This document shows, one piece after another, positions 1 to 64,000 of a stretch of DNA of 64,000 bases (position 1 is the stretch's first letter; each line of letters starts with the position of its first letter). The DNA lies in the NCBI GenBank assembly GCA_002778465.1, contig PFBV01000002.1, positions 2,312 to 66,311 on the forward strand. The letters are read 5' to 3'. The stretch is from Candidatus Magasanikbacteria bacterium CG10_big_fil_rev_8_21_14_0_10_36_32 (GTDB lineage: Bacteria; Patescibacteriota; Patescibacteriia; Magasanikbacterales; GWA2-37-8). The position numbers and the translations under genes were made by a program. The notes beneath the pieces are model-generated. The model did not search any database and was not told the origin of the DNA. It saw nothing but the letters and a program-made list of their open reading frames with translations.

Positions 1-2353
1 TGTTGGTCATCCAAAAGGATATATTGCCACCGATGTTGTCGCACGAATGAAACAGATGCAAGGGTTTAATGTTTTACATCCAATGGGTTGGGATGCCTTT
101 GGTTTGCCAGCGGAAAATTATGCTATTCAAAATAAAATTCACCCAGCTGAAGCAGTCAAAAAAAATGTTGCTACTTTCAAAAAACAATTGGAGTTGCTTG
201 GTTTTACTTATGATTGGGATAAAGAAATCAATACCACTGATCCGGCTTATTATAAATGGACGCAATGGATATTTTTACAGATGTTTAAAAAAGGATTGGC
301 TTATGAATCGTTCGCTCCGATAAATTGGTGCCCCTCTTGTCAGACAGGTTTGGCCAATGAAGATTTGGAAGAGGGGAAATGTGAACGTTGTGGTTCTTTG
401 GTTGAACAAAAACCGATACGTCAGTGGGTTTTAAAAATTACCGATTATGCCGAACGTTTATTAAATGATTTAGATAAATTAAAAAATTGGCCGGAAGCGA
501 TTAAAGAAATGCAGAAAAATTGGATTGGTCGGAGTGAGGGAGCGGATGTTGATTTTAAGATTAAAAACTTTGATTTAAAAATAAAGGTTTTTACCACACG
601 ACCAGATACTTTGTTTGGAGCTACTTACTGTGTAATCGCCCCGGAGCATGAATTAATGTCAAAACTCCAGCCCGAAATTGGCAATTGGCAGGAGGTCTCT
701 ATATATATAGAAGGCGCAAAGCATAAAACCGCCTTGGAACGGACAGATTTGGCTAAGAATAAGACAGGAATTGAGCTAAAAGGCATAAAAGCCATAAATC
801 CGGTTAATAATGAAGAATTAACAGTTTTTGTGGCTGATTACATTTTGGCTGGTTATGGCACAGGCGCGATTATGGCTGTTCCGGCGCATGATAGTCGCGA
901 CTACGAATTCGCGGTAAAATATGGTATTCCGATTAAAGAAGTAGTCGTTCCTGTTGGTGAAAATCAAAAATTAAATATCAAAAATCAAAATGACAATTCA
1001 AAATTAAAAAATGAAAATAACGAACTGAAGTCTAAAGTCCAAAGTTCAAAGCCCCAAATAATATTTGAGAAAGACGGAATCGCGGTTAACTCCGGTTTTT
1101 TGGACGGTTTACCAACTAAGGAAGCTAAAGAAAAAATGATTAAATGGTTGGAAGATAATAAATTCGGCGAGCGAAAAGTAAATTATAAATTGCGCGATTG
1201 GGTTTTTTCTCGACAGCGTTTTTGGGGTGAACCGATACCTTTAATTAAATGCGAAAAATGCGGTTGGGTTCCGGTTTCTGAAAATGATTTGCCGGTGGAA
1301 TTGCCAAAAGTTAAAAGTTATACCGCAACAGGCACGGGCGAGTCACCGTTGTCCGCTATTGAAAAATGGGTTAATACAAAATGTCCAAAATGTAGTGGTC
1401 CGGCTAAAAGAGAAACCAACACCATGCCTCAGTGGGGTGGTTCTTGCTGGTATTATCTTCGTTATATTGATTCACAAAATGATAAAGCGTTAGTTGATAA
1501 AGATAAGGAAAAATATTGGTCACCGGTTGATTTTTATGTCGGTGGCGCTGAACATGCTACTCGCCATTTAATTTATGCCCGTTTTTGGCACAAATTTTTA
1601 TTTGATATTGACGCGGTTAATTATGATGAACCATTTAATCGTCTGCAAAATGTCGGTTTGATTTTGGCGGAGGACGGCAGAAAAATGAGTAAACGTTGGG
1701 GTAATGTTATCAATCCTGATGATGTGGTTAAACAATATGGCGCTGACGCTATGCGTGTTTATGAAATGTTTATGGGACCATTTAATCAACCTTGCGCTTG
1801 GAATGCCAACGGTTTAATCGGCGCAAAAAGATTTTTAGACAAAGTTTGGTTTTTACAGGATAAAGTTGATAAAAAATTAGTGGTTAGTGGGAAAATAGAC
1901 AGCTTGGTTCATCAGACAATAAAAAAAGTGACTGATGATATTGAAACAATGCGATTTAATACTGCCATTGCTAAAATGATGGAATTAGTTAATGAAATGA
2001 ACAAAGAAACAGTAATTTCAGTTTCTAATTTTAAGTTTTTAATTTCTATTCTTTCTCCATTCGCTCCTCATATTTGTGAGGAATTATGGGCGGAACTTGG
2101 TGGAAAAGAGTTGTTGATTTTGTCTTTGTGGCCGAAATACGATGAAAAATCAGTTATGGCTGAAACTACTGTTATTGTTATTCAGGTAAACGGACGAGTG
2201 CGTGACAATATTGAATTTCAAACAGCTGATATCAGTGAGGAAGTGGCTAAAGAAGCGGCTTTATCCAGTGAATCAGTTAAAAAATATATTAATGGAACAG
2301 AAATAAAGAAAATTATTTATGTTAAAAACAAACTTCTCAATATCGTAATTTAA
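1..2353 (+). CDS. leuS: Leucyl-tRNA synthetase, 5'-partial (gene starts upstream of window)
   Basis: Translation from nt 1 reads VGHPKGYIATDVVARMKQMQGF...; class I aaRS motifs and the CP1 editing region are present; a Lys/Asn-rich insertion fits a CPR-type genome; the ORF-track ATG at 47 is internal. Confidence 0.93.
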   Translation, partial: VGHPKGYIATDVVARMKQMQGFNVLHPMGWDAFGLPAENYAIQNKIHPAEAVKKNVATFKKQLELLGFTYDWDKEINTTDPAYYKWTQWIFLQMFKKGLAYESFAPINWCPSCQTGLANEDLEEGKCERCGSLVEQKPIRQWVLKITDYAERLLNDLDKLKNWPEAIKEMQKNWIGRSEGADVDFKIKNFDLKIKVFTTRPDTLFGATYCVIAPEHELMSKLQPEIGNWQEVSIYIEGAKHKTALERTDLAKNKTGIELKGIKAINPVNNEELTVFVADYILAGYGTGAIMAVPAHDSRDYEFAVKYGIPIKEVVVPVGENQKLNIKNQNDNSKLKNENNELKSKVQSSKPQIIFEKDGIAVNSGFLDGLPTKEAKEKMIKWLEDNKFGERKVNYKLRDWVFSRQRFWGEPIPLIKCEKCGWVPVSENDLPVELPKVKSYTATGTGESPLSAIEKWVNTKCPKCSGPAKRETNTMPQWGGSCWYYLRYIDSQNDKALVDKDKEKYWSPVDFYVGGAEHATRHLIYARFWHKFLFDIDAVNYDEPFNRLQNVGLILAEDGRKMSKRWGNVINPDDVVKQYGADAMRVYEMFMGPFNQPCAWNANGLIGAKRFLDKVWFLQDKVDKKLVVSGKIDSLVHQTIKKVTDDIETMRFNTAIAKMMELVNEMNKETVISVSNFKFLISILSPFAPHICEELWAELGGKELLILSLWPKYDEKSVMAETTVIVIQVNGRVRDNIEFQTADISEEVAKEAALSSESVKKYINGTEIKKIIYVKNKLLNIVI

Positions 2354-2369
2354 TGATACACTATAATAT

Positions 2370-2759
2370 ATGTTTGGAAAAAATAAGAAAATTAAAAACG
2401 TGTTAATTGTAGAGGATGATGCTTTGTTATCGCAAGTTTTAGGTAAAGCTTTTTCTGCCGCTGGTTTTGATGTAACCGGATTAACAGAGGGAATAAATGT
2501 GGTTTCTACGACAAAAAAAATAAAACCGGCAGCGATTTTGTTGGATTTAGTTTTGCCTGGTTTGGACGGGTTTACTGTTTTAAAAAATTTAAAATCCGAT
2601 AAGGCAACCGCTTCAATTCCAGTGATTGTTATTTCCAATTTGGGAGAGGCGGCTGATATAAAGTCGGTTATGGCGTTGGGAGCTGTTGAATATTTTATCA
2701 AGGCCAATACTCAAATGGAAAAAATAATAAAATTCACGCAAAAAATAATTAAAGATTGA
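2370..2759 (+). CDS. Single-domain response regulator (CheY-like receiver)
   Basis: VLIVEDD...LLDLVLPGLDG...KA receiver motifs; 129 aa with no output domain. Confidence 0.8.
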   Translation: MFGKNKKIKNVLIVEDDALLSQVLGKAFSAAGFDVTGLTEGINVVSTTKKIKPAAILLDLVLPGLDGFTVLKNLKSDKATASIPVIVISNLGEAADIKSVMALGAVEYFIKANTQMEKIIKFTQKIIKD

Positions 2760-2764
2760 TTTCT

Positions 2765-3157
2765 ATGGCGGGTAAAAAATTAAAAGAAGTTTTGTTGGTG
2801 GTGGAAGATGATGAAATTTTGTTGAGAGCGTTATATTTGATGTTTAACAGTGGGAAATATACCATCGCCACAGCCACTGATGGAGAAACAGCTTTGAAAA
2901 TGGCTGAACGGATAAAACCCGATATGGTTTTATTGGATTTATTGATGCCAAAAATGAATGGCTTTGAATTTCTGAAAGTGTTTAAAGCGCATGATGAATT
3001 AAAAAAAATACCAGTGATTGTTTTGTCTAATTTAGGTGACAGTGACAGTAAGGAAAAAGCAAAAGCATTGGGCGCGATTGATTATTTCGTAAAAGCAAAT
3101 ATTAATTTAACTTCATTGGCAGATAAAATTAAACAAATTTTAAGCCAAAAAACATGA
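2765..3157 (+). CDS. Single-domain response regulator (receiver)
   Basis: VLLVVEDDEIL...LLDLLMPKMNG receiver motifs. ATG at 2765 is preferred; the ORF track starts at a TTG at 2756. Stop overlaps the next start (ATGA). Confidence 0.8.
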   Translation: MAGKKLKEVLLVVEDDEILLRALYLMFNSGKYTIATATDGETALKMAERIKPDMVLLDLLMPKMNGFEFLKVFKAHDELKKIPVIVLSNLGDSDSKEKAKALGAIDYFVKANINLTSLADKIKQILSQKT

Positions 3158-3975
3158 AAATTAAATGGCTCAATTTAGTTCTATGGTTAACGAATAAAGT
3201 TTATACTTTAAAAAAGAACTTGGTTGAGAGGACGGGACTTATTATTATTGTAACAGTGATAAAACTGTTAATTTTGGAAGTTGTATTGGCAATTATTTCA
3301 TTGCCACTTTATTTGGGTCTTAAAACTAAAACAACTGCCGTTTATTTGGCAGAAAAAAGCGGTTTTGGGCAGGTGGCTTTTGATTATCGTTTGCGTCGGC
3401 TGTTAACTTTAACTGGAGTTGGTGTTATTTTTTTAATTTGGACAGTAAAATTAATTTTGATTATTTCCGTACCCCGCGTTTATGGCCAGTTGCAATTATA
3501 CAAAGTCGTGAATTTTCAATCCGGCACGGGCTTGTCGCAACAGTTGATTAAAACTGAAACAGATATCCAAACCGCCAAAATTTCCAATAAAATTATTGTG
3601 CCAGTGATTGAAAATGTCACAAAAACAGGGATGGACAGTTATGCAGTATCCGGCTCAGGACAATCATTTTCCACGGTGGCAGTTATGCTAACCGGACAAC
3701 AAACAATAATTTATACCATTCAAGCTGATAATAATGGTTATTGGACAATGATTCACAATCAAAAGAATTTTAGGCTGAATGATGGAAATCATTCATTATT
3801 AGCGTTTACTTATGATAAAAAAACTGGGCAGCGCAGCGATATTTCTCCGGAACAGTTCTTTAAAGTTAAGACATCATTGATAGATCGTTTAGTGAAAAAC
3901 ATAGATACCCTGACTAATTGGTCGGTGGTTATTGTAATTTTATTGGGATTATTTTTAACCATCCTAACAATATGA
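3154..3975 (+). CDS. Membrane protein with Ig-like extracellular part; N-terminal module paralogous to that of the next gene
   Basis: 273 aa with multiple hydrophobic helices; the ISLPLY motif is shared with the N-terminus of the downstream giant protein. Confidence 0.5.
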   Translation: MKIKWLNLVLWLTNKVYTLKKNLVERTGLIIIVTVIKLLILEVVLAIISLPLYLGLKTKTTAVYLAEKSGFGQVAFDYRLRRLLTLTGVGVIFLIWTVKLILIISVPRVYGQLQLYKVVNFQSGTGLSQQLIKTETDIQTAKISNKIIVPVIENVTKTGMDSYAVSGSGQSFSTVAVMLTGQQTIIYTIQADNNGYWTMIHNQKNFRLNDGNHSLLAFTYDKKTGQRSDISPEQFFKVKTSLIDRLVKNIDTLTNWSVVIVILLGLFLTILTI

Positions 3976-6900
3976 TGATTAGTTGGTTAAAAATATTTTT
4001 TAAACTTTCCGGGCGGATTTTTGAATTGAAACAAAAATTATCCCAAACTGACAGTTGGATAAAATCTTTGCCTTACGCTTTCCTTTTGATTTTAGACGAA
4101 ATAGTTTTTGTTTTTATTTCTTTGCCGTTGTATTTTGCCGTGCCGCCCAAAAAAGTTCAAGAAAAAGGAATTTTATTTCCTTCAGCCGAACCGGAAACCG
4201 AAAGAATGAAAATGTTTTTTATCAGAAGAAAAATAAGTTTAATTGCTTTTATCACCGCATTGGGAATGTTAGTTTTAAAATTTTTGGTAATCGGCGGTAT
4301 TTCTTTTTATTTGATGGGCGGGCAATTGCTTTTGGCTGCCACTCAAGATTGGCTATTTACCGTCCCTGGCGATTATGCTTATGACAGTTCAAAAATTGAA
4401 TTTGTTGGAGGGATTGCCAGATTGAAAAATTTGGGAACAACGGTTACAGGCAGTACCACTAATGCTAATTTTAATACCAATGCTACTGGCTGGACTTATG
4501 CTGATTGGGATCAAGGCGGTGGTGAGGCGAATGTAGTTGGAACTTATGTGGCATCAGGGGGAAATCCAGGCGGATTTGTTCAAATTAATTTTCCAGTTGG
4601 TAAAAGCGATGAGTTTGGCGGATATTGGCGTCAAGGTTTTGCAATCACGGAAAATAATCCAACCGCAACCCTCAGTTTTGATTGGTCAATAACCGCTTTT
4701 GACAATACTCCCGCCCCAGTCACATTTAAACTTTATGCTTTCATAGATACAGGAACAGGTGTTCCGGTTATTGGTCAAGAAGTTTGGAAATCAGAAGAAA
4801 TTACCGCAACAAGCGCTTGGGTTTCTATGACAAATTTAAATATTTCTTCAAAAGTTACGGCCGCTGGCACTTATTATTTAAAAATTGCGGTATGGTTGGA
4901 AACCCCAAATAACAACACAGGTCCTTTTACGCTTGGTTACGATAATGTCATAGTCAATTGGTCAAAAACTACGATTGTTTATGATTCTAATCGTCCGACA
5001 ATTATACCAAACAATTCTTTAACACCGGTCAATCCGGCGATTTGGAGTTCTTTTACAGAAACAGCTACAAAAAACGGAGGAGAAATTTATTATCAGTTAT
5101 CGGCTGATAATGGTTCTACTTGGAACTATTGGAATGGTTCGTCTTGGATATCCGCCGGCGCGTCTAATTATAATACCGCCATTGTTGTTAATAATAATAT
5201 TGCCGGTTTTTCTACCAGCACCAACAAAATAAAATGGAAAGCTTTTTTGGAAAGCAATGGCAGTCAACAAGTTAGTTTAAGCAAGGTTTCCATCGGCTAT
5301 ACGGAAAATTCCGCTCCCAGTATTTCTGAAGTAGTTCCTGTTCAGCAGACAGATAAAGGCCAAGTTTATATTTCTTATAATTTAACTGATGTTGAAAGCG
5401 ACCCCTCCAGTTTAATTACTTATGAATATTCTTTGACGGGCGCTTTTTCCGGGGAACAGGTGACAATGATAGCGTCCACTACTAATCCAATGCACAATGG
5501 TGTGTCCGGTTTGTCGGCTTCTCCGTCTGGCATCTCGCATATTTTTGTTTGGGACGGAATTATTAATTTGCCCAATGTTTACAACACTAGTACTTATGTT
5601 CGTTTGCGCGCCAATGACGGTATCGCAAGTGGTGTTTATGTCACTTCTTCAGCTATTACGATTGATTATGTAGCACCGGTTATTAGTAATTTATCTGTTA
5701 CGCAAAATTCCGGCAGTGCTAATTTTGATATTTCTTATGATTTATTTGATAACACTTCTGATAATATAAATATTGTTTTAGAAATCTCTGATGATGGCGG
5801 TTTGACTTGGGTTGTGCCGACTGTGTCATCAGTCGGAGATTTGGGTTCCAGTGTTACAGCCGGTATCGGAAAAGTAATTACTTGGAATGCCGGAGTTGAT
5901 TATCCGGCTCATCAAGTTTCCAATATGCAAGTTCGTCTTTTGGTTAAAGATAAATATCAAAATCAAAGCGTTTATTTTAATTCAGTCAATTTTGAATTAG
6001 ATACTTTGGCGCCGGTGGCTGCAATTACAGTTGATTTAATGGCTCAGCCAAATGCCGGCGATACCGCAGTTTTAATTTTTGGTTCTTTTATTGAAACAAA
6101 TCCTAATTATAACAATTTTTTTGTTGGAGTAAACAATGGAGATTATGGTTCGGCCACAGTCGGTGATAGTAATACAATTTCTCCTTCTGCCCAGTTGGTT
6201 GCTACCGGTGTAACCTTAACTGGCGCTGATTATATTGGTAAAGCAAAGATTGCTCACACTGATGATTTTGGTTTTTCAACTGATAATGAAAATTTTTCTC
6301 CCAATAGTTCATATAAATATGTAAAACCTTATACTCCACCGGCGCCGACAGTAGGTAATCCGGCAGAAGGGTCGTTAGATGTCACTATCAACAAATATTC
6401 TTCTGAAGCTGATGGATTAGAATATTTAGTTTTTGAGAATACCCAATCAAAATATATTCAAGGCGATGGTTTATTAAGTGATAGTCCTGTTTGGTTGTCA
6501 TCAGGAACAATAACTGTAATCGGCTTGTCTGATCCTTTGTCGCAATATATTTTTAAAACAAAATCTCGCAACAATAGCGATGCGGCACATACTCTAACCA
6601 GTGAGAGTGAATGGTCGTCCGGCGCGTCTACTGATTATCAATCACCATCCGTAACAATCAATTCCGTTGCACAGACTATTAATGGAACTAAATATGTGAC
6701 AGTTGATTATGTTGGTATTGATTTTCAGAATGCTCAGAATAATCTGGTAGTATATGAATATTCCACCGATGGTTTTGGTTGGATGACAATGACGGAAAAA
6801 GTTGGTGTAGATTCCAACGGTGTAAGCGGTTTAAGTTTTTCTTCCGGCGGAACGGCTTTCAAATTCGCGTGGGATGTTGGAAACGATTTGTTTTTAACCG

Positions 6901-9683
6901 AAGATTCCACTGTTTATGTTCGTCTTCAATCCAACGACTCTATTAACAGTAGTAATCTATCTGTTTCGTCCGCTTTTTTTGTGGATACGGCCGGACCAAT
7001 AATTTCCAATATTAATGTTAGTCAAGCAACTTCTTCCAATAATATTATTATTAATTATGATTTAACAGATACTGCCGGAGCTGATAATTTTATTGAATTA
7101 TTAATCTCTGATGATAGTGGCAGTTCTTATGTTGTAAGCGTGTCTGCGGTTACCGGCGACATTGGCGAAGGTGTCAGTTCCGGTATTGGAAAAGAAATTA
7201 TTTGGAACGCTGGGACGGATTTTAACGGACAAGAGCAGTCTGATATGCGGATAAAAATCCGTGCTAAAGATAGATATCAAAATCAGGGAGATTTTACAGA
7301 ATCATCTGATTTTCTTTTAGACACCAAAGGGCCAATTGTTAGTGATGTAAATGCGGTTCAATCAAGCAGTACCGTGTTAATAAATTATACTTTATCTGAA
7401 AATGTCGGTTTAGTTGTGTTTGAGGTGTCTGATGACAGTGGATTAACTTGGGTGGTATCCACCAGCAGTGTCAATGGTGATATTGGCGCCGATCAATTGT
7501 CCGGTTTAAAAAATTTCCAGTGGAATGCCAAAATTAATTTTAATGATCAAGAACAAAACGATGTGATGGTTCGTATTAGGGCAACTGATTATTTTAATAA
7601 TGTGGGCGATTATGTTTCGTCGGCTATTTTTTCTTTAGATACTAAACCTCCGGTTATAAGCAATATTACCGCTAATCAAACTCTGAATACAAAAGATTTT
7701 TCATTTAGTTATGAATTATCCGATGCTTCAGCCACAGCCACCATAGTATTGGATATTTCTTCCAATAGCGGTTTGGATTGGAATGTGGCGACTAGTACTC
7801 TCTCTGGAGATTCGGGAGATAATATTACCATGGGTGTTAAAAGTTTAATTTGGAATGCTGGTACGGATTTCAATGATCAGGAGAGTAATGTTATGCGTTT
7901 ACGTTTTCGTGCCACTGATGCTTGGGGTAATGAAAGTTTATTTTTTGAATCATCCGATTTTTCAGTGGATACAGCCGCTCCATCTGGTTTGTCGGAATTA
8001 ACCAAATATAGCATTACTGCAACTTCAGTGACATTAAATTGGTCATCCGGAGTAAATGATTCAAATTTTAATCATTATGAACTGTGGTATGGCGCGAATC
8101 AAAATGATGTTTTAAACAGAGCTGGTTCTGCGGACAAGTGGGATTCATTGGATGATGTTGATTTGAATAATATTACTACAATTTCTACAATTATTTCAGG
8201 AACAAGTTTTATTACTACTAAATATATAAAAATTTGGGCGGTTGATAATTATGGCAATGAATCATCGGCGCCGGATATTTCAGTAATTTATATTCCGCCG
8301 ACAGTGACCTATGATTTAATAGTGCAGGCGCCTACCGGTTCAGGCTCAATTAATCCGGCAATTGGCACTCATACATATAGTAAAGGAACCAATGTAGAAA
8401 TTACCGCTACTCCGGATAGTGGTTGGAATTTTGGTGGTTGGATTTTGGATGATTTATCAGGAGGCAATACAAATCCATTAACTTTAATAATGAATGCCGC
8501 GCATACAATTGGCGCTGTATTTAGTGAGGAAACCGTATCTGTTCCTGAAAAACAAGCGCCATCAGGCGGCGCGCCATTAGTTGTGATTGAGGCAACAGAT
8601 ACTACTCCGCCAACCGCGCCGATTTTAACGCCGGTTGCCGGACCACTGTCTTCAACCAGGGTAAAAATTTCCGGTTTAGCCGAACCTGGTTCAAAACTTT
8701 TTTTATACGATAAGGAAAGTCTGGTGGGACAATTAAGTTCTTTGGTTGGTAACAATGGAAGATTTGAACAAACTTTTGTTTTTAATGAAGGTGAACATAT
8801 TTTAACTTCCAAGGCGGTTGACACCAAAGGAAATCTTAGTCAGATTTCAGAATCAATTACATTTGTGATTGATTTAACTCCGCCGGATGCGCCGCAAATT
8901 TTATCTCCGAAAGAAAACAGTGTTTTATTGGCTAATGAATTAGTTTTGGTTGGTTTATCCGAACCGTTAACCGTTATGGAAATTAATTTAAGAGAAAATA
9001 TTTACAATACTGTCGCCAACGAAAGAGGAGTTTGGCAATTTAACATCTTTAATGTTACTGAAATTATACAAGGACGCCAGACAGTGACTGTACGAGCTAA
9101 AGATGCGGCTGGAAATATTAGCCGGCCTGTAACTTGGATAGGTACAGTAACAGTAGTCACGACCACTGGTGCTATTTATCCGATTCAAATTTTACCACCG
9201 GAAATAATTTCTCCGACTCCGTTGGCGCCGGCATCAATAATTCGTGAAGTTAACCAAGCAATTGAGACCACAGCTATAACGACTCCGTCAGTGGTCAGTG
9301 TTGAATTTTCCGGAGCCGATGACATTATTAGTTTTGCCGGCAAAGCTAAACCCGATGAAGAAGTGATAATTTATATTCATAGTAATCAGGCGGTAGTTTA
9401 TCGTACTGTGGCGGATAATCAAGGTAATTGGCATGTTCATCATTCACAAAATGAATTGGAATTATCCTCCGGTGAGCACACGGTATATGCGGTTGGCATT
9501 AACAGTGAAACAAATCTTAAAAGTCCGCCAAGTTTGATAGGGACATTTATTATTGAAAAAAATTGGTGGGTTAATATTTATAGGCATTTTAATTTTACCT
9601 CAACTTTAATTACCATTGCTGTTTTATTGATGGTTATGTCGTGGTTGTATTGGTTACGCCGTCGGGAAACAGTTAAAATTTAA
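3972..9683 (+). CDS. Giant repeat-rich surface protein (1,904 aa from this start)
   Basis: ATG at 3972 overlaps the upstream stop (ATGA); the alternative upstream start at 3918 would give 1,921 aa. Contains an N-terminal membrane segment, a CBM-like jelly-roll region, five diverged ~105-aa repeats (SNLSVTQ...ISDDGGLTW...NAGVDY...DKYQNQ), FN3-like and Ig-like (bacterial Ig) segments, and a C-terminal TM helix with an RRRE tail. Confidence 0.7.
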   Translation: MMISWLKIFFKLSGRIFELKQKLSQTDSWIKSLPYAFLLILDEIVFVFISLPLYFAVPPKKVQEKGILFPSAEPETERMKMFFIRRKISLIAFITALGMLVLKFLVIGGISFYLMGGQLLLAATQDWLFTVPGDYAYDSSKIEFVGGIARLKNLGTTVTGSTTNANFNTNATGWTYADWDQGGGEANVVGTYVASGGNPGGFVQINFPVGKSDEFGGYWRQGFAITENNPTATLSFDWSITAFDNTPAPVTFKLYAFIDTGTGVPVIGQEVWKSEEITATSAWVSMTNLNISSKVTAAGTYYLKIAVWLETPNNNTGPFTLGYDNVIVNWSKTTIVYDSNRPTIIPNNSLTPVNPAIWSSFTETATKNGGEIYYQLSADNGSTWNYWNGSSWISAGASNYNTAIVVNNNIAGFSTSTNKIKWKAFLESNGSQQVSLSKVSIGYTENSAPSISEVVPVQQTDKGQVYISYNLTDVESDPSSLITYEYSLTGAFSGEQVTMIASTTNPMHNGVSGLSASPSGISHIFVWDGIINLPNVYNTSTYVRLRANDGIASGVYVTSSAITIDYVAPVISNLSVTQNSGSANFDISYDLFDNTSDNINIVLEISDDGGLTWVVPTVSSVGDLGSSVTAGIGKVITWNAGVDYPAHQVSNMQVRLLVKDKYQNQSVYFNSVNFELDTLAPVAAITVDLMAQPNAGDTAVLIFGSFIETNPNYNNFFVGVNNGDYGSATVGDSNTISPSAQLVATGVTLTGADYIGKAKIAHTDDFGFSTDNENFSPNSSYKYVKPYTPPAPTVGNPAEGSLDVTINKYSSEADGLEYLVFENTQSKYIQGDGLLSDSPVWLSSGTITVIGLSDPLSQYIFKTKSRNNSDAAHTLTSESEWSSGASTDYQSPSVTINSVAQTINGTKYVTVDYVGIDFQNAQNNLVVYEYSTDGFGWMTMTEKVGVDSNGVSGLSFSSGGTAFKFAWDVGNDLFLTEDSTVYVRLQSNDSINSSNLSVSSAFFVDTAGPIISNINVSQATSSNNIIINYDLTDTAGADNFIELLISDDSGSSYVVSVSAVTGDIGEGVSSGIGKEIIWNAGTDFNGQEQSDMRIKIRAKDRYQNQGDFTESSDFLLDTKGPIVSDVNAVQSSSTVLINYTLSENVGLVVFEVSDDSGLTWVVSTSSVNGDIGADQLSGLKNFQWNAKINFNDQEQNDVMVRIRATDYFNNVGDYVSSAIFSLDTKPPVISNITANQTLNTKDFSFSYELSDASATATIVLDISSNSGLDWNVATSTLSGDSGDNITMGVKSLIWNAGTDFNDQESNVMRLRFRATDAWGNESLFFESSDFSVDTAAPSGLSELTKYSITATSVTLNWSSGVNDSNFNHYELWYGANQNDVLNRAGSADKWDSLDDVDLNNITTISTIISGTSFITTKYIKIWAVDNYGNESSAPDISVIYIPPTVTYDLIVQAPTGSGSINPAIGTHTYSKGTNVEITATPDSGWNFGGWILDDLSGGNTNPLTLIMNAAHTIGAVFSEETVSVPEKQAPSGGAPLVVIEATDTTPPTAPILTPVAGPLSSTRVKISGLAEPGSKLFLYDKESLVGQLSSLVGNNGRFEQTFVFNEGEHILTSKAVDTKGNLSQISESITFVIDLTPPDAPQILSPKENSVLLANELVLVGLSEPLTVMEINLRENIYNTVANERGVWQFNIFNVTEIIQGRQTVTVRAKDAAGNISRPVTWIGTVTVVTTTGAIYPIQILPPEIISPTPLAPASIIREVNQAIETTAITTPSVVSVEFSGADDIISFAGKAKPDEEVIIYIHSNQAVVYRTVADNQGNWHVHHSQNELELSSGEHTVYAVGINSETNLKSPPSLIGTFIIEKNWWVNIYRHFNFTSTLITIAVLLMVMSWLYWLRRRETVKI

Positions 9684-9687
9684 TGAT

Positions 9688-12411
9688 ATGATGGTTATAG
9701 ATGAAAAACAAAAATTAAAATTAATTAAATTTTATCAATCTATATCTCATTGGTTGGGGATTGTTGTTTTAACGATTGGCGGGGTGGTGTTGGTGGGCTG
9801 GATTTTTGACATTCAAATATTAAAAAGCGTTTTACCTGGTTTGGTTGCAATGAAGGCCAATACCGCCGTTTGTTTTGTTTTATCAGGTTTTACTTTAATT
9901 TTATTACAGGAAAAACGTATTGGAACGGTTCAACGAATAATAGGGGGAATATTTTCATTTTTGGTTTTATTGTTAGGTGTTTTAACTTTGACTGAATATA
10001 TTTTTGGATTTAATTTTTACATTGATCAGTTGTTATTTAAGGAATTACCTGATGCTGTTTTAACTTTTTCACCGGGGCGAATGGCTGCCAATACCGCATT
10101 TAATTTTTTTCTTATTGGTGTTGCTTTGTTGACAGTCAGTTTAAGCAGGAAGTCAAAAATAATATTTGCAAATATTTTAGTTGTAATAGTCGGAATAGTT
10201 TCTTTATTGGCTTTAATCGGCTATATTTTTGGCGTATCGGTATTTTATCAAGGCATAGCATTGTATACGGCCATGGCTTTGCATACCGCGATTGCTTTTT
10301 TATTTATCGCAATCAGTATTTTTTTTATCAGGTTTGACCATGATTCAGTTCCTGTTTTAGGAGCCGGTGGAACCGGAGGCGCGGTTGTTAGACGTTTATT
10401 GCCGGTGATTGTAATAGTGCCAATAGTGTTAGGTTTATTGTTTCGTTTAGGCGAACAAAGAGGCTATTATAATAATGATTTTGAACTTTCTTTTCTCACC
10501 ACCTTTATTATTGTTATTTTGATGATATTTTTTTGGTTTAACGCTAAAAATATTAATAAAAATGAAATTTTGCAAGCCGAGAGTATTTTAAAATTAGAAG
10601 AATCAGAAAAAAAATATCGGGAAATTTTTAATAACATTCAGGATATCTTTTTTGAAGTTAATATGAATGGAATTGTTGTTGATATATCCCCTTCAATTGA
10701 ACAAATTACTAAATACAAAAGAGATGATCTGATTGGCCGAGACATAGGTCAATTATATGCTAAAAAAGAAGAAAGAAATGATATTTTAAAAACACTGGCT
10801 AAAATCGGAAAAGTTTATGATGTGGAAGCTGATTTTATTGATAAAGATGGTGCCAAATTAACCGGTTCAATGGTAGCCAGATTGATTAAAAACGAAAAAG
10901 GTGTTCCTTTGAGAATTGTCGGTACCATTCGCGATGTTACTGCCCGCCGGAGAGCCGAGGATGAATTGAAATTTAAGAATATTATTTTAGATACACAGCA
11001 AAATACTTCTTTAGATGGAATTTTGATAGTTGACGAAGAAGGAAAAATAATTTCTTTTAATCGACGTTTCGTGAAAATGTGGAATATAACGGATCAAGTG
11101 TTGGAATCAAAGTCAGATGAGCTCGCTTTACAATCGGTGCTTGACAAATTGGTAAATCCTGAAGAATTTTTGTCGCGGGTTAAATTTTTATATGAACATA
11201 AAAATGAAAAAAGTCGTGAAGAAATCTCATTAAAGGATGGAAGAATTTTTGACCGTTATTCTTCGCCAATGTTGTCTTTGGAAAAAGAGTATCTTGGCAG
11301 AGTTTGGTATTTTAGTGATGTGACGGAAAATCGCCAAGCCTCCAGTATATTAAAAAAATCAGAAGAAAAATATGCCGCTTTGGTGGAAAATAGCAATGAT
11401 GGCGTTTTAATTTTACAGGATGAGGTGATTAAATTTGCTAACCGAGCTATGTTGAATATGTTTGGTCTTACAGAAGAAAGGGTTATCGGTCGTTCTTTTT
11501 TAGACTTTACCGATGAACCGTCAAAAAAAATTGCTGCTGATAAATATAAAAAACGAATGAAAGGTGAAAAAATTGCTTCGCGGACGGAATTAAATTTAAT
11601 TCATAGCAGTGGACGGACATTTTCCGCGGAAATCAATGCGGCATTGATTTATCATGAAGGCCGGCCGGCCGATATGGCAACCGTGCGCGATATCAGCAAG
11701 GCAAAAGAAATAGACCGTATGAAATCAGAATTTGTGGCTGTTACTTCGCACCAATTAAGGACTCCTTTGACCGGCATAAAATGGTTTACCGAGTTGTTGA
11801 TAAAAGATAAAAAGCATAAATTATCAAAAGAACAAAAAGATTTTATTCAGCAAATTTCCGTCAGCAATGAGCGGTTAATAAGATTAGTTGATGATTTGTT
11901 AGATGTTTCACATATAGAAACCGGTCGTAAATATAATGTTGTTTTAAAGTCTGAAAGTTTACATGATGTGATTCAAGAGGTGGTGGATAGTCAAAATCTT
12001 TCGGCCAAGAAAAAAGATGTTAAAATAATTTGTCCGCGTTGCCGTGAAAAATTGATTATGCCGATTGATCGGGAAAAAATCCGACAGGTATTTTCCAATT
12101 TAGTCAGTAATGCTATTAAGTATTCTCCGGCTAAAAGCGTTATAGAAATAGGTAGAGAAAAAAAACACGAAGAGATTATTATTTTTATTAAAGATCACGG
12201 AGTGGGAATACCCAAACATCAACAGAAACGAGTTTTTGAAAAATTTTTCCGGGCGGACAATGTATCCACTACTGAAACAGGCACAGGGCTTGGTTTGTAT
12301 ATTGCTAAAGCAATTGTAGAAGGACATGGTGGGCGAATTTGGTTTGAATCAATAGAAAAAAAGGGTACGACTTTTTATGTCGCTTTGCCTATAAAAAATA
12401 AATTAATTTAA
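9688..12411 (+). CDS. Membrane sensor histidine kinase with multiple PAS domains
   Basis: N-terminal ~8 TM helices, three PAS-like segments, an H-box (HQLRTPLTGI), N-box (NLVSNAIKYS), G1 (DHGVGIP) and G2 (GTGLGL). Confidence 0.85.
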   Translation: MMVIDEKQKLKLIKFYQSISHWLGIVVLTIGGVVLVGWIFDIQILKSVLPGLVAMKANTAVCFVLSGFTLILLQEKRIGTVQRIIGGIFSFLVLLLGVLTLTEYIFGFNFYIDQLLFKELPDAVLTFSPGRMAANTAFNFFLIGVALLTVSLSRKSKIIFANILVVIVGIVSLLALIGYIFGVSVFYQGIALYTAMALHTAIAFLFIAISIFFIRFDHDSVPVLGAGGTGGAVVRRLLPVIVIVPIVLGLLFRLGEQRGYYNNDFELSFLTTFIIVILMIFFWFNAKNINKNEILQAESILKLEESEKKYREIFNNIQDIFFEVNMNGIVVDISPSIEQITKYKRDDLIGRDIGQLYAKKEERNDILKTLAKIGKVYDVEADFIDKDGAKLTGSMVARLIKNEKGVPLRIVGTIRDVTARRRAEDELKFKNIILDTQQNTSLDGILIVDEEGKIISFNRRFVKMWNITDQVLESKSDELALQSVLDKLVNPEEFLSRVKFLYEHKNEKSREEISLKDGRIFDRYSSPMLSLEKEYLGRVWYFSDVTENRQASSILKKSEEKYAALVENSNDGVLILQDEVIKFANRAMLNMFGLTEERVIGRSFLDFTDEPSKKIAADKYKKRMKGEKIASRTELNLIHSSGRTFSAEINAALIYHEGRPADMATVRDISKAKEIDRMKSEFVAVTSHQLRTPLTGIKWFTELLIKDKKHKLSKEQKDFIQQISVSNERLIRLVDDLLDVSHIETGRKYNVVLKSESLHDVIQEVVDSQNLSAKKKDVKIICPRCREKLIMPIDREKIRQVFSNLVSNAIKYSPAKSVIEIGREKKHEEIIIFIKDHGVGIPKHQQKRVFEKFFRADNVSTTETGTGLGLYIAKAIVEGHGGRIWFESIEKKGTTFYVALPIKNKLI

Positions 12412-12416
12412 ATTAT

Positions 12417-12794
12417 ATGCACAAAATTCTTATCGTGGAGGATGATAATATTTTGGCTCAAGCCATTTATACGGCTGTTAGGCGAGCCGGTTTTTCCGCT
12501 GAAGTGGCGGTTGATGGCGAGGATGCTTTAAAAAAAATGAAAAAAATAAAACCGGACGTGGTACTGCTTGATTTAATTTTACCAAAACGTTCCGGTGAGG
12601 ATGTTTTGGGAGCAATGAAACAGGATGAAACATTAAAAGAAGTACCTGTTTTGGTAATTACCGTCAAAGGCGACAAAGAAACTATCAGCCAGTGTGTAAA
12701 AATGGGTATTCGTGGATATTTAATCAAAGCGCATTATACTTTACAAGAAATAATCAATCAAATTAAAAAAGTGATTGCGGAAACAAAAAAATAA
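12417..12794 (+). CDS. Single-domain response regulator (receiver)
   Basis: ILIVEDDNIL...LLDLILPKRSG...KA receiver motifs; 125 aa. Confidence 0.8.
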   Translation: MHKILIVEDDNILAQAIYTAVRRAGFSAEVAVDGEDALKKMKKIKPDVVLLDLILPKRSGEDVLGAMKQDETLKEVPVLVITVKGDKETISQCVKMGIRGYLIKAHYTLQEIINQIKKVIAETKK

Positions 12795-12796
12795 TT

Positions 12797-14278
12797 ATGA
12801 AGCCGGTGAAATTTTTTGAAAAAGTCGCCGGTTCCAAAAGCAAAACGTTTATTTCGTTTTGCTTTTGTTTTATTATGGGGGTTGGTTTTTTTTCTTTTAT
12901 TGAAATATCAGGAACAAAACTTTATTACTTATTAATTTGCGGTTTTGTAATTTTATTTGGTTTGATATTTTGGTGGAAAAATAAAGTGGCGCGGTTGATT
13001 TTATTGTGTTTATTGTTTGTAGTGTTGGGCAGTATGCGTTTTGTTGGTGAAATGATGTCGTCTCAGGCGGTAACAAATAATGATGGTCGGTTATTTTATG
13101 GAATTGTGGACGAAGAACCCAATTTTAAAATTGATAATGCTGAATATATTGTATCAACGGAATTTAATGAAAAAGTCTTAATCCGCCTTCCTCTTTATCC
13201 GCAATATAATTATGGCGATCGTTTAATGATTGATTGTCTTCCGGCACTTCCACAAAATTATCCTTCCGGCATATTTGATTATCGTCGTTATTTATCCAAT
13301 CAAGGAATTTTTTCGGTTTGTTTTAATCCTCCAGTCACAAAAATCGGAATTGATGAAGGTAATTTATTAAAATCAATTTTATTAAAAACCAAGAATATGG
13401 TCAGCGAACAGATAAACAGATTATTTGTTGAACCAGAAAGCAGTTTGTTGGCAGGTTTATTATATGGAGGACGCAGCGGTTTGCCTAAAGAATTGTCTGA
13501 TAGTTTTCGTCGGACAGGTTTGAGTCATATTGTGGCGGTATCAGGTTATAATATTTCCATTATTTCCGTGATATTTTTAAATATTTTAATTGTTCTTGGT
13601 TTTTCTCGTCCAAAAGCTTTTTGGTTGGCGATAATTGGTTTAGTTTCTTTTGTAATATTTACCGGCGCTTCCGCTTCAGTTGTCCGTGCCGGTATTATGG
13701 GATCATTGGTGTTGATTGCCGAAAAAGTTGGTCGGTTATCGGATGCCGGACGGTTGTTGTTTTTAGCCGGCGCTTTAATATTGCTGGTTAATCCGCGTTT
13801 ATTAGTTTGGGACGCAGGTTTTCAGTTGTCTTTTTTGGCTACTTTGGGTTTAATTTATTTAACGCCACATTTATGGTTTTCCAAAAGAAAAATTCCGGAA
13901 TTATTTTTTAACATAGTCAACCCGACTGTGGCGGCGATTATCGCTACCGCGCCGTTGATTATGTTTCAATTTGGACAGTTATCTTTGTCCGCTTTACCGG
14001 CTAATGTTTTAGTAATTTGGATGATACCATGGCTAATGTTGTTTGGATTTTTATCATTGTCTTTGGGGTGGATTTTTTATCCCTTGGGACAAATAATCGC
14101 GTGGTTGACAGGTTTTGGTTTAAAATATGTTATAATGGTGACAAGTTGGTTTTCTGCCCGAACCTGGGCGGCGGTTGAAATGAATATTTCTTGGTGGATG
14201 ATGTTAATAATGTATTTGTTAATTGTTTTATTTTTTTATGCCAAAAGTAAAAATTTTATCATCGGTCGCCGGATATGA
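12797..14278 (+). CDS. comEC: ComEC/Rec2 DNA-uptake channel protein (DUF4131 plus competence domain; no MBL domain in this ORF)
   Basis: Polytopic membrane protein; LSHIVAVSGYNISII competence-domain signature. Confidence 0.75.
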   Translation: MKPVKFFEKVAGSKSKTFISFCFCFIMGVGFFSFIEISGTKLYYLLICGFVILFGLIFWWKNKVARLILLCLLFVVLGSMRFVGEMMSSQAVTNNDGRLFYGIVDEEPNFKIDNAEYIVSTEFNEKVLIRLPLYPQYNYGDRLMIDCLPALPQNYPSGIFDYRRYLSNQGIFSVCFNPPVTKIGIDEGNLLKSILLKTKNMVSEQINRLFVEPESSLLAGLLYGGRSGLPKELSDSFRRTGLSHIVAVSGYNISIISVIFLNILIVLGFSRPKAFWLAIIGLVSFVIFTGASASVVRAGIMGSLVLIAEKVGRLSDAGRLLFLAGALILLVNPRLLVWDAGFQLSFLATLGLIYLTPHLWFSKRKIPELFFNIVNPTVAAIIATAPLIMFQFGQLSLSALPANVLVIWMIPWLMLFGFLSLSLGWIFYPLGQIIAWLTGFGLKYVIMVTSWFSARTWAAVEMNISWWMMLIMYLLIVLFFYAKSKNFIIGRRI

Positions 14279-14843
14279 TTTGTCTGCCGCCGATTATGAT
14301 AAAAAAGAAAAATATTTAAACAGTTTTGAAAAAAATAAAATTTGGCTATTGTTGGGATATTTATCTGGAAAAAAAATTTTAGATGCCGGAACAGGAACTG
14401 GACGTTTAGCTGTTGAAATGTCAAAAAATGGCGCGGAAGTAACCGCTCTTGATGTGTCGTCAGAAATGTTAAAACAGTTGTCGCGTAAAAGTAATAAAAT
14501 AAAAACCATGATTGGCGATGCTGAATGTTTGCCTTTTGACAAAGAGATTTTTGATTTGGTGACAGCCGCTTTTTTAATCGTTCATTTTAAGGATCCTTCT
14601 CGTTTTTTTGACGAAGCTTATCGTGTATTGAAAGATGGTGGAAGATTATTGGTGACAAATATTAATCAAAAAGAACCGCCAGAAATAAAAACTAAGCAAG
14701 GAGTTATAAAAATTGAATCGTTTTATCATCGCCCGGAAAAAATCAGGGAGATTTTACAGTCATTGGCTTTTACCATTGAAAAAGAAATTATTGTTAAAGA
14801 AGGGGAGAATTGGATAAATCAGATAATAGTAGCTAAAAAATAA
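14238..14843 (+). CDS. Class I SAM-dependent methyltransferase
   Basis: LDAGTGTGRLAV (motif I) and ALDVS acidic motif II. ATG at 14238 is preferred; the ORF track starts at a TTG at 14223. Overlaps the comEC 3' end. Confidence 0.75.
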   Translation: MPKVKILSSVAGYDLSAADYDKKEKYLNSFEKNKIWLLLGYLSGKKILDAGTGTGRLAVEMSKNGAEVTALDVSSEMLKQLSRKSNKIKTMIGDAECLPFDKEIFDLVTAAFLIVHFKDPSRFFDEAYRVLKDGGRLLVTNINQKEPPEIKTKQGVIKIESFYHRPEKIREILQSLAFTIEKEIIVKEGENWINQIIVAKK

Positions 14844-15128
14844 TTCACCCCGTTAGAGATATTTATGGTTTATATTTATTTAATGCAGAGCAAGAAAGAT
14901 AATCTTTGGTATACAGGTGCTACTAGAGATTTAAAAAAACGTTTTAAAGAGCATAATGATGGGAAAGTAAAAGCAACAAGGGATAGAAGACCTTTTGTGT
15001 TAATATATTATGAAGCTTGTTTGAATGAACACGATGCTTTTACTCGTGAAAAATATTTAAAGTCAGGAATGGGAAAACGTTATCTTAAAAATCGTTTAAA
15101 ACGTTTTTTATCTCTAACGGGGTAAATT
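14842..15128. mobile_element. 287-bp mini-element: GIY-YIG gene bounded by 19-bp terminal inverted repeats (18 of 19 bp match)
   Basis: Left IR AATTCACCCCGTTAGAGAT (14842-14860) against right IR ATCTCTAACGGGGTAAATT (15110-15128). The element sits exactly between the methyltransferase stop and the start of the MBL gene. Confidence 0.4.
14865..15125 (+). CDS. Small GIY-YIG nuclease family protein (YhbQ/UPF0213-like)
   Basis: VYIYLMQS...LWYTGATRDLKKRFKEHN GIY-YIG motif; 86 aa; homologous to the ORF at 47285. Confidence 0.8.
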   Translation: MVYIYLMQSKKDNLWYTGATRDLKKRFKEHNDGKVKATRDRRPFVLIYYEACLNEHDAFTREKYLKSGMGKRYLKNRLKRFLSLTG

Positions 15129-15986
15129 ATGAAAAAGTTGTTTATAGTTATAGTAGTTGTCCTGCTGTTAAGCGTGGGCTTATTTTATTATATTCATTTT
15201 TCCGCCAATGAAAAAAAATTTGATATTATTTTTTTTGATGTTGGGCAAGGCGATGCAACGCTGGTGCGTTTTGAAGATGGAAGTAAAATGTTGGTAGATT
15301 GCGGACCGGACAGGACTATTTTGAAAAAACTCGGACAATATCTTCCTTTTTATGACCGGACGATTGATTATTTGCTTATTACTCATCCGGACAATGATCA
15401 TTATGGCGGTTGTGTTGACGTATTGCGTCGTTATCAAGTGAAAAATATAATTACAAATAGTGATCGTAAACCGGACGATACTTTTTGGCAAACTTGGCGT
15501 TTTTATGAAGAAAATGAAGATGCAAAAATTTTTATCATTGATGAACCGCAAATTTTTGAAATTGGGAACAATAAAATTGAATTTATTTATCCGGATACAT
15601 CTTTAATTTTATCTTCAGCCGGCGATACCAGCAATAATCAATCGTTGGTTTTTCGTTTAGTTGATAAAAGTGTAAAAGTTTTATTTACCGGAGATATTGA
15701 AGAATCATTGGAAAATGCTTTGATAAAAAAATATTGTTCAATTACAAACTGCCCTTTTTTATCAGCTGATATTTTGAAGGTCGCCCATCATGGCAGTGAC
15801 ACGTCAAGCAGTGAAGAATTTTTGAATGCGTCTAATCCGAAAGCGGCAGTGATTTCCGTCGGTCAGAATCGTTTTGGACATCCGTCTTTGCGAGTTTTGA
15901 AAAAGATGGAACGTTTACCGGTAATTGTTTTGCGCACTGATGAGTATGGCGATATTACATTTGACAAAATTTTAAAAACATGGTAA
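15129..15986 (+). CDS. ComEC-type metallo-beta-lactamase-fold domain protein (stand-alone ComEC C-terminal domain)
   Basis: N-terminal TM helix, DVGQGDATLV and HPDNDHYGG (HxDxDH) motifs, and VAHHGS. Confidence 0.7.
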   Translation: MKKLFIVIVVVLLLSVGLFYYIHFSANEKKFDIIFFDVGQGDATLVRFEDGSKMLVDCGPDRTILKKLGQYLPFYDRTIDYLLITHPDNDHYGGCVDVLRRYQVKNIITNSDRKPDDTFWQTWRFYEENEDAKIFIIDEPQIFEIGNNKIEFIYPDTSLILSSAGDTSNNQSLVFRLVDKSVKVLFTGDIEESLENALIKKYCSITNCPFLSADILKVAHHGSDTSSSEEFLNASNPKAAVISVGQNRFGHPSLRVLKKMERLPVIVLRTDEYGDITFDKILKTW

Positions 15987-15997
15987 TATATTACTAG

Positions 15998-16029
15998 AAA
16001 CGCTTCCATAATGAAGCGTTTTAATTTTT
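15998..16029 (+). terminator. Rho-independent terminator after the MBL gene
   Basis: AAACGCTTC-CATAAT-GAAGCGTTT hairpin followed by a T-run. Confidence 0.45.
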
Positions 16030-16055
16030 GACTTAATTTAATTTATTTTTTATAT

Positions 16056-17309
16056 ATGTCATCAGAAATATCAAAAGCCATTCAGGCATTATGTGCTGAA
16101 AAAAATCTCTCGTTAGAGGTGGTTATGGAAACCATTGAAACAGCTTTGTCAGCTGCTTATCGTAAGGATTTTGGCAATAAACAGCAAAACATCAAGGTTA
16201 AGTTTGATCCCGAAACAGCTGGAATAAAAGTGTGGGATGTTAAAACGGTTGTTGAAGATATTGAGGAAGAGACTTTGGAAGCAGCTCAAGAGGAATTAAC
16301 CGTTCGCCGTGAAAAAGCTCGAGCTGAAGGCCGTGAATTAACAGAAGAAGAAACTGAGGACTTGCCGCGTTTTAATCCAAAAACTGAAATAATGCAAACC
16401 CCAGCTAAAGAATTTAAGAAAAAAGCGAAAATTGGCGATGTTTTGGAAATTTCCTTGGAAGTACCCGGTGAATTTGGTAGAATGGCCGCTCAAACAGCCA
16501 AACAAGTTATTATTCAAAAAATTCGCGAGGCGGAACGAAATATGGTATTTGATGATTACAAAGATTATGAAGGTAAAATTATTGTTGGTACCATTCAAAG
16601 AGTTGAGGGTCGTAAAGTTTTGGTGGATTTAGGTCGTGGCACCGGTCTTTTACCGTCTGATCAACAGGTGAGTCGTGATCATTATCGCCCCGGCAGTCGA
16701 ATGAAATTTTATGTTGCTTCAGTTACTATGTCTATTCGCGGTCCGGAAATTATTTTATCTCGTAGTGATATAGGCATGGTACGTGAAATTTTTAAACAAG
16801 AAATTCCGGAAATCAGCGACGGTGCTATTTTGATTAAAGGTGTGGCTCGAGATGCTGGCGCCCGTTCCAAAATTTCTGTTTATACAGAAGACAGTTCGGT
16901 TGATCCAATAGGTTCATGTATTGGACAAAGAGGTGGACGTATTAATACTATTATTGAAGAATTAAACGGAGAAAAAATTGATGTGATTAGATACAGTGAG
17001 GATCCTGCAGAGTATATAGCTCACGCCTTGTCTCCGGCAAAAATTTCTCGTGTGGAAATTATCAGCCAAGAAGAACAAAACGCAGAAGTTTATGTTCCGG
17101 CCGATCAGTTTTCTTTAGCTATTGGACGAGGCGGTCAAAATGTTCGTTTAGCTTCCCAATTAACTGATTGGAAAATAAAAGTTATTGAAGAAGGCGGGTC
17201 AAAAGAAATATCAAGTGAAGATGTGAGCGAAGAAAATCCTGGTGAAGAAGAATTAGCCGTAGCTGATGAGGTGAAAGAAGAACCAAAAGAATCTGCTGAA
17301 ATAAAATAA
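16056..17309 (+). CDS. nusA: Transcription termination/antitermination factor NusA
   Basis: N-terminal domain aligns with NusA (MSSEISKAIQALCAEKNL...); S1 domain and two KH domains; acidic C-terminus. Confidence 0.9.
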   Translation: MSSEISKAIQALCAEKNLSLEVVMETIETALSAAYRKDFGNKQQNIKVKFDPETAGIKVWDVKTVVEDIEEETLEAAQEELTVRREKARAEGRELTEEETEDLPRFNPKTEIMQTPAKEFKKKAKIGDVLEISLEVPGEFGRMAAQTAKQVIIQKIREAERNMVFDDYKDYEGKIIVGTIQRVEGRKVLVDLGRGTGLLPSDQQVSRDHYRPGSRMKFYVASVTMSIRGPEIILSRSDIGMVREIFKQEIPEISDGAILIKGVARDAGARSKISVYTEDSSVDPIGSCIGQRGGRINTIIEELNGEKIDVIRYSEDPAEYIAHALSPAKISRVEIISQEEQNAEVYVPADQFSLAIGRGGQNVRLASQLTDWKIKVIEEGGSKEISSEDVSEENPGEEELAVADEVKEEPKESAEIK

Positions 17310-17336
17310 AAATAATATAAAATTAAAATTATTATT

Positions 17337-18110
17337 ATGTTTACTTCCGTTTTTCACACTATTTTATACCAACCGATATTTAATTTTTTTGTCGGTTTAT
17401 ATAATTTAATTCCGGGTCATGATGTTGGTTTGGTAATTTTAATAATTACCATTTTAATTAGAATATTGGTTTGGCCACTTACTTCATCCTCAATTAAAGC
17501 TCAGCGATCTGTTCAAGAATTGCAGCCCAAGGTTGATGCGGTCAAAAAAGAATTTGCCAACGATCAGCAAAAACAAGCGGCGGAATTAATGAAATTATAT
17601 AAAGAAAACAAAGTTAATCCGTTTTCATCTTGTTTGCCATTGTTAATTCAATTGCCAATTTTGATTGCTTTATATATGGTAATGCGGGATGGATTAATGG
17701 CTGATAAATTTGCCGTTGAACTTTATTCTTTTGTTGATAATCCGGGAAAGCTTAATCCTTTATCGTTAGGATTTTTAGATATGGCTAAACCAAATTATGT
17801 TTTGGCGATTTTAGCCGGTTTGGCTCAATTTTGGCAGGCTAAAACAATGATGTCTAAACAACCGCCGAAAGCAGCTGGTGCTGGCGCCAAAGACGAGGGA
17901 ATGATGGCTACAATGAATAAACAAATGCTTTATTTTATGCCGGTCATGACTGTAATTATTGGTTTTGGTTTGCCGGCCGGTTTGACGGTTTATTGGTTTT
18001 TTAGCACGCTTTTAACCGTTGCCCAACAATCAATATTATTAAAGAAAAAAAATAAAAAAAATCCTGTTGAAGAAAAAGTTATTGAAGGTAAAGTGGAAGA
18101 AATAAAATAA
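17337..18110 (+). CDS. yidC: Membrane protein insertase YidC (short Gram-positive-like form)
   Basis: Five TM helices, LPLLIQLPILIALY, and a conserved C-terminal basic tail. Confidence 0.85.
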   Translation: MFTSVFHTILYQPIFNFFVGLYNLIPGHDVGLVILIITILIRILVWPLTSSSIKAQRSVQELQPKVDAVKKEFANDQQKQAAELMKLYKENKVNPFSSCLPLLIQLPILIALYMVMRDGLMADKFAVELYSFVDNPGKLNPLSLGFLDMAKPNYVLAILAGLAQFWQAKTMMSKQPPKAAGAGAKDEGMMATMNKQMLYFMPVMTVIIGFGLPAGLTVYWFFSTLLTVAQQSILLKKKNKKNPVEEKVIEGKVEEIK

Positions 18111-18136
18111 GCTCGTAAACCGATAAGATAAAAAGT

Positions 18137-19060
18137 ATGTCTCCATTGGAACAATCCATCGTGAGAACTTTGACTTATTTTGATTTAGTTGATTATCCTT
18201 TAACCAAAGAGGAATTATTTTCTTATCTTTGGCGTCCGCCATTCGGTCGTTATGATGATTTTTTAACCGCTTTAGAATCGGGCAGTCAAAAATGGGAAAA
18301 TAAGTGGGGTTATTATTTTTTGTCTGGACGGGAACATATTGTTGAAAATCGCCGAGTGCGATTATTGCCCAGCGAACAAAAGTTACGTTTAGCGCGTCGT
18401 GCGGCAAAAAAAATTCGTTCCGTTCCTTTTTTGCGGGCGATTTTTTTATGTAATTCAGTTGCTTCCGGAACAGCCGGCGAATCCAGTGATATAGATTTTT
18501 TTATTATTGCCGATCCAAAAAGAATTTGGTTGGTGCGTTTTTTTACCAATTTTATTTTAAAACTTTTTGGTTGGCGTACTTATGGACAAAAAATTCGCAA
18601 TAGAATCTGTTTGTCTTTTTATGTTGATGGAGGACATTTGGATATTTCCCCGTTGCGAGCGGTGCCGGAAGATATCCATTTTATTTATTGGTTGTATCAA
18701 ATGTTGCCGCTTTATGATCCGGACAATTATAATGATAAATTTTTAAAGGCTAATAAATGGGCGGGTGATTATTTGCCCAATCTCAAAAAAGAAAATTTGC
18801 CGATTAGCGATTCGGCATTTCAAAATTCTCGGCTTGGCTTAATTTGGAAAAAAATTTGGGAAAAAATGTGGAGTGTCGGTTACGGCGATTTGCTTGAAAG
18901 TCAAGCTAAGGGATTTCAGTTGGCCATGATGAAAAAGAATATTAAATCAATGGCGGATATGGGGGATAATAGTGTAGTTATTGGAGATTCCGTCATCAAA
19001 TTACACGAAAACGATACAAGAAAGGAATATTATGAAAAATGGAAAAGCAGAATAAATTAA
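18137..19060 (+). CDS. Nucleotidyltransferase-fold protein of unknown specificity
   Basis: GS-x9-DxD pattern (VASGTAGESSDIDFFII) typical of the Pol-beta/CD-NTase superfamily; 307 aa. Confidence 0.5.
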   Translation: MSPLEQSIVRTLTYFDLVDYPLTKEELFSYLWRPPFGRYDDFLTALESGSQKWENKWGYYFLSGREHIVENRRVRLLPSEQKLRLARRAAKKIRSVPFLRAIFLCNSVASGTAGESSDIDFFIIADPKRIWLVRFFTNFILKLFGWRTYGQKIRNRICLSFYVDGGHLDISPLRAVPEDIHFIYWLYQMLPLYDPDNYNDKFLKANKWAGDYLPNLKKENLPISDSAFQNSRLGLIWKKIWEKMWSVGYGDLLESQAKGFQLAMMKKNIKSMADMGDNSVVIGDSVIKLHENDTRKEYYEKWKSRIN

Positions 19061-20403
19061 TATTTAATATGTTATCTCGCCTTACTAATTATCTTATCCT
19101 CTTATTTTTATTTGCGTTGCCTTTTCAAACCCGTTGGATTATTGAATATGGAATTTTAAATAATCGTCCATGGGAATTTGGGACTATCAGTTTGTATGGT
19201 ACGGAATTTTTTTTATGGCTGATAGTGATTTTGACCGGCATTCGGATTTTTGGCCGACCGGATTTTTGGAAATCATTCTCAAATTGTAGAATCAATGCTG
19301 ATTATTTTAAAATGCACAAAAAAAATATATTGGCTGTTTTGATTTTTTTATTCAGCACGGCTGTTTTTATACGTTCCGGCAATCCGATATCATGGCAATT
19401 TACCACTTGGTTTTTGGGAGGAATATGTTTAATGATTTCAATAGCTGTATCTGAATTATCTTTTTCCCGTGCCGGCATGACATTGTGGTTAAGCGGGGTT
19501 GTGCAAGGAGTATTGGCAGTTCAACAATTTTTTTATCAAAAAATTATTGGTTCAAAATGGTTAGGTATGTCCGCACAAAATTCAAGTGACTCAGGAGTTA
19601 GTGTGGTGCAGTTTGGTGACGAACGCTGGCTGAGAGCCTATGGCAGTTTTGGATGGCCTAATTCTTTGGGAATTTATTTAGCAGTTATCTTTGTTTTGGG
19701 TTTAATTTTATATTTTTATTTTTCTAAAACTAAATGGCGAATATTAATCCTGGTGGGACAATTGATTATTCTAACGGGGTTATTATTGTCTTTTTCCCGC
19801 GGTGCTTGGTTGGCGGCAGTTGGCGGTTTGCTTATTTTTGGGTTGATTGCTTGGAATAATCTGCCTTTTGAATTTACGCGGCGTAAATTTTATAGTCAAT
19901 TTGTAAAACAGTTGGCAGTTTATGCGGTATTAGTAATCAGTCTGGTGACGATTTATTTTCCAGTTTTTACAAATCGGTTTAATACAGGTAATTATTTGGA
20001 ATATTTATCTATAACGGAACGGCAAGATCAATTGAATGTTGCTGGTCAGATGATATCGGACAATTTATTTTTTGGTGTTGGCCCCGGATTGTACACTAAT
20101 TATTTGGCTAGATATTTTGTTTCGCCGACATATGGAGTTTATCAGCCTGTCCATAATATTTTTTTATTAGCACTGGCTGAATTGGGTATATTTGTGTTTT
20201 TATTTATTTTGGTCTTTGTCTTTTGGTTGATTAAAAAAATCGGTCGCGCCGGACCGATTTATTTTTCCGTTTTGACAGTTTTGTTTTTAGCCGGTTTTTA
20301 TGATCATTTTCTTTGGAGTTTATACGCCGGTCAGTTGATTTGGTGGGTGGTTTTGGCTTTAGGATTAATGTTAAAAAAATCGCAATCCAATATTGAAAAA
20401 TAA
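19039..20403 (+). CDS. O-antigen ligase (Wzy_C) family membrane protein
   Basis: Polytopic; SFSRGAWLAAVGG motif. Confidence 0.7.
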   Translation: MEKQNKLIFNMLSRLTNYLILLFLFALPFQTRWIIEYGILNNRPWEFGTISLYGTEFFLWLIVILTGIRIFGRPDFWKSFSNCRINADYFKMHKKNILAVLIFLFSTAVFIRSGNPISWQFTTWFLGGICLMISIAVSELSFSRAGMTLWLSGVVQGVLAVQQFFYQKIIGSKWLGMSAQNSSDSGVSVVQFGDERWLRAYGSFGWPNSLGIYLAVIFVLGLILYFYFSKTKWRILILVGQLIILTGLLLSFSRGAWLAAVGGLLIFGLIAWNNLPFEFTRRKFYSQFVKQLAVYAVLVISLVTIYFPVFTNRFNTGNYLEYLSITERQDQLNVAGQMISDNLFFGVGPGLYTNYLARYFVSPTYGVYQPVHNIFLLALAELGIFVFLFILVFVFWLIKKIGRAGPIYFSVLTVLFLAGFYDHFLWSLYAGQLIWWVVLALGLMLKKSQSNIEK

Positions 20404-20450
20404 TAAAAAATTATTATTTTATTTGTTTTGTTTTTAAAATAAATAACAAA

Positions 20451-20487
20451 AATAATACCCATTCTAATGGGTATTATTGTTTTTTTA
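20451..20487 (+). terminator. Rho-independent terminator (member of the ATACCCATT...AATGGGTAT palindrome family)
   Basis: AATAATACCCATT-CTA-ATGGGTATTATT hairpin plus TGTTTTTTT. Confidence 0.6.
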
Positions 20488-20565
20488 TAAAAAAGCCAGC
20501 CATGTTGATTTTTATTTAAAATTAAGGTAAAATTTTATTATTCAGCCAACCGATATAATCTTTTT

Positions 20566-21192
20566 ATGATTACCCATATAATTGAATTTTTAGCCAATAT
20601 TGTAATCAATGTTATTGATTGGTCGGGATATGCCGGCGTTTTTTTTCTTATGTTGGTGGAGAGTTGCGGGATTCCAATGCCTTCGGAGGTAATTATGCCG
20701 TTTGCCGGCTTTTTGGTTTCCAAAGGAAAATTGTTATTTTGGGCAGTGGTGTTTCTGGGTGCGGCAGGAAATTTAATCGGATCTTGGCTGGCTTATTTTA
20801 TTGGAGTTAAAGGTGGACGGCCTTTGTTGGAAAAATATGGCAAGTATATTTTAATTTCTAGGCATGATTTGGATGTGGCTGACAGGTGGTTTGTCCGTTA
20901 TGGAGAGGCGACTGTATTTTTTGGTCGTTTGTTGCCGGTTGTTCGTACTTTTATTTCTTTTCCGGCTGGAGTGGCAAAAATGAATTTTAAAAAGTTTTCT
21001 TTTTATACTTTTGCTGGCGCTTTACCCTGGTCATTATTATTTGCTTGGTTGGGTGTAAAAATGGGAAATAATTGGGATTTAATTCGTGCAAAATTACACA
21101 GTTTTGATTTATTTATAGGTTGTCTTGTTTTGATTTTAATAATTTGGTATATTTGGCGACATTTAAAACATCGGCGTGAATATGTTAAATAG
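20566..21192 (+). CDS. DedA/SNARE-associated family membrane protein
   Basis: VESCGIPMPSEVIMPFAGFL signature. Confidence 0.8.
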   Translation: MITHIIEFLANIVINVIDWSGYAGVFFLMLVESCGIPMPSEVIMPFAGFLVSKGKLLFWAVVFLGAAGNLIGSWLAYFIGVKGGRPLLEKYGKYILISRHDLDVADRWFVRYGEATVFFGRLLPVVRTFISFPAGVAKMNFKKFSFYTFAGALPWSLLFAWLGVKMGNNWDLIRAKLHSFDLFIGCLVLILIIWYIWRHLKHRREYVK

Positions 21193-21685
21193 TTTTTTAG
21201 AAATAGTTATTAATTTTTTTTCAGTCTTTCCGCGGGATTTGGCTGTTTTTTTACTTAGTATGTTTCCGGTTGGTGAATTGAAATTATCTTTGCCGGTAGG
21301 ACTTTTGGTTTATCATTTGCCGATTTGGCAGGTAGTAGTTTTGTCAATCGTCGGAAATATGATTCCGACTACTGTAATTTTATTTTTTGCCGACCGCTTT
21401 CATTGTTGGGTGGAAAAACGATCCGGATTTTTTTCCAAGAGATGGATTAATACTCTTGCTAAAATACAAAAAAAATTTTCCGGTCGATATGAAAAATATG
21501 GTTTGATTATTTTAGTGTTGATAACCAGTATTCCCGTACCTGGTTCGGGCGCTTATGCTGGCGCGTTAGCCGCTTTAGTTTTTGGTATTTCGGTAAAAAA
21601 ATCCTTGCCTTGTATTTTTTCCGGTATCTTATTATCAACCCTGATAATTATATTGTTAACTATTGGTGTGGATAAGGTGTTCTAA
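21176..21685 (+). CDS. Putative small multidrug-export-like membrane protein (COG2426/PF06695-like)
   Basis: FPVGELKLSLPVGL motif; four TM helices. Confidence 0.5.
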   Translation: MNMLNSFLEIVINFFSVFPRDLAVFLLSMFPVGELKLSLPVGLLVYHLPIWQVVVLSIVGNMIPTTVILFFADRFHCWVEKRSGFFSKRWINTLAKIQKKFSGRYEKYGLIILVLITSIPVPGSGAYAGALAALVFGISVKKSLPCIFSGILLSTLIIILLTIGVDKVF

Positions 21686-21875
21686 GCAAAAATCATAAGT
21701 TTCAATGGCCAAACCCTGAACAATTTTATTTCAAATACCAAAGTCCAAATGTTAAAACCAAAACCTTTAATATTAAAAGTTAAATTAAAAATAGTAATGG
21801 TGTGTTTTTATCCTAGATTTGAGGTTTTGAGTTGTGGATTTGACATTTAACATTTGAGTTTTAAGATTATTTATT

Positions 21876-22949
21876 ATGTCTGATCGTTTGAAAAAAATTC
21901 AAGAAAAAATAGTAGAAGTATCCAAACTTTTAAAATTGGATGATTTAAAAAATAAAATGTCTCAGTTATCCGATGAAATGAACGCTTCTGATTTTTGGCA
22001 AAATCGTGAAAATGCCCAAGCGGTATCGCAAGATTATGAAGATATAAAAAAAGAATTGGAAAAATGGAAAGCGATTGAAACGAAAGCTGCCGATTTGGCG
22101 GAATTATCAGTTGTTAATGATCAATCATTGTCCGATGAAATAGAAAAACAAACCGCGGATTTGGAAAAAGAATTTTCTGAATATGAATTATATCTTTTAT
22201 TAAATGGACCTTATGACAAAAGCAATGCTGTGGTGGCGATTCATGCCGGTTCAGGCGGAACTGAAGCGCAAGATTGGTCAGAGATGCTTTTACGAATGTT
22301 TTTAAGATTTTGCGAATCGCGTGGTTGGAAAACAAAAATTATTGATGAATCGCGCGGGCAAGAGGCCGGCTATAAGTCAATTATGTTTGAGGTGACAGGA
22401 CGTTATGCTTTTGGTTATTTAAAATCTGAACACGGTGTTCACCGTTTGGTTCGTATTTCTCCGTTTGACGCAGAAAAAATGCGTCACACGTCATTTGCAT
22501 TAATTGAAGTATTGCCGGAATTGGATGATAAAATTGACATTAAATTGGAAACAAAAGATTTAAGAATTGATACTTTTATGTCCGGCGGACATGGTGGTCA
22601 AAGTGTTAATACCACTTATTCGGCGGTGCGAATTGTGCATATTCCGACTAATATTAGTGTTTCTTGTCAAAACGAGCGTTCACAACAACAAAATAAAGAA
22701 ACAGCTTTAAAAATTTTAAAAGCCAAATTATATCGTTTGGAAGAAGAAAAAAAAGCTAAAGAAAGAAATGAAATGCGCGGTGAATATAAATCAGCTGAAT
22801 GGGGCAATCAAATTCGTTCCTATGTGTTACATCCATATCATATGGTAAAAGATCACAGGACGGAGTATGAGTCGTCTGATCCCGAAGGAGTTTTGGAAGG
22901 AAATTTATTGCCATTGTCTGAAGCGTATTTAAAGTGGATTAAACAATAA
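21876..22949 (+). CDS. prfB: Peptide chain release factor 2 (no programmed frameshift)
   Basis: SPF motif, GGQ motif (GGHGGQSVNT); continuous reading frame from the ATG. Confidence 0.9.
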   Translation: MSDRLKKIQEKIVEVSKLLKLDDLKNKMSQLSDEMNASDFWQNRENAQAVSQDYEDIKKELEKWKAIETKAADLAELSVVNDQSLSDEIEKQTADLEKEFSEYELYLLLNGPYDKSNAVVAIHAGSGGTEAQDWSEMLLRMFLRFCESRGWKTKIIDESRGQEAGYKSIMFEVTGRYAFGYLKSEHGVHRLVRISPFDAEKMRHTSFALIEVLPELDDKIDIKLETKDLRIDTFMSGGHGGQSVNTTYSAVRIVHIPTNISVSCQNERSQQQNKETALKILKAKLYRLEEEKKAKERNEMRGEYKSAEWGNQIRSYVLHPYHMVKDHRTEYESSDPEGVLEGNLLPLSEAYLKWIKQ

Positions 22950-22961
22950 AATGAAATTTTT

Positions 22962-23585
22962 ATGATTATTTTAAAAATAACCGATTTGGATAAGGTGGTG
23001 GAATTATTGCGAAAAGGAAAAGAAATAATTTTTCCGACTGAAACTTCGTATGGATTGGGTTGTGATGCCACCAATCAATTTGCAGTTGATACAATATTTA
23101 AGATAAAAGAAAGACCGATTGCCAAATCGTTGTTGATTATTGTGTTAAACGCGGAAACGGCTAAAAAATATTTGGTTTGGAATGAAATGTTGGAAAAAAT
23201 CAGCCAAAAATATTGGCCCGGTCCTCTGACCGTGATAGGAAGTTATAAAAAAAATCCGTTTTGGCAATTTTGGAAAAAAAATTTAGCTCGCGGTGTGGTT
23301 GGTACTGATAACAGCGTGGCTGTTCGCGTGACCGATTATCCTTTGATGAGTGAATTATCAGCCAGATTGGGTTGTCCGATAGTAGCCACATCAGCCAATG
23401 TTTCAGGCAATGGAGATTTTTATAATAGTCAGGAAGTTATCGGTCAATTTTCCGATCAGAAATTTTCTCCGGATGCTTTGATTGACGGCGGAGCTTTGCC
23501 TTTAAGATCGCCAACCACTATTGTTAGTGTAATTGATAATAAATTAAAAGTTTTGCGGCAAGGAGAATGTATTGTTGAAATATAA
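22962..23585 (+). CDS. tsaC: L-threonylcarbamoyladenylate synthase TsaC/YrdC
   Basis: YrdC signature IFPTETSYGLGCDATN. Confidence 0.8.
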   Translation: MIILKITDLDKVVELLRKGKEIIFPTETSYGLGCDATNQFAVDTIFKIKERPIAKSLLIIVLNAETAKKYLVWNEMLEKISQKYWPGPLTVIGSYKKNPFWQFWKKNLARGVVGTDNSVAVRVTDYPLMSELSARLGCPIVATSANVSGNGDFYNSQEVIGQFSDQKFSPDALIDGGALPLRSPTTIVSVIDNKLKVLRQGECIVEI

Positions 23586-23634
23586 AAATAGTTAAAGATT
23601 CTTAAGTTTAATTAAAAAATTTATTTTACTGGAT

Positions 23635-24786
23635 ATGGTAATAGTTTATCCGACAAAATTATTCGGCTGGGCGATGATTATTTTATTTGCCATCAGTTCG
23701 GCTTTATTTATTGGTTCGCAAATTGTTTATACCGGCGCTTATGTGGACACGGAAATGTCATTGATGCTTCCGGCCGTTTTGTCAGATGAACACAAGTCGG
23801 ATGTTAAAACGAAATCGTCGCTCCGTGAAATTAAGGGAATTTATTTAACCGCTTATTCGGCCGGCAGTTCTAAAAAAATTGATGAAATTATCAGACTGAT
23901 AGACAGAACAGAGTTGAATGCGGTGGTGATTGATATAAAAGATTATAGTGGTTTGATTTTTTACGATAGCCAAGTTCCTTTGGTTAAGGAATTAAAATTA
24001 AAAGAAAAGCGTTTGGGCGATATTAAAGCGTTGATTGATAAGTTGCATCGCCATAAAATTTATGTGATTGCCAGACAGTCGGTTTTTCAAGACCCATTGT
24101 TGGCTGAGAAAAAAAACGATTGGGCGATAAAAAATAAAAATGGAGGTTTGTGGCGCGATAACAAAGGTTTGGCTTGGGTGGATGCGGCGAAAAAAGAAGT
24201 TTGGGATTATAATATTTTGATTGCCAAAGAGGCGGTTGCTTTGGGGTTTGATGAGATTAATTTTGATTATGTTCGTTTTCCATCTGACGGCAAAATGAGT
24301 GAAATGGTTTATTCCGGCGGAGAAAAAAAGAAATATCAAATTATGGCTGAATTTTACGCTTATGTTAGTAGGAAATTAGTTCGCGAACCGGCTTGGATTT
24401 CTATTGATATGTTTGGTTTGGTGATGGAAAAGAGTGGAGAAGATGATATGGCGATTGGTCAGCGTATTGTTGATGCGAATAATCAAGTTGATTACATTTG
24501 TCCAATGATGTATCCGTCACATTATCCGTCTGGTCATCTTGGTTTAAAAAATCCGGCTGATCATCCCTTTGAAGTGTTGGATAACGGAATGAATAAGGGT
24601 ATGACAATGTTTCAAAACACCAGGGCGCAACCGCGGCCTTGGTTGCAAGCTTTTAATTTGGGTGCTGATTATGACGCGACAAAAATTCGCGAGCAAATTG
24701 ATGCGGTGGAAAAATATGCTTCGGCAGGTTGGCTTTTGTGGAATGCCAGCAATAGATATAGTGATGCGGGATTAAAGTTAAATTAA
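23635..24786 (+). CDS. Putative glycoside-hydrolase-like TIM-barrel protein (DUF4015/GHL family), membrane anchored
   Basis: N-terminal TM helix; IKGIYLTAYSAG...NAVVIDIKD...DEINFDYVRFPSDG pattern. Confidence 0.5.
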   Translation: MVIVYPTKLFGWAMIILFAISSALFIGSQIVYTGAYVDTEMSLMLPAVLSDEHKSDVKTKSSLREIKGIYLTAYSAGSSKKIDEIIRLIDRTELNAVVIDIKDYSGLIFYDSQVPLVKELKLKEKRLGDIKALIDKLHRHKIYVIARQSVFQDPLLAEKKNDWAIKNKNGGLWRDNKGLAWVDAAKKEVWDYNILIAKEAVALGFDEINFDYVRFPSDGKMSEMVYSGGEKKKYQIMAEFYAYVSRKLVREPAWISIDMFGLVMEKSGEDDMAIGQRIVDANNQVDYICPMMYPSHYPSGHLGLKNPADHPFEVLDNGMNKGMTMFQNTRAQPRPWLQAFNLGADYDATKIREQIDAVEKYASAGWLLWNASNRYSDAGLKLN

Positions 24787-24798
24787 AATTATCAGATT

Positions 24799-25644
24799 AT
24801 GCCAAATTTATTCAATCAAGATTATTTGGCGCATCTTTGCGGAAAATATAATCTTCAACCGTCTAAGCATTACGGTCAGAATTTTTTAATTAATTTTGAG
24901 CCGGTTGAAAAGATGATTGATATATCCGATTTATCAGCTGATGATTCGGTGGTGGAAATTGGTCCGGGTTTTGGCGGTTTAACTTTTGTTTTGGCGGCTA
25001 AAACAAAAAAAGTTTTAGCTTTTGAAATTGAGAAAAAAATATCAGCTTATTGGGAAGAACAAATTAAAAAATACCCAAATATAGAAATTGTTTGGGGAAA
25101 TATTTTAAAACAAAATATAAATTTAAAATTAGAAGCAGGAAATTATAAAGTAGTGGCTAATTTGCCATATCAAATTACTTCATCGGTTATCAGATTTTTT
25201 TTGGAAGCGGAAAATCCGCCGGAGATTATGGTTTTAATGGTTCAAAAAGAAGTGGCGGACAGAATTTGCGCCGAGGCGGGGGATATGTCTTTATTATCGG
25301 TGGCGGTTCAATATTACGCTAAGGCGGAAATTGTCGCTCAAGTTTCGCGTTTAAATTTTTGGCCGGCGCCAAAAGTTGATTCGGCAATAATAAAATTATC
25401 AGTCAATAATCATCAGTCGGTTAAAAATAGTGAAGAATTTTTTAGAATTGTAAAAATTGGATTTGCCAATCGCCGAAAAATGCTGATAAAAAATTTGGAA
25501 TCAATTGTCGGTAAAAAAAACAGATCAAACTTAGAAAAAATTTTTATAAAATTGGATTTAAATCAAAAAATTCGAGCGCAAGAATTATCAGTGGAAAAAT
25601 GGAAACAGTTAACTGATTTATTGAAGCCGATTATCACTATTTAA
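24799..25644 (+). CDS. rsmA: 16S rRNA (adenine1518/1519-N6)-dimethyltransferase RsmA/KsgA
   Basis: HYGQNFLIN and VVEIGPGFGGLT motifs. Confidence 0.9.
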   Translation: MPNLFNQDYLAHLCGKYNLQPSKHYGQNFLINFEPVEKMIDISDLSADDSVVEIGPGFGGLTFVLAAKTKKVLAFEIEKKISAYWEEQIKKYPNIEIVWGNILKQNINLKLEAGNYKVVANLPYQITSSVIRFFLEAENPPEIMVLMVQKEVADRICAEAGDMSLLSVAVQYYAKAEIVAQVSRLNFWPAPKVDSAIIKLSVNNHQSVKNSEEFFRIVKIGFANRRKMLIKNLESIVGKKNRSNLEKIFIKLDLNQKIRAQELSVEKWKQLTDLLKPIITI

Positions 25645-25688
25645 TGTTGTTTTGATTTATGTTATAATTGATAAAGCTTTATAAAATT

Positions 25689-26354
25689 ATGATAGAGGAA
25701 CAAAATCAAGAAAATTCGCAAAATCAGTTTTCCAAAGAACATAAAATCGGGTTGGTTTTATTATCGCTTTTTGCCGTTTTAGCGGTTGGTTTGGGTATTT
25801 TACAAATTAGAAATAATGCTTATCGTCCGTTTGCTTTAAACAATTCAATCCCGCCATTTTTAAATGAAGAAATAAATACCGAGGAAGCATTGCGTTACCG
25901 TGATACGGATTTAGATGGCTTGAATGATTTTGATGAATTATATATTTACAGCACCAGTCCCTATTTGGAGGATACTGATTCTGATGGGGTTAAAGACAAA
26001 GAGGAAATTGACAAAGGACGAAATCCTCTTTGTTATGAAGGAAAAAATTGCGGTTTTAATGATATGAGCATTAATGCCAGTTCATTTCCGGCCAAACAGG
26101 ATAATGTAGCTTTATATGGCGAAGCGGCTCCGCAATCAATGGAAGAATATTTGCAGAATCCTGACACCATTCGTGAATTGTTACTTACTTCAGGTTTGAG
26201 TCAGGAACTAGTTAATAAATTAACTGATGATGATTTAAAGACAATGGCTGGAGAAATTTTTGCATCCACTACTTTAATGACTGCGTCAAGTACGTCGGAT
26301 GAAACTGATTTGAGCGCCACCGCTGAATTTATAAATGATTTAATGAATAAATAA
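25689..26354 (+). CDS. Membrane-anchored protein with thrombospondin-type-3-like Ca-binding repeats
   Basis: DTDLDGLNDFDE and DTDSDGVKDKEE repeats; N-terminal TM helix. ATG at 25689 (ORF track uses a TTG at 25668). Confidence 0.45.
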   Translation: MIEEQNQENSQNQFSKEHKIGLVLLSLFAVLAVGLGILQIRNNAYRPFALNNSIPPFLNEEINTEEALRYRDTDLDGLNDFDELYIYSTSPYLEDTDSDGVKDKEEIDKGRNPLCYEGKNCGFNDMSINASSFPAKQDNVALYGEAAPQSMEEYLQNPDTIRELLLTSGLSQELVNKLTDDDLKTMAGEIFASTTLMTASSTSDETDLSATAEFINDLMNK

Positions 26355-26365
26355 TAATTTTTTAT

Positions 26366-27898
26366 ATGCCACAAAAGAAAATTGTGGTTTGGTTAATTAT
26401 GATTTTTGTATGCGGCGCGTTAGTACGACTGCCGCATTTTTTAACTGTCATTCCCAACGCCGGAGTTTGGGAGTCAAAAATCGCTTGGTATGATGAGGTT
26501 TTGTCTATTCATTTTGCTTCACAAGAAATAAATAGCACAATCGCTTTATCAGGTTTAGACACCAGTCCGTGTCTTTTTTTTATGATTCTTCATTTTTGGC
26601 TTTTGATTTTTAGTAACGCCAGTGTGTTTGTTGCGGCCATTCTGCCTTTTTTGTTCAGTTTAGCCGGCATTGTCGCTATTTATTTTCTCGGTCGGAGAAT
26701 TTACGACGAAAAAATTGGTTTGTTTTCCGCCGCTTTGCTTGCTTTATCTCCTTTAAATATTCAATATGCCACAGAAATCAGAGTCTATTCATTATTGGTT
26801 TTTTTGACAATTTTATTTTTGTTGTTTTTGTGGCGAATTAAGGATTTGAGCAAAATAAAAGATTGGACAGGATTTATCATCTGTTCTTTATTATTGCTGT
26901 ATGCTCATTATACGGCAATAATTTTAATTATTTTTGGTTTTATGTTTTTAGTGTTTTTTAAAAGAAATGAAACCAAGAAAATAATTTTTTCTTTTTTTGC
27001 AATCTCTGTTGGAGTAATTCCTTTAATTTTAATTTTTCAAAGATGGACGGATTTTGTCGGCGCAAATTTTTCTTTTTTTAGCCGTTTTTTTTCACATGGC
27101 GGTTTGTTGTCATTTTTTCAATATTTATATTTTATTTCTTTCGGTTCATCCGGCGCCGATGGAGCGATGATAATTTTTTCGTTGTTGATTGCCGGTTTTT
27201 TTATTTATTTTTGGCGGCGCTCAGTGGATATTAACAGTCGAGTTTTAATTGTTTTCGTTATTGCCGGTTGGTTGGCATTGGCCGGTTTTAAGTTTATTTA
27301 TCATGAACGATATTATTTAATTTTGACTATTCCGCTGATATTATTGGCGGCTGTCGCCTTGCGAATTGTTTTTGAAAAATATCGTCTGGTGAGCGTGATA
27401 GGCGGTTTATTGTTTTTGTTTATTTTTATTTTTTCTTGTTATATTGTTCCACCCGAGCACGCTTATAAATATTTTACGCCTGAGTTTGTTAAGATAATCA
27501 ACAGCCAATATCAAACAGGGGATGTGATAATTGCCGATCATTATAGTAAATTATTATGGAATCAATATTATCCTGGACCGGCTGAAATTAAATTATTTTT
27601 TCCTTATGAAAATGAATTGTTGCCGGCTGATTCAAATTTGCGCTGGCGATTTAGCGATTACGCCAATGTTAATTCTGACAATGTCGTTTTATTTGATAAT
27701 TTAGTAAAAAATGAACAAAGATTTTGGATTGTTATGTTTAATCCTCTAAATTATTCAGTTCAAGATCCGCAAGGATTACTGCCTGAATATTTAGACAGCC
27801 ATTATTCAAGGTGGGCGACTTATTTTTTTCCGCTTTTTGTCTCGAAAAACGACTTTCAGGTTGAATTACGATTATATGTCGTAAAACCAGCTGATTAA
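26366..27898 (+). CDS. GT-C fold membrane glycosyltransferase (GT39/GT83-like)
   Basis: About 11 TM helices; DE motif in the first extracytoplasmic loop (AWYDEV). Confidence 0.55.
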   Translation: MPQKKIVVWLIMIFVCGALVRLPHFLTVIPNAGVWESKIAWYDEVLSIHFASQEINSTIALSGLDTSPCLFFMILHFWLLIFSNASVFVAAILPFLFSLAGIVAIYFLGRRIYDEKIGLFSAALLALSPLNIQYATEIRVYSLLVFLTILFLLFLWRIKDLSKIKDWTGFIICSLLLLYAHYTAIILIIFGFMFLVFFKRNETKKIIFSFFAISVGVIPLILIFQRWTDFVGANFSFFSRFFSHGGLLSFFQYLYFISFGSSGADGAMIIFSLLIAGFFIYFWRRSVDINSRVLIVFVIAGWLALAGFKFIYHERYYLILTIPLILLAAVALRIVFEKYRLVSVIGGLLFLFIFIFSCYIVPPEHAYKYFTPEFVKIINSQYQTGDVIIADHYSKLLWNQYYPGPAEIKLFFPYENELLPADSNLRWRFSDYANVNSDNVVLFDNLVKNEQRFWIVMFNPLNYSVQDPQGLLPEYLDSHYSRWATYFFPLFVSKNDFQVELRLYVVKPAD

Positions 27899-28030
27899 AT
27901 TGAAAAGTTATTCACATTTTTAGCTATTCCAAGCATTCGTATTGTGTTATACTAATATAGTAATTGAACAGTTTATGATTGAGCCAAAAAAATATTTTTT
28001 CTCAAACAAATTGGCTTGATTTTGATATTT

Positions 28031-31000
28031 ATGATGAAATGTCCGCGAAAAATTAGTCTGAAAATTTTAATGGCCTTATTTATCGTGTCAGGTTTTTTTG
28101 GCACGGCGATTTTTGGAGTGGAAAAAGCTCAGGCGCAATACGATAATCAAATCAATGCTTCGTTTTTATCTTGGCAGGCGCAGGGTGAAGCGGAAAAAGC
28201 CAAGGCCGAAGTTCAGTCAAATTTATTGAAGAATAAAAATTACATGGTGATGAATGCGGTTATTAATGCCATGAGTTATTTTGCCAATAAAATTTCTTAT
28301 GATATGGCTGTTTGGCTGGCATCGGGTGGAAAAGGACAAGCGCCGTTTTCAAGTACTTCCGGATTTTTTAAATATTTAGGGCAAGTAACCGGAGATTCTC
28401 TCGGTGAATCGCTTGGTTCATTGGGTGAGAGTCTTGGTTTAAATATCTGCGATTTGCCGGATCCGCGGCTGGACTTGGCGCTTCAATTAGGTTTAAATTT
28501 TCATTATGCTGAACCGACACCGAAATGTTCCTGGCAGGATTTAAAAAAAGCTTACAGCGTGGAAAATTTTAAAAGTAAATATCTGAGTCAGGAAGGAACC
28601 ATTGGAAGGTTGTCCGCTTCAGTGACGGTTAAAGATACTGATTTTGGCATTTGGACTGACGCTCGCGCTAAGATTGACGGCATAGCTGTTCAAAAAGAAA
28701 ATGCCGCCCAAGCTGATCGTGAAGAAGGAAGCGGTATGAAAGCTGTAACCGATTTAATTTCCGGACAAGTTAAAACGCCGGCCGTGGTAGTGAAAGACAC
28801 GATGATGAAACAGTCGGCTGACAGTAAAATGACAAAAGAGGAAGCAAAAAAGACCGGTGAGGTTTGGGGAGCTTTCGGCGCGGGCGCTACTCAAGTCGCG
28901 TATAAAGCGGCCAGCACTTTTATCAGTACCATGCTTGGTACGGTGCTTAAGAATTTTATGGAGGGTGGTATGTTGCCGGGAGGACACAAAGTTTGTAATC
29001 CGGGTTTGACATTGACCGGTGTTAATTTGGAACCGTGTTCCAGTGATTCTTCAGGCGGCAATAATTTAGCTGATAATTATTACGCTGACGCCAGAAATAC
29101 TGATAATCGTGCCGCCGCTCAAGCTATGTTTAGCCAATTGTTGATACCCCAAATAAAAACTCTGGATAATTATAATTTGATTGCCAGTTTGGCGGAATGT
29201 TCACCTGAAAATTTATCGCCGGACAGTTGTGTGGTAGATCAATCGTTTTTACAAATTTTACAGTCAGCCGATAATGGAGAATCTTTAACTGTTAAACAGG
29301 CGATGGAAAAAGGCTGGCTACACGGAGATTGGAAAATGATTTCATCGCTTGATAAAGCCGCTTCGCAAAAACAAGATTGTTCCCAGAGCGCTTATTGTCA
29401 GCGTAATATGACATTTTTGCGTCAAGCCAGAATTTTGTCGGTTGGTTTTGAATTTGCCGCGCTTTTATCGCCGGTAAATAATCCGGTTAGCTTAAAAGAA
29501 GTAGTAGACAATTTTTATACCGTTGGCAGTCCTTATTATCATTTGATTAATCCGCATTGGGTTATTAAATTGCCAAAAATTCGCTGTAAAGCTTTTACTT
29601 TCAGTTCTATCGCTCAAAATGGCGCGCGATTGGAAGAATGTTCTGATTTGCAACATTGTGTTGGTTACAATAAAGACGGTTCTTGTCAGACTTGGGGTTA
29701 TTGTATGAAAGAACGTCCAATTTGGAAATTTAATGCCAATTACTGTGATTCGCAATATAGCACTTGTCGAGCATTTACTGATTCTGATGGAAATAGCGTC
29801 GGATATTTGGTTAGAACGTTGGATACCAGTTTTTGCGGAGAAGATACAGATGGTTGCCGTCGTTATTCGGCCGGTAAAGTTTATGCCAGCGCTACTAATT
29901 CCGTTTGGTTGCCGGAAGAAATAAAATATAATACCGTTTCTAATTATTTTTACAATTCCAGTTTATATTTTAATAAAAAACTAACCAGCTGTGACGCTAA
30001 AGATGACGGTTGTTCGGCTTTTAAATTAGCTTCTAAAACTGATACTTTATTATATTTGCGCAAAGCGCCGGATTATCTCGGTTGTTATGATGCTGATTTA
30101 AAATCAGTTCCGGCTAAATTATATGATGGAATTGCTTGGCCGAAAAATTTAACCGAATTAAGTTTGGTTACTCCGCAAAATACTGAAGCTTGTAAAAATT
30201 ATGCTCAGGTTTGTTTGCCTGAAGAAGAAAATTGCAATCTCTACACTTCTGTTTTAAATCAGGAAGCAATACCTGGTAAATTTAAACCGGCTGAAATAGT
30301 TTCCATGACCGCCGGTCAGCAATTAGTTTGGAATGATCAGTGCGATGCTTCTTGTGTCGGTTATGCCGCTTATAAAGAAATGCCAAGCAGTTATACTAAT
30401 GGAGAAAATTTGGCATATATTATTCCTTCATCCGGAAACACCTGCACATCTTATGATGCAGGTTGTTCAGCTTTTACGAATTTGAGCACCACTAATCCGT
30501 CAGGTATGGAACAAACTGAATATTTTTCTTATTTGCGTTCCTGTATTTTGCCGGATCAAACAAAACAAAAAACTTTTTATCTTTATGAAAGTTCAGAATC
30601 AGGCGGATATAAACTGCAAACTTTTGTTTTAGAAAAAGACGCTACTGGCGCGCCAAAACAAATTTGGCGAGATATATCTGAAATTGATTCATTTGGTGAT
30701 TGTGATTCAACCAGTTATGCCGCCGGAACGGCTGATCCGGATTGTCATCAGTTTAATGACGATGGTGGAAATATTTATTATAAATATCTTTCAAAAACAA
30801 TTTTAGTATCGGAAAATTGCAATCCTTATCGTTTGAACAATACCGAGTTGGTTGATGGACAATGTCCGTTTGATTTTGACGGTTTTGGCAATCGTGTTGG
30901 TAATGCGGTGGAGAAAATCAATGAGGCTTGTTATTATTATGGTTTGCCGGTAGGAGATACCAGGGGAGCAGGGGAAACAAAAGTTTGTTCAGCCGCGACT

Positions 31001-34000
31001 AATTCATGCCGCGCCTACAAGGGTAATGCCGGCAATAATGTGCGGGTGGTTTTTCAAGATAATTTTGAAAATGAAGAAATAGGCGATTGGTCTGGAGGTT
31101 TGGGCGGCAGTTTGGAAATTTCCTTGGAATCAAATCAAATTAATGGCCATTCATTAAAGAATTTTGGTCAAGATGGTTTTTATCGTCAGAATGTTGAGGT
31201 TGCAGAAGGTAAGAGTTATGTTTTAACTTTTTGGGCCAAAGGTAATGCTATTATTTTTCCTTCTTTTCAAGATGAAGGAGTTTATAAATTAAGTTTTGGT
31301 GATGCGGTTAGCTTGACTGATGTTTGGCATTATTATTCTTTCGGACCGTTAGAATTTAATCAATCAGTTACCAGTACATATTTAAATTTTAATATTTCAG
31401 GTACGGGATTAAAAAATGTTTTTATAGACAATATAAAATTAATGGAAATTACCGATTACCTGTATTTGGTTAAAAACAGTTTAAGTGTTAATCAGATTTG
31501 TGATAGTAATTTGGAAGATAATATGCCGGGTGAGGCGTTGGGTTGCACGGCCTATAAAGATCCATTAAATAATATATATAATTTAACCAATTTCAGTTAT
31601 CTTTGTCGTGAAGCGGCGGTTGGTTGTACTGCTGTGTTGGATACATATAATACTTTGAATACTGCCGAACCGCGTACTTATAATGTGTGGCTTTATGGCG
31701 AGATGATAAATTTAGATGGTCGGAGCGCTGAGGTGGTAATCGGTGGAAAAACTTTTTCATGTATTGTGCCGACAGGAGCGAAAGGTTGTTATGTTGATAT
31801 TTTTGGACCGACTTTGGCGCAAATAGTAAGTGTTAGTGTTCCTGGTATTTTAACTTCTTCCACTATTTATATTCCGGGAGATACGCCAACCAGTTCACCG
31901 ATTTATTTGGTGGCCAACAAATCGGCAACTTGTAAATCTGAAAATATCGGTTGTCGATCGGTTGGAAAAGGCACTGTCACCAGAGATGGAGTATTGAATC
32001 CTTTGTCCAGTGAATATGAAGATGTGGCGGTTAAAAATGATCCGGCGCTGTTTGATGATGTTTTGTGCGGCAGTGAATCGGTAGGTTGCCGCGGTTACAC
32101 ATCCGGTGACAGCAAATATTATTTTAAAGATCCGAAAATTATCGGCCAACGCGTTTGTGCTTATATGTCCGCTAAAAATGATAGTGGCTTGCCGATTATG
32201 GGTTGGTATTGGAAAGATAATAAAATGTGTGGCGATTCATCCGGATTTTGTTCATCAGATGCCGATTGCGCCGCCGGAGTTAAATGTCAAAATGTTCCGT
32301 GTTATCCTCTTTATTATAAATTTAATGAAACACAAGGCGCTATTGAATGGGGATTGTGGTCTTTTGGCAGTACTCAGTATAAAGGTTTTGTGGGACAATG
32401 TCCTGAAGAACAAAACGGTTGTACTGAATTTATAGATCGTGCCAGCAGCGCTCAGGTTTCTGGTAAAAAATGCGCTTTCACTGGCAAAAAATGTGAACTA
32501 AATAGTGATTGCAATGAAGAAGAAAATGATTATTGTAAAGAAAATGTTTCTGGCACTTATTATCTTTTAAATGATGGAGTTTTGGCTGAAACAAAAAATA
32601 AATGTAATGGCATGGTCAGTCAAGCCGAAGGTTGTATTTTGCTTGATCAAACGGACAAGCCGAATAAATATTGGAATACCACTTCAACCTATGAAGTTTC
32701 CCAATCCGCTCAAGATGCTTTTGTTGTGCCAGTAGATAAAGCCGAATTAAACGATGCCAATATAATTTTAAAAGTTACCCACGACAGAGAATGCGCTGAA
32801 TGGGGATATTGCGATTTAAAACAAGATTATAAAGATGAAGATACTGGTGAAACAACTTCTCGTTGTTATCATTTGGGTGTTTGTCAAAAAGCGACCGGTT
32901 CTTCAATTTTTAACAAAGAATGTTTGGTGCCGGTTACTCAATGGGATGATAAAAATCAGGAACTCTCATTGGCTCATTATAATTCCCGTGAAGCTTATTG
33001 GGATTCTTTGGATTACTCCGGTTATTCAGTGCCATGGCTTTACTCAATTGCTGATTTAACCGCTCGTCCGTTGGCTGGTGATAATTTTCATTTGGTTCAT
33101 GTTGATTACAGTGAAGATGCGGCGGGAGATTGTAATGGCAGCGCCGACAATGGAGATGTTTGCGGTTTGGATGATACGGGAAAGTGTTTTAACGGAGAAT
33201 GTTTGCATTCACCAAATAATTATTCCTCTTTGACTAACCATTTAACATTGTTAAATTGTCGTGGTAACGCCGAAGATTCCAGTCCGTTTCCATCATCTGT
33301 TTTGACTGATGAAAGCGCCAGTTTAGATTATAAAATATTTAAATCAGGATTTGAGAGTGTTAATTTATGTTATGATAAATCCGGCAGTGTGGTAAATTGT
33401 GATTGCAGTTATAAAAAATTAAGAACTTCAGCTGGTGATGTTTATACCCCGTCCAATCAGTCAGTTGGCAGTTCATATGTTTGTAGTGGTGGAACAAAAC
33501 AAGGTAAATTCTGTAATGGAAAAGATGATATCACCACTTGCGGCAGCGATGGTATTTGCGGCGTTATTCAAACATTGAGCGCAATGAACGGCTGGCAGGG
33601 ATATTGTTTGGAACGTGATACGCGACAGTTTATCAATGGCACTGAAACCGGAAATTGTTTGACTTGGTGGCCGATTGAAGTTCCGCCGGGGACTACTAAT
33701 ATTTGGGATATTGACGATTCAGCTGGTTATCAAATTGCTGAAGGAAAACAAGACAGGTTTATGTGTTTGGTTAATGAGCCGGTTATTAACGATCCTGAAA
33801 TAATGATGCATATATTATTATATGGGAGTCATGTTTCCGCAGCCAATGATTATAATATTCAGCAATTACCCAAATCTTATAAAATACAAACCGCCGGTCT
33901 TGACCATAGTTTTAAAATAACCGATTTGCCGCCCAATGCGGCTGTATCTGGTTGTTCGGACAATAATGCGGATGATGATTTTTATGACCCGTTACCTGGA

Positions 34001-36127
34001 ACGCCCAGTAATAATGTATATAATTATCAGATATATGACTATGATAGCAATAAAAATTCAAAAGGAAAGTTTTGTCCAATAAACAGAGAAACTTTGCGCA
34101 AGGATGGCGATACAATGCGAATGTGTGCGAATCCAACTTGGGATGATGATAATCAAACCTATTCTGAATGTCCGCCGTCGGGTATTCTCGCTGCCGATGG
34201 TACGCGTTGGGTAAATAACAACTATGAAAATAAATATTTCCATCGCAATGAAATAGAAAGAATTGATATTGTTTTTGATAGAATAGGCGATGATCAATAT
34301 GCTGATGGATATATTAGTTTTATAACAGACAGTATTAACGCTGTTGAAGGTCATGCTTTTGATACGGAAGAACATTTTTTAAATAAAGAAGGAGAAAGCG
34401 CGACTAAGGGCGTGGTTGATAATTATGAAATGAGATGTCCGGATTGGAATAGTATTGAAGATGGATTGGGAAATTTAAGAGCTTGGGAATGGCGCGGTGG
34501 AGTAGGTGTTCCATCGTGGACTTTGCCTGATGCGGATGATACAACATTAAGTAAAATGCAAGTTCTCGCTCAGGGTGTTTGTGAAGATTTATACAGAGAA
34601 GTTCAAGTTAAATCAAGTGAAGTAAATCAGAAAAATTTGGCTATAAGAGTGGTTTGGGATGGAGATTATCATTTACGCGGTATTTGGGTAAATTTGGAAA
34701 ATACGGGGTCGGCTGATGTAAACGCTGGATTCTTTTTCGTAATCCATTTTAATGATGGCCGTTGTGAAAAATTTGCCAAAGTTGCCACCGATACTGCTTC
34801 AAAAGATTTTGCTTTTAAACCATTCACTAATAATTTAGCGACAGGCAAAACAATCAATATGGGTTCCGCGCCGGTTGGTATTACTTTAACTGACAGAGTT
34901 TCTAATTTAAACGGTGGAAATTACGGATTAGCTTGGGGCGAGGGAGAATATTTAGAACCGCCAAGCGCCAGTGTTAAAGAAGCCTTTGTAAATCCGTTTA
35001 TACCATGGCCCAATACGCATCTTTTTATTGATACTGTGATTTTTTCACAGGGCGGCGATTATTTAAAAAATTATGAAATGACCAATTTTAAAGCCGGCGT
35101 GCCGTTGGTTTGGGCAAGATACGGATTGGCAAAATATGAAGACGGAGGTATTTATGATGGACCTGATTATACAACATTTAATAGTGAGATTTTTGATGTT
35201 TCAACTGTAGATATGCCGTGGGAAATTATGTTGGAAAATATGTACGCCAAAGTTTTTGGACAGTATGAGCAAAGTTACAGTGGTGGTATGCCGACTGAAT
35301 TTACATTATTATCCGGCACGGAATTAGATATGGCAAATTCTGCTAACGCTATCAAAAGCGGATTAAAAATTTATCCGCCTCATGTGGCCGCGCCGATTAT
35401 CGGTTCAACCGGAGATGATTGGCAGTTGGATGCCATATCCGTTAATGACAGGGTGTCCGGTGATATTTATTTAGTCAGCGGTTCGCAGGTGCATATTAAA
35501 TTTTATGCTTGGGCTCATGGTAATCAAATGCCATTGAGAAAAATCTGGGTTGATAAAGGTGATGGAATTAAAATCAGCAATGATAGTGTCAGTTTTGGCA
35601 ACCGCAAATTTAAATGCGCCGAAGGCACTTGTGGCGCCACTGCTGGCGGCTGGCAATTTCCTTGTGAAAATAATGATGATTGTGCGCCATTGTATAGTGA
35701 TTCAATCACGGACGATTCTACTGCCTGTTATTATCCGGCTGCATATGACCATCGTAAGTTTGGTAATACCGGAGATACCGGTTGTCATGAAGGTCCGTAT
35801 GATTTTGTTACTGATTTTAATTGTCCTTACGGCGATTTGACGCATTGGCCTGTTAGTTGGTTGGAACCGGAAGAACAGGCTTATATTCAAAGTCAATTTG
35901 GAGATATTAGTTATGTTTGTATGGTACAACCAAAAGTCCAAGTGACTGATAATTGGGGTTGGTGTAATGGAACTTGTAAAACTACTTATGCTGGAGGTGG
36001 TTCTAATATTGAGGGTGATGGTTGTTATGAAGATTATAGTGGGAAAGATTGTTCAACCGACGAATATGGCAATAACAAAGCTTGGACTAAATATAACGGA
36101 AGATTAATCATTATTCCAACACAATAA
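28031..36127 (+). CDS. Giant (~2,700 aa) Cys-rich secreted protein with a CBM-like domain
   Basis: Signal/TM N-terminus. At least ten spaced copies of a [DN]xGCxA[FY]-like motif (DTDGCRRY, DDGCSAF, DAGCSAF, NIGCRSV, SVGCRGY, QNGCTEF, ALGCTAY, AVGCTAV...). CBM4/9-like jelly-roll segment (VVFQDNFENEEIGDW...FWAKGN). ATG ATG at 28031 (ORF track uses a TTG at 28016). Confidence 0.7.
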   Translation: MMKCPRKISLKILMALFIVSGFFGTAIFGVEKAQAQYDNQINASFLSWQAQGEAEKAKAEVQSNLLKNKNYMVMNAVINAMSYFANKISYDMAVWLASGGKGQAPFSSTSGFFKYLGQVTGDSLGESLGSLGESLGLNICDLPDPRLDLALQLGLNFHYAEPTPKCSWQDLKKAYSVENFKSKYLSQEGTIGRLSASVTVKDTDFGIWTDARAKIDGIAVQKENAAQADREEGSGMKAVTDLISGQVKTPAVVVKDTMMKQSADSKMTKEEAKKTGEVWGAFGAGATQVAYKAASTFISTMLGTVLKNFMEGGMLPGGHKVCNPGLTLTGVNLEPCSSDSSGGNNLADNYYADARNTDNRAAAQAMFSQLLIPQIKTLDNYNLIASLAECSPENLSPDSCVVDQSFLQILQSADNGESLTVKQAMEKGWLHGDWKMISSLDKAASQKQDCSQSAYCQRNMTFLRQARILSVGFEFAALLSPVNNPVSLKEVVDNFYTVGSPYYHLINPHWVIKLPKIRCKAFTFSSIAQNGARLEECSDLQHCVGYNKDGSCQTWGYCMKERPIWKFNANYCDSQYSTCRAFTDSDGNSVGYLVRTLDTSFCGEDTDGCRRYSAGKVYASATNSVWLPEEIKYNTVSNYFYNSSLYFNKKLTSCDAKDDGCSAFKLASKTDTLLYLRKAPDYLGCYDADLKSVPAKLYDGIAWPKNLTELSLVTPQNTEACKNYAQVCLPEEENCNLYTSVLNQEAIPGKFKPAEIVSMTAGQQLVWNDQCDASCVGYAAYKEMPSSYTNGENLAYIIPSSGNTCTSYDAGCSAFTNLSTTNPSGMEQTEYFSYLRSCILPDQTKQKTFYLYESSESGGYKLQTFVLEKDATGAPKQIWRDISEIDSFGDCDSTSYAAGTADPDCHQFNDDGGNIYYKYLSKTILVSENCNPYRLNNTELVDGQCPFDFDGFGNRVGNAVEKINEACYYYGLPVGDTRGAGETKVCSAATNSCRAYKGNAGNNVRVVFQDNFENEEIGDWSGGLGGSLEISLESNQINGHSLKNFGQDGFYRQNVEVAEGKSYVLTFWAKGNAIIFPSFQDEGVYKLSFGDAVSLTDVWHYYSFGPLEFNQSVTSTYLNFNISGTGLKNVFIDNIKLMEITDYLYLVKNSLSVNQICDSNLEDNMPGEALGCTAYKDPLNNIYNLTNFSYLCREAAVGCTAVLDTYNTLNTAEPRTYNVWLYGEMINLDGRSAEVVIGGKTFSCIVPTGAKGCYVDIFGPTLAQIVSVSVPGILTSSTIYIPGDTPTSSPIYLVANKSATCKSENIGCRSVGKGTVTRDGVLNPLSSEYEDVAVKNDPALFDDVLCGSESVGCRGYTSGDSKYYFKDPKIIGQRVCAYMSAKNDSGLPIMGWYWKDNKMCGDSSGFCSSDADCAAGVKCQNVPCYPLYYKFNETQGAIEWGLWSFGSTQYKGFVGQCPEEQNGCTEFIDRASSAQVSGKKCAFTGKKCELNSDCNEEENDYCKENVSGTYYLLNDGVLAETKNKCNGMVSQAEGCILLDQTDKPNKYWNTTSTYEVSQSAQDAFVVPVDKAELNDANIILKVTHDRECAEWGYCDLKQDYKDEDTGETTSRCYHLGVCQKATGSSIFNKECLVPVTQWDDKNQELSLAHYNSREAYWDSLDYSGYSVPWLYSIADLTARPLAGDNFHLVHVDYSEDAAGDCNGSADNGDVCGLDDTGKCFNGECLHSPNNYSSLTNHLTLLNCRGNAEDSSPFPSSVLTDESASLDYKIFKSGFESVNLCYDKSGSVVNCDCSYKKLRTSAGDVYTPSNQSVGSSYVCSGGTKQGKFCNGKDDITTCGSDGICGVIQTLSAMNGWQGYCLERDTRQFINGTETGNCLTWWPIEVPPGTTNIWDIDDSAGYQIAEGKQDRFMCLVNEPVINDPEIMMHILLYGSHVSAANDYNIQQLPKSYKIQTAGLDHSFKITDLPPNAAVSGCSDNNADDDFYDPLPGTPSNNVYNYQIYDYDSNKNSKGKFCPINRETLRKDGDTMRMCANPTWDDDNQTYSECPPSGILAADGTRWVNNNYENKYFHRNEIERIDIVFDRIGDDQYADGYISFITDSINAVEGHAFDTEEHFLNKEGESATKGVVDNYEMRCPDWNSIEDGLGNLRAWEWRGGVGVPSWTLPDADDTTLSKMQVLAQGVCEDLYREVQVKSSEVNQKNLAIRVVWDGDYHLRGIWVNLENTGSADVNAGFFFVIHFNDGRCEKFAKVATDTASKDFAFKPFTNNLATGKTINMGSAPVGITLTDRVSNLNGGNYGLAWGEGEYLEPPSASVKEAFVNPFIPWPNTHLFIDTVIFSQGGDYLKNYEMTNFKAGVPLVWARYGLAKYEDGGIYDGPDYTTFNSEIFDVSTVDMPWEIMLENMYAKVFGQYEQSYSGGMPTEFTLLSGTELDMANSANAIKSGLKIYPPHVAAPIIGSTGDDWQLDAISVNDRVSGDIYLVSGSQVHIKFYAWAHGNQMPLRKIWVDKGDGIKISNDSVSFGNRKFKCAEGTCGATAGGWQFPCENNDDCAPLYSDSITDDSTACYYPAAYDHRKFGNTGDTGCHEGPYDFVTDFNCPYGDLTHWPVSWLEPEEQAYIQSQFGDISYVCMVQPKVQVTDNWGWCNGTCKTTYAGGGSNIEGDGCYEDYSGKDCSTDEYGNNKAWTKYNGRLIIIPTQ

Positions 36128-36140
36128 AAAATAAATTAAA

Positions 36141-36178
36141 AAATCCCCCAACAATTTAGTTGGGGGATTTGTTTTTTT
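36141..36178. terminator. Bidirectional rho-independent terminator between convergent genes
   Basis: AAATCCCCCAAC-AATTTA-GTTGGGGGATTT hairpin flanked by an A-run and a T-run. Confidence 0.6.
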
Positions 36179-36222
36179 AAAGGACAAACTTATCTGTGGA
36201 ACTCCACAGTTCTGAGATGACC

Positions 36223-36747
36223 TCAAGCGTAACCTGACTGAATCAGATTGCCATTGGATAGTATAGTCGCTATCAGCCAGCCGCAACTGCCGGTTTTTAC
36301 CAGTGGCAGATTCTTTCCTTGATAATCTCCCTTGAGAAAAGCGAGAGTGCCGTTTCCGGTAAAGTTTACCACGCACATATTTCCGATTTCCGGAGTGATT
36401 GTGACGGTCATCACCATGGTAGTTTCAGTGTTGTACCAGTCGCCGGCGATATGTGTCAGCTCATTGCAACTAGCAGGATCAATGAAAACCAGTTTGGACA
36501 ATTCCGTGTCCATCACACTGTTTTCCGGCTCGGTAATGATTGGCGGCAGATTGAGATCTGAATCGCCGTTCATTTCTGAATCGCCGTATTCATCCATCAA
36601 TTCGCCACCATCAATGTCTTCGTCATAAGGATAACATCCAGATGTTATAACGGCGAACAAGAGCATTACAGCAATGGCTATAATTGCAATGACAATTGTG
36701 GCAACCGCTCCTACTGTAACATGGGAATCATAATGTAAATTTCTCAC
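36223..36747 (-). CDS. Hypothetical small membrane-anchored acidic protein; GC-rich (~48%), likely horizontally acquired
   Basis: GTG start 5 nt after an AGGAGG SD; N-terminal TM helix; the only minus-strand gene within about 50 kb; GC well above background. Confidence 0.5.
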   Translation of the reverse strand: MRNLHYDSHVTVGAVATIVIAIIAIAVMLLFAVITSGCYPYDEDIDGGELMDEYGDSEMNGDSDLNLPPIITEPENSVMDTELSKLVFIDPASCNELTHIAGDWYNTETTMVMTVTITPEIGNMCVVNFTGNGTLAFLKGDYQGKNLPLVKTGSCGWLIATILSNGNLIQSGYA

Positions 36748-36960
36748 CGTTTCCTCCTTTTTGTTTCAGATTTTGGTCGTTTGAATATTCAAAGAACTTT
36801 AATAGTTTTAGCATATTTAAAGATTTTTGTCAATCTCGCATAAATTTAAAATAGCCTGTTAAAATAAATATTTTTAAAATGGAATTTTAAATGTTAAATT
36901 ATCTTAATTTTAGCCATCTTTAGCCTTTTTTTATGTGGATAACCAACGATTTTTTGTTGT

Positions 36961-36989
36961 TTGTTGTCTTCTTTAATTTATGGTATAAT
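36961..36989 (+). promoter_or_regulatory. Sigma70-like promoter with extended -10 (TTGTTG-17-TGGTATAAT) for the T4SS-like operon
   Basis: Consensus-like extended -10 element located ~105 nt upstream of the ATG at 37095. Confidence 0.4.
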
Positions 36990-37094
36990 ATGAGTATTAA
37001 ATTAGCTGTAAAAAGGCTATAAGCGAACGAAGATGAGTGAAATAATCGTCGAGAAGGCGGATATTTCCAAGTCAAGAAGCTTATATTATTATAT

Positions 37095-40000
37095 ATGCTA
37101 CAGACTTTAGCCCGGACCGGGCGAAAATTTTGGAATTTTATCAGACCGCGCAGAAAGTGGGGTCTTATTTCGCTTTTTATTTTTGCCGGTGTCGGTTTGT
37201 GTGTTTATTTTTTTGGCGGAACATTGGTAAATTCAGCCGGTGGTTCTGAAGAAGTATATCAAGGCACTTTGCTTACTAAAATAGTAACCGATATTATGGT
37301 TTGGATTGCCGGATTTTTTATTCAGGCAACAGTTTTTATAATGGATTTTGTTATTGAAATAGCCGGTTATAGTAATTTTATAAATTCCAAAGCGGTTTTA
37401 TTTGGTTGGACGCTGGTGCGTGACATTGCCAATATGTTTTTTGTTGTGATTTTATTGATAATCGCTTTTGGTACGGTTTTGGGCGCTGAAACATATAGCT
37501 GGAAAAAACTTTTGGTAAAATTTGTTTTAGCGGCCGTGTTAGTGAATTTTAGCCGGATAATTTGCGGAATAATTATTGATGCCGCTCAGGTGTTTATGAT
37601 GACTTTTTTGAATGGTGTGGCGGCGGTAGCCGGTGGAAATATTATTAATGCTTTTAAATTAAATGATGTTTTAAGTTTTGATCCGAATGTGCAACCGGAA
37701 GGAATGACAGATGTCAGTGTTTTAGGTTCAGCCATTGCTTGTATGTTTTTTGCGGCGATTGCCGCCTTTACCATCGGCGCTTATTTTATTGTTTTACTCG
37801 GACGTTTAGTGACTTTATGGATTTTAATAATTTTATCGCCGTTGGCTTTTGTTTTAAATGTTATTCCAAAAACTCAATCTTATGCCGGACAATGGTGGTC
37901 TGAATTTACCAACAATGTTATTGCCGGTCCGATTTTGGCTTTTTTTCTTTGGTTGTCTTTTGCTGTGGTTGGCGATGGAATGCCTCATAATGAATTAAGC
38001 GATAATTCGGCTTTTATGTTAAATACCGAATCAGTGGAAAGTACGGGGAATAATAATGTAATGGGTGGTTTGGCTAAAGTTATGGAATGGGGAAATTTGG
38101 CAAATTTTATAATCGCCGTCGGTATGCTTTTAGCCGGCGTAAAAGCAACTCAAAAATTAGGTGTGATTGGTTCCGGTATGCTCGGGAGCGCGGTGGAAAT
38201 GGGCAAAAAAGTTGCGACAGTGGCGACTGGAATAGCGGCTGGCCGATGGTTGGCGCAAAAAGGTGTTGAAGGAACAAAAATTGCAGGCAAAGGCGTGTTG
38301 ATGAAAGCGCCATTTGTTGGCGGAGATGCTTGGAAACGGCGCGGTAGAACTATTGCCGGAAAAGTGTCTTCAAAAGTTCAGGATATTCAATATGCCCGCG
38401 AACAGGCGGCAAAAAAATTAGAGAAAAAAGGTGGTTTTGGAAAATTTGCCGCTGGAATTATTGAAACTGCAACTAAAAAAGAAGAAGCGTCTAAACAATG
38501 GGGGAAATTAGCCGCGATGAAAAAAGAAGTCAGAATGGAAGATATGGGTTTAGGTTCGCGTCAAGTTGGAAAAGATACTTTAGTGGAAAAAGTTCGTTTA
38601 GATACGCTTAAGGCGCAGAGTACTGCCGCCAAAGAACGCTGGTATAATAATGCTTTAGTTAAATTTTATAACGCGCCGGATGAATTAAAAGATTTACAAA
38701 CTCAGCGTGGCGGTTTAGCGACCAGAGAATCAGCGGAACAGGCGATTGTTCAGGAAGCCAGTTTGGAAATTGCTAAAGCTCAAGCTGAGTTGGAGAACAT
38801 AAAAGACAATCCGGAAAAAATCAAACAATTGAATGATAGTATTGCGCAGAGTACTGCTATTAAACAAAATGCTGAACAAAATTTATCTCAGATTGTTGAT
38901 ACCAAAAAAACACTTGATAAACAAGTTGATACTATTTTCAAAGACGATAAAAAATGGAACAAAGACAGTTTGATTGGAAAGGATATTTTAGAACAGAGAA
39001 TCCAAAAGGAAAAAAATATGTCTGATGTGGCCGCCGCTCAAGGTATGATGGAATTAAGTTATTTAAATACCGAAGCCGGCAGACAAGCTCAAGTCAACGC
39101 GGCGGAATCAAAAATTATTCAACAACAGATGGGAGAAACAGTCAATGCTCAAAAACAATTGGTTGAATTAAAAAAGATTGAAGAATTATTGAAAAAGCCG
39201 CAGCCGGGACAAGATGCGTCTGCTTTGTCCGCACGTTATCAGGCTTTGCAGCAGGATATGTATTCCTCCAAAGCCGGCGGAGAACAATTGCGGATTGATC
39301 AAGCTCGCGAGGCGGAAAAGAAATTAGCTGTGGCTCGTGATGAAAAATTAAAACAATCCAGTCAGTTACCTCGTTATTTAAGCCAAGTTTTGCAAAAACA
39401 AAATAAAGAGGATATTGATATGTATTCCTCAAAAAACTTTGACCAAATGATGGCTAATATTAAATTTTTGAGCGGTCAAATGGAAAAAGAGACAGATGTT
39501 GACAAGAAAAGCATAATGCAAAAAGATTTACAGAATTGGGTGGTAGCCTCCTTTAATCGCGGTTCTGATTTTGGCTTAGCCGCTTTGAGTACGGCAAAGA
39601 AAAATAAAGATATTTCCGCTGATAATGTGGATAGCGCCAGAGCTGCTCACTTATCGGCCTTTTTAGGGGAAGAAGTGGAACAGTCATCTGAAGGTGTGAA
39701 TAAGGCTATGGAAAAAATGAAAAAATTGCAGGGTGAAAACTTTGACGCTTTTATGACGAATTATGTTGGCGGTTTATCAATGATGGCTGATAATGGCGCG
39801 GTAACGCACGGCGGTTTGTATAAAATGGTGACTGATAAAAATACCGGCCGGCAGACTTATGAAGTGACACATAAAGATTATGATAAAGATTTGATTAAAT
39901 CCAAAAGAGATTATCATTTGTCTCAGGCTAGGCAAGCCGGTCGCGGATTTAATGGTTCTTTAGATTTTAAAGACGGTAAATTTAAATTAGACAGTGAAGT

Positions 40001-40247
40001 ATCGGTTAACCATGTTGTAAATTTGATTGGCGCTAGAACTTCGGTCGGTTATGCTAATATGCACAAGATGAATTTAGATTCATTAAGCTCTGCCATTGAA
40101 AATACTGATAAGGAAGAATTTTTGAAACAATTAGGTGAAAAATTAAGTAAAAGCATTACTGAAACAAAAGCGATGGAGATGTTATTAAAACGCATTTCGG
40201 GAAAAGCTTTAGATAAAATTAATAAATATATTACATCAAATAAATAA
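37095..40247 (+). CDS. VirB6/TrbL-like polytopic membrane protein with a long C-terminal coiled-coil extension
   Basis: About 7 TM helices in the first 330 aa, followed by ~700 aa rich in Q, K and E (coiled-coil-like); located at the head of a VirB4-containing cluster. Confidence 0.5.
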   Translation: MLQTLARTGRKFWNFIRPRRKWGLISLFIFAGVGLCVYFFGGTLVNSAGGSEEVYQGTLLTKIVTDIMVWIAGFFIQATVFIMDFVIEIAGYSNFINSKAVLFGWTLVRDIANMFFVVILLIIAFGTVLGAETYSWKKLLVKFVLAAVLVNFSRIICGIIIDAAQVFMMTFLNGVAAVAGGNIINAFKLNDVLSFDPNVQPEGMTDVSVLGSAIACMFFAAIAAFTIGAYFIVLLGRLVTLWILIILSPLAFVLNVIPKTQSYAGQWWSEFTNNVIAGPILAFFLWLSFAVVGDGMPHNELSDNSAFMLNTESVESTGNNNVMGGLAKVMEWGNLANFIIAVGMLLAGVKATQKLGVIGSGMLGSAVEMGKKVATVATGIAAGRWLAQKGVEGTKIAGKGVLMKAPFVGGDAWKRRGRTIAGKVSSKVQDIQYAREQAAKKLEKKGGFGKFAAGIIETATKKEEASKQWGKLAAMKKEVRMEDMGLGSRQVGKDTLVEKVRLDTLKAQSTAAKERWYNNALVKFYNAPDELKDLQTQRGGLATRESAEQAIVQEASLEIAKAQAELENIKDNPEKIKQLNDSIAQSTAIKQNAEQNLSQIVDTKKTLDKQVDTIFKDDKKWNKDSLIGKDILEQRIQKEKNMSDVAAAQGMMELSYLNTEAGRQAQVNAAESKIIQQQMGETVNAQKQLVELKKIEELLKKPQPGQDASALSARYQALQQDMYSSKAGGEQLRIDQAREAEKKLAVARDEKLKQSSQLPRYLSQVLQKQNKEDIDMYSSKNFDQMMANIKFLSGQMEKETDVDKKSIMQKDLQNWVVASFNRGSDFGLAALSTAKKNKDISADNVDSARAAHLSAFLGEEVEQSSEGVNKAMEKMKKLQGENFDAFMTNYVGGLSMMADNGAVTHGGLYKMVTDKNTGRQTYEVTHKDYDKDLIKSKRDYHLSQARQAGRGFNGSLDFKDGKFKLDSEVSVNHVVNLIGARTSVGYANMHKMNLDSLSSAIENTDKEEFLKQLGEKLSKSITETKAMEMLLKRISGKALDKINKYITSNK

Positions 40248-40285
40248 AATTAATACTGATAAATTAAGCAAGATAAGTTTTGAAT

Positions 40286-41311
40286 ATGGCATCAATTGTT
40301 AGACAACTAAACGATACTGAACTGCGAGAAAAAAATCTCGTCTATTTTGGTTTTGATACGCAGGAGATGGAAGGTTTTTGGAATGCGTTGCATGAATATT
40401 TTAATGAAGCCTCACCATCTGATGACAGACAATATTGGTGGAGTTTTTTCCGTTGGTATACTGATGCCACATGGCAGGATATGACACGAATAGATAGGGA
40501 TGTTTTTGAAAGGATTGCAGTTGGACGGCAAATACCAATGGCTTTGATTTTGGGTTTTGATGTTTGGAATAGAATTATGGCTTATCTGTCATTAAAAGGA
40601 TTAGATGAAGAAGATACGCAAAACTTATATGTGAAAATTCGCGTCGCTTTTCTTAATTCAGAAGCAATAGTTGGTTATGGAAAAGGAAATTCCGAAATTA
40701 AAATAGTTGATTTAATAAAAGAATTGACTTTGATTAACAGTCGTGGGCGGGATTCAATGGCTATGGCGGAATTTTATGAAAAAATAAAAAATTTATTATT
40801 TCCGTCTAATGATAGTTGGTTAAAAGAGTTTATTGATGTTGATTATAAAGAAGCGGTGATGAAAATGGTAGATTTGATGGATTTTTTTATTACAGTGGAA
40901 TCTGACGATTTACCGGGGATAATGGATATGTATTTGCATTCAGAATTATATCCAACTGCCTCAACTGTTGCTCCGACTTCCGCTAAACAGGTTCAGTCTA
41001 TATCATTTAATCAACCGGAGACGGTCAAAGAAAAAAAAGTTGTTTTACCTGCTAAAAAAACGGAAGTTAAAGCTATTGTTTCAACACCGACTCCAATTCC
41101 GCCCAAGCCTGTCAAACCGCCTGTTCCGTCTTATTTAGATATAAAAAAAGAAGTTAATTTGGTTTTTAAAAAAGATCAGGACGGGGAATTTGTCGATTTA
41201 GACGGAGTCCTGAATAAATTATCTGAACTGGCTGTAAAATATAGCGATAATAAAATCGCTGAACTTTATTATTTTGACGAAAAAGAAAATAAATTTAAGT
41301 GGGGAGTTTAA
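40286..41311 (+). CDS. Hypothetical protein (T4SS-like cluster)
   Basis: ORF with a Pro-rich linker (PTPIPPKPVKPPVP); ATG at 40286. Confidence 0.5.
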   Translation: MASIVRQLNDTELREKNLVYFGFDTQEMEGFWNALHEYFNEASPSDDRQYWWSFFRWYTDATWQDMTRIDRDVFERIAVGRQIPMALILGFDVWNRIMAYLSLKGLDEEDTQNLYVKIRVAFLNSEAIVGYGKGNSEIKIVDLIKELTLINSRGRDSMAMAEFYEKIKNLLFPSNDSWLKEFIDVDYKEAVMKMVDLMDFFITVESDDLPGIMDMYLHSELYPTASTVAPTSAKQVQSISFNQPETVKEKKVVLPAKKTEVKAIVSTPTPIPPKPVKPPVPSYLDIKKEVNLVFKKDQDGEFVDLDGVLNKLSELAVKYSDNKIAELYYFDEKENKFKWGV

Positions 41312-41315
41312 AATT

Positions 41316-42461
41316 ATGTCTGATAACGCAACAATTTTAATTAAAAAAGCTGATGGCACAACCGAGAAGATAACTCTGGCTGAATTTCATGCTCGACAAA
41401 AGCAGTCTGCTCCGGCAGTTTTACCACCGGCGGATATTTCCCATTCTTCCGTTAAACCGGTTAAAATTGAAAAAAAAGTTGAACCGCTAAAATCTTTTAA
41501 TCCGCCAAAGGTAGAATCCAAAATTGAATTGTCAGAAAAAATTAAAAAAACAGAATTTACCAAAGATGATGCCGTTTCGTTGTTGGATGAATCATTGGAT
41601 GATGAAAAACCGAATATGCCTTTAGTCAGCCAGTCGCGTGTTTCTCAAGCTGACGAAATTATAAATAAATTAAATTTTAGAGCGCCGGATACGATTCGAT
41701 TACGAGGATTGATTCAATTGCGGTTGAAAGAAGTGCGAAGCGATGAAGAAACAAGAAGTTGGCTGATTCGGCCGATTGTTGACGGAGGCGCCGGAATCAA
41801 TGCGATGCAAGCTGAAGATGTTTTAAAATTATGCCGTGGAGAAAAAATTTCAAATAACTTTGAAGAAGTTAGTCCTTTAAAAAAAGGTTTACCCGGCGGT
41901 TTAAATGAACTGCCAATGGCTTCCGGCAATAAAACCGCTCCGATTGTTTATAAAGAACAGCCGGTTCCGGCAATTATGCCCAATAAAAAATCTTTTGTTG
42001 CCGCTTCTCCGGCCAAAGAAATAAAAAATTTAGGAGAATTAAAAAAAATATCCGATCAGAATTTGTCTGTTGACAGACATAATAAGATTTTATCTGATGA
42101 CAAAGAAATTCCGTCTGTTCGTCATATGGTGCGAGATATTATTCCGAACAAAAAAACCAGTATGAGTCCGACTGACGAAATTCGCTTTATATCATTGGTT
42201 GATTTTCGTCGTTTGTCCGCTAATCCGGAAGAGGCGATTGCCAGATTAAAACAAAAATTTATCAATTTGAAAGATGAATCGTATCTGCTTTATTTGGATG
42301 CTTTACAGGTTTGGCGAATGAGTCCGTTGTATCAGGATTATGTTGGCAGTGTTATTCGCGCGTTAAATCAAAATGTCCGTCTTAACAATTCATTGTTAGA
42401 TAAAAACAAAATACAAATGACGGAAATATCAGCGATTATTAAAATGGAAAATAGTTTTTAA
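41316..42461 (+). CDS. Hypothetical protein (T4SS-like cluster)
   Basis: ATG at 41316 preceded by a GGGGAG SD. Confidence 0.5.
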   Translation: MSDNATILIKKADGTTEKITLAEFHARQKQSAPAVLPPADISHSSVKPVKIEKKVEPLKSFNPPKVESKIELSEKIKKTEFTKDDAVSLLDESLDDEKPNMPLVSQSRVSQADEIINKLNFRAPDTIRLRGLIQLRLKEVRSDEETRSWLIRPIVDGGAGINAMQAEDVLKLCRGEKISNNFEEVSPLKKGLPGGLNELPMASGNKTAPIVYKEQPVPAIMPNKKSFVAASPAKEIKNLGELKKISDQNLSVDRHNKILSDDKEIPSVRHMVRDIIPNKKTSMSPTDEIRFISLVDFRRLSANPEEAIARLKQKFINLKDESYLLYLDALQVWRMSPLYQDYVGSVIRALNQNVRLNNSLLDKNKIQMTEISAIIKMENSF

Positions 42462-42463
42462 AT

Positions 42464-42889
42464 ATGCAACAATTTGTCGTACCTCAATTTATTGATGTGG
42501 AAGATAAAATTTTCGGACCAATCACGGCGCGGCAGTTTGTGATTTTATTGGTGGCAACATTAATTATTTTTCTCACTTATAAATTAGCTGATATTACATT
42601 ATTTATTTTTTTAACTTTGGTAATAGGCGGTTTAGCTTTAGTTTTTGCTTTTGTTAAAGTAAACGGACAGCCGTTCCATTATGTTATTTTAAGCATGATT
42701 CAGACATTACGCCGACCGAGTTTAAGAGTTTGGAATAAAACTTTTGACAAAAGCGAATTAACTCATTATCGTGAAGAATCAAAAGTTGTGGTTGTTGAAA
42801 AAATTAAACGAGTGCCAAAATTGTCTTACAGCCGTATTCGAGATTTATCTTTGGTGGTAAATACCGGCGGTTATTATAAACCTGAATAA
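42464..42889 (+). CDS. VirB3/PrgI-like small two-TM protein
   Basis: 141 aa with two adjacent TM helices; sits immediately upstream of the VirB4-like region. Confidence 0.4.
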   Translation: MQQFVVPQFIDVEDKIFGPITARQFVILLVATLIIFLTYKLADITLFIFLTLVIGGLALVFAFVKVNGQPFHYVILSMIQTLRRPSLRVWNKTFDKSELTHYREESKVVVVEKIKRVPKLSYSRIRDLSLVVNTGGYYKPE

Positions 42890-42891
42890 TT

Positions 42892-43581
42892 ATGAAAAAT
42901 AAAAAAGCGGTCAATAAAAGAAATGCCGTTCCGACTACACAAAAAAATACGGCTATCGCTGAAATTAAACATGATACTGTAGTGGTAAAAGATGGTACTT
43001 TGCGTTCGGTTTTGATGGTGTCCAGTATTAATTTTGCTTTAAAAAATGACGATGAACAGCAGGCGATTGTGTCTAATTATGTTTCTTTTTTAAATTCGCT
43101 TGATCATCCTTTGCAAATTCTTATTCAATCCCGTCAGCTTAATATAAAACCGTATTTGGAAAGATTGGCGGACAAAGAAAAAGAACAGCCAAATGAATTG
43201 TTAAGAATGCAAATTGCCGATTATCGTTCGTTTGTTTCAGAATTGGTCAATTTGGGAAAAATTATGAGTAAACATTTTTTTGTGGTGGTGCCTTACGATC
43301 CGCTGACAAATAAAAAAAGAGGTTTTTGGTCGCGTTTGCTTGAAGTTATTAATCCGGCCATTACAGTTCGTTTGAAAGAAGAAAGATTTTTGCAGAGAAA
43401 GAGAGATTTGGATATGCGAGTAAGACAAATTCAAGGCGGTTTGCAAAGTATGGGGTTGGAAGTTGTTAAATTAGATACTCAATCGTTGATTGAACTTTAT
43501 TATTCCGCGTATAATCCGGATATCGCTCTTAGCGAACCGTTGGCGGATGTGGTGGAAACCATGCAATTAGAAAACGCTTAA
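42892..43581 (+). CDS. Hypothetical protein; possibly a detached VirB4 N-terminal domain
   Basis: 229 aa; ends 10 nt before the VirB4-like ATPase ORF in a different frame; combined length (~850 aa) matches full-length VirB4. Confidence 0.45.
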   Translation: MKNKKAVNKRNAVPTTQKNTAIAEIKHDTVVVKDGTLRSVLMVSSINFALKNDDEQQAIVSNYVSFLNSLDHPLQILIQSRQLNIKPYLERLADKEKEQPNELLRMQIADYRSFVSELVNLGKIMSKHFFVVVPYDPLTNKKRGFWSRLLEVINPAITVRLKEERFLQRKRDLDMRVRQIQGGLQSMGLEVVKLDTQSLIELYYSAYNPDIALSEPLADVVETMQLENA

Positions 43582-43591
43582 TTTTTTATTT

Positions 43592-45463
43592 ATGGCATTT
43601 AAACCAAGCTCAATTAAAGCAGAAAAAGAATCTACTGGTCGTCTTAAAGAAGATGAAAACAAAATAAAGAAGCAGACGGCCGAAGAAATGATTACTTTGG
43701 AAGAAGAAAAGATTTTTCGCGAAGGTGTTGTCAGTATCCGTGATTTAATAGCGCCTTCCGCTTTTCGCGTTGAATCCAGTTTTATACAATTGGGTGATTT
43801 ATATTGCCGGACTATTTTCATTACCGCTTACCCGAGATATATTTCCATCGGCTGGAGTTCGCCGGTTATTAATTTGTCGGTCACCATGGACATCTCAATG
43901 TTTTTTTATCCGGTTAAATCAGCTGTTATTTTAAAACAATTAAAAAATAAAGTCGGCGCTTTGGAAGCGCAAATTAGTTCCGACACAGAAAAAGGCGCGC
44001 CTCGCGATCCAATTCGGGAAACAGCTTTGCGCGATATTGAACAATTGCGAGATAATTTAACGCAAGGAATTGAACATTTTTTTCAATTTTGTTTTTATGT
44101 TACTCTTTACGCCAAAAGTAAAGAGGAATTGGATCAAACCACTGAAGATATTGAAAATATTTTCGGTTCAAAACTGATTATGAGTCGCAAAGTTTTATAT
44201 CAGGCGGAACAAGGTTTTAATTCCACTTTACCGATGGCAAATGACGAATTGTACATTGCTTTTAATATGAATTCGTCTCCGATTGCCGCTTCTTTTCCAT
44301 TTATTTCCGCGGAATTAACCTCAGATGATGGTATTCTTTATGGCATTAATCGCCATAATAACAGTTTGATTTTGTTTGACCGGTTTTCTTTGCAAAATGG
44401 CAATATGGTGGTTTTCGCTTCGGCCGGTGCCGGAAAAAGTTACGCCGTTAAACTGGAAGTTTTGCGCACAATGATGATGGGAACCGATGTGATGATTATT
44501 GATCCGGAAATGGAATATAAACATCTTTGTGATGCGGTTGGTGGAACTTACATTAGTATTTCGTTGTCTTCGGAAGCAAAAATCAATCCATTTGATTTGC
44601 CCCGTCCGGTCGGTTCTGATATTTCCACTGAGGATATTATTCGTAGCGCCGTTATTACCATGAAAGGCTTGTTGCGTATTATGTTGAATGGTTTGACGGT
44701 GGAGCAGGATTCAATTATGGATAGAGCTTTGATTGAAACTTACGCCAAGAAAGATATTACGCCGGAGGCGGATTTATCCAATATTAAACCGCCGATTATG
44801 CAGGATTTAGTGGAAGTTTTGGAAGGTATGCAAGGTTCCGATGAATTGGTAATGAAATTAAAAAAATATACCGAAGGAACTTTCAGTGGACTGTTTAATT
44901 CGCCGACTAATGTTGATGTTAAAAATCAATTGGTGATTTATAGTGTTCGTGATTTAGAGGATGAACTTCGCCCGATTGCTATTTATTCAATCGTTAACTA
45001 TATTTGGAATGTTGTACGTTCGGAAAGAAAAAAACGAGTTTTGGTGATTGATGAAGCTTGGTGGCTGATGATGCATGAGGACAGCGCCAGATTTATTTAT
45101 GGTTTGGTTAAACGCTGCCGAAAATATTATCTCGGAGTGACTACTATCACTCAGGATGTGAATGACTTTTTGAAATCTCAATATGGACAGGCGATCGTTA
45201 CCAACTCGGCTTTGCAGTTGTTGTTGCGTCAGTCGCCGGCGGCGGTGGATTTGGTTCAGCGGGTGTTTATGTTGACTGACAGCGAGAAATATTTGTTATT
45301 GGAAAGCGGAGTGGGCGAGGGTATATTTTTTGCCGGCAATAAACATGCCGCCATTAAAGTTGTTGCTTCTTATACAGAAGATCAGTTGGTTACCACCAAT
45401 CCGGAACAATTATTGGCTATAGAAAAAGCAAAGCGCGAATTTGAAGAACAGAGTAAAAAATAA
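43592..45463 (+). CDS. VirB4/TraC/TrbE-like conjugative-type ATPase
   Basis: Walker A (ASAGAGKSY), Walker B (VLVIDEAWWL), and a VirB4-like C-terminal region. Confidence 0.8.
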   Translation: MAFKPSSIKAEKESTGRLKEDENKIKKQTAEEMITLEEEKIFREGVVSIRDLIAPSAFRVESSFIQLGDLYCRTIFITAYPRYISIGWSSPVINLSVTMDISMFFYPVKSAVILKQLKNKVGALEAQISSDTEKGAPRDPIRETALRDIEQLRDNLTQGIEHFFQFCFYVTLYAKSKEELDQTTEDIENIFGSKLIMSRKVLYQAEQGFNSTLPMANDELYIAFNMNSSPIAASFPFISAELTSDDGILYGINRHNNSLILFDRFSLQNGNMVVFASAGAGKSYAVKLEVLRTMMMGTDVMIIDPEMEYKHLCDAVGGTYISISLSSEAKINPFDLPRPVGSDISTEDIIRSAVITMKGLLRIMLNGLTVEQDSIMDRALIETYAKKDITPEADLSNIKPPIMQDLVEVLEGMQGSDELVMKLKKYTEGTFSGLFNSPTNVDVKNQLVIYSVRDLEDELRPIAIYSIVNYIWNVVRSERKKRVLVIDEAWWLMMHEDSARFIYGLVKRCRKYYLGVTTITQDVNDFLKSQYGQAIVTNSALQLLLRQSPAAVDLVQRVFMLTDSEKYLLLESGVGEGIFFAGNKHAAIKVVASYTEDQLVTTNPEQLLAIEKAKREFEEQSKK

Positions 45464-45493
45464 TTCACTTTTTATTTAACAGGGTAAAACAAT

Positions 45494-46090
45494 ATGACTA
45501 CACTCCGCACAAGAATTTTTATTATTTTTAGCATATTTTTTCTGTTCGTTTTAGCGGTTAGCATTATTTTGATTGTGATTAATAAGCAAAAACAGGCGGT
45601 TATTGAAACAACTTCTACACCGTCGGCGATAGATTTTGATAATTTTACGCAGGATAAAATTAGCGCGCCGGCTGCCCAAGTGACGCCAACTCAAGGAATA
45701 ACCGTAAAACAACCAACCACTGAGGAACAAATGAAAAATGCCGCTAAACAGATAGCAAAGATTTTTGTGGAACGCTATGGCACTTATTCCACTGATAATA
45801 ATTTCAGCAATATTAAAGAATTGGATACAATGTGCAGTCGGGATTTGTGGAGTGTTTTAAGTTCGCGGATAACTGACACTCAGGTCAATAACGGATTTGT
45901 CGGTGTTACCACTAAAGCGGTTACCTCAGTAATCACTTCTTGGCAAACAGATAAAGCTATTGTTGAAATTACAACTGTCCGGACAGAAACAAAAGATGGC
46001 GTCACTTCTTCAAAAAATCAAAAAGCTACAGTTACTTTGGTTAATGTTCAGAATAATTGGCTGGTGGATGATGCAAAATGGGGACAATAA
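45494..46090 (+). CDS. Membrane-anchored protein (possibly VirB8-like)
   Basis: N-terminal TM helix plus a ~160-aa extracytoplasmic domain; the call rests on context only. Confidence 0.4.
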   Translation: MTTLRTRIFIIFSIFFLFVLAVSIILIVINKQKQAVIETTSTPSAIDFDNFTQDKISAPAAQVTPTQGITVKQPTTEEQMKNAAKQIAKIFVERYGTYSTDNNFSNIKELDTMCSRDLWSVLSSRITDTQVNNGFVGVTTKAVTSVITSWQTDKAIVEITTVRTETKDGVTSSKNQKATVTLVNVQNNWLVDDAKWGQ

Positions 46091-46109
46091 AAAAATATAT
46101 TTAACAAAA

Positions 46110-46141
46110 ACCCCGATATCAAATCGGGGTTTTAAATTTTT
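46110..46141 (+). terminator. Rho-independent terminator
   Basis: ACCCCGAT-ATCAA-ATCGGGGT hairpin plus TTTAAATTTTT. Confidence 0.45.
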
Positions 46142-46852
46142 ATGGATAATTTTTTTAAGTTTATCAAAGATATTCTTTTTCCGATTTTTTGCGTTGATTG
46201 CGGAAAAGAAGGCGAATGGTGGTGTTCGCCTTGCCGTAAGAAAATCAAGTCAGTTTTAATTGCCAAATGTCCGGTTTGTCACCGCCATAGCGAATTTGGC
46301 GCAGTTTGTGTTGTTTGTCGCTCGGTTTCCTCTTTGGATGGTTTGGTTTCCTATTTGCCTTATTTTGAAAAATATCCGGCCGCTATTTTGATTCATAAAT
46401 TTAAATATCAATACGCTAAAGATATTGTTGAAATTTGGAAAAAAATAATGTCGCCGATAAATTTTTTTTGGTTGGAAAATAAAAAAACAGTTGCTATTAT
46501 TCCTGTGCCGTTGCACAGCCGGCGTGAACGGGAGCGCGGTTTTAATCAGGCCGATTTACTTGTCGGAGTTTTTCATGATAAAATGTCTGCTGAATTTTCA
46601 ACAGTTGATTTTCAGATTAATCGTGATTTAATTCGTCGCCGGTTTACTCAACAGCAGGCGAAATTGACTAAAGAGGAAAGGTTGGAAAATATAAAAGATG
46701 CTTTTGATTGGCAAGGCAAAGAATGTCCGAAAACGATTATTTTGATTGATGATGTTTTTACCAGTGGCGCCACTATGCAGGAATGCGCGAAAATTTTAAA
46801 ATCCGCCGGCGCGGAAATTGTTTGGGGTGTCACTCTGTCCAGAGCGGAGTAA
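46142..46852 (+). CDS. comFC: ComF family protein (ComFC-like phosphoribosyltransferase with N-terminal zinc finger)
   Basis: CxxC...CxxC...CxxC...CxxC N-terminus; PRTase motif IILIDDVFTSGAT. Confidence 0.75.
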   Translation: MDNFFKFIKDILFPIFCVDCGKEGEWWCSPCRKKIKSVLIAKCPVCHRHSEFGAVCVVCRSVSSLDGLVSYLPYFEKYPAAILIHKFKYQYAKDIVEIWKKIMSPINFFWLENKKTVAIIPVPLHSRRERERGFNQADLLVGVFHDKMSAEFSTVDFQINRDLIRRRFTQQQAKLTKEERLENIKDAFDWQGKECPKTIILIDDVFTSGATMQECAKILKSAGAEIVWGVTLSRAE

Positions 46853-46925
46853 ATATCCTTGACTTTGCATAAATAATGTGCTATTTTAAAATCATCTGCG
46901 CATAACAAACCATGGAGGTGATGAA

Positions 46926-47084
46926 ATGAGGCTGTTGGGTAGTTTCTTTGGTGGCGCGTCAATCGGAGGATTGATTGCTATGTTCATCACAATCCATCCG
47001 GAAATGGTAATTTTTTGGATGGTTTATAGCATCGTGTGCGCCATAATTTCTGCCGGAATGCTCATTGGGTCCAGAAACAAGTAG
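46926..47084 (+). CDS. Small (52 aa) two-TM membrane protein, below the ORF-track length cut-off
   Basis: A GGAGGTG SD lies 5 nt upstream of the ATG; hydrophobic; followed directly by the terminator at 47105. Confidence 0.35.
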   Translation: MRLLGSFFGGASIGGLIAMFITIHPEMVIFWMVYSIVCAIISAGMLIGSRNK

Positions 47085-47104
47085 TTCTTTTTTAGAAAAA
47101 TCCG

Positions 47105-47131
47105 CCAGCTGTTTTTAACAGCTGGCTTTTT
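47105..47131 (+). terminator. Rho-independent terminator
   Basis: CCAGCTG-TTTTTAA-CAGCTGG hairpin plus CTTTTT. Confidence 0.55.
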
Positions 47132-47221
47132 AAATACCCATTTAAACGGGTATTTAAATACGAGATGATTTGTTCAGTGTTTGACTTTTCAATTTATTTT
47201 TGCTATTATTATCCGAGAATT

Positions 47222-47274
47222 GGAGAGGTGGCTTCTGAGCTCCTGCCTGCCGGTAGGCAGGGGTCGAAAGCGGT
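47222..47274 (+). pseudogene. Decayed duplicate of the first 29 nt of tRNA-Ser(GCU), with a 20-bp palindrome inserted in the D-loop
   Basis: GGAGAGGTGGCT-TCT-GAGCT-[CCTGCCTGCCGGTAGGCAGG]-G-GTCGAAAGCGG matches nt 1-29 of the intact tRNA at 47529; interrupted by TCT and the palindrome. Confidence 0.5.
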
Positions 47275-47284
47275 AATAAAATTT

Positions 47285-47527
47285 ATGTATTGCGTGTATT
47301 TTTTACAAAGTCTGAAAGATAAAGGTTTGTACATCGGAAAAACGAATAATATTAAACGTCGGTTATCTGAACACAACGCCGGTAAAGTTCAATCGACAAA
47401 AAGTAGAAAACCTTTTATTTTGTTGGGATTAGAAAAATACCAAACAGAAAAAGAATGTTTGGCGGCAGAATTAGAATGGAAAAAAGGATATAAACGCGAA
47501 CAATTAAAAGTTAGATATAGTCTATAA
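47285..47527 (+). CDS. Small GIY-YIG nuclease family protein (paralogue of 14865..15125)
   Basis: VYFLQSLKDKGLYIGKTNNIKRRLSEHN GIY-YIG motif; 80 aa; the stop codon lies 1 nt (t47528) before nt 1 of tRNA-Ser. The ORF-track start at 47165 reads through the tRNA fragment and is rejected. Confidence 0.75.
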   Translation: MYCVYFLQSLKDKGLYIGKTNNIKRRLSEHNAGKVQSTKSRKPFILLGLEKYQTEKECLAAELEWKKGYKREQLKVRYSL

Positions 47528-47528
47528 T

Positions 47529-47624
<96 letters not shown>

Positions 47625-47781
47625 GGACAATTTAGTATCGGATAGACCCGAGTAATGGTGAAGAATCCGTGATCCGACTGCCTAAAAAATTGTAATAAAA
47701 ACAACGATTTTCTGGTCGCTGTTTTTTTAATAAAAAATAGGTTCTTCAATAAGGTGAATATTTGAGTTATAATATAAGCAA

Positions 47782-47967
47782 ATGAACTGCCCCGATATGA
47801 AGAATAAACTTTTATACTGTATCCCAAAAATTCTAGCAATACTGCTGGGGATATTTTTTATCATTTTCGGTGAATTTGATGATAGTCCCGGAGCGCAACT
47901 ATTAGGTGTGGTATTAGTTGTGATCGGTATTGTTAGTATATTTAAAAACAATAAAAAATCTGCATGA
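47782..47967 (+). CDS. Hypothetical small membrane protein (61 aa)
   Basis: Two hydrophobic helices; no other support. Confidence 0.3.
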   Translation: MNCPDMKNKLLYCIPKILAILLGIFFIIFGEFDDSPGAQLLGVVLVVIGIVSIFKNNKKSA

Positions 47968-48003
47968 AATTTTTTAACCAAGATTTTATTTAACGGGGTA
48001 AAT

Positions 48004-49569
48004 ATGAATAATCATTTAAAATCAATTTTAAAAATCCTGTTAATCGTTTTGTCCTACACTTTCATCATCTGCATTTTTTCCAACAGCTATGACTATGATT
48101 TAGGCTGGCATTTGAGATTTGGCAAAGAATTTTGGGAAAGTTTGAAATTTTCTTTTACCGACACTTACACTTGGCAACATTTTGGACAGTTTTGGACAAA
48201 TCATGAATGGGGAGGTGATTTATTGTTTTGGCCGATTTACAACGATCTTTCTTATTTTGGCTTAATTTTATTAGTCGCTTTGTCGCCGTTGGCGGCGTTT
48301 TTAATTGTTTTGAAAATTTTTCAGCCGCGATGGACGATAGCCGGATTGATTTTAATTTTTGTTTTTTTATGGACAATGCCGCATATCCTGATTTTGCGTT
48401 TGGCAATGTTAACGCCGTTATTTTTGGCAATTCTTTGGTATTTTTTGGAAAAATTTCCTAAGCAAAATAATTATTTTTTTTGGCCGTTGGTATTATGGTT
48501 TTGGTCAATTTTGCATGGCAGTTGGATTTTAGGTTTTATTGTGATTGGTATTTATAGTTTTGGAAATATTTTAAATTTGGTGGCGAAAAAATATTGCCCG
48601 CGTTTTCATAATCCAAAATTATGGTCAATTAAAGATATTCGGAATGCTATTGTTTGGACTTTGATTTCCGCCGGCGTGATTTGCATTAATCCTTATGGTT
48701 GGCATATTTGGCAAGAAGTTATAAATTATTTTTCTTTGTCATTTTACAAATTGCATATCTTGGAATGGGTGCCGAGTTATGTTTATCCGATTTATTGGAA
48801 ACCGCTGTTTATTATGGGCGCCGGCATTCCGTTGGCAGTTTGGGGTTTTGTTAAAAAAAGAGTGACTTTACCGCAAATTCTCTTATTCGCCGCTCTTTGG
48901 TTGGCCGCTTGGCAATATAAACGGCAGGCGATTTTATTTTTATTGGTTTGTCTGTCGTTGTTTTCAGGTTGTTGGGAAATAGTAAAATCAAGGTTATTAA
49001 ATCGTTTTACAATCAAAGTTGTTTATTTTTTTCCGATTATTGCCGTGTTTTTATTAATCGTCGGTTATTTAATCAGGATTGATTGGACAAAAGATATTTG
49101 GAATAATCAAAGTTTATTATCTGCTAACACCATGCCGGTTGAAGCGGTTGAATTTTTGAAGGAACGAACTGTCGGACACACAACTTTTGTATTTAATGAA
49201 TTCAGCTGGGGCGGATATATGAATTGGACATGGCCGGAGGGGTTGGTTTTTTTTGACGGTCGTGGCGCCGCCACTTGGATGTATGATAAAAAAACAACAA
49301 TGACTGAAAAATATTTTAATATTAAATATGAAGCCGGCGGATTTGAATTTTTAGAAGCTTCTCCGGCTGAATATATCATACTCAGTAAAGATGTTATCGC
49401 TTATCCGCCACCGGATAAATTAAACCGGTTGTTTTTTGGACAAAAAGATTTGGATAAAATTTTAAAACCCGCTTCGCCACAGCTTCAGCAAATGCTTGAC
49501 CGGAGCCAAAGTTGGCAAAATATCTATGAAGATGAAGTTTGTAATGTTTGGCAACGGTTCAGCCGATAA
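48004..49569 (+). CDS. Polytopic membrane protein, possible GT-C-type glycosyltransferase
   Basis: About 12 TM helices, 521 aa, with a C-terminal soluble domain. Confidence 0.55.
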   Translation: MNNHLKSILKILLIVLSYTFIICIFSNSYDYDLGWHLRFGKEFWESLKFSFTDTYTWQHFGQFWTNHEWGGDLLFWPIYNDLSYFGLILLVALSPLAAFLIVLKIFQPRWTIAGLILIFVFLWTMPHILILRLAMLTPLFLAILWYFLEKFPKQNNYFFWPLVLWFWSILHGSWILGFIVIGIYSFGNILNLVAKKYCPRFHNPKLWSIKDIRNAIVWTLISAGVICINPYGWHIWQEVINYFSLSFYKLHILEWVPSYVYPIYWKPLFIMGAGIPLAVWGFVKKRVTLPQILLFAALWLAAWQYKRQAILFLLVCLSLFSGCWEIVKSRLLNRFTIKVVYFFPIIAVFLLIVGYLIRIDWTKDIWNNQSLLSANTMPVEAVEFLKERTVGHTTFVFNEFSWGGYMNWTWPEGLVFFDGRGAATWMYDKKTTMTEKYFNIKYEAGGFEFLEASPAEYIILSKDVIAYPPPDKLNRLFFGQKDLDKILKPASPQLQQMLDRSQSWQNIYEDEVCNVWQRFSR

Positions 49570-49627
49570 AAACAAATTAGTCATTTTAACGTAAAAATAG
49601 TATAATATATGTATAATTATACTATTT

Positions 49628-50293
49628 ATGAAAAAAATCCTGTTTTTATTTGTTGTTTTAACGCTTTGTCTTGCTGGAACAGTTGATGCTCATCAACCAA
49701 GATTGGTATTTGGCGGGAATGTTGTTGATATTAAAAATCCTGAAATATCCCAAGCATTTTACAGCGAGTTAAAAGGAGAGCCGGCTTATTATCAGATAAA
49801 ATCCGATGATTATTTTGATTTTTATGCCAACCTTTTAGTGCCGAACATTAAAGAAATAAAAACTGATGTTTCAGCCGAAGTGACCGATGAAAATGGGGCA
49901 ATAATATTTTTTTTGGATGGTCCAGAACAAAAAGAATGGAAATCTTTTTATGAACCGTTTGCCGGCGATTCATATTTAAAAGGTCCTGAAGCAAAAGTGC
50001 CCGAGGGAGAAAAAATGCTGCCGGGAAATTATCAGATAAAAGTATTCAGTTCTAACAATAATAGCAAGTATGTGTTAGTGGTGGGGGAGAAAGAAAGTTT
50101 TCCTATTACAGAAATTATCAATATGGTTAAAGTGTTGCCAATTTTAAAATCAGATTTTTTTGGAAAACCGCCGTTGTTCGCTTTTTTTAATTTAACCGGA
50201 TTGGTTTTACTGGTTCCATTTGTGGTTTTATTTGGATTGGCGATGGTCGCGATTTTGAAGATAAAAAAACAAAAAAGAAAAAAAGTGGTATAA
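49628..50293 (+). CDS. Secreted protein with C-terminal TM anchor and poly-basic tail
   Basis: Signal peptide; C-terminus FNLTG-TM-KKQKRKK. Confidence 0.5.
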   Translation: MKKILFLFVVLTLCLAGTVDAHQPRLVFGGNVVDIKNPEISQAFYSELKGEPAYYQIKSDDYFDFYANLLVPNIKEIKTDVSAEVTDENGAIIFFLDGPEQKEWKSFYEPFAGDSYLKGPEAKVPEGEKMLPGNYQIKVFSSNNNSKYVLVVGEKESFPITEIINMVKVLPILKSDFFGKPPLFAFFNLTGLVLLVPFVVLFGLAMVAILKIKKQKRKKVV

Positions 50294-50337
50294 TATATTA
50301 AAGTTTTTAAACTTAATAAATTATAAGTTAATTAAGT

Positions 50338-50787
50338 ATGTTAGATGAATCGAAAAAATTTGATTTGCCGGTCGGCATGGGTGATGATATTGATGAAGAT
50401 TTAATGATTTTTTCGTCTTTGAAAAAAGCCGCCGAGTCGGCTGTTTTAGAAGATGGAGATGAGGGGCAATTAACCGTTGATGTGGCGGAAACCGAAACAG
50501 AACTGATTATTGTTTCAACCATGGCCGGAACACCGAAAGATAAAGTTGAATTGCATTTGAACAATGATTTATTGACCATTAAAGGAGAACGAACTCCGCC
50601 GATTTCATCGGAAGCCGCTTATCATTACCATGAATGTTATTGGGGGAAATTTTCCCGCAGTATTGTTTTGCCGGTTGATGTCAGAGCGGATTTGGCCATC
50701 GCTGAATATAAAAACGGCTTGTTGATTGTCCGTCTGCCAAAAATTAAAACTGATCAGTCAATTCCGGTATATATAATAGAAGAGTAA
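50338..50787 (+). CDS. Hsp20/alpha-crystallin family small heat-shock protein
   Basis: Alpha-crystallin domain (LTVDVAETETELIIV...LLIVRLPK). Confidence 0.85.
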   Translation: MLDESKKFDLPVGMGDDIDEDLMIFSSLKKAAESAVLEDGDEGQLTVDVAETETELIIVSTMAGTPKDKVELHLNNDLLTIKGERTPPISSEAAYHYHECYWGKFSRSIVLPVDVRADLAIAEYKNGLLIVRLPKIKTDQSIPVYIIEE

Positions 50788-50799
50788 ATTTGATAAAAT

Positions 50800-52797
50800 A
50801 TGGCCGAAGGTGCAATTAAAAAAATCGCGGAAAAAATACAGCTTATTCCAGCCAGGAAAAATAATTGGAAAACCGTCGTAATAATATTGGCGGTTGTTTT
50901 TGGTTTATTGGCGGTTGTGTTCGGCGTATCAGTCGTTTATTCCAAAACATACGTTGGAAAAGTTTATCCCGGAATTTATCTTGGGCATTATGATTTGTCA
51001 GGTTGGACAGCCGATGATGTAAAAAAGTTTGTTGATAGTTTTAGCCGACGTTTATCTCAGGAAGGATTGGTTTATATGTTTGAGCAAAACGGGCAATCGC
51101 AAAGAGTAGCGGTTAATCCGGCGCTTATTTCCAGCGAAGCGGCCATTGAAACGATTTTTTTAAGCAATAAAGAATTTGCCGGTGAAATTTTAAATATTGG
51201 CAGGGGAGAATCTTTTTGGTTTAAAAAAATGTGGCTGCCGTTGTGGTATAGAATAAAAACGATTCATTTGTCTTTGCCGGTGAAAATTGACCGTCAGAAT
51301 TTTCAAGGGATTATAGAAAACGCGTTAGAGGGATATGTGATTGAACCGCGTGACGCCAATATTCATTTGAGCAGTATTAATCCGTTGGCTTATGAGCTGA
51401 CTTTAGAACAATCAGGTGAAGTTTTTGATTATGAACAAATTATAGATGATACAGTTCAAAAATTATCTGAGCCGTCGCTGGAATCAATCGTTATTTCAAA
51501 ACGGTTGGTTATTCCATCGGTGACAAAAAAAGATTTAGCGGCAGCTGAAGAAAATATTTTAAGGGCGTTTAATTTTGGTCCGGCGATATTATCCCATACC
51601 GATACCGATGCCAAAGAAACTCAAGTTTGGTCGGTTGGTCCGGAATTATTGGTAAAATGGTTAAAACCTGTTTATGATTCCACCGGGAAAATTAAGTTGG
51701 AATTAAAAGAAAAAGAAGTGGGTCAATATTTGGAAAATTTGAGGGTGATTGTTGATCAGCCGGCTGAGGATGCTAAATTTTCAATGGAAAATGGCAAGGT
51801 GAGTGAATTTAAAAATGGTCATTCCGGACGCAGTTTGAATGTGGCTAAAACTTACGGTGAATTAAATAATTTATTTATCAAAATAAGCCAAGGAGAAAAT
51901 GTTGATAAAACAGTTATTAATTTAGCGGTTGACCAAACCGAACCGAAATTGAAATTATCCGATATTAATGATTATGGAATTACCGGAATATTCGGCGTTG
52001 GTACTTCAACTTTTTATGATAGTCATAATAACCGCATTAAAAATATTGCCAACGCAGTTGAACGGTTGAATGGTATAATTATCAAGCCGGGGGAAGAATT
52101 TTCTTCTATTAAATATGCCGGTTCATTTACTGAAGAAAATGGATTTTTACCGGAAGAAATAATCAAAGGCAATAAAATTATTAAAGAAGTCGGAGGAGGA
52201 ATGTGTCAGATTGGCACCACTTTGTTCAGAATGGCCATGAATTCCGGTATGCCGATTACAGAACGAACCAATCATTCTTTGGTGGTTGGTTATTATGCAG
52301 ATCCAATTAATGGAAATCCGGGTACGGACGCTACTTTGTATGAACCAATTTTGGATTTTAAATTTATGAATGATACCGGCGGTTATTTGTTGTTGCAAAC
52401 GGAAATTAATTATAAAAAACAAATGTTGATTTTTACTTTGTGGGGAACACCTGATGGTCGTTCTGGATTTTATAGCCGTCCGATAGTGAGTAAATGGATT
52501 CCAGCCGGTTTGCCGCAAGAAATAAAAACAACCACTTTAAAACCTGGTGAGACAAAATGTCAAAATGCATTTCGTGGCGCGAACGCCAGTTTTACATATA
52601 CTCGGTTTAATCAATCGGGTGAAAAAATTGAACGGGTATTTTCCAGTTATTACCGTCCGTTGCCAAAAATGTGTATGACTGGCATTAGTCCGAATGAATG
52701 CCCTGACGGAAAAACAACTTGTGATATTATTGTTAAAAATACAGCCACCAGTACGCCTTCGGCCACACCGAATTCTCAACCTCTTTTAGCTGACTAG
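50800..52797 (+). CDS. VanW family protein with N-terminal TM helix
   Basis: VanW signature GGGMCQIGTTLFRMAMNSG. Confidence 0.7.
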   Translation: MAEGAIKKIAEKIQLIPARKNNWKTVVIILAVVFGLLAVVFGVSVVYSKTYVGKVYPGIYLGHYDLSGWTADDVKKFVDSFSRRLSQEGLVYMFEQNGQSQRVAVNPALISSEAAIETIFLSNKEFAGEILNIGRGESFWFKKMWLPLWYRIKTIHLSLPVKIDRQNFQGIIENALEGYVIEPRDANIHLSSINPLAYELTLEQSGEVFDYEQIIDDTVQKLSEPSLESIVISKRLVIPSVTKKDLAAAEENILRAFNFGPAILSHTDTDAKETQVWSVGPELLVKWLKPVYDSTGKIKLELKEKEVGQYLENLRVIVDQPAEDAKFSMENGKVSEFKNGHSGRSLNVAKTYGELNNLFIKISQGENVDKTVINLAVDQTEPKLKLSDINDYGITGIFGVGTSTFYDSHNNRIKNIANAVERLNGIIIKPGEEFSSIKYAGSFTEENGFLPEEIIKGNKIIKEVGGGMCQIGTTLFRMAMNSGMPITERTNHSLVVGYYADPINGNPGTDATLYEPILDFKFMNDTGGYLLLQTEINYKKQMLIFTLWGTPDGRSGFYSRPIVSKWIPAGLPQEIKTTTLKPGETKCQNAFRGANASFTYTRFNQSGEKIERVFSSYYRPLPKMCMTGISPNECPDGKTTCDIIVKNTATSTPSATPNSQPLLAD

Positions 52798-52829
52798 CTG
52801 TGTTGGCAGGATAATTTAAACTAAAAAAC

Positions 52830-52861
52830 AAACCACCCCGCATTATTTTGCGGGGTGGTTT
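52830..52861. terminator. Hairpin terminator (stronger on the minus strand)
   Basis: AAACCACCCCGCA-TTATTT-TGCGGGGTGGTTT; the U-tract lies on the minus strand (GTTTTTTAG). Confidence 0.5.
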
Positions 52862-53095
52862 AATTGATATTGGGGGAATGAACCCCCTAGAGTTCCGTAT
52901 TCAAGAAGATGTGTCAAAGGTGGAGATAAGCCGTGGCCTATGCAGACCGTTAACACATCCCCATGCTTGTGGTGAATACGGGAAATTGCTCGTTTTTTCT
53001 CGTTAAAAGGGGCAATTTCTCGTATTCTTACAGCATTGGATGTCCGTAGATTTTCAAACAACAAAGTATTGTATCACATCTAAATCATTTTGTCA

Positions 53096-53212
53096 ACCCC
53101 GTTAGAAAAGCCAATTGAAAAATTTTAGTAATCTTAGCCTAAAAATTGAATAATACCCTGTGGATAAACCTTTAGAAAAGCATCTTTTCGTGGAATAATT
53201 TTCTAACGGGGT
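53096..53212. repeat. Perfect 14-bp inverted-repeat pair enclosing ~90 bp with no ORF; same core as the GIY-YIG element IRs
   Basis: ACCCCGTTAGAAAA (53096-53109) against TTTTCTAACGGGGT (53199-53212); the core ACCCCGTTAGA is shared with the IRs at 14842/15128. Confidence 0.45.
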
Positions 53213-53221
53213 CAAGCCCGA

Positions 53222-53241
53222 CCTGCCTGCCGGCAGGCAGG
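53222..53241. repeat. 20-bp perfect palindrome CCTGCCTGCCGGCAGGCAGG within a ~80-bp GC-rich hairpin cluster
   Basis: The same palindrome (one mismatch) sits inside the tRNA 5' fragment at 47242-47261; local GC exceeds 65% against a ~35% background. Confidence 0.45.
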
Positions 53242-53421
53242 CGTAAAAAAGTCGGGGTCCCGACCCCCCAAAGGGGCGTCGGGAGGGATCAATTTAGTCA
53301 TTTTTTGGTTTAAACTGGGGAAAAATATTATTTTTGGCTAATGTTAGGGTTAAAATCTGTATTATCCGTATTTTGTTTATTAATTCAAGTCAATGTGTTA
53401 ATTTTATTTATTTTTATTTCA

Positions 53422-53452
53422 GAATAAAACAAAAACCCCGCATTTACGGGGT
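53422..53452 (-). terminator. Rho-independent terminator for the small minus-strand gene
   Basis: ACCCCG-CATTTA-CGGGGT hairpin with a U-tract on the minus strand. Confidence 0.5.
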
Positions 53453-53473
53453 TTGAAGAACAATAAAGGTATT

Positions 53474-53632
53474 TTATTTGCGATTGTGTATGATGTTATA
53501 GAAAAATTCAGCGCTGACTGCGCCAAGGGCTATACCAAACAGAATACCAATCGCGCCCAATGAATTTTTGAATAAGAATCCGATGACTCCTCCGGCCACA
53601 GCTCCAATGAGCATAATTGATTTGTCCAACAT
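53474..53632 (-). CDS. Small membrane protein, tentatively GlsB/YeaQ/YmgE-like
   Basis: 52 aa, Gly-rich TM helices; an AAGGAG SD lies 7 nt upstream of the ATG (MLDKS). The longer ORF-track start is rejected. Confidence 0.45.
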   Translation of the reverse strand: MLDKSIMLIGAVAGGVIGFLFKNSLGAIGILFGIALGAVSAEFFYNIIHNRK

Positions 53633-53715
53633 TATTTGTCTCCTTGGTTTTGGTTGCGTATTAAAAAGAACATTGTTCAAAAGATAGCATTTTTATATAG
53701 ATGTGTCAATTATAG

Positions 53716-53751
53716 ATAAAAACAAAAAACCACTCCGTTTACTGAGTGGTT
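53716..53751 (-). terminator. Rho-independent terminator of clpP
   Basis: AACCACTC-loop-GAGTGGTT hairpin with a U-tract on the minus strand. Confidence 0.55.
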
Positions 53752-53763
53752 TTAATTTGAATC

Positions 53764-54387
53764 TTACTCAATAATTTTATCTATCAAACCGTATTTTTTA
53801 GCTTCAGTCGGATTGATGAAATAATCACGGTCAGTATCTTTTTCAATTGTCGGCATCGGCTGTCCGGTATGTTTGGCTAAAATTTTATTCAAACGATCTT
53901 TCATTTTAATAATTCTTTCCGCATGGATTTTAATGTCGCTGGCTTGACCTTCCATCCCACCCATCACTTGATGAATCATTACTTCGGCGTTTGGCAGAGC
54001 TAATCGTTTTCCTTTGGCGCCAGCGGCCAAAAGAACGGCGGCCATGCTGGCGGCCATACCGACACAAATTGTGCTGACATCGGATTTAAGAAATTGCATT
54101 GTGTCATAAATCGCCATGCCGGAAGTGACTGAACCGCCTGGAGAATTAATATATAGTTTAATGTCTTTGTCAGGATTTTGATTATCCAAAAATAGCATTT
54201 GAGCGATAACTAAATTAGCCACCGCGTCATCAATCGGTCCACCAAGAAAAATAATTCTGTCTTGTAATAAACGGGAAAAAATATCAAACGACCGTTCGCC
54301 ATAGCTGGTTTTTTCCACCACGATAGGAACGAGATGTTGAGCTTGTGGCATTTTTTGGGAAATAGTTGTATTTTCTTCTTGTGTCAT
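53764..54387 (-). CDS. clpP: ATP-dependent Clp protease proteolytic subunit
   Basis: Strong similarity to ClpP ([11 protein letters not shown]...[18 protein letters not shown]...). Confidence 0.92.
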
Positions 54388-54428
54388 ACGTTTTTAATTT
54401 ATATTATAAGTTTAATTTTATATTATTT

Positions 54429-55388
54429 TTAATCCAAAGTCAAAATACGGTTTAAAACTTCTTCAATTGTTCCGTCGGCCGTAAATCCGGCAGCTTTTTT
54501 ATGTCCGCCGCCGCCAAGTTTTCTAGCAATGGACGATACATCCACTGTGTTGCCTGTTGTGCGAAGATTACCTTTTATTTTATTGTCTGGAATTTCTCTC
54601 AACATTAAAGCAATTTGCGTGTTGCTTAAAATATTTAAAAAATTAGAAATGCCGTCGCCGTCTTCTTCGGCCGCGCCGCATTTTTTAAAATCTTCCAAAG
54701 TTAAATAAGTGTGGGCTAAATCCATTTTTTCATTTTTAGTTAGACGAGCTAAAGCAATGCCCCACAGTTTTAAGGAATTGATGGTTTTTTCTTTTTGAGT
54801 GTAATAATAAATTAAATTGAAATTTGCGCCTAAACGAACCAAATCGCCGGCAATAGTGAAAGAATCGGGAGAAGTGCCGCCATTAGTGAAGTTGTCCGTA
54901 TCGGTGATTAAACCGGACAGAAGAGCGGTAGCCATAGACGGACTGATGCGAATGCGATTGTGTTGAAAAAATTGATAAAGAACTTCAGCGGTTGCAGCCG
55001 CTTTTTTCATTACCATATTATAATGGCCGTAATTTTCATTGGTAGCATGATGATCAATGTTGATTATCGTCGCCGGATGATTATGAATAAATTCAGCAAT
55101 GCCCGCATAATGTAAATCCCCGCAATCCATCACTACAATTAAATCAATTTTTCGGTCGTTGAATAATTCAGTATTATTTTCCAATTGTGGAAAATTCGGC
55201 AGGAATTTTAATCTTGGGCTGGCCGGTGTCACACAAAAAATAGTTGGCGAATGGCCAAGATTGGTTAAATGTTCCAATAAAGCGTTGGCTGAACCTAAAG
55301 TATCTCCATCCGGATGAGGGTGGGTGACAATTACGATTTTATTGGCTTTTTCCATTTCCTGTTGAATTTGTTTGGCTATGCGTTGCAT
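54429..55388 (-). CDS. nrnA: DHH-family phosphoesterase NrnA-like (oligoribonuclease / pAp phosphatase)
   Basis: DHH motif (IDHHATNENYG), DHHA1 GGGGH motif, and an N-terminal HPHPDGD. Confidence 0.8.
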   Translation of the reverse strand: MQRIAKQIQQEMEKANKIVIVTHPHPDGDTLGSANALLEHLTNLGHSPTIFCVTPASPRLKFLPNFPQLENNTELFNDRKIDLIVVMDCGDLHYAGIAEFIHNHPATIINIDHHATNENYGHYNMVMKKAAATAEVLYQFFQHNRIRISPSMATALLSGLITDTDNFTNGGTSPDSFTIAGDLVRLGANFNLIYYYTQKEKTINSLKLWGIALARLTKNEKMDLAHTYLTLEDFKKCGAAEEDGDGISNFLNILSNTQIALMLREIPDNKIKGNLRTTGNTVDVSSIARKLGGGGHKKAAGFTADGTIEEVLNRILTLD

Positions 55389-55740
55389 GATAAATGAAAG
55401 TCAAATGTCAAAATTCAAATGTCAAAACTTTGGTATCCGTATGGCGGATTATTTTTTATGATAAATTATCGTAAAACGACCCTGTAATTTTGATTTTTGA
55501 TTTTTGCATTTTGAGTTTAACAAATTATTATATCCCTCTTGTTCATTATTGTCAAGATATGTTATAATTATGGGTATAAAATGGCTGTTAGCAGCAAATA
55601 CAGGCGAGTAAAATTAACAAATAAATTTTTTATATTTTCACGCCAAAAAAGTTTATTTTGCCTGGTATTGTGAAGTTTTTTCAGTTTTAATAAAATTTTA
55701 TCCGCAAATTATCCTGCGGTCTCTGTTTTAGGGGTTTACT

Positions 55741-58700
55741 ATGTATTTAAAGCGTTTAGAAATTCAAGGTTTTAAGTCCTTTGCCAGCAGGACTGTTTTA
55801 GAATTTTTACCGCCTAAAAATGGAAGTTTAGGAGTAACGGCAGTAGTCGGTCCTAACGGTTCAGGTAAATCAAATATTTCCGATGCTATTCGTTGGGCGA
55901 TGGGTGAACAGAGTTTAAAAGTTTTGCGCGGGAAAAAAAGTGACGATGTTATTTTTAATGGTTCGGAAACAAAAAGCCGGTTGGGTATGGCTGAAGTTTC
56001 TTTGATTTTAGACAATACCGACGGAAAAATTTATAAAGAATATCCCGAGATAATAATTACTCGTCGTGTTTATCGCCAAGGCGAAGGAGAATATTTGATT
56101 AATAATAATGCGGCTCGGCTTTTTGATATTCATTTGGTTTTAGCGCAGTTGCAATGCGCTGGAAATTCATATGGTATTGTTGGACAAGGTATGATTGATC
56201 AAATGTTAGTTGCTACGCCGGCTGAGCGCAAAGAATTTTTAGATGAAGCTTCGGGAATTAAAGAATTTCAAATTAAACGCCATCAAGCCGCTTTGAAATT
56301 GAATCGGACTTCGGAAAATATTATTCAAGCTGAACGGTTGATACAGGAAGTTGAACCAAGATTAAGATTATTGTCACGCCAAGTTAAAAAATTGGAAAAA
56401 CGGCAAGAAGTGGAGTTGCAGTTAAGAGAGTCTCAGGAAAAATATTTTAATTCAATCTTTCATCGCAATAAAAATGAAGCCGATGAGATTAGTACTGCTT
56501 TGTCGGCGGTGGAAAAGAAATATGAAGTGGCTAAACAAGAATTGGAGAAAATTCAAAATGAATTAAGCCAGCATGCTCGGGCGGCCGGACGGCAGGAAGT
56601 TTTTGCCGGTTTGCAGGATGATTATCGTATCGCTCAACATGAAAAAAATGAATTAGCGAGGCAAATGATGATGTTGGAAGGGCAAATGCATACTGAATAT
56701 AGTCAGCGCGGACAGCAAAATATCGGTTGGTTGGAAAATAAAATTAATGATTTAAAATTTCAAACTGAAAAAATATCCGGTCAATGTCGTTCTTTGGAAG
56801 AGGAAAATAAAAAAATCAATGAAGAATTGACTCAACAACGGAAGAAGTTGGATAAAATGTCATCTGATAAAGCGGAAAAAATGGTTAAAATTTCGCGTTG
56901 GCAAAATCAGTTGATGGAAGGACAATCAGAACAGAATTTTTTGCAGTTAAGCGGTTTAACCACTATTAAATCAATTTTGGAAGCCAAAGGCAGTTTAGGA
57001 AAAATTTATGGCGTGGTGGCCAGTTTGGCTGAAGCAGATTTACAATATTGTTTGGCTTTGGATGTGGCTGCCGGTTCACGCCTTTCGTCCATCGTGGTTG
57101 ATGATGACGAAGTTGCTCGTTTGGCGATTAATTATTTGCGTGAAAAAAGATTGGGTGTGGCAACATTTTTACCGTTAAATAAAATTACTGAAAGAGAATT
57201 GTCGCCGGAAATGGAGATTTTAAAGAAAGAGCCGGATGTCGTCGGCTGGGCGATTGATTTATTAAAATTTGAAAATAAATTTAGGAATATTTTTTCTTTT
57301 ATTTTGGGAGATACATTGGTTGTAAAAGATTTACAGGCGGCTAAGCGTATTGGTATTGGCCGAATTAGGATGGTGACATTGGAAGGTGATTTGGTGGAAA
57401 GAAATGGCGTAATGAGAGGCGGTTATCGACAATTTAAAAAATACAGCCTTAGTTTCGCCGCTAAATTTTCTTTAAGCAGCGAGGATAGAATGAAAGAATA
57501 TCAAACACAGCTAACTTTGGAACAGCAGGGATTGTTGGAAATTGATAGAGAAATGGATGTTGTAAAACGCGCTATTGGAGAAAGTGAAGCTCAGAATCAG
57601 GCGAAACGAGCCAAGCTTGATTTGTTGAATGAAGAAATTCAAAAAAATGATAAGGAAAAATCATCTTTGGAACGCGATTTGTCACTTTTACAATTAACAC
57701 CGGAAGAGCATGGTGAACATTTGGTTAAGTTGGCTGGCGATAAAGAAAAATTAATGAAAGAAATTGGACAAGCTGACCAAAAATTGGCGGAATTGGATAA
57801 AAAAATAAGCGAATTTAATGAAGATGAAGAAAAGAAAAAACAGCGTGTTTTTTCTTTGCAAAATGAAATGAATTCCAAACAAGATGAATTAAATCATTTA
57901 ACTTCCGATCGCAATGATTATCGTGTGGCTTTGGCAAAAATTGAAACAAAGCAGGAAGCTTTGAACGAAGAAGTGAATACTGATTTAAATACTTCCATAA
58001 TGTCTATCGTGGAACGCAATTTGGAAATTGTTCCGACAGCGCAATTGGAAGAATTGGCCGCTGAATTGCAAAAATTAAAATATCAGCTAAGTTTAATTGG
58101 CAGTATTGATGAAGAAGTAATTCAAGAACATGAGCAAACAAAAGAAAGATATGATTTTCTGTCTAATCAGTTGATTGATTTAAAAACCGCGATTGAAAAT
58201 TTGGAAAAAATGGTGGAAGATTTGGATGATTTGATGAAAACAAAACGAGCGGTGGCTTTCAAAAAAATTAGAAAAGAATTTGATCGTTATTTTAAAATTT
58301 TGTTTGAAGGCGGCAGCGCGAATTTGGAAGAAATTTATACGGAAGAAAAAGATGAAGAATTGGAGATTGGTAATGAAGGAGAAATGGAAATTCCTCCGGA
58401 AATTCCGACGTCAAGAAAGAAAGAAAAAGTGTTGGTTGGAATTGATGTTTTGGCTAATCCGCCGGGTAAGAAAATTAAAAGTATAAATGCGTTATCTGGA
58501 GGAGAACGCACTTTAACCTCAATCGCTTTAATTTGCGCCGTGTTGAATTATAATCCGTCACCATTTGTTGTTTTGGATGAAGTGGAAGCGGCTTTGGATG
58601 AAGCTAACACCCTGCGGTTTACTAAGATTTTGGCGGAATTGGCGACTAAATCTCAATTCATTATTATTACTCATAATCGCGTCACTATGCATTCTGCTGA

Positions 58701-58788
58701 TGCGCTTTATGGTGTGACAATGAGCAGTGAAGGTATTTCCAGATTGTTAAGTGTGAAGATGGAAGATGTACCGCAATATTCCAAATAG
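55741..58788 (+). CDS. smc: Chromosome segregation protein SMC (compact, 1,015 aa)
   Basis: N-terminal Walker A (GPNGSGKSN), coiled coils, hinge region, C-terminal signature motif LSGGERTLTS and Walker B VLDEVEAALD. Confidence 0.88.
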   Translation: MYLKRLEIQGFKSFASRTVLEFLPPKNGSLGVTAVVGPNGSGKSNISDAIRWAMGEQSLKVLRGKKSDDVIFNGSETKSRLGMAEVSLILDNTDGKIYKEYPEIIITRRVYRQGEGEYLINNNAARLFDIHLVLAQLQCAGNSYGIVGQGMIDQMLVATPAERKEFLDEASGIKEFQIKRHQAALKLNRTSENIIQAERLIQEVEPRLRLLSRQVKKLEKRQEVELQLRESQEKYFNSIFHRNKNEADEISTALSAVEKKYEVAKQELEKIQNELSQHARAAGRQEVFAGLQDDYRIAQHEKNELARQMMMLEGQMHTEYSQRGQQNIGWLENKINDLKFQTEKISGQCRSLEEENKKINEELTQQRKKLDKMSSDKAEKMVKISRWQNQLMEGQSEQNFLQLSGLTTIKSILEAKGSLGKIYGVVASLAEADLQYCLALDVAAGSRLSSIVVDDDEVARLAINYLREKRLGVATFLPLNKITERELSPEMEILKKEPDVVGWAIDLLKFENKFRNIFSFILGDTLVVKDLQAAKRIGIGRIRMVTLEGDLVERNGVMRGGYRQFKKYSLSFAAKFSLSSEDRMKEYQTQLTLEQQGLLEIDREMDVVKRAIGESEAQNQAKRAKLDLLNEEIQKNDKEKSSLERDLSLLQLTPEEHGEHLVKLAGDKEKLMKEIGQADQKLAELDKKISEFNEDEEKKKQRVFSLQNEMNSKQDELNHLTSDRNDYRVALAKIETKQEALNEEVNTDLNTSIMSIVERNLEIVPTAQLEELAAELQKLKYQLSLIGSIDEEVIQEHEQTKERYDFLSNQLIDLKTAIENLEKMVEDLDDLMKTKRAVAFKKIRKEFDRYFKILFEGGSANLEEIYTEEKDEELEIGNEGEMEIPPEIPTSRKKEKVLVGIDVLANPPGKKIKSINALSGGERTLTSIALICAVLNYNPSPFVVLDEVEAALDEANTLRFTKILAELATKSQFIIITHNRVTMHSADALYGVTMSSEGISRLLSVKMEDVPQYSK

Positions 58789-58875
58789 TAAAAATTTGGC
58801 TAAAATAAGGAATTTTGACATTATTCATAATTTTTTATATTATAAACACACAGTCTAAATCAAAAATATATTTAT

Positions 58876-59994
58876 ATGAGAAATTTTGAATCGTCACCGC
58901 ACAATCAAGAACCAAAAGAGAAGCCTGAATGGGTGCAAAATTTACGCGTTGCTTTTGGCGCGTGGAAAAATGCAGATAAAGCAATGATACAAGAACTCGG
59001 AGAGAGGGAAGGTTTGATGGGTGATATTCACAGAAAGTTGAATTTGGAAGTGGCTACCATTTTTCATAATCAAATCAGTTCAATGCGTGATTTGCCCAGT
59101 TTTGTTCCGTTAGAGCAAGATTCTCAAGTTACAGGGCGTGCGGATGTTGATGTGGAAAACGAAAATGCAACGGTAAAATTTTCTCAACATTCTCAGCCCA
59201 CCGAAAGAAAATATTTTTTACCGCAAACACACGAACTTTATGTTGAAATGCCTTTTGCAACAATGAACCCGGAGAGTAGAAAAAATTATTTACCGGAGAG
59301 TAAAAGTTTTAAGGGATTTGAAGAAATTAAGAAAGAAAAAAAGACGGGAGGCAGGGCAAATCATTATTCCGCCTTTTATGATTTTTATGATTTGACACCG
59401 CCCACTCAAGAGACTTTAGAGCAAGAAAGCCGTAAATTAAGTTTTCAATTTTGGGATACATACCCGCGCGGGGAATATGACAAAGCGCAGGCATCCCAAA
59501 GAACACGCGACAGGTATGGGTTGTCGCCCGAACAGATATGTGAAATTATTTCACATCTTGAAGGCACGGTTAAAGATGAAGGCGACTGTAAAAAATTAGA
59601 GGCGATGAAAAACGATGTAAATAAAACACTGGATGCATTTCCGGAAAAATTAAATCAGGTGAAAGAAAAAAATGCTGAACATATCAAACAAAGAATTATT
59701 AATTTGACTAATTTTTTGCTTGAAGATTTTAAGAAAGACTTGCCTAAGTCAATAAGTATCGGACATCATGAATATGATGAAAATCATAACAAAATTGCGA
59801 GTTATTTTTATATGCCGCACGAAAAGAAGTTGATAAAAGCGCCGTACAAGAAAGGCTTTTTAAGTGATGGATCAAAACCTGATTTTTCTAAAGCCGAGGA
59901 TGCTCCGGAAGAAGAGTGGCTACATGTGGGATTGTTGGGAGATATGCTTTTAAATATATTTCCTGATGATATTAGGAATAGTATTAAAAAATAA
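58876..59994 (+). CDS. Hypothetical cytoplasmic protein; GC elevated (~45%)
   Basis: Long ORF with no TM and no recognisable domain; composition differs from the neighbouring genes. Confidence 0.5.
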   Translation: MRNFESSPHNQEPKEKPEWVQNLRVAFGAWKNADKAMIQELGEREGLMGDIHRKLNLEVATIFHNQISSMRDLPSFVPLEQDSQVTGRADVDVENENATVKFSQHSQPTERKYFLPQTHELYVEMPFATMNPESRKNYLPESKSFKGFEEIKKEKKTGGRANHYSAFYDFYDLTPPTQETLEQESRKLSFQFWDTYPRGEYDKAQASQRTRDRYGLSPEQICEIISHLEGTVKDEGDCKKLEAMKNDVNKTLDAFPEKLNQVKEKNAEHIKQRIINLTNFLLEDFKKDLPKSISIGHHEYDENHNKIASYFYMPHEKKLIKAPYKKGFLSDGSKPDFSKAEDAPEEEWLHVGLLGDMLLNIFPDDIRNSIKK

Positions 59995-60011
59995 TTACCA
60001 TTAAAAACAAG

Positions 60012-60037
60012 ACCGCCCAAAAAGGCGGTTTTTGTTT
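60012..60037 (+). terminator. Rho-independent terminator
   Basis: ACCGCC-CAAAAA-GGCGGT hairpin plus TTTTGTTT. Confidence 0.5.
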
Positions 60038-60246
60038 AATCAGATAAACCACCAGCGATAAACTGAGGGTAGTTCATTGGATTTTTTGTTATATAATTAT
60101 TGGGGATTGACAGCAGTTTTTAAATATGATATATTGTTGTTGCTCTCTAAATCGTCATTTATAAATAATGTCAGTTCATAATTCATGGTTTTCAATAAAA
60201 AATTATTGGCCCGTGAACTGGGAACTGAGAACTGTTAACTGTTTAT

Positions 60247-60723
60247 ATGCTAATTATTCGCATGCAACGGGTAGGCAAGAAGAAATTCTCTACTTACCGT
60301 TTAATTATTTCTGAAAAAACAAAAGATACGCAAGGATCTTATTTAGAGGCCTTGGGTACTTTTAATCCGCACGCCAAAGAAAATGCTTTTAAGCCTAATA
60401 TTGAAAGAATTAAATATTGGTTAAGTAAAGGCGCTTTAGTTTCGGATACTTTGAATAATTTGTTGATTTCCAACAATATTATTGAAGGTGATAAAAAGAA
60501 ATCAGTTTTTTTAACAAAAAAAAGACAGGTTAAATTAGCTGAAAAAAAGAAAGCGGTCACTCCCGCTCCAGTTGAAACTCCTGCCGAAACTCCAGTTGAA
60601 ACTTCAGTTGAACAACCAATTGCTCCTGTTGAAACTCCTGCCGAAACTCCAGTTGAAACTTCAGTTGAACAACCAATTGCTCCTGTTGAAACTCCTGCCG
60701 AAACTCCGACTGAGCAGGTTTAA
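60247..60723 (+). CDS. rpsP: 30S ribosomal protein S16 with a C-terminal repeat extension
   Basis: MQRVGKKKFSTYRLIIS...GTFNPH aligns with bS16; followed by ~70 aa of PVETPAETPVETSVEQPIA repeats. Confidence 0.85.
   Translation: MLIIRMQRVGKKKFSTYRLIISEKTKDTQGSYLEALGTFNPHAKENAFKPNIERIKYWLSKGALVSDTLNNLLISNNIIEGDKKKSVFLTKKRQVKLAEKKKAVTPAPVETPAETPVETSVEQPIAPVETPAETPVETSVEQPIAPVETPAETPTEQV
60571..60707 (+). repeat. Perfect 57-bp tandem repeat (~2.4 copies) inside the rpsP 3' region
   Basis: GTTGAAACTCCTGCCGAAACTCCAGTTGAAACTTCAGTTGAACAACCAATTGCTCCT is repeated exactly. Confidence 0.9.
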
Positions 60724-60800
60724 TAAATTAGTTTCGCAGTACTGGTGGTGTTACCACAATGTCGACAGACTGCAACATTAAAAATTTTAAAGATATTACT

Positions 60801-61136
60801 ATGACGAACGCAGATCAGCAATTTCTGGAAACACTCGTTAAAGCGGTTGTTAACAACCCGAACGACGTAAAAGTTGACAGAGTGGTTGATGAAAGAGGAG
60901 TTTTACTTACTCTGGATGTCAATCCGCAAGATATGGGTTATATTATTGGTCGACAAGGCCAAACTGCCCATGCGATTCGTACCTTGTTGAAAATCGTCGG
61001 TGCCAAAAATAATGCCCGCGTTAATTTAAAAATTAACGAACCGGCTGGTAGTGAGCACAGACGCAGAGAAGACAGAGGTCCGGTCGAGACTAGCGCCCCG
61101 GTAGATACCAGCGCCATTGATAACTTGGAAATCTAA
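60801..61136 (+). CDS. KH-domain RNA-binding protein (YlqC/UPF0109 family) with a C-terminal extension
   Basis: Aligns with B. subtilis YlqC (DVKV...GKVIGKQGRTAKAIRT). ATG at 60801 is preferred over the ORF-track start at 60759. Confidence 0.7.
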   Translation: MTNADQQFLETLVKAVVNNPNDVKVDRVVDERGVLLTLDVNPQDMGYIIGRQGQTAHAIRTLLKIVGAKNNARVNLKINEPAGSEHRRREDRGPVETSAPVDTSAIDNLEI

Positions 61137-61150
61137 AATTAAAATTTAAA

Positions 61151-61186
61151 ATCGCCTCCGCAAATGCGGAGGCGATTTTGTTTTTA
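61151..61186 (+). terminator. Rho-independent terminator
   Basis: TCGCCTCCG-CAAATG-CGGAGGCGA hairpin plus TTTTGTTTTT. Confidence 0.6.
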
Positions 61187-61286
61187 TTTAAAATCTTGAC
61201 AAAAGCTTTAAAATATGATATATTGATTTGTTCTTTAAAAAACAACCAAGTCCTGTAAAAAAACAGGCAAAACAAGGAGAAGAGAG

Positions 61287-61820
61287 ATGAAGAAGGGAAT
61301 GTTTTTCGTTTTGTTCGTATTCGCGATTCTGTCCGTTTCCGCTTGTGGTAGCGCGCAGTTTCAGAACGTTGCGGATGATAATCCGATAACGGACCAGACC
61401 TGTACAGTCATCGTGGATCGTACCCAGTCGCTGGATGAGATGATTCAGGCGGGGCGGTACAGTTTCGTTTCTGATTACTTTACCGCTGAGAATTTCCCGG
61501 TAGAGCAGCCGCAGGTGGAGGTGGAGGTAACACTTCACGTCATCACCATGAATAGGGTGGTTACCACCAATGCAATTTTGGCTGAAATTGATAAGCGTGG
61601 TTTGCGTCCGGCGACCTTGTCGGAGCTATTGGCTTTCGGAGTCAAGTATCCGTCGGCCCAAAGACATTTTTCGGTCGTCGCTTTCGGTTCGATTTGGTCA
61701 ATTAGCGGTTTTCGTGTAGTGACCTTTCTGTCCGGTGACGATGATATTCGGGCGCTGAACATGGATTATTTTGGTGGTGATTGGGACGAAGCCACCCGTT
61801 TCCTTGCCGTCGTCAAGTAA
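61287..61820 (+). CDS. Hypothetical lipoprotein; GC-rich (~50%), likely horizontally acquired
   Basis: AAGGAG SD; lipobox LSVSAC; GC far above background. Confidence 0.55.
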   Translation: MKKGMFFVLFVFAILSVSACGSAQFQNVADDNPITDQTCTVIVDRTQSLDEMIQAGRYSFVSDYFTAENFPVEQPQVEVEVTLHVITMNRVVTTNAILAEIDKRGLRPATLSELLAFGVKYPSAQRHFSVVAFGSIWSISGFRVVTFLSGDDDIRALNMDYFGGDWDEATRFLAVVK

Positions 61821-61845
61821 ATCCCGTTCTTTTTTCAACATACAG

Positions 61846-61872
61846 CCACCTCAGTTCTTGAGGTGGTTTTTT
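61846..61872 (+). terminator. Rho-independent terminator
   Basis: CCACCTCA-GTTCT-TGAGGTGG hairpin plus TTTTTT. Confidence 0.55.
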
Positions 61873-62031
61873 ATTGGATAGAGTTTTTTTAAATACCCAT
61901 TTAAATGGGTATTTAAAAAAATATATAGTTCTTATTTTTTTATTTATTGACAGTAATTTTATTTTATTGTATATATACAGAATACTGTTCTTTTAAATCA
62001 ATCGGCCTAAGGGTCAAAAAAGGAGGTCCAA

Positions 62032-62667
62032 ATGGGCACAAAGGGAAGATTTTTGACGATTTTTGTTACATCGATTTTTCTCATGTTGGCCATTTTTACC
62101 GCCGGCTGCGCTGTTTTTTCGTCACAGGTGAAGGATGTTAAATCAGAAGATCCGAACAGAGCGCTGTTCAATCATTGGCATGCGATTTGTTTGAATGTTG
62201 ATGATGAAGAAGTTGATCATTTTGCGGCAGAGGAAATGTCCAAATTGACAGAACCTTTTTATGACGACTGGTTGTCTATTTTCATGTGTGCTCAATCCAA
62301 GAGTGATTTGAGCTATAAATCTTTGGCATGGGCAGGTCAGTTGTCATCAAAATTTTCTGAGATGAAAATTGTGGCACAGCTTGTATATTGGAAGAAAATA
62401 ACCGATGATGATGAACGTCTTCAAAAAATATTTCAGTATACACTATACAAAATGTACTGGGAGGCGGAGAGTTTTAAGGAGTGGGCTGTTGTAACTAAAT
62501 TTGCCAATTGTGAAACGTATAATGATTTATTTCTAGAGTCGCTGAGTCGTATGGCTAGTTTGGCCAATACTTTCAAGGAATGGAAATGTGTCTATGATAT
62601 TGCTCCTAAGGATAACGCGATTCGCAAGATTGCTTTTTACAGAATGATTGGGATGGTCAAACCGTAA
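62032..62667 (+). CDS. Hypothetical lipoprotein
   Basis: AGGAGG SD; lipobox FTAGC; moderately elevated GC. Confidence 0.55.
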   Translation: MGTKGRFLTIFVTSIFLMLAIFTAGCAVFSSQVKDVKSEDPNRALFNHWHAICLNVDDEEVDHFAAEEMSKLTEPFYDDWLSIFMCAQSKSDLSYKSLAWAGQLSSKFSEMKIVAQLVYWKKITDDDERLQKIFQYTLYKMYWEAESFKEWAVVTKFANCETYNDLFLESLSRMASLANTFKEWKCVYDIAPKDNAIRKIAFYRMIGMVKP

Positions 62668-62736
62668 GGGCAGTTTAATTCGCAAGTTTGCGCTTACGAG
62701 ACGATTGAGATAATTCGTTCTTTTTAAAAAAAATTT

Positions 62737-62765
62737 ACCCCGACTTTAAGTCGGGGTTTTTATTT
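62737..62765 (+). terminator. Rho-independent terminator
   Basis: CCCCGAC-TTTAA-GTCGGGG hairpin plus TTTTTATTT. Confidence 0.55.
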
Positions 62766-62828
62766 AGATAAACTTGTTTTTTTATTTTTTTTATTGTATT
62801 ATGCAATTTGTGAATTATTAGTTGATTT

Positions 62829-63494
62829 ATGCGTTTTGATATCTTAACTTTATTTCCAGATATTGTTCACAGCTATGGCAGTGAGAGTATTTTAAAGCGG
62901 GCGCAAAAAGCCGGCTTTATTAAAATTGCGGCGCATAATTTTAGAGATTATACCAAAGATAAACAGTGGCATGTTGATGATAAACCATATGGCGGCGGAG
63001 CCGGGATGGTTCTTCAAGTCCAACCGATTTGGGATTGTTTGAAAAATATTAAAGCATTAAAAAATAAAAAAACAAAAACATCAAAACAAAAAACGAAGAT
63101 TATTATTTTAGATCCGGCGGGAAAAAAGTTTAACCAAAGAATGGCGGAGAAATTATCCAAGCTGGACAGAGTGATTTTAATTTGCGGACGCTATGAAGGT
63201 TTTGATGAAAGAATTTATAAATTGGCTGATGAAAAAGTGTCGGTAGGCGATTATGTTTTGTCCGGCGGAGAATTGCCGGCGCTGGTAATTGTTGAGGCAG
63301 TGTCGCGGCTCATTCCTGGCGTGTTGGGAAATGAGGAATCACTGTTGAATGAAACATTTGGAAAAGGTAAATATCCGGTTTATACTCGTCCGGAAAATTT
63401 TATGGGTCAAAAAGTGCCAAAAATTCTTCTTTCAGGCGACCATAAAAAGATTAAAGAATGGCGTCAAAAAATGGCTAAGATTATCCACAAGTAA
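62829..63494 (+). CDS. trmD: tRNA (guanine37-N1)-methyltransferase
   Basis: MRFDILTLFPD N-terminus; SPOUT-fold motifs (GGGAGMVL, LICGRYEGFDER). Confidence 0.9.
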   Translation: MRFDILTLFPDIVHSYGSESILKRAQKAGFIKIAAHNFRDYTKDKQWHVDDKPYGGGAGMVLQVQPIWDCLKNIKALKNKKTKTSKQKTKIIILDPAGKKFNQRMAEKLSKLDRVILICGRYEGFDERIYKLADEKVSVGDYVLSGGELPALVIVEAVSRLIPGVLGNEESLLNETFGKGKYPVYTRPENFMGQKVPKILLSGDHKKIKEWRQKMAKIIHK

Positions 63495-63683
63495 AGCCCT
63501 TGACATATAATTTGTTTTGTGTTATTCTTGTAGGGTTAAATTTAAAAAACGACCTTCACCTTTCAATATCCACAACTAAAATTTTTCTAAGTCCGCGCAG
63601 GAAACTGGAAAGAAAAAAGAGCAACTGATATTTCGGTTTCTCTTTTTTCTTTCTAAGGTGTAGAAAGTTAGAAAGAAAGTACT

Positions 63684-63712
63684 TTGACAACATGAATATG
63701 GCAAAAACTAAT
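63684..63712 (+). promoter_or_regulatory. Candidate rRNA operon promoter (TTGACA-17-ACTAAT)
   Basis: Consensus -35 hexamer about 110 nt upstream of the 16S 5' end; the -10 is weak; a second candidate (TTGACA) lies at 63500. Confidence 0.3.
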
Positions 63713-63819
63713 GAAGCCTAATTTTATATTCCTTTATAACATTGTAAATCCAAATTTGTTTTTGTTTCGTCATGCTTCGGTATGACCACCAAAAACAAAC
63801 TTCAAACTTATATTAAGAG

Positions 63820-64000
63820 TTTGATCCTAGCTCAGGATGAACGCTGGCGGCGTGTCTAAGGCATGCAAGTCGAGCGACGTGTTCCCCGCAAGGGGAATTA
63901 CGAGCGGCAAACGGGTGAGTAACACATTGGTAACCTACCTCTAAGTCGGGGATAGCCTGCCGAAAGGCGGATTAATACCCGATAGTAACGCGGGGGCAAA
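63820..64000 (+). rRNA. rrs: 16S ribosomal RNA, 5' end (truncated by window end)
   Basis: AGAGTTTGATCCTAGCTCAGGATGAACGCTGGCGGCGTG...GCATGCAAGTCGAGCG universal 5' region. Confidence 0.92.

Follow-up and report, generated by a model that had tools for sequence, protein, structure and literature searches.

The small unit that carries a GIY-YIG gene at the ComEC locus of this Magasanikbacteria genome was an insertion, missing from orthologous junctions. The same terminal arms surrounded homologous genes in more than ten phyla, and shorter copies lacking the open reading frame (ORF) arose from full copies by internal deletion. These elements make up a widespread family of tiny GIY-YIG mobile elements which is apparently undescribed: literature searches on the motif, and on GIY-YIG as an insertion sequence (IS), MITE or transposase, returned no relevant paper and no published description. 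We consider it probable that the whole is explained by a mobile element of ~275 bp, composed of two helices (P1 and P2) and the gene of a minimal GIY-YIG nuclease, which would be expressed with the host operon and moved by its nuclease.

In the window (the whole stretch of 64,000 nucleotides analyzed), the 19-mers AATTCACCCCGTTAGAGAT (14842-14860) and ATCTCTAACGGGGTAAATT (15110-15128) enclosed the ORF of the 86-aa nuclease (14865-15125, + strand) and matched in inverted orientation at 18 of 19 positions, as the original prediction had claimed. A repeat search extended both arms to 22 nt (14840-14861 and 15109-15130), with 95% complementarity (21/22) and 247 nt between them. On the + strand, the left arm formed the 5' side of helix P1, with the core YCCCGTTAGAGA from 14848, and the right arm its 3' side, with the core TCTCTAACGGGR up to 15122. 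The right arm encoded the last four codons of the ORF, TCT CTA ACG GGG (SLTG), and the GTAAA at 15122-15126 supplied the TAA stop codon. Inner helix P2 paired positions 14934-14948, located in the codons for K-K-R-F-K (residues about 24-28), with positions 15095-15109, located in those for L-K-R-F-L (residues 78-82), both on the + strand; in the window it was a 15-nt inverted repeat with 100% complementarity, and its 3' arm continued straight into the right terminal arm. The terminal repeat noticed at the outset was real, but it was only the outer one of two conserved helices. Depending on whether the extended arms of its subfamily are included (TTCAC at 14844-14848 being the common left extension), the element spanned 14842-15128 or 14848-15122, about 275 bp. 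The 15-nt core, searched with at most three mismatches, occurred four times in the window (shuffle mean of 0.62; 0 of 100 shuffles reached four). A half-site at 19770, inside a membrane-protein ORF (..ILTG..), was discarded as a chance match.

Genes at the locus were ordered ComEC-N, methyltransferase (MTase), GIY-YIG and MBL. The MTase stop codon (TAA, 14841-14843), the GIY-YIG stop codon (TAA, 15123-15125) and the MBL start codon (ATG, 15129) left no spacer DNA, in agreement with the absence of intergenic DNA first remarked on both sides. Scans for promoters and terminators detected nothing above shuffled expectation inside the element, and the operon terminator was located 3' of the MBL gene. 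At gathering score, Rfam returned no match in or near the element, matches in the window being limited to a tRNA and the beginning of a 16S rRNA.

The comparison of orthologous ComEC loci that the original prediction had proposed supported its reading of a compact insertion. Four relatives with the same ComEC-N/MTase/MBL/NusA synteny (L097, L098, L104 and L105) did not harbor the element, and their MTase stop and MBL ATG were 1-22 nt apart; two others (L085 and L086) displayed an unrelated ORF in this slot. Another relative (L084) carried, at a site identical to that of the window, a copy of ~100 bp with an internal deletion. Its element sequence was 96-100% identical to that of the window, against 72-77% for the flanks and only 65-85% for the host genes, and the flanks diverged right outside the arms, limiting co-conversion to a few nucleotides at most. 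When the MBL protein of the window was looked up by exact match, in search of strains lacking the insert, only one place was shown, on a contig ending inside the element.

Arms of the same type (core CCCGTTAGAGA...TCTCTAACGGG) were found around homologous ORFs at about 76 of 80 loci from more than ten phyla, which agrees with the predicted family of small GIY-YIG elements bounded by inverted repeats. These terminal arms were 12-14 bp long, as terminal inverted repeats of an IS or DNA transposon, and varied in a compensatory manner (ATACCG/CGGTAT, ATCACG/CGTGAT, AGAGC/GCTCT). The family was mainly distributed in reduced Patescibacteria genomes, with a patchy occurrence across many phyla (60-80% identity), and was almost absent from phage, plasmid and viral collections, where only distant relatives were detected. 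A search of 900 kb of loci yielded no pair of arms separated by 340-4000 bp, hence no larger unit; arms flanking unrelated genes, the contrary finding envisaged in the original prediction, were not seen there either. Most genomes appeared to have one full copy, although several were present in some (three in L039, two in L007), and an unbiased sample of 245 kb contained five short copies and no full one. Copy number and presence or absence at a given site were those of an IS or DNA transposon, yet three populations displayed their identical copies at a single locus. Identical full-length proteins at seemingly several sites were considered as a sign of recent transposition and rejected, each of the three proteins (P0089, P0027 and P0032) representing one locus in 14-22 contigs. 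Such identical full copies at one stable locus per population indicate that activity is low.

Copies without ORF ranged from 31 to 181 bp. One of them was located in the window at 53097-53211 (+ strand; C-CCCGTTAGA...TCTAACGGG-G), between 4-bp direct repeats TCAA (53093-53096 and 53212-53215), with the same architecture as short elements with proven empty sites. The empty pair of inverted repeats noted there at first was real (53095-53213) and delimited a short element of the family to which the unit at the ComEC locus belongs. Three filled-versus-empty pairs, all of short copies, displayed target duplications TTCA/TTAA, TAAA and TTGA, which correspond to a 4-bp TNNA, the empty target having the form RTNNAY (e.g., AAAAAATAAATTATG). 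Perfect flanking direct repeats were in excess over a partner-shuffled control for both short (9/31, 1.4 expected) and full elements (21/78, 6.7 expected), and the fixed length of the target duplication is drawn from the short-copy pairs together with this excess. A clear direct repeat was lacking in about half of the full copies, that of the window among them (TTCA left, TAAA right), and full-length copies yielded no clean comparison of a filled with an empty site. Among the eight loci of the subfamily to which the window copy belongs (TTCAC on the left, GTAAA on the right), four had TAA(A) on both sides, in an inconsistent register.

Short copies resembled MITEs, the one at 53097-53211 included, as they were small and ORF-less, shared the terminal inverted repeats of the coding element and were flanked by a target duplication. 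Those of L084 and L046 retained pieces of the ORF, which shows that at least some short copies were derived from full ones. The interiors of short copies were mutually unrelated, their terminal type was that of the local full copy in 20 cases and differed from it in 3, and they were also found at ATGAA sites. The other GIY-YIG gene of the window, at 47285, had been considered as a second family element; it was indeed a paralogue (40% identity), but it was not bounded by the family arms and represented a family of its own, linked to tRNA-Ser.

Full copies were co-oriented with the adjacent host gene and located at its 5' edge. The host ATG abutted the element end in 30 of 77 full copies and lay within 8 nt of it in 13 more, and seven were fused in frame. 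The left arm was translated in many copies; nine full copies had no ATG of their own and started at an in-frame flanking ATG (MNPVRD... or similar), some used start and stop codons supplied by the flanks, and some were in-frame insertions into the G|FTLIE sites of prepilins. The genes targeted were numerous and unrelated. In many copies, the duplicated ATGA could provide on its left side the start codon of the element and on its right side a TGA stop overlapping the restored host ATG, an overlap through which the host gene would still be made by translational coupling. The tight junctions of the window copy (TAA...ATG and TAA-ATT-ATG) may play the same role. The element would have no promoter of its own and would be transcribed and translated along with the host operon.

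The product of the only ORF matched Pfam family PF01541 (E = 1e-16) and nothing else, and 4948 homologues were retrieved, in which Y5, Y16, R26, H30 and E62 were invariant and N76 nearly so. The AF2 model (pLDDT 89; strands 2-9, 15-20 and 44-52) consisted of the catalytic core and one helix, with no further DNA-binding domain. The best sequence and fold matches were Slx1 and UPF0213 proteins (BH0048, 1zg2; EF2693, 1ywl; YazA/YhbQ), and the I-TevI catalytic domain was also among the structural matches. Motifs, catalytic arginine, metal-binding glutamate and fold place the protein in the Slx1/UPF0213 branch of the GIY-YIG superfamily, and a pN/pS of 0.30 was obtained for its gene. UPF0213-type proteins have been treated as vertically inherited housekeeping nucleases (PMC1564403), and the Slx1/UPF0213 literature described neither ends nor target duplications nor derivatives without an ORF.

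We infer that this nuclease, the only activity encoded by the element, drives its movement. It would most likely make staggered cuts at the junctions of element and flanks and at TNNA targets, possibly recognizing the folded P1/P2 junction as Slx1 does branched DNA; Slx1 cuts close to the branch point, which fits such a substrate. Excision and insertion would be completed by host ligation or repair, and short copies would be mobilized in trans. Excision of the window copy would join AAAAAATAA directly to ATTATG. Strand transfer is beyond an 86-aa hydrolytic nuclease on its own. A further step, which we put forward tentatively and hold to be somewhat less than an even chance, is that the family could represent an autonomous DNA transposon smaller than any seen so far (~275 bp) and a new class of transposase, a stand-alone Slx1-like nuclease that cuts TNNA targets and the ends of the element itself, folded or as inverted repeats, and depends on host ligation or repair. 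It would be adapted to life on the start codons of host genes and on the junctions of prepilin leaders; through the (A)TGA(A) duplication it would obtain a start and a stop codon, and the host would regain its start codon.

The family shares with IS and MITEs the terminal inverted repeats, a short and fixed target duplication (4 bp, T..A), ORF-less deletion derivatives and an ORF running into the right end. It differs from them by the size of the unit, by its nearly constant location at the beginning of a gene in the same orientation and by the lack of a DDE, HUH, serine or tyrosine transposase, its only ORF matching GIY-YIG alone. The smallest autonomous IS known to us is IS200, with about 700 bp, and we know of no prokaryotic IS family using a GIY-YIG enzyme. 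By end sequence and duplication length, the nearest type was IS1380/piggyBac, whose CC(C)...GG(G) ends and 4-bp duplication are comparable. Termini of CCC...GGG with a 4-bp TNNA duplication look like products of a DDE transposon, and the elements might be MITE-like units mobilized in trans by a conventional transposase whose gene lies elsewhere (e.g., one of the IS1380/piggyBac kind), with the GIY-YIG protein as cargo or as a selfish rider that does not catalyze. The prevalence of short over full copies in the unbiased sample and the seeming immobility of full copies within populations are in line with this explanation, which we nevertheless consider unlikely. A coding right arm and a left arm translated in many copies imply that ORF and ends co-evolved across more than ten phyla, and the lack of longer arm pairs in 900 kb, the restriction mainly to reduced genomes and the agreement of short copies with the terminal type of the local full copy all argue against cargo.

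A homing origin appeared more doubtful still. A free-standing GIY-YIG homing endonuclease gene could have invaded pre-existing palindromic repeats and been copied in by repair, the short inverted-repeat pairs being its targets rather than derivatives. GIY-YIG is a classic homing-endonuclease fold, two hosts with divergent genes shared an insertion site occupied by near-identical element DNA, and ATGAA sites were occupied by short copies too. The free-standing enzymes of T-even phages (I-TevI, Seg, Mob) likewise share with the family the catalytic fold, selfish behavior and repeated occurrence at one site in different hosts, but they possess long DNA-binding domains, have no inverted-repeat ends or target duplication, co-convert their flanks by repair and are mostly phage-borne. 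The element protein had no such domain, co-conversion was absent beyond a few nucleotides, target genes were many and unrelated, and no intron RNA family was detected by Rfam in the window. Moreover, short copies kept ORF pieces in L084 and L046, had interiors unrelated to each other and were themselves insertions with target duplications, for which a mechanism of mobility would still be required.

Both helices were conserved at the level of base pairing. In alignment A4, columns 3-16 paired with 282-295 (P1), with covariation, and columns 107-118 with 269-280 (P2), with compensatory changes at wobble positions. Paired cells in the two helices reached 97.5%, against 89.7% in shuffles, and compensatory cells 168, against 42±10 in shuffles (0 of 500 as high) and 10-25 in slid controls. 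Codons were fixed in the family (TCT 56/56, CTA 60/62, ACG 62/62), a frozen choice observed in the two helices only, with a pS of 0.75 elsewhere. On the sense strand, G·U exceeded A·C (42 vs 16 overall, 23 vs 5 in P2); only the inner helix was biased, the asymmetry being uninformative in the terminal arms alone (29 vs 32). The excess in P2 points to a role as RNA or single strand, which DNA cut-and-paste does not need, and an RNA role may exist alongside mobility. An ordinary host gene whose inverted repeats are merely mRNA helices for translation, stability or processing was highly improbable: the stem proposed for folding at the outset did fold (RNAalifold found both helices, the window RNA had z = -4.8 with the closing stem in its MFE structure, and the host start codon lay partly within P1), but as sole explanation it is contradicted by the filled-versus-empty comparisons, by the variable presence of the element at orthologous junctions, by the target duplications of ORF-less copies, by copies in frame within unrelated genes and by the patchy multi-phylum spread.

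As in REP/RAYT-REPIN systems, a nuclease gene, usually one per genome, was bracketed by inverted motif copies, and the motif was scattered as ORF-less inverted doublets matching the variant of the local gene. RAYTs, however, are HUH Y1 transposases and REPINs are extragenic without target duplication, whereas this family has a GIY-YIG protein, a 4-bp duplication and some insertions inside genes. Short copies in frame within protein-coding genes (L130, L032 and L082) resembled Rickettsia palindromic elements, which are also translated within proteins, have unrelated sequences and, to our knowledge, are confined to Rickettsiales with no associated nuclease gene. Correia elements of Neisseria are likewise small elements with terminal inverted repeats, co-transcribed with their neighbors, with arms forming an RNA hairpin and no known transposase; they differ by a duplication of TA, by arms of 26 bp and by the lack of an ORF, and are known from one genus only.

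If confirmed, the family would represent a new mechanistic class of transposition, built on a hydrolytic structure-specific nuclease, and would bring the size limit of autonomous elements below 300 bp. UPF0213/YhbQ-type proteins are annotated as repair nucleases or 'excinuclease ABC subunit C' in thousands of genomes, and many of them may be selfish. In candidate phyla, ORFs that are N-terminally extended or fused (MNPVRE..., ...SLTG-FTLIE...) are insertion artefacts, short copies are translated within host proteins, and downstream host genes would rely on translational coupling through the element. The family could also exemplify a low-cost parasitism, in which the target duplication would give the parasite its start and stop codons and repair the start codon of the host.

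The GIY-YIG unit at 14842-15128 of the window is inserted DNA bounded by inverted repeats. The order proposed in the original prediction (methyltransferase, arms enclosing the GIY-YIG ORF, MBL gene) was correct, as followed from the arm, stop and start positions around the ORF (14865-15125, 86 aa; PF01541, E = 1e-16): the upstream class I methyltransferase ends with TAA at 14841-14843 and the downstream membrane-anchored MBL-fold protein starts at 15129; the methyltransferase is itself preceded by a ComEC N-terminal/Competence-domain protein. Both predicted 19-mers were found in place, matching at 18 of 19 bases, and a repeat search extended the arms to 22 nt (14840-14861 and 15109-15130, 95% complementary). 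Their 15-nt core occurred four times in the window with up to 3 mismatches (mean of 0.62 in shuffles, 0 of 100 reaching four).

Synteny of ComEC-N, methyltransferase, MBL, NusA and YidC was kept in relatives. The orthologous ComEC loci of four of them (L097, L098, L104, L105) displayed element-free junctions, with the methyltransferase stop 1-22 nt from the MBL start and no GIY-YIG gene (L098: AAAATAAAATG), bearing out the compact insertion. In L085 and L086, an unrelated ORF (136-154 aa) filled the slot. L084 harbored a ~100-bp copy at the exact window site, in which the left arm and 25 initial codons run straight into the right arm. MBL, NusA and YidC proteins of L084 were 65%, 81% and 85% identical to those of the window. 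Because retained element parts were 96-100% identical at the DNA level, compared to 72-77% for flanking genes, both element copies are much younger than the host divergence, though their junction is the same. ComEC itself was split in the window (12797-15986) into a DUF4131+Competence N-terminal protein, the class I methyltransferase and the separate membrane-anchored MBL protein; this split predates the GIY-YIG insertion, because the order from ComEC-N to YidC is conserved in related Patescibacteria. A Logan contig with an identical MBL protein (L081, 1-59) broke off within the GIY-YIG element, 59 nt before the gene, which may reflect an assembly break at the repeat or a polymorphic site.

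The protein collection contained 4948 homologues of the 86-aa protein; the majority shared its length and were 70-80% identical, and almost all had RFLSLTG at the C-terminus. N-terminally extended ORF calls began with MNPVRE/D, the translated left arm (AAC CCC GTT AGA GA). Among the best 80 loci of more than 573 relatives obtained by scanning species-representative genomes, about 76 had the ORF bracketed by the same arms, so that the suggested family of small, inverted-repeat-bounded GIY-YIG elements held. These loci spread across Patescibacteria, Planctomycetota, Omnitrophota, Elusimicrobia, Desulfobacterota, Bdellovibrionota, Gammaproteobacteria, Clostridia, Balneolaceae and others, with paired arm variants (ATACCG/CGGTAT, ATCACG/CGTGAT, GTTTGAGA/TCTCAAAC, AGAGC/GCTCT). 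Hardly any members of the family came from phage, plasmid or viral collections, and full copies (those with the ORF) were nearly static in appearance within populations.

Short copies, i.e., arm pairs lacking the ORF, numbered 33 among the best 80 loci (31-181 bp), and five short copies but zero full ones turned up in 80 Patescibacteria MBL loci sampled without bias (245 kb). The pair predicted as empty at 53096-53212 turned out to be a short member of the family (53097-53211) with TCAA on both flanks. Excess of flanking direct repeats was limited to one register: 9 of 31 short copies were perfect over 5 nt (mean of 1.4 and at most 6 in partner-shuffled controls), and perfect repeats flanked 21 of 78 full copies, against 6.7 expected. 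Searching flanks against all loci provided three filled-versus-empty comparisons: L130 (..GG[TTCA]C-CCCG...CGGG-G[TTAA]GG..) with empty L171 (..GG TGAA AG..), L172 (..AAC[TAAA]C-CCCG...CGGG-G[TAAA]GGTCGA) with empty L143 / L126 (..AAC AAAA GGTCGA), and L082 (..TAT[TTGA]C-CCCG...CGGG-G[TTGA]CAACC) with the empty window / L084 (..CAT TTGA CAA..). From these comparisons, the element is delimited at sequence level as Y-CCCG...CGGG-R with a 4-bp TNNA duplication, for short copies. A terminal purine belonging to the element fits the right-hand ATG turned GTG where C...G-ended copies lie on a start codon (L009, L033). No target duplication was definable for the eight-locus subfamily including the window copy, which has TTCAC at left and GTAAA at right and carries its own TAA stop. 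Two short elements lay in coding DNA: one (L130, 2588-2662) lengthens a host ORF of ~450 codons by 27 codons in frame, and the other (L082, 933-1027) exchanges the final few residues of the MBL protein for PVRK and a stop.

Terminal type (T..A or C..G) was alike in 20 and unlike in 3 comparisons of short and full copies of the same locus, and short derivatives arise by internal deletion. Homing of the GIY-YIG gene into pre-existing palindromes fits in part, with recurrence at the same site in L084 and the window, yet short copies contain ORF remnants and have target duplications of their own. Movement of the units in trans by a conventional transposase encoded elsewhere would agree with the 4-bp duplication and the CCC...GGG ends, which we take to resemble IS1380/piggyBac-type elements; it is argued against by the co-evolution of ORF and arms and by the lack of any larger unit with these arms within 900 kb of fetched loci, where no arm pairs 340-4000 bp apart were found. 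A purely regulatory stem is contradicted as sole explanation by the filled-versus-empty data.

Besides being mobile, the element is structured. RNAalifold on the alignment of 68 full elements (A4) gave a terminal helix of the arms, P1 (columns 3-16 with 282-295), and an inner helix, P2 (columns 107-118 with 269-280), pairing codons of L-R/K-K-R-F (residues 23-27) with those of L-K-R-F-L (residues 78-82). In the window, P2 is a perfect 15-nt inverted repeat (14934-14948 with 15095-15109), and the L084 deletion runs precisely from its 5' arm through its 3' arm. Paired cells reached 97.5% (89.7% in shuffles) and compensatory cells 168, against 42±10 when shuffled (0 of 500 as high) and 10-25 in slid-partner controls. 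Covariation was located at codon wobble positions, as in columns 111/276 (A-U 30, G-C 29), 114/273 (C-G 46, U-A 17) and 117/270 (U-A 32, C-G 23, G-C 5). Fixed codon choice was confined to the helices (Ser83 TCT 56/56, Leu84 CTA 60/62, Thr85 ACG 62/62, Arg24 CGG 54/58, Arg26 and Arg80 CGY), other Arg, Leu and Ser codons being free to vary. Together with family-wide pS (0.75) and pN/pS (0.30), this codon freezing indicates purifying selection on the protein and a separate constraint on P1 and P2 as nucleic acid. On the sense strand, G·U exceeded A·C (42 vs 16 overall, 23 vs 5 in P2), with no bias in the terminal arms alone (29 vs 32), pointing to action of at least P2 as single-stranded nucleic acid of sense polarity, either RNA or ssDNA. 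P2 may well have an RNA role alongside mobility. A ~120-bp short-element subfamily (L009, L010, L016, L020, L026, L044, L063) displayed a G+C-rich hairpin immediately before the right arm. Strong hairpins (ΔG -10 kcal/mol or lower) were on the right-arm side in 8/8 cases, including the ORF-derived deletion copy of L084, co-oriented with neighbouring genes, and this hairpin may be a local substitute for P2.

The second GIY-YIG gene (47285-47527), predicted to be a paralogue of the same family, proved to lie outside this family. It lies 1 nt upstream of tRNA-Ser(GCT) (47529-47624) and is preceded by a duplicate of the first ~30 nt of that tRNA (47222-47275). Its relatives in L218, L220 and L221/L222 were likewise beside tRNA-Ser(GCT or GGA), 0-22 nt upstream of an intact gene in 4/4 loci at three distinct places, each after a duplicated 5' part whose D-loop is interrupted by 1-3 tandem copies of CCTGCCTGCCGGCAGGCAGG. 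The arrangement suggests a separate kind of GIY-YIG insertion, specific for tRNA-Ser and with a target duplication of ~30 nt. CCTGCCTGCCGGCAGGCAGG, a 20-bp perfect palindrome recurrent in distant Patescibacteria genomes (window 47242-47261 and 53222-53241; L087 ~1361; L218, L220, L221), also stood by itself between genes, once immediately behind the short element of the window. There it is followed (53243-53300) by more G+C-rich palindromic stretches (GTCGGGGTCCCGACCCC..GGGGCGTCGGGAGGG), intergenic in an otherwise A+T-rich genome. A 16S rRNA gene starts at 63809 and continues past the window end, with its 5' part at 63809-64000.

The AlphaFold model (pLDDT 89) displayed the GIY-YIG sheet and helices and a long basic C-terminal helix (residues 68-85). 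Among solved structures, bacterial UPF0213 proteins (1zg2, 1ywl) and eukaryotic SLX1 came closest, with the catalytic domain of I-TevI next; Y5, Y16, R26, H30 and E62 were invariant and N76 nearly so. Because SLX1 is described as cutting branched DNA near the branch point (PMC6902002), plausible substrates by analogy are the junction of folded P1 and P2 or one at the arm base. No promoter or terminator signal in the element exceeded chance, and expression would thus come from the host operon, with the host gene translated through coupling. The GIY-YIG nuclease would then cut, the host would complete the reaction, and short copies would be mobilised in trans.

The element behaves like an insertion sequence with its MITEs but is without a recognised transposase class, and its arrangement is like REP/RAYT without the HUH enzyme. 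Like Rickettsia palindromic elements, short copies can insert in frame within genes; the associated nuclease and target duplication set the element apart. A 2006 survey of the GIY-YIG superfamily assigned the stand-alone UPF0213 proteins of bacteria to the Slx1 family, with mostly vertical inheritance, and asked whether further GIY-YIG members were molecular parasites (PMC1564403). The literature, incompletely covered, described neither the arm sequence nor any insertion sequence, MITE or transposase of the GIY-YIG type in prokaryotes, and within that coverage we rate the element family, with its putative enzyme role in movement, as categorically new.

All full copies with a callable downstream host ORF were co-directional with that gene. 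The host ATG directly abutted the terminal CGGG in 30 of 77 copies (..ACG GGA TGA, the stop overlapping ATGA), the host start was 1-8 nt away in 13 and 9-30 nt away in 7, 7 were fused in frame to the host ORF, and 20 had no long ORF start within 30 nt. Genes beside insertions, recognised from N-terminal sequences, included topoisomerase I, PheT, Pth, RuvC and Xth. In fourteen copies the 40 nt following the left arm contained no in-frame ATG; nine of these start instead at an in-frame flanking ATG (ATG AAT CCC GTT AGA GA. = MNPVRD/E..), so that their left arm is translated. Three in-frame copies in L039 (3225-3501, 3983-4259, 5836-6112), two of them ~98% identical, occupied the G|FTLIE prepilin-peptidase motif of pilin-like genes, and similar insertions, full and short, were found in type IV pilin-like genes of L020 (3385-3510, 3980-4257) and L032 (4930-4986). 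Because insertion duplicates G-F-T, the nuclease would be part of an enlarged leader peptide from which the mature pilin could still be released. We read the placement pattern as a (R)TNNA(Y) target preference combined with survival where the host gene stays expressible.

Follow-up and report, generated by a model that had tools for sequence, protein, structure and literature searches.

Much of bacterial diversity falls within the CPR (Patescibacteria), whose members live attached to host cells. The 64,000-nucleotide stretch analyzed here (the window; contig PFBV01000002.1 of Candidatus Magasanikbacteria bacterium CG10_big_fil_rev_8_21_14_0_10_36_32, positions 2,312 to 66,311) encodes a giant protein just ahead of a T4SS-like gene cluster, raising the question of what such a protein does beside such a machine. 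The role of the T4SS in the one genetically tractable CPR lineage is given as unknown (PMC11665869); epibiotic growth of a saccharibacterium requires its T4SS as well as several surface proteins that bind glycans (PMC10633639), and no adhesin of a T4SS has so far been recognized in the phylum (PMC12102498). We infer, giving this reading an even chance, that the giant protein is a T4SS-associated host-contact protein, exported by Sec, that binds glycans and is probably stapled by disulfides.

The gene and the regions of its product are as follows.
28031–36127, forward strand: giant ORF, 2,698 aa plus stop, from ATG 28031.
28031–28135, forward strand: predicted Sec signal peptide (aa 1–35), with a basic n-region, a 19-aa hydrophobic core and A-Q-A followed by Q.
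28136–29146, forward strand: conserved N-terminal region (aa 36–372), long helices predicted at low confidence, AF2 pLDDT 35–55.
29168–29590, forward strand: small alpha-rich domain (aa 380–520), AF2 pLDDT 85–96, without a PDB fold match.
29585–33766, forward strand: conserved all-beta Cys-rich core (aa 519–1912), delimited by AF2 and the conservation profile.
33767–35380, forward strand: hypervariable, Cys-poor region (aa 1913–2450), delimited by the family conservation profile and identity to the nearest relatives.
35381–36124, forward strand: moderately conserved, Cys-rich C-terminal region (aa 2451–2698).

A preliminary description had proposed a secreted protein of about 2,700 residues from a CPR genome, and size, origin and secretion all held up. 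The gene is one unbroken ORF (with TTG 28016 as alternative start, the frame stays open to 36127), its product is identical to the NCBI entry COU29_00535, a hypothetical protein of Ca. Magasanikbacteria, and the only hydrophobic segment lies at the N-terminus, followed by the A-Q-A site. Within a ‘PAxAQ’ consensus of the family alignment, A35 is at least 90% conserved, and the signal peptide is predicted to be cleaved. Once processed, the protein would be left without a recognizable cell-wall or membrane anchor: the C-terminus has no LPXTG-like motif and no transmembrane (TM) or hydrophobic segment, and neither the protein nor 14 relatives carries an SLH or other known S-layer anchoring domain. 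Whole-protein and profile searches against PDB sequences, NCBIfam and Pfam returned nothing except a carbohydrate-binding module (CBM).

The protein belongs to a large, uncharacterized family, usually encoded beside T4SS genes, that comprises at least 1,310 clusters at 50% identity, with one copy per locus and nearly all members 2,500–3,300 aa long. Conservation extends over aa 50–1912 and breaks down in the hypervariable aa 1913–2450: identity to the nearest relatives is 45–70% over most of the core versus 13–35% in most of the variable region (four of five 100-residue windows), with 31–45% at aa 2201–2300. The most conserved 50-residue block of the whole protein, aa 451–500, falls within the alpha-rich domain, in which R464, E474, A476, P508 and W510 are invariant. 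The model of the preceding N-terminal region found no PDB fold match with E below 1 (Foldseek). Modeling of aa 519–1700 by AF2 yielded pLDDT 74.9 and pTM 0.59; in Foldseek searches of PDB and BFVD with the core model, a jelly roll alone was matched, and the global TM was ~0.1. The C-terminal region is marked by the consensus stretches ‘NQMPLR..VDWGDG’ and ‘DNWGWC’.

The core is distinguished by its cysteines. Seventy cysteines, an even number, are conserved in >80% of the family; 64 of the 70 lie in the core, as do all copies of a short C-x6-C element:
29744–29776, forward strand: element 1, CDSQYSTCRAF (aa 572–582).
29834–29866, forward strand: element 2, CGEDTDGCRRY (aa 602–612).
29990–30022, forward strand: element 3, CDAKDDGCSAF (aa 654–664).
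30191–30244, forward strand: double variant CKNYAQVCLPEEENCNLY, two overlapping C-x6-C units (aa 721–738).
30443–30475, forward strand: element CTSYDAGCSAF (aa 805–815).
30986–31018, forward strand: element CSAATNSCRAY (aa 986–996), immediately N-terminal to the CBM-like domain.
31499–31555, forward strand: expanded-loop variant CDSNLEDNMPGEALGCTAY, C-x14-C (aa 1157–1175), both Cys present in 171/171.
31604–31636, forward strand: element CREAAVGCTAV (aa 1192–1202).
31931–31963, forward strand: element CKSENIGCRSV (aa 1301–1311).
32066–32098, forward strand: element CGSESVGCRGY (aa 1346–1356).
32399–32431, forward strand: element CPEEQNGCTEF (aa 1457–1467).

The preliminary description had seen part of this element, as a recurring [DN]-x-G-C-x-[AS]-[FY] taken to mark a repeated module of 100–150 aa. 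All nine strings it quoted are present in the protein, the literal pattern matches 2 sites only, and the partner Cys 7 residues upstream was overlooked; the true form is C-x5-G-C-x-x-[FY]. Exact C-x6-C-[RST]-x-[FYV] matches number 9 (at aa 572, 602, 654, 805, 986, 1192, 1301, 1346 and 1457) and are joined by ~5 variants, whereas exact matches averaged 0.11, and never exceeded 2, when the Cys-rich region was shuffled 2,000 times, which places the motif well beyond chance. A Cys–Cys spacing of 7 likewise occurs 13 times against 3.6 expected. The motif pairs are kept in 168–171 of ~170 representatives, mostly <50% identical to one another, with a pooled logo of C-x5-G(73%)-C-x-x-[FY](76%) across the family, and AF2 predicts the same local structure at every copy (‘E--HHH--EEEE’, strand-turn-strand).

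The larger module did not survive analysis, and no common domain could be aligned. Copies are irregularly spaced (30–181 aa apart) and ~12–30 residues align between them. In hhalign comparisons of motif-centered windows of 53 and 111 columns, 11–37 columns aligned (median 22); four longer alignments (57–78 columns) had lower probability, and off-register matches represent alignment onto another motif copy. The motif is thus a short element of 12–30 residues, not the marker of a larger module. A second candidate repeat, ‘C-x2-W-G-Y-C’ (aa 552, 1588, 1853 and 2642), was rejected at hhalign probabilities of 0.2–38%. At least 14 Cys pairs share the element, in which a strand-end Cys is followed by a one-turn helix, Gly-Cys and a beta-strand with an aromatic residue 3 later; the paired cysteines probably form disulfides, and many such local bonds would stiffen the core. 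No DsbA-type gene lies within the window, and a near-locus DsbA was found in only two relatives (L088 and L090). The organisms concerned are generally considered anaerobic fermenters, and if the disulfide reading is true, they would make heavy use of extracytoplasmic disulfides. Neither the cysteine-pair element nor the large conserved regions of the family are represented in any Pfam, NCBIfam or PDB entry.

Embedded in the core is the one domain that resembles something known:
31040–31450, forward strand: CBM4/9/16/22-like beta-jelly-roll domain (aa 1004–1140), identified by profile and fold.
On the giant protein itself, Pfam CBM_4_9 (PF02018) matches aa 1006–1120 and scores 17.9 bits (E=0.0043), below the gathering score of 25.9 bits. 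The proposed CBM4/9-like jelly roll was nevertheless corroborated at the family level, since the family profile matches PDB sequences of CBM4 (1gui, E=1.7e-5) and CBM16 (2zey, E=1.2e-4; 2zey, 2zew and 2zex at E ~1e-4), all at profile positions 977–1119, and the predicted fold (AF2 pLDDT ~75–85 in this stretch) aligns in Foldseek with CBM22, CBM61 and CBM16 structures (4xuo, 4xun, 2xom and 2zex; TM(target) 0.65–0.74, rmsd 3.3–4.5 Å). Assuming equivalent positions in the family alignment, 11 of 14 relatives match CBM_4_9 at E<0.01, and five relatives scanned in Pfam exceed the gathering score (37–52 bits). The conserved residues of the jelly roll are the family’s structural and calcium-site positions, with no demonstrable sugar cleft, and the domain may bind glycans.

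The hypervariable region also bears on ligand binding. Relatives carry added lectin or adhesion domains (Laminin_G_3, MAM, PA14/GLEYA, BppA-type CBM and dockerin), of which MAM, PA14/GLEYA and the BppA-type CBM are located in their equivalent of aa 1913–2450; lectin-type domains other than the jelly roll also occur in the core of relatives. Swapped lectin domains within a hypervariable region point to ligand recognition more than to a uniform coat. Variability near the C-terminus could also betray a secreted effector, polymorphic toxin or polysaccharide-processing enzyme with its active part in that region, the more so as glycoside hydrolases that are secreted, and toxins like Vip3, often contain CBM-type domains, and the giant gene is followed by a small gene of poor conservation. 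Yet no catalytic or toxin domain was detected in the protein or 14 relatives, nor were Rhs or YD domains found there, and the variable block is internal and followed by the conserved C-terminal region, unlike the C-terminal cassette of a polymorphic toxin. The small gene (36223–36747) is convergent, weakly similar to one neighbor and not found in the other loci examined, and substrates of a T4SS do not typically carry a Sec signal peptide. An effector, toxin or enzyme is very improbable, and the glycan-binding host-contact protein stays the preferred reading.

Upstream of the giant gene lie a candidate surface partner and a glycosyltransferase:
25668–26354, forward strand: TSP3 partner gene, whose product spans the membrane once and carries two calcium-binding repeats of thrombospondin type 3, recognized by orthologue alignment.
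26366–27898, forward strand: PMT_2 (GT39/ArnT-like) polytopic glycosyltransferase gene, between the TSP3 partner gene and the giant gene.
The partner, whose true start is likely ATG 25689, has one TM segment (aa 24–49) and the repeats DTDxDGLxDxDE and DTDSDGxxDKEE. Across six orthologues, the D/G positions of both repeats are invariant and D-x-D-x-D-G-x-x-D-x-x-E loops are present; Pfam TSP3 matches on the orthologues are faint or weak only, and calcium binding is predicted. At 74 of 75 loci, the partner gene lies immediately upstream of the giant gene; the PMT_2 gene was found in the neighborhoods of the window and of loci L001, L002 and L011 only.

Downstream, the features are:
36141–36170, no strand assigned: bidirectional intrinsic-terminator-like hairpin, 12-bp stem with 6 G-C pairs and T-runs on both strands.
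37095–40247, forward strand: first gene of the T4SS-like cluster, encoding a 1,050-aa polytopic VirB6/TrbL-like protein with ~7 TM segments.
42464–45463, forward strand: PrgI (VirB3-like), TrsD/TraC-like and VirB4 ATPase genes, by profile matches.
The gene had been placed upstream of a T4SS-like cluster and ahead of a bidirectional terminator, and both placements proved correct: the hairpin follows the gene, and the cluster begins 968 nt downstream with a protein whose N-terminal region shows homology to Pfam TrbL_3-matching proteins (E 1e-52 to 1e-57). In the window, the giant gene forms its own transcription unit, cut off from the T4SS genes by this strong terminator and by the convergent gene. 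Homologues elsewhere also stand beside VirB4 clusters, as the preliminary description had suggested checking. Of 30 related loci whose flank extends 4 kb or more, 25 have a VirB6/PrgI/VirB4 cluster downstream; T4SS genes still follow relatives only 27–28% identical, one distant relative having a 17-nt gap between the giant and VirB6-like genes, and the adjacency spans at least two subfamilies, labeled Magasanikbacteria and Falkowbacteria. No T4SS genes occur in the 10 kb downstream at five of the 30 loci, each representing a species, or at L003 and L087. Because KsgA, Sua5 and DUF4015 show synteny with the giant gene no less tight than that of the T4SS genes, the order may reflect lineage history, and with housekeeping genes (KsgA and Sua5) equally conserved in position, synteny alone is weak functional evidence.

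This pattern bears on two further explanations. The giant protein may be a general envelope or surface-layer scaffold, for instance a cell coat or spacer, without any functional tie to the T4SS, the adjacency being inherited gene order. The equally tight KsgA, Sua5 and DUF4015 synteny, the intervening terminator and convergent gene, the loci without downstream T4SS genes, and a very large, conserved protein present once per locus all agree with a scaffold; it is opposed by an adjacency that persists to 27% identity in at least two subfamilies, by the 17-nt gap, by the absence of SLH or other S-layer domains and by the hypervariable region with its swapped lectin domains, and we consider it unlikely, though still a serious contender. 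Less probable again is that the protein, instead of being an adhesin in its own right, is an integral extracellular part of the T4SS, for instance a stalk, conduit or cap standing in for the missing outer components. Such a part would account for the synteny, and an N-terminal region that is highly conserved but poorly modeled as a monomer is expected if it folds only in the assembly; moreover, Patescibacteria T4SS loci have few recognizable VirB8 homologues and, except for rare VirB9/VirB10 matches, no virB4-associated outer-membrane core components (PMC12102498). Against it, profile and fold searches (Pfam, NCBIfam, PDB sequence and fold) found no similarity to known T4SS components (VirB1-11, VirD4, PrgA-L and Trs), the gene has its own transcription unit in the window, the T4SS is absent nearby in some loci, and a hypervariable region of ~540 aa is unexpected in a structural core part.

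We therefore consider the giant protein, an exported family member with a sugar-binding-type domain usually encoded beside a T4SS, a reasonable host-contact candidate. The Sec pathway would export it by way of the N-terminal signal peptide. Behind that signal, a helical and alpha-rich N-terminal part, highly conserved, would lead into the long all-beta core with its embedded CBM4/9/22-type jelly roll, and then into the hypervariable region. Standing on the CPR cell surface, where the small TSP3 membrane protein may hold it, the protein would use its jelly roll and variable region to bind host-cell glycans, and this binding would supply the contact needed by the neighboring T4SS-like machine. 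That the TSP3 partner anchors the protein, that the protein adheres to the host and that it works with the T4SS are predictions from sequence, models and gene context. The adhesin proposed in the preliminary description fits the hypervariability of aa 1913–2450, the lectin domains of the relatives and the reported lack of a PrgB-like adhesin, none having been detected in Patescibacteria T4SS loci (PMC12102498). More speculatively, and with considerable doubt on our part, the family and its TSP3 partner could constitute the missing extracellular arm of the Patescibacteria T4SS, an undescribed disulfide-stapled beta architecture that would dock onto host glycans, set host range through the hypervariable lectin region and position the VirB6/VirB4 channel for exchange. 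The family in any case offers a concrete host-contact candidate in the Magasanikbacteria/Falkowbacteria branch, with a conserved shaft and a swappable lectin region.

Several known systems invite comparison. Polymorphic toxins (Rhs, CDI and MAF-like) differ in having a variable extreme C-terminus and a co-directional immunity gene, neither of which is seen at the giant gene. CBM4, CBM9, CBM16 and CBM22 modules (PF02018; 1gui, 2zex and 4xuo) share the beta-jelly roll predicted at aa 1004–1140, including the typical ‘FE...W’ start and ‘DN’ end of CBM_4_9; here, however, the domain is only ~5% of the protein, below the Pfam threshold and not attached to a glycoside hydrolase, and its sugar binding is putative. 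Phage receptor-binding and tail-fiber proteins (CenC/BppA-type CBM) match the jelly roll structurally, the variable region of relatives contains a BppA-domain-1-type CBM, and both kinds of protein pair a conserved shaft with a variable ligand-binding part; on the other side, the global TM is ~0.1 and the giant gene occupies a conserved chromosomal locus with no phage context. The glycan-binding proteins of Southlakia epibionticum (VCBS, dockerin and FN3; PMC10633639) belong to the class Saccharimonadia and have other domain content, and homology is not established; they too are patescibacterial envelope proteins with polysaccharide-binding domains and a proposed role in targeting host glycans. 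Set against PrgB (aggregation substance), the giant protein is ~2x as long, cysteine-rich and, in the window, a separate transcription unit, and searches of Pfam, NCBIfam and PDB found neither homology in sequence or domains nor a polymer-adhesin (GbpC-like) domain; an LPXTG sortase signal is absent. The proposed likeness lies in overall plan: PrgB and other MPF-FATA T4SS adhesins are likewise large, Sec-exported surface proteins with a lectin-like domain on a long stalk, and like PrgB, the giant protein is encoded just upstream of PrgI/VirB4-type T4SS genes, in the window across a terminator and a convergent gene, with a proposed role in cell–cell contact.

The gene at 28031–36127 belongs to a family whose members combine a cysteine-pair element with a jelly roll of the CBM type and a hypervariable region (occupied by lectin domains in relatives), and are accompanied by a small TSP3 partner gene and, frequently, a T4SS neighbor. 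The locus comprises the following features:

12797–14278, +, ComEC-type competence protein
15129–15986, +, metallo-beta-lactamase-fold protein
upstream genes: Sua5, DUF4015 and KsgA, followed by the next two
25668–26354, +, partner: single-pass membrane protein of 228 aa, carrying two invariant thrombospondin type-3 (TSP3) calcium-binding repeats
26366–27898, +, PMT_2 (GT39/ArnT-like) polytopic glycosyltransferase, between partner and giant gene
28016–36127, +, giant ORF, a single open frame without interruption
36141–36170, bidirectional terminator, 12-bp stem
36223–36747, −, convergent small gene; its acidic product has a lipoprotein-like 'SGC' site
from 37095, T4SS-like cluster: VirB6/TrbL-like, two unassigned genes, PrgI (VirB3-like), TrsD/TraC-like, VirB4, with ComF slightly beyond
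46142–46852, +, ComF-like protein (double zinc ribbon and phosphoribosyltransferase)

The ATG start at 28031 yields a 2,698-aa protein identical to COU29_00535, listed at NCBI as a 'hypothetical protein' of a metagenome-assembled Candidatus Magasanikbacteria genome; the CPR origin guessed in the preliminary description is therefore correct. The protein contains 99 cysteines (3.67%), versus 0–6 in each of ten neighboring ORFs. Its N-terminus is probably a cleavable Sec signal peptide: residues 7–33, the sole segment hydrophobic enough to span a membrane, are followed by A-Q-A and then Q, and a 'PAxAQ' consensus and A35 are conserved family-wide. Neither an LPXTG motif nor a C-terminal hydrophobic tail was present. 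GC skew is positive in all 2-kb bins of the window and cumulative skew climbs monotonically, so the window lies on one leading-strand replichore; the plus strand holds nearly all ORFs across 1–64000.

All nine cysteine-containing strings first picked out by eye are found in the protein. The recurring Cys motif is real and non-random, but its initial form, [DN]-x-G-C-x-[AS]-[FY], matches just 2 sites; the true regularity is a Cys pair, with an extra Cys exactly 7 residues N-terminal of the 'GC'. Nine sites fit the pattern C-x6-C-[RST]-x-[FYV] (aa 572, 602, 654, 805, 986, 1192, 1301, 1346 and 1457), and about five more copies are variants:

aa 721/728/735, C-x6-C
aa 771, C-x3-C
aa 1157, C-x14-C
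aa 1407 and 1488, C-x5-C

Across 2,000 shuffles of the Cys-rich region (aa 519–1900), this pattern matched 0.11 times on average and at most twice, and the 13 observed Cys–Cys spacings of 7 (3.6 ± 1.8 expected) were reached in 0/2,000 regional shuffles. Compositional bias alone is therefore excluded as the source of the motif.

The extent of the repeat was assessed by profile–profile hhalign between motif-centered windows (53 and 111 columns), with random windows from the same region as controls. Median probability was 51% for motif-anchored versus 0.6% for random windows, and every one of the best five control pairs (26–82%) had a window containing the motif by chance. In-register alignments covered 11–37 columns, except four lower-probability pairs at 57–78, with a median aligned length of 22 columns in the 111-column windows; off-register alignments corresponded to another motif copy within the window. 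Canonical copies are separated by 30, 52, 151, 181, 206, 109, 45 and 111 residues (30–181 with variants counted). Such short alignments and uneven spacing indicate that the recurring unit is a short structural element of 12–30 residues. The repeated 100–150-aa module originally proposed is rejected, as only the motif surroundings align between copies.

An AlphaFold2 model of the core (aa 519–1700; 33 sequences; mean pLDDT 74.9, pTM 0.59) is nearly all beta and renders every canonical motif alike: Cys1 ends a strand, a one-turn helix follows, and Cys2 starts a new beta-strand ('E--HHH--EEEE'). This geometry suits a disulfide closing an 8-residue loop, which the pairs probably form. Foldseek of the core model against the PDB and viral models gave no match besides the jelly roll (global TM ~0.1). 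In the AlphaFold2 model of aa 1–560, residues 1–372 form long helices of low confidence (pLDDT 35–55) although strongly conserved, and residues 380–560 form a small confident domain (pLDDT 85–96); neither matched a PDB fold. In two relatives of the Falkowbacteria type, DsbA/Thioredoxin_4 genes adjoin the locus of the giant gene and T4SS (L088, 28379–28799; L090, 2848–3507), which shows that extracytoplasmic disulfide oxidoreductases are encoded in related CPR genomes; the 64-kb window yielded none.

An exhaustive HMMER search with aa 519–1700 against cluster representatives at 50% identity recovered 1,310 at E ≤ 1e-3 (1,025 at E ≤ 1e-30), nearly all 2,500–3,300 aa long and with the match beginning at about residue 515–540 of each. 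When 172 of the 1,310 were aligned to the family profile, both Cys of each canonical motif were kept in 168–171 of ~170, and the pooled logo of ten sites read C-x-[AES]-x-x-[VN]-G(73%)-C-[TRS]-[AE]-[FY](76%). Seventy Cys, an even number, are kept in >80% of the family, 64 of them within aa 519–1912. Judged from these alignments, the motif is strongly conserved. The family is very large, conserved, exported and confined to CPR-type contexts. Some members (L009, L034, L012 and ~40 more loci) lie on contigs labeled Methanoregula sp., Candidatus Udaeobacter sp. or 'uncultured Gammaproteobacteria'; where flanks suffice (e.g. L012, L034) the CPR synteny is the same, and the labels seem to reflect mis-binning or default naming rather than genuine non-CPR occurrence.

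The jelly roll at aa 1006–1120 matches Pfam CBM_4_9 below the gathering score (E=0.0043; 17.9 versus 25.9 bits). CBM_4_9 also matches 11/14 relatives (best E-value 4.5e-10), and Pfam scans of five relatives give it 37–52 bits. The family profile also hits solved sequences of CBM4 (1gui, E=1.7e-5) and CBM16 (2zey, E=1.2e-4), and superposition of the model on CBM22, CBM61 and CBM16 gives TM 0.65–0.74. Profile matches and superposition therefore confirm the predicted CBM-type fold, as suspected at the outset, with putative sugar binding. Apart from this domain, Pfam, NCBIfam and solved structures leave the family uncovered, full-text literature searches turned up no account of it, and PMC12102498, PMC10633639 and PMC11665869 do not describe it. 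Otherwise the family is uncharacterized, and of the kind of large bacterial surface/adhesion proteins; that its members act instead as an effector, toxin or enzyme we consider very improbable.

Family conservation is high over ~aa 50–1912, collapses over 1913–2450 and partially recovers over 2451–2698. The nearest relatives (42–50% identity overall) share 13–35% over most of aa 1901–2400 versus 45–70% in most of the core, and 33–42% in the jelly-roll window (aa 1001–1100) versus 50–66% in its flanks. Relatives carry extra lectin/adhesion domains:

core insert, ~aa 600–850, Laminin_G_3
aa 1912–2004, MAM
aa 1934–2022 and aa 2310–2406, BppA-type CBM
aa 2213–2314, PA14/GLEYA
dockerin

Synteny was scanned in one genome per GTDB species; 312 stretches contained relatives, and 78 loci were retained. 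The partner lies directly upstream of the giant gene in 74/75 loci, and in L085 the two overlap by 11 nt; it appears to be obligate, and we propose that it acts as an anchor or chaperone. The PMT_2 gene lies in this neighborhood only in the window and in one other sampled genome (L001/L002/L011, there 5' of the partner), and its product could glycosylate the giant protein. Downstream, the expected bidirectional terminator is present. L001, L005 and L006 have a minus-strand gene at the position of the convergent small gene, with weak similarity (15–32%); tblastn of its product found no match in the remaining loci.

The first T4SS-cluster gene encodes a 1,050-aa polytopic protein; homology of its N-terminal region to TrbL_3-matching proteins (E 1e-52 to 1e-57) makes it VirB6/TrbL-like. 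The T4SS adjacency initially noted holds in the window and recurs in relatives: a VirB6-like gene lies 3' in 25/30 loci with ≥4 kb flank (median gap 1.25 kb), and PrgI in 20/29 with ≥9.5 kb flank. The arrangement is kept at just 27–28% identity (e.g. L004, L085 and L086; 17 nt separate the giant and VirB6-like genes in L085) and in the P0030 subfamily of relatives, Falkowbacteria protein included (L088, L089; L090 with a TrbL_3-like gene). An integral extracellular component of the T4SS itself would share this gene order, yet L003, L005, L087 and five species-representative loci lack the arrangement within 10 kb, and we regard this role as quite unlikely. KsgA and Sua5 show equally conserved synteny with the giant gene, and gene order therefore hints at a functional link without proving one; an envelope scaffold with no T4SS link is somewhat unlikely. 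At L003, with no T4SS genes within 10 kb, a second giant gene (18720–26861) follows, encoding a Cys-poor (0.15%), non-homologous protein of 2,713 aa.

Class ABY1 T4SS loci often contain comF (PMC12102498), and the ComEC-type, metallo-beta-lactamase-fold and ComF-like genes near the cluster in the window agree with this co-localization. Past ComF, a gene-poor gap holds a lone 120-aa GIY-YIG nuclease ORF (47165–47527, +), which may be a homing endonuclease or mobile insertion. A second large protein (3918–9683, +; 1,921 aa) has Big_6, Big_13 and InlB-B-repeat-like domains; on its flanks (2370–3157, 9688–12411, 12417–12794) are a multi-PAS histidine kinase and three response-regulator receiver proteins of the stand-alone kind.

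Patescibacteria T4SSs are of the monoderm MPF-FATA type, with no PrgB-like adhesin detected near them (PMC12102498), and their role has been called completely unknown (PMC11665869). Epibiotic growth of Southlakia epibionticum requires a T4SS and several glycan-binding surface proteins (PMC10633639). The initial observation is largely borne out, and the host-attachment adhesin first suggested is a reasonable candidate, somewhat strengthened. We favor, with moderate confidence, a surface protein that would be stiffened by disulfides, possibly retained at the cell surface by the TSP3 membrane partner, and that would contact host glycans. Adhesins and receptor-binding proteins share its pairing of a conserved shaft with a fast-evolving, swappable ligand-binding region. 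The protein would serve the neighboring T4SS-like machine as PrgB-type adhesins serve Gram-positive conjugative systems.

Follow-up and report, generated by a model that had tools for sequence, protein, structure and literature searches.

According to Quiñonero-Coronel et al. (2025; PMC12102498), the T4SSs of the Patescibacteria clade comprise TrsD, PrgI, and VirB6 and have no relaxase. A VirB8 homologue is described there as almost confined to class ABY1, in which comF lies nearby; KsgA is likewise a nearby gene. The genes for VirD4, the relaxase, and VirB2-like pilins frequently lie at a distance from virB4 in the phylum; the authors propose import. In Saccharibacteria, epibiotic growth requires a homologous system (Wang et al. 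2023; PMC10633639), for which these authors favor protein export or another role.

Among better known systems, the Trs region of pSK41/pGO1 (Staphylococcus, MPF-FATA, pGO1 subclass) has the order TrsC (VirB3-like), TrsD, TrsE (VirB4), and the Prg/Pcf region of pCF10 (Enterococcus faecalis) has the order VirB6 (PrgH), VirB3 (PrgI), VirB4 (PrgJ), VirB8-like (PrgL). The H. pylori ComB and archaeal Ced systems have a VirB4-family ATPase at their center and work with, or alongside, competence proteins. ComB additionally has the outer-membrane components VirB7, VirB9, and VirB10, which have no bearing on a monoderm.

A T4SS core on the chromosome of a Candidatus Magasanikbacteria MAG

The window, i.e., the whole 64-kb stretch of DNA that was analyzed, is a piece of the chromosome of a Candidatus Magasanikbacteria MAG, and the CPR origin given in the first-pass annotation was confirmed. 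A tightly packed row of plus-strand genes spans 37095-46090, with intergenic gaps of 2-38 nt, and all ORFs were located where that annotation had placed them:

37095..40247, plus strand: extended VirB6/TrbL-like polytopic membrane protein, 1050 aa
40286..41311, plus strand: lineage-specific soluble protein, 341 aa, COU29_00550
41316..42461, plus strand: conserved T4SS-associated soluble protein, 381 aa, COU29_00555
42464..42889, plus strand: PrgI/VirB3-like membrane protein, 141 aa
42892..43581, plus strand: TrsD/TraD-like protein, 229 aa
43592..45463, plus strand: VirB4 ATPase, CD1110 (MPF-FATA) type, 623 aa
44417-44440, plus strand: VirB4 Walker A motif (ASAGAGKS)
45038-45055, plus strand: VirB4 Walker B motif (VLVIDE)
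45494..46090, plus strand: VirB8/PrgL-like bitopic protein with a VirB8 fold, 198 aa

A Gram-positive-type T4SS thus has its cytoplasmic-membrane core encoded in this row, with VirB4 split into TrsD and an ATPase body, and two lineage-specific soluble proteins are encoded alongside. The earlier description of a T4SS-like cluster of VirB6, VirB3, and VirB4 was upheld, as each component assignment held on profile or fold checks. Like the Patescibacteria-clade T4SS (PMC12102498; S. epibionticum SEML1_0006-0019, PMC10633639), the cluster is chromosomal, encodes TrsD apart from VirB4, includes PrgI/VirB3, VirB6, and a VirB8 homologue, has comF and KsgA nearby, and lacks a relaxase or coupling protein beside virB4. 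Because the clade has been described in both papers, including TrsD, the ABY1 VirB8, and the comF neighborhood, this is a known kind of system, namely the chromosomal, conjugation-derived machine carried by nearly all ultrasmall CPR/Patescibacteria, here in its typical ABY1 form. Taken as both an identity and a general mode of action, descent from the MPF-FATA conjugation machinery of monoderm bacteria as a vertically inherited, chromosomal Patescibacteria (CPR) T4SS is in our view highly probable.

PrgI, TrsD, and VirB4

The 141-aa protein, previously called a 2-TM VirB3-like protein, is PrgI/VirB3: its match to Pfam PF12666 (PrgI, E=8.8e-10) exceeds the curated cut-off, and its transmembrane helices lie at residues 26-44 and 46-64. 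The PrgI gene was present in 77/80 related loci.

By its profile matches, the 229-aa protein is TrsD-like, a VirB4 N-terminal domain encoded as a separate gene. It matched NCBIfam TrsD (E=5.5e-10) and aligned N-terminally with VirB4_plasma (positions 90-223) and CD1110 (18-93). On phrog_2666, it and the following ORF align in colinear fashion, and its family profile recovered pSK41 TrsD (E=1.8e-9). The protein was a separate ORF in 80/80 loci, with all three frame offsets occurring, and its naming as TrsD is an addition of this analysis. The local order TrsC (VirB3-like), TrsD, TrsE (VirB4) of pSK41 is thus also that of the window. In pCF10, by contrast, PrgJ is a single full-length VirB4, and a separate TrsD is lacking.

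The 623-aa ATPase matched NCBIfam NF045971 (E=6.5e-106; 355 bits, cut-off 325) over profile positions 171-730 of 752, as well as Pfam P-loop_TraG and CagE_TrbE_VirB and PDB 4ag5 (E=1.8e-49). Both Walker motifs of the VirB4-type ATPase reported earlier were located. An FtsK/HerA identity was rejected, the Pfam, NCBIfam, and PDB matches all being to the conjugative VirB4/CD1110 type. The ATPase family profile matched pSK41 TrsE (E=1.7e-53), with identity between the two VirB4 proteins at the level of distant homology only.

The VirB6-like protein and its hypervariable tail

Residues 1-350 of the 1050-aa protein contain about nine hydrophobic segments, and the remainder is a hydrophilic tail. It gave no significant family match of its own in Pfam, and its VirB6/TrbL-like assignment is backed through orthologues, of which 15/51 matched PF04610 (TrbL/VirB6) with their N-terminal domains (best E=7.8e-6). 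When the family profile was compared with the ORFs of pCF10 and pSK41, the top match, a weak one (E=0.007), was the TrbL-family protein TrsL of pSK41. Conservation is seen in the membrane domain (about residues 20-350), whereas the K/A/Q/E-rich, Pro-poor tail (about residues 351-1050) is hypervariable; its sequence is not conserved, and orthologue lengths range from 487 to 2018 aa. This hypervariability is an addition of the present analysis. The tail had been described as a coiled coil of ~700 aa, which did not hold for its whole length, since heptad signal was confined to about residues 507-617 and 846-886. PrgH of pCF10 has no 700-aa tail.

A VirB8-fold protein

The suspicion that the TM-anchored 198-aa protein is a VirB8 was borne out by structure prediction. 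The AlphaFold2 model (pLDDT 85.6) has one N-terminal transmembrane helix, a disordered linker, and an NTF2-like domain. Foldseek against the PDB returned CagV (9.4e-6) and the VirB8 domain of pCF10 PrgL (7aed, 1.1e-4), together with TcpC, VirB8s, and DotI. The family profile matched the NTF2 part of PrgL with 21.5 bits, and 3/59 orthologues matched Pfam VirB8. A VirB8 identity is thus supported by predicted fold and profile, and is added here. The order VirB6, VirB3, VirB4, VirB8-like of pCF10 is matched in the window, with the Pfam PrgI match and the profile and fold matches to PrgL in support; pCF10 differs in carrying the PrgK hydrolase between VirB4 and VirB8.

Two soluble proteins

Three ORFs, at 40286, 41316, and 42892, had been singled out as uncharacterized. 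The last of these is the TrsD-like gene discussed above, and the other two (COU29_00550 and COU29_00555) indeed had no match in Pfam, NCBIfam, PHROGs, or PADLOC. The 341-aa COU29_00550 has no transmembrane segment, and a word-indexed search found only 6 homologues. Its slot, between VirB6 and the next gene, is variable, with a family member there in 29/48 related loci.

The 381-aa COU29_00555 belongs to a family of 2,461 representative clusters (E<=1e-3) that was found in 74/80 VirB4-anchored loci. Conversely, PrgI and VirB4 were encoded in 46/46 metagenome loci that were anchored on the 381-aa protein and had enough downstream DNA. Its predicted architecture (AlphaFold2 model, pLDDT 74) comprises a beta-hairpin and a helix at the N-terminus and a pair of small helical domains, all connected by disordered Pro-rich linkers, and no PDB match was obtained by fold or sequence. 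A family of ~2,460 clusters that is T4SS-adjacent wherever checked and has no known fold is an addition of this analysis. Neither the two soluble proteins nor a very long VirB6 tail is named in the available text of PMC12102498.

Conservation and chromosomal setting

The closest named relatives of every recognizable component are found in conjugative plasmids or ICEs (pSK41, pCF10, and the CD1110 family), which would fit a conjugative or integrative mobile element, i.e., an ICE or plasmid remnant with a Gram-positive-type transfer system. We regard this origin as extremely improbable. No ORF of at least 100 aa in the 64 kb matched a relaxase or T4CP family, and no integrase or replication gene was found there. 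Housekeeping genes (LeuRS, NusA, YidC, RF1, KsgA, ClpP, SMC, S16, TrmD, and 16S rRNA in the window) flank the cluster to its left and right, and the window shows an even G+C content. Co-conservation across CPR genomes, proposed earlier as a check, was clear, with the same gene order in 80/80 species-level Patescibacteria genomes and in the 46/46 metagenome loci. The flanks were conserved across these 80 species too; VirB4 was far more conserved than the neighboring genes (69-87% identity across the genomes), and its best plasmid-borne relative was only 34% identical. Little between-class transfer is reported for the published phylogeny (PMC12102498). HSP20 and VanW also recur downstream of the cluster in relatives; given this recurrence and the high general synteny in the lineage, gene adjacency alone is weak evidence for import through the Com pathway.

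The earlier statement that relaxase, coupling protein, and pilin are absent was true across the whole 64 kb, in which neither a VirB2-like pilin nor a pilin array was found, and no VirB1-type hydrolase was present. In contrast, a pilin array is present and essential in the Saccharibacteria cluster (PMC10633639), and a pilin is encoded close to virB4 in 1,135 assemblies (PMC12102498). A further difference from that clade is that no peptidase or lysozyme gene stands directly 3' of virB4 here. The plasmid pSK41 carries a relaxase, a coupling protein (TrsK), a CHAP hydrolase (TrsG), the topoisomerase TrsI, and a CagC-like small protein, all of which are missing from the window; likewise, pCF10 is set apart by its coupling protein PcfC, its relaxase PcfG, and the adhesins PrgB and PrgC. 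We infer that the T4SS is not used for conjugation.

Promoter, hairpins, and ComFC

The elements around the row are as follows:

36961..36989, plus strand: promoter-like element, TTGTTG, 17 nt, extended -10 TGGTATAAT (36981-36989)
46107..46133, plus strand: GC-rich hairpin and T-rich run, terminator or attenuator (terminator scan, -16 kcal/mol)
46142..46852, plus strand: ComFC/ComF, 236 aa, double zinc ribbon and PRTase domain
47104..47126, plus strand: strong terminator-like hairpin closing the block (10 pairs, 6 G-C, then a T run)

The extended -10 promoter proposed earlier, read directly from the sequence, lies 106 nt upstream of the first gene. It was missed by a consensus scan because its -35 element matches at only 3/6 positions, and promoter-like sites in the whole region were not above chance (40 found vs 36.9 ± 5.9 in shuffles). 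The reading is supported by recurrence of TGnTAnAAT, which occurs within 250 nt 5' of the orthologous gene in 19/49 related loci, the background rate being 0.045 per 250 nt.

ComFC was identified by TIGR00201 (E=4.4e-30; 105 bits, below the curated cut-off of 233) and by Pfam DZR_2 and Pribosyltran. The comFC gene lay within 1.5 kb of VirB4 in 63/68 loci and is a conserved neighbor; its membership of the machine is unproven. The hairpin that follows the VirB8-fold gene ends 8 nt before the comFC start codon, leaving no room for a separate comFC promoter 3' of it, and a hairpin of at least -10 kcal/mol strength occupied the VirB8-like/comFC spacer in 27/56 related loci.

Possible roles of the machine

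We propose that TrsD/VirB4 hexamers would dock on PrgI and on the membrane domain of VirB6, that VirB8 would scaffold a conduit through the wall, and that ATP hydrolysis would drive assembly and macromolecule transport at host-cell contact. For this lineage, we tentatively prefer import of host-derived nucleic acid, in which ComFC may handle incoming single strands and the 381-aa protein and VirB6 tail may serve as cytoplasmic adaptors in place of the missing coupling protein. The adjacency of comFC and its lack of promoter room favor import. Import through the Com pathway is opposed by the terminator-like hairpin found ahead of comFC in this genome and in roughly half of its relatives, and by S. 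epibionticum, in which the T4SS was essential and comEC, comF, and dprA dispensable (PMC10633639).

The same data bear on a dedicated competence machine, a ComB/Ced-like T4SS core that would pull DNA through the envelope and pass it to ComEC and ComFC, serving transformation or nucleotide salvage. The T4SS-type DNA importers ComB and Ced are likewise not known to have a relaxase or coupling protein, and ComFC has reportedly been characterized in H. pylori, by Damke et al. in 2022. Besides comFC directly 3' of the VirB8-like gene, ComEC is in the same window:

12797-14278: ComEC, 23 kb upstream of the cluster

In addition, recG and radA are often part of ABY1 loci (PMC12102498). We nevertheless find a dedicated competence role improbable: ComEC lies outside the cluster, comFC is set apart by the hairpin, and the match of VirB4 to CedB (E=1.2e-13, ~51 bits, cut-off 700) is at the P-loop level only. 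Moreover, in S. epibionticum, the one experimental system, the com genes can be lost, transformation depends on ComEC, and the T4SS is essential for another reason; competence in Patescibacteria is already served by type IV pili (PMC10633639). Of the earlier label "competence-type," the conserved comFC neighbor stands and the label itself was not established.

Compared with the preferred import of nucleic acid, a host-directed protein/effector secretion or adhesion system would assign a host-binding function to the VirB6 tail or to a giant protein encoded upstream:

28016..36127, plus strand: giant Cys-rich, predicted secreted protein, 2703 aa, 99 Cys

The preference of Wang et al. for protein export or another role in Saccharibacteria agrees with such a system, as do the frequent upstream position of the giant protein and the variation of the tail in sequence and length, the latter being expected of a host-facing part. 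Yet the first 90 residues of the tail contain ~15 K+R on average, which favors a cytoplasmic over a surface location, neither effector candidates nor secretion signals came to light, and no pilin gene was found in the window. We rate this reading, and likewise protein export to the host taken by itself, as rather unlikely, and a purely adhesive or structural role as quite unlikely.

The giant Cys-rich secreted protein is indeed encoded 5' of the cluster, as the first-pass annotation stated, but as a separate transcription unit and frequent upstream neighbor rather than as part of the row. It has a signal-peptide-like N-terminus of the Sec type and its own terminator (36141-36170, 3' of the gene) and so does not need the T4SS; a functional link between the two is speculative. 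The sole family match of the protein was a weak one to CBM_4_9, and a homologue was encoded upstream of the VirB6 gene in about 14/32 loci with enough upstream DNA.

Gene organization and promoter

Eight ORFs on the + strand, separated by gaps of 2–51 nt, encode in order a VirB6-like protein (1050 aa), two soluble proteins of 341 and 381 aa (COU29_00550 and COU29_00555), a PrgI/VirB3 protein (141 aa), a TrsD-like protein (229 aa), VirB4 (623 aa), a VirB8-like protein (198 aa), and ComFC (236 aa). The row comprises the component set of a monoderm T4SS membrane core. Two window proteins, COU29_00555 and COU29_00575, were matched at 100% identity to entries annotated as hypothetical proteins. For comparison, VirB4 relatives were sought with one genome per species in 185,579 species genomes; more than 559 were found, and the best 80 (VirB4-anchored loci L001–L080) were compared. 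The features of the region are as follows.

36141–36170, strong terminator-like hairpin 3′ of the giant gene (28016–36127, 2703-aa Cys-rich secreted protein)
36961–36989, promoter-like element TTGTTG-17 nt-TGGTATAAT, read in the sequence 5′ of the VirB6-like gene
37095–46852, + strand, the eight ORFs
43592–45463, + strand, VirB4
46107–46133, hairpin between the seventh (VirB8-like) and eighth (comFC) ORFs
46142–46852, + strand, comFC
47104–47126, terminator-like hairpin after the eighth ORF

The element at 36961–36989 was passed over by a consensus promoter scan, in which its -35 matched at 3 of 6 positions, and by itself it is statistically unremarkable in this region (40 promoter-like sites versus 36.9 ± 5.9 in shuffles). 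Of 49 related loci, 19 carry the extended -10 sequence TGnTAnAAT in the 250 nt 5′ of the orthologous first gene; the background rate is 0.045 per 250 nt. Because of this recurrence, we accept the element, first pointed out in the first-pass annotation, as the probable operon promoter of the T4SS row.

A split VirB4 ATPase

The 623-aa protein matched NF045971 (CD1110 family, VirB4-like conjugal ATPases) over profile positions 171–730 of 752, with 355 bits compared to a cut-off of 325 (E = 6.5e-106). Pfam P-loop_TraG and CagE_TrbE_VirB matched as well, as did the solved VirB4 C-terminal domain (PDB 4ag5, E = 1.8e-49), and both the Walker A and Walker B motifs are intact. These profile matches identify the protein as a VirB4 of the monoderm (CD1110/MPF-FATA) type. 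The first-pass annotation had called a VirB4-type ATPase with both Walker motifs and had named FtsK/HerA as one example of an identity that would speak against the call; DUF87/HerA matches were far weaker than those to the VirB4 families, and that identity was rejected.

The 229-aa protein, left as unknown in the first-pass annotation, proved to be TrsD-like. It matched the TrsD/TraD family NF041427 (E = 5.5e-10), as well as two full-length VirB4 families in their N-terminal parts, and a profile built from its orthologues retrieved pSK41 TrsD (E = 1.8e-9). The 229- and 623-aa proteins are colinear on one PHROG family, at positions 5–89 and 129–364, respectively. TrsD-like protein and VirB4 are encoded by separate ORFs in all of the best 80 related loci and in all three relative frames, so a sequencing frameshift or pseudogene was rejected; the pair represents an ancient gene split.

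Membrane components

The 141-aa ORF encodes a PrgI-family, VirB3-like protein, as first proposed, with two transmembrane helices and a score of 39.4 bits against PF12666 (cut-off 27).

Assignment of the 1050-aa protein, initially described as polytopic and VirB6/TrbL-like, was made at the family level. The window protein itself had no family match in Pfam or NCBIfam; it has approximately nine hydrophobic segments within its first 350 residues. PF04610 (TrbL/VirB6) matched 15 of 51 orthologous N-terminal domains (best E = 7.8e-6) and was the sole family to recur among them. When 273 pCF10 and pSK41 ORFs were searched with the family profile, the top match was TrsL, a member of the TrbL family, with a weak E of 0.007; the VirB6-like domain profile found no match among PDB sequences. 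Through its orthologues, the protein is thus classified as a VirB6 homologue. The first-pass annotation gave it a coiled-coil tail of ∼700 aa; the long tail stands, whereas the coiled coil does not, with a heptad pattern confined to residues ∼507–617 and 846–886 of a K/A/Q/E-rich, Pro-poor sequence. Tail sequence is not conserved among orthologues, whose total lengths range from 487 to 2018 aa. Hydropathy and charge yielded no self-consistent membrane topology for the protein. On average the tail start carries ∼15 Lys+Arg per 90 residues, and this positive charge points to a cytoplasmic location for the start of the tail.

The 198-aa protein, earlier flagged as a TM-anchored VirB8-like candidate, was modeled with AF2 from 45 homologues (pLDDT 85.6); in the model, a transmembrane helix and a disordered linker are followed by three helices and a curved sheet of four strands. 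Foldseek comparison with the PDB gave the VirB8 homologue CagV as the best match (E = 9.4e-6), followed by the PrgL VirB8 domain, TcpC, several VirB8 structures, DotI, and other NTF2-fold proteins. ARC6 and the CaMKII hub likewise matched; because the NTF2 fold is this generic, genomic context bears part of the VirB8 call. The family profile also matched the NTF2 part of pCF10 PrgL (21.5 bits), and Pfam VirB8 touched 3 of 59 orthologues. The protein is assigned to the VirB8 family, as a bitopic protein of the T4SS cluster with its transmembrane helix at the N-terminus and an NTF2-like domain outside the cytoplasm. The profile and structure searches suggested at the outset recovered PrgI, TrbL/VirB6 (through orthologues), VirB4, and the VirB8 fold.

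Conservation and chromosomal setting

All of the best 80 relatives lie in patescibacterial-type loci, Magasanikbacteria, Uhrbacteria, and Falkowbacteria among them, in agreement with the CPR setting first proposed. Gene order, whose co-conservation had been put forward for checking, is identical throughout these best 80 of the more than 559 relatives. VirB4 identities are 69–87% across the 80 loci and 34% for the best plasmid-borne copy, a contrast that indirectly supports a position of this VirB4 within the monophyletic Patescibacteria clade. Among the neighbors, identities across L001–L080 are 51–79% for TrsD, 44–72% for PrgI, 22–54% for the VirB8-like protein, and 27–48% for ComFC; those of ComFC, VirB8-like, HSP20, and VanW are mostly 22–57%. 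VirB4 is much more conserved than every neighboring gene; so strong a constraint is unusual for a secretion ATPase. Among L006–L078, many public MAG records bear the title "uncultured Gammaproteobacteria bacterium" (TPA assemblies); gene content and VirB4 identities of 70–80% to Magasanikbacteria suggest that these titles are wrong.

The window is ordinary chromosome. It encodes LeuRS, NusA, YidC, RF1, KsgA, ClpP, SMC, S16, TrmD, and the start of 16S rRNA, along with a two-component system and ComEC, and its G+C content is even at ∼0.36. Pfam searches of ORFs of at least 100 aa across the 64 kb gave no match to relaxase, coupling protein, integrase, VirB1-type hydrolase, or pilin families, including TrbC and T4SS_pilin; the initial impression that no relaxase, coupling protein, or pilin is visible thus holds at this size limit. 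Small intergenic ORFs were not conserved in relatives, and three pilin candidates (46926–47084, 47782–47967, and 53474–53680) were discarded, being unconserved in the 80 loci. No hydrolase domain was found between 37095 and 46852 in Pfam or NCBIfam; a VanW/PG_binding_4 protein is encoded 4 kb downstream of the cluster.

A plasmid or ICE location was rejected on the housekeeping flanks, even G+C, and synteny across 80 species. An active conjugative element was likewise ruled out by the conserved order, the distance of the best plasmid VirB4, and the lack of relaxase, coupling protein, and integrase in the 64 kb. PHROGs and PADLOC gave only generic P-loop and PRTase matches and nothing that points to a phage or defense system. 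Taken together, the conserved order, the VirB4 identities, and the missing conjugation genes in the 64 kb indicate that the T4SS is a vertically inherited core function under strong selection.

The two soluble proteins

Neither the 341- nor the 381-aa protein matched any family in Pfam, NCBIfam, PHROGs, or PADLOC, no transmembrane segments were found in either, and no homology was found to any pCF10 or pSK41 ORF. They are not mutual paralogues or relatives of TrsD or VirB8 (hhalign probabilities below 2%). The 381-aa protein is present in 74 of the 80 VirB4-anchored loci (the best 80 of more than 559 relatives), and its family comprises 2,461 representative clusters; in a metagenome search anchored on it, PrgI and VirB4 followed in all 46 loci with enough downstream DNA. 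Its model (pLDDT 74) consists of a small β-hairpin plus helix and two helical domains, with disordered linkers between, and the PDB held nothing significant by fold or by sequence/profile. Orthologues are 22–55% identical, measured on the segment that aligns best; in many loci this is the C-terminal domain only. Seven Uhrbacteria-type loci (L060, L064, L067, L070, L073, L074, and L079) encode homologues of 527–691 aa, and most of these loci lack a separate gene between the VirB6-like gene and the 381-aa homologue (this was not seen for L074). These long forms are not fusions with the 341-aa protein; their middle helical domain is duplicated instead. The 341-aa protein evolves faster than the 381-aa protein, and its slot holds a family member in 29 of 48 loci and elsewhere an unrelated or unrecognizable ORF, or none.

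Chief interest remains with the large, unnamed 381-aa family, always located just upstream of PrgI, TrsD, and VirB4, and with the hypervariable, fast-evolving VirB6 tail, each of which offers an experimental handle. If either proves to be a substrate receptor, this would help with the question of import versus export.

ComFC and the competence question

The ORF at 46142–46852 carries DZR_2 and Pribosyltran domains, i.e., a double zinc ribbon and a type I PRTase, which is the ComF architecture. It matched TIGR00201 with E = 4.4e-30 and 105 bits, under the curated cut-off of 233. On its domain content, one or more N-terminal zinc ribbons plus a type I PRTase domain, the ORF is assigned to ComF/ComFC, in keeping with the initial call. 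In 63 of 68 loci, no more than 1.5 kb separates comFC from VirB4. HSP20, VanW, and a 521-aa membrane protein also recur downstream of the cluster; the adjacency of comFC is therefore suggestive and no proof of shared function.

The first-pass annotation had listed comFC as the last gene of the cluster behind the promoter, and its operon status needed correction. The hairpin at 46107–46133 (-16 kcal/mol) sets it apart from the VirB8-like gene and ends 8 nt 5′ of the comFC ATG, and comparable hairpins precede comFC in 27 of 56 relatives. Since there is no room for a promoter between hairpin and gene, we infer that transcripts reach comFC by partial read-through or start at a promoter within the VirB8-like gene.

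The label "competence-type" was likewise not borne out. The Tn-seq result from Saccharibacteria speaks against a system that depends on the Com pathway. Specific homology to T4SS-type DNA importers (ComB, Ced) was not found: CedB scored ∼51 bits compared to a cut-off of 700 and CedD 21.6 bits compared to 600, and there were no CedA-like or ComB-specific matches in the cluster. In all other respects, the original observation of a T4SS and its interpretation were right.

Comparison with known systems and possible function

The T4SS of S. epibionticum is Gram-positive-like and lacks relaxase and coupling protein; it is essential for epibiotic growth, a requirement shown for this species only, and comEC, comF, and dprA are dispensable (Wang et al. 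2023, PMC10633639). Few machines have been demonstrated to be indispensable to the epibiotic lifestyle of Patescibacteria, and the T4SS is one of them. Compared with the Saccharibacteria cluster, the window has no detected pilin array or adjacent hydrolase and possesses a long VirB6 tail and two soluble proteins.

Quiñonero-Coronel et al. (2025, PMC12102498) place VirB4 in 2,417 of 3,035 Patescibacteria genomes, as a clade nested in MPF-FATA, with TrsD as the commonest partner and PrgI/VirB3 and VirB6 widespread. The authors describe VirB8 homologues as almost restricted to class ABY1, where comF, recG, and radA are common near the T4SS; they also report KsgA near virB4 and propose import of DNA or other macromolecules. 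Every feature of the window locus fits this ABY1 description as given there: CD1110-type VirB4, separate TrsD, PrgI/VirB3, and VirB6 are all present, and the system is chromosomal, without a relaxase or coupling protein beside virB4 (here within 64 kb). A VirB2-like pilin near virB4 is common in the clade and not universal; none was detected in the window. A 2025 review lists patescibacterial T4SSs as a new group (PMC12857230), and a 2026 preprint reports possible T4SS pili at a parasite–host interface. The window system is of an already published, recently described type. It adds no new type of system; its value is that of a clean example of the ABY1 type, in which the membrane core is complete and the VirB8 homologue is backed by its fold.

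The order VirB3-like, TrsD, VirB4 is shared with staphylococcal pSK41/pGO1. In contrast, pCF10 and pSK41 carry a relaxase and coupling protein (VirD4/TcpA), neither of which was found in the window, and Gram-positive conjugative T4SSs include a VirB1-type hydrolase (PrgK, TrsG, CD419) that is missing from the window cluster.

By analogy with what is established for VirB-type systems, VirB4 would form hexamers, in this case including the detached N-terminal domain, that dock on VirB3 and VirB6, VirB8 would scaffold passage through the wall, and ATP hydrolysis would power assembly and transfer. We tentatively favor import of host nucleic acid by the T4SS of this lineage. Three points speak for it: comFC is linked to the cluster, the ancestry is DNA-translocating, and export-specific parts (relaxase, coupling protein) are lacking. 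Protein export is somewhat less likely, and a structural or adhesive role for the apparatus less likely again. Import of host nucleic acid can be elaborated into a specific proposal, to which we assign a low probability: the ABY1 core would be a contact-dependent importer in which lineage-specific cytoplasmic parts (the 381-aa family with its strict T4SS linkage, the variable 341-aa protein, and the hypervariable VirB6 tail) replace the coupling protein, and ComFC, co-expressed via read-through, receives the incoming strand. If this were true, the 381-aa family would add a novel and widespread component to the T4SS, and its fold would be new as well.

Neighboring genes

ComEC is usually fused with a metallo-β-lactamase domain. 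Here it appears to be split into two ORFs (12797–15986), one of 493 aa with DUF4131 and Competence domains and one of 285 aa (15129–15986) with the metallo-β-lactamase domain; between them lie a methyltransferase gene (14223–14843) and a small GIY-YIG ORF (14865–15125). A second small GIY-YIG ORF (47165–47527) lies just 3′ of comFC and ends 2 nt before tRNA-Ser(GCT) (47529–47624). Since the Pfam match to this second ORF starts only at residue 41, translation probably begins later than called.

Upstream, the region 3918–12794 encodes three single-domain response regulators, a PAS histidine kinase, and, in their midst, a protein of 1921 aa that carries Ig-like and InlB B-repeat domains; together they may represent a regulated surface-protein module. 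Between the giant gene and the VirB6-like gene, a divergent ORF (36223–36747, - strand) encodes a TM-anchored protein of 174 aa with no family match. At least seven related loci have a minus-strand ORF of 180–225 aa with 4–7% Cys at the corresponding place, and the 174-aa ORF is therefore probably a real, fast-evolving gene. The ∼920 bp from the VanW-like gene to clpP (52843–53764) contain no conserved ORF and gave only terminator-like noise against Rfam (gathering threshold or E ≤ 1).

The 521-aa polytopic membrane protein (48004–49569), also without a family match, is encoded on the + strand after the GIY-YIG ORF and tRNA-Ser. More than 20 related loci (10 from genomes and 10 from metagenomes) have its homologue next to comFC on the opposite strand, and this difference in strand suggests a local inversion or insertion.

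Follow-up and report, generated by a model that had tools for sequence, protein, structure and literature searches.

Probable selfish DNA: a nested palindromic segment linked to GIY-YIG cassettes in a Magasanikbacteria genome

Several described systems combine short palindromes or small nuclease genes with dispersal. REP palindromes carry a conserved head, either GTAG or CGTC (PMC3733652). T4 SegB is a free-standing GIY-YIG homing endonuclease gene that lies in a tRNA gene cluster (PMC2330249). And mobile GC clusters and palindromic repeats are found in the AT-rich mitochondrial genomes of fungi (PMC4478555, PMC7218506). Here we describe a segment that resembles each of these in part. It begins at position 53096 of a 64,000-nucleotide stretch from Candidatus Magasanikbacteria bacterium CG10_big_fil_rev_8_21_14_0_10_36_32. 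(We refer to the entire stretch as the window; coordinates without a locus number are positions in it.) Searches of the full-text literature for the palindrome's sequence, and for GIY-YIG proteins together with palindromes, tRNA, or Patescibacteria, returned no description of these repeats, but the coverage of such searches is limited and this is no proof of novelty. As explained below, we regard it as probable selfish DNA and doubt that it is an RNA gene.

The segment contains three palindromic units. The first is a perfect 14-bp inverted repeat. Its left arm, ACCCCGTTAGAAAA (53096-53109), and its right arm, TTTTCTAACGGGGT (53199-53212), are complementary at 14 of 14 positions and enclose 89 nt of AT-rich filler (53110-53198), which is non-coding in all six reading frames. 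(The first base of the left arm overlaps the -35 box of a minus-strand promoter for a small RNA, or sRNA.) We will call such a pair of arms a frame. The filler includes a degenerate second left arm, CCTTTAGAAAAGC, at 53169-53181, and the unit as a whole is flanked by the 4-nt direct repeat TCAA. The right arm is followed directly by CAAGCCCGAC, which resembles the CAAGC..CGAC that follows right arms at another locus (L055). Then comes a host hairpin, CCCGA(C)...GTCGGG with the loop GTAAAAAA (53213-53257). At its stem-loop junction is the second unit, the perfect 20-bp palindrome CCTGCCTGCCGGCAGGCAGG (53222-53241). This palindrome, which we call PAL, is a copy of a 20-nt insertion unit that is found across phyla. 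If PAL (53222-53241) is removed, the window reads CCCGAC-GTAAAAAA-GTCGGG. The third unit is a palindrome within a palindrome, TCCCGAC[CCCCCAAAGGGG]CGTCGGGA (53258-53284), in which the arms TCCCGAC and GTCGGGA surround the center CCCC(C)AAAGGGG. On the minus strand, 53271..53252 forms a weak terminator-like hairpin and is followed by TTTTTT.

The composition of the segment is also unusual. The 80 bp at 53207-53286 are 71% GC, which is the highest 80-bp value in the window (36.5% GC overall), and the folding energy of the segment has a z-score of -4.0 on the + strand and -5.4 on the - strand. There is a single other near copy of PAL in the window, with one mismatch (GGT for GGC), at 47242-47261, where none would be expected by chance. 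An 11-mer core of the arms, ACCCCGTTAGA, is present five times in the window, versus 0.02 copies expected from shuffled sequences: in both arms of the unit at 53096-53212, in both arms around a GIY-YIG gene that we call GIY-YIG #1 (14847 and 15113), and at 19770. So the architecture that the first-pass annotation described from the window was right: a 14-bp inverted repeat around about 90 bp of non-coding DNA, a core shared with the repeats around GIY-YIG #1, a perfect palindrome with a near version inside a tRNA fragment beside a second gene (GIY-YIG #2), further GC-rich hairpins (which reach 53284), and over 65% GC across about 80 bp. (The fifth copy of the core, TCTAACGGGGT at 19770-19780, is inside a coding gene, 19039-20403, where its translation is ..IILTGLL..; this copy could be left over from a right arm or could match by chance.)

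The segment lies between a VanW-like gene (50800-52797, + strand) and a small minus-strand ORF (53474-53680). Both have intrinsic terminators, at 52830-52861 for the VanW-like gene and at 53454-53433 (minus strand) for the small ORF. The first-pass annotation had placed the segment in a 680-bp intergenic region. This region does hold a gene, however: a conserved, structured sRNA is encoded in its left third (52862-53060, minus strand). A near-consensus promoter on the minus strand (TTGACA at 53096..53091, a 17-nt spacer, and TG-n-TACAAT ending at 53068) reads away from the segment and into a highly structured RNA of about 200 nt (z = -7.7). The sRNA (52829-53096 region, minus strand) ends at a bidirectional terminator, 52862-52829. 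It is kept downstream of VanW in relatives from other Magasanikbacteria (L121-L124), and a comparison of these with the window shows compensatory changes, with G.U pairs that are valid on the minus strand only. The sRNA at 52862-53060 did not match any Rfam family. The gap between the terminator of the small minus-strand ORF and the sRNA promoter is predicted to be transcriptionally quiet. (The small ORF at 53474-53680 encodes a glycine-zipper-like membrane protein, of 68 amino acids if it starts at TTG or 55 if it starts at ATG. Besides its terminator it has its own promoter-like site, and it is missing from the syntenic spacer in L122-L124.)

Comparing gene order among these relatives indicates that the segment is extra DNA. 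In L122, L123, and L124, the order is HSP20-VanW-spacer-ClpP-DHH-SMC, and the 340-bp spacer between VanW and ClpP holds the sRNA, its promoter, and the ClpP terminator only. The frame and the GC hairpins are absent from the syntenic position in all three. Since these spacers lack the segment, the DNA from 53097 to about 53760 (the frame, the GC hairpins, an AT-rich stretch, and the small ORF) is extra in the window's genome. The conserved -35 box is exactly where the left arm starts. In the closest relative, L121 (75% identity in VanW), the contig ends within the -35 box, at the boundary of the segment. A repeat would cause such an end during assembly, but this proves nothing.

We then examined the frame in other genomes. 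In the window, GIY-YIG #1 is encoded by a cassette on the + strand (14847-15123) with left arm ACCCCGTTAGAGATA at 14847-14861 and right arm TATCTCTAACGGGGT at 15109-15123. Its ORF (14865-15125) encodes 86 amino acids of the UPF0213 type, and the right arm encodes the C-terminal ..SLTG. Among 80 metagenomic loci that encode relatives of GIY-YIG #1 (50-77% identity), the majority carry this frame too, with the left arm 3-15 nt ahead of the ATG. The right arm supplies the final codons (..S/Y-L-T-G) and the stop, often overlapping the ATG of the next gene. The consensus of the frame is TT[CT]A-CCC[CAT]GT[GT]A[GA]A ... T[CT]T[AC]AC[GAT]GGG-T[GA]AA. The window's own core also frames GIY-YIG genes in about 30 metagenomic cassettes. 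Across 44 distinct units, changes in one arm are matched in the other: without exception at positions 6 and 8 (G-C/T-A 16:28 and A-T/G-C 13:31), and at position 10 with four Watson-Crick pair types in 43 of the 44. Wobble pairs in the 44 units show no strand preference, and both G.T and A.C mismatches are present. The covariation is compatible with a symmetric site in DNA and also with a stem in RNA.

One cassette gives evidence of insertion. In L164, a framed GIY-YIG cassette of 285 bp (1752-2036) interrupts a gene for an integron-integrase-like tyrosine recombinase, within the catalytic C-terminal motif. Without these 285 bp, which the arms bound, the ORF is intact again (..GYDIRSVQELLGH|KDVSTTMIYTHVLNKPGLGVRSPLD*). 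The window also has two solitary motifs on the + strand that resemble right arms. One, TATTTAACAGGGTAAA (45473-45488), lies just before an ATG at 45494 and is preceded by the same 14 nt, AAAAAATAATTCAC, that stand to the left of the GIY-YIG #1 cassette. The other, TATTTAACGGGGT(AAAT) (47987-47999), lies just before an ATG at 48004. These look like footprints of lost cassettes or preferred junction sites. We considered whether AACGGGGTAAAT might be a Shine-Dalgarno sequence and rejected this: most genes in the window have no motif of this kind, so the solo motifs are not ordinary ribosome-binding sites. (The solo motifs share the form TATTTAAC[A/G]GGGTAAA, at 45455-45493 and 47983-48003, and each precedes a start codon.) There is also a variant arrangement, in L182 (2486-2850) and in L189 and L200, in which the GIY-YIG ORF is outside the frame and runs into the left arm (..GGIHPVR*), with a 95-nt empty frame after the ORF. 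It looks as if the frame was inserted into the ORF's own 3' end.

Frames with no ORF, like the one at 53096-53212, are found in the same contigs as the GIY-YIG cassettes. These units are 28-140 bp long. We detected 21 ORF-less pairings of left and right arms, with about 17 unique units in the roughly 250 kb of loci that were selected for GIY-YIG genes; in the roughly 900 kb of loci that were selected for PAL, ORF-less units are confined to one locus. The window (64 kb) has one full unit, one empty unit, and two or three solo arms. L055 has four empty units. One of these, CCCCGTTAGAAAATATTTTCTAACGGGG (7392-7419), is a perfect 28-nt palindrome whose arms are exactly those of the window, so the window's unit can best be viewed as this palindrome carrying 89 nt in the middle. 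A unit in L125 (455-522) has the window's arms, identical to the window's left arm and its partner, and also the window's TCAA flanks. Two of the L055 units are at different loci yet have interiors that are 92% identical, which suggests that these are multi-copy, MITE-like units. The interiors of short units are GC palindromes themselves, such as TCCGCCAGCTGGCGGA. We found no target-site duplication of a fixed length: 4-nt direct flanks are present in 5 of 49 units, including the window's (TCAA), and the flanks of the 49 units are mostly an extension of the inverted repeat (TTCA/TGAA).

These results bear on two suggestions about the unit at 53096-53212. That it is a MITE-like derivative is supported, since ORF-less units from the same family of inverted repeats are common beside GIY-YIG genes in other genomes. 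That it is a remnant that has lost its cargo is not. The window's 89 nt and the interiors of the 21 other empty units have no similarity to GIY-YIG ORFs. We looked for a decayed ORF and rejected this reading: the filler (53110-53198), which has stops in every frame, had no blastn or six-frame similarity to GIY-YIG loci, and a comparison of the 21 empty interiors with 33 GIY-YIG cassettes found none either. The window's unit could equally be a palindrome that is unoccupied or that was filled in a different way.

The frame could instead be an unoccupied or refilled homing site and not a decayed or non-autonomous element. The roughly 30-bp palindrome would be the recognition site of the GIY-YIG nuclease, the ORF would home into its center, and the copy in the window would be a target that has acquired other filler. 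We rate this reading as improbable, though several observations fit it. The perfect 28-nt palindrome in L055 has the same arms, the GIY-YIG ORF always lies between the arms, what lies inside empty units bears no relation to the ORF, and insertion into the centers of palindromes is a general pattern in these data. But palindromes with unrelated flanks must have spread themselves, rather than being mere targets in the host. Also, the empty units seem to be multi-copy, with shared interiors. And the right arm is part of the conserved C-terminus of the ORF (..YLTG* or ..SLTG*), which argues that the ORF and this arm travel together.

The second unit, PAL, has its own distribution. An exact search with one genome per species found PAL in at least 120 genome stretches. 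The matches listed are from at least eight phyla and have unrelated flanks. They include Patescibacteria, Bacteroidota (with cultured isolates), Omnitrophota, and Planctomycetota, as well as Gammaproteobacteria, Bdellovibrionales, Nitrospirota, and Chloroflexota. PAL is also present in 47 stretches of viral contigs from IMG/VR. (In these loci, L001-L120 and L205-L251, the exact 20-mer CCTGCCTGCCGG[C/T]AGGCAGG is often within short tandem-repeat-like sequence or nested in itself. Other palindromes recur there as well: TCCGCCAGCTGGCGGA, ATCCCCGAC..GTCGGGGAT, and GTCATTCCCGCGAAAGCGGGAATC.)

PAL is found in the D-arms of tRNAs, in the loops of terminators, in other hairpins, and in PAL itself. Deleting its 20 nt restores contiguous tRNA sequence in six cases: L025 (54 nt, 98% identity), L044 (45 nt), L052 (30 nt, 100%), L093 (33 nt, 100%), L021, and the window's tRNA-Ser. 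In these cases, PAL is thus a clean insertion without target duplication. PAL is nested within PAL in L020, L026, L032, L040, and L109; it is in the loop of a terminator in L110 and in other GC hairpins in L030, L045, L070, and L100. More broadly, the flanks of PAL form perfect stems of at least 7 bp for 13.8% of copies, as compared to 2.8% of control positions. In the window, to judge from the junction left when PAL is removed, PAL again sits within a hairpin.

It had been suggested that PAL is the target site of the GIY-YIG proteins, which does not agree with its behavior as an inserted 20-nt unit. About 95% of the copies listed have no GIY-YIG gene nearby, and one viral contig has at least six copies of PAL with no GIY-YIG gene in the stretches examined. 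Its behavior is that of an inserted element, with or without a dependence on GIY-YIG nucleases. The first-pass annotation had held that its reading would fail if the palindrome and the core of the arms were present at many unrelated loci with no association with GIY-YIG genes. This is largely what we see for PAL, but not for the core.

Nevertheless, the link between PAL and GIY-YIG genes is not random. GIY-YIG is the sole family of small proteins that recurs beside PAL, at 5 of 120 genome loci (among the matches listed) and at 1 of 47 viral loci; we found no other recurrent family near PAL. About 4% of PAL copies are in a fixed module, with an orphan 5' fragment of a tRNA that contains PAL, then a GIY-YIG gene, and then an intact tRNA of the same identity. 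Every stand-alone GIY-YIG gene that is beside PAL shows this module, with PAL in the D-arm and a gene of the #2 type. In the window, the module (47222-47621, + strand) comprises an orphan tRNA-Ser 5' fragment (47222-47273) that is split by a T-variant of PAL (47242-47261), the GIY-YIG #2 ORF (47285-47527), and the intact tRNA-Ser (47529-47621). The other modules have tRNA-Lys (L052, 2100-2480), tRNA-Leu (L093, 1400-1832), tRNA-Arg (L025, 3446-3900), and tRNA-Met (L117, 2686-3046), and versions with the tRNA fragment and PAL but no GIY-YIG gene are in L021 (Met, 4020-4165) and L044 (Val, 3600-3787). So the association that was proposed between the palindrome and GIY-YIG genes is real, but it is limited to a small minority of PAL copies.

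The two GIY-YIG proteins of the window are bare catalytic domains (PF01541, E = 1e-16 and 4e-18; 86 amino acids for #1 and 80 for #2). Among solved structures, those of the UPF0213 proteins BH0048 and EF2693 are nearest to them. They score 24 bits against TIGR01453, below its cut-off of 56 bits, and they do not have the C-terminal DNA-binding extension of I-TevI or the Seg proteins. To our knowledge, GIY-YIG proteins are not transposases. Stand-alone nucleases of the UPF0213 type are very widespread.

Putting these observations together, we consider it reasonably likely that the segment is nested selfish palindromic DNA that is linked to GIY-YIG cassettes, and not an RNA gene. Membership in repeat families, covariation of the arms, discrete insertions, nesting, and absence from relatives are all seen directly. 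Unit 1 (53096-53212) is an ORF-less member of the frame family, that is, a palindrome of about 30 bp that holds 89 nt of unrelated filler; the arms normally enclose a minimal UPF0213 GIY-YIG gene (about 85 amino acids, with just the catalytic domain). Unit 2 (PAL) would be a 20-bp palindrome that spreads by inserting exactly its 20 nt into DNA able to form hairpins. Unit 3 (53258-53284) is a further case of a palindrome in a palindrome. The centers of palindromes and the loops of hairpins would be the favored points of insertion.

As to how the frames might move, we infer a role for the nuclease, and the mode of PAL's insertion is similarly our inference. The framed GIY-YIG nuclease might cut such palindromes. 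As it has no DNA-binding domain, it would probably recognize either symmetry or structure in its substrate. The content of an occupied frame, whether ORF or filler, could then be copied into an empty frame during repair. Frames that have no ORF, 53096-53212 among them, would spread in trans, as MITEs do. In the tRNA-linked modules, PAL might split a direct repeat that would otherwise delete the gene.

There is also an argument against reading the segment as selfish DNA. Selection for an RNA stem could also produce the covariation of the arms. Perfect arms beside filler that is unrecognizable imply selection or gene conversion on the arms, and such selection could reflect a function for the host, as a terminator or an insulator. 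The hairpins would then act on RNA or on transcription: they would terminate transcripts or shield the sRNA promoter from read-through, and the inverted repeat would be an RNA stem, perhaps one that sequesters a ribosome-binding site or is cut by RNase III. RNA structures of this kind, such as those that sequester ribosome-binding sites, are known for the mRNAs of homing endonucleases, and in full cassettes the left arm covers the position of the GIY-YIG gene's ribosome-binding region. The segment folds strongly, with a terminator-like hairpin and a run of T on its minus strand (53271..53252). PAL is sometimes flanked by A/T runs or within terminators (L055 and L110), and a CCCCGAC/GTCGGGG stem forms an ordinary terminator at 62738. 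We still think that a role in RNA or transcription is quite unlikely. The relatives manage without the segment, and a proper terminator is already present upstream (53454-53433). The unit in the window encloses no ORF to regulate. The absence of a strand preference among the wobble pairs (G.T and A.C are both seen) and of any Rfam family also weigh against it.

The first-pass annotation had also argued, from the high GC content, for a structured RNA or a recognition site for a protein or nuclease. A covariance search of 53096-53290 against Rfam 15 had no hits at the gathering threshold and only chance-level hits at E <= 10, ARAGORN found no tRNA in the segment, and the junction at 53222 that is left by deleting PAL has no similarity to tRNAs. 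A discrete structured small RNA, or a degenerate tRNA-like remnant, is thus very improbable even though the segment is GC-rich in an AT-rich genome, folds with z-scores of -4 to -5, and shares PAL with a tRNA fragment elsewhere in the window: it matches no Rfam family and no tRNA, the latter also when PAL is taken out; it lies between a terminator and a promoter rather than being framed by a promoter/terminator pair; syntenic relatives have not kept it; and its parts recur separately with unrelated flanks.

Reading the segment as selfish DNA has practical consequences. It should not be annotated as an RNA gene, and the real, conserved sRNA is immediately to its left. Repeats of these kinds break assemblies, create spurious ORFs (such as ..LPAGRQG..), and split tRNA-like fragments, so recognizing them improves annotation. 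If minimal GIY-YIG nucleases do mobilize the frame and PAL, this would give a role to an orphan family of nucleases (UPF0213/YhbQ-like), would establish a tiny autonomous element that has non-autonomous derivatives of its own, and would explain the build-up of identical GC palindromes in genomes from the CPR and elsewhere. A bolder form of this idea, which we offer as a speculation, is that UPF0213 GIY-YIG nucleases are the engines of a palindrome-centered mobility system. With its gene of about 260 bp in a palindrome of about 30 bp, this system would include the smallest autonomous mobile element in bacteria. ORF-less frames would be its MITE-like derivatives, and PAL would be mobilized in trans, with no target duplication, into hairpin loops (of tRNA D-arms, terminators, and other palindromes) across phyla and phages.

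How do these repeats compare to known systems? Like the palindromic elements of Rickettsia (RPEs), they are palindromic repeats that are found both inside genes and between them, but RPEs are 100-150 bp, are restricted to a lineage, and are not tied to a nuclease gene. Like the GC clusters of fungal mitochondria, these GC palindromes insert into each other and lie beside endonuclease ORFs. Unlike the GC clusters, they are in bacterial chromosomes and phage contigs, they have other sequences, and one 20-mer recurs from phylum to phylum.

Free-standing GIY-YIG homing genes share several features with the cassettes and modules. The gene is beside or within conserved genes (a tRNA or an integrase), the target is partly duplicated, and there are versions with the gene (modules in L025, L052, L093, L117, and the window) and without it (L021 and L044), although we found no pair of alleles from one species. 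But the Seg endonucleases are not like the UPF0213-type domains of 80-86 amino acids described here, which have no DNA-binding extension and score below the TIGR01453 cut-off, and neither the inverted-repeat frame nor the PAL-split tRNA fragment has a counterpart at Seg loci.

The REP/REPIN and RAYT systems are similar in that GC-rich extragenic palindromes are tied to one small nuclease-type gene that is flanked by the repeats, and in that REPs and REPINs, too, have a possible secondary role as terminators. In our case there is no Y1 (IS200/IS605-like) transposase, and the gene that the frame flanks is GIY-YIG. Nor do the sequences have the GTAG or CGTC head: PAL starts with CCTG and the frame with (A)CCCC. 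Also, REPs are specific to lineages, but identical copies of PAL are found in different phyla.

Finally, the frames differ from MITEs and their partners in that the "autonomous" partner would be just about 290 bp and encodes a bare GIY-YIG domain rather than a known transposase. Also, one arm is part of the coding sequence, and there is no consistent target-site duplication. In other ways they do resemble MITEs: they are short non-coding units whose terminal inverted repeats also bound a protein-coding element, they seem to be multi-copy, with unrelated flanks, and they are nested and clustered in intergenic DNA.
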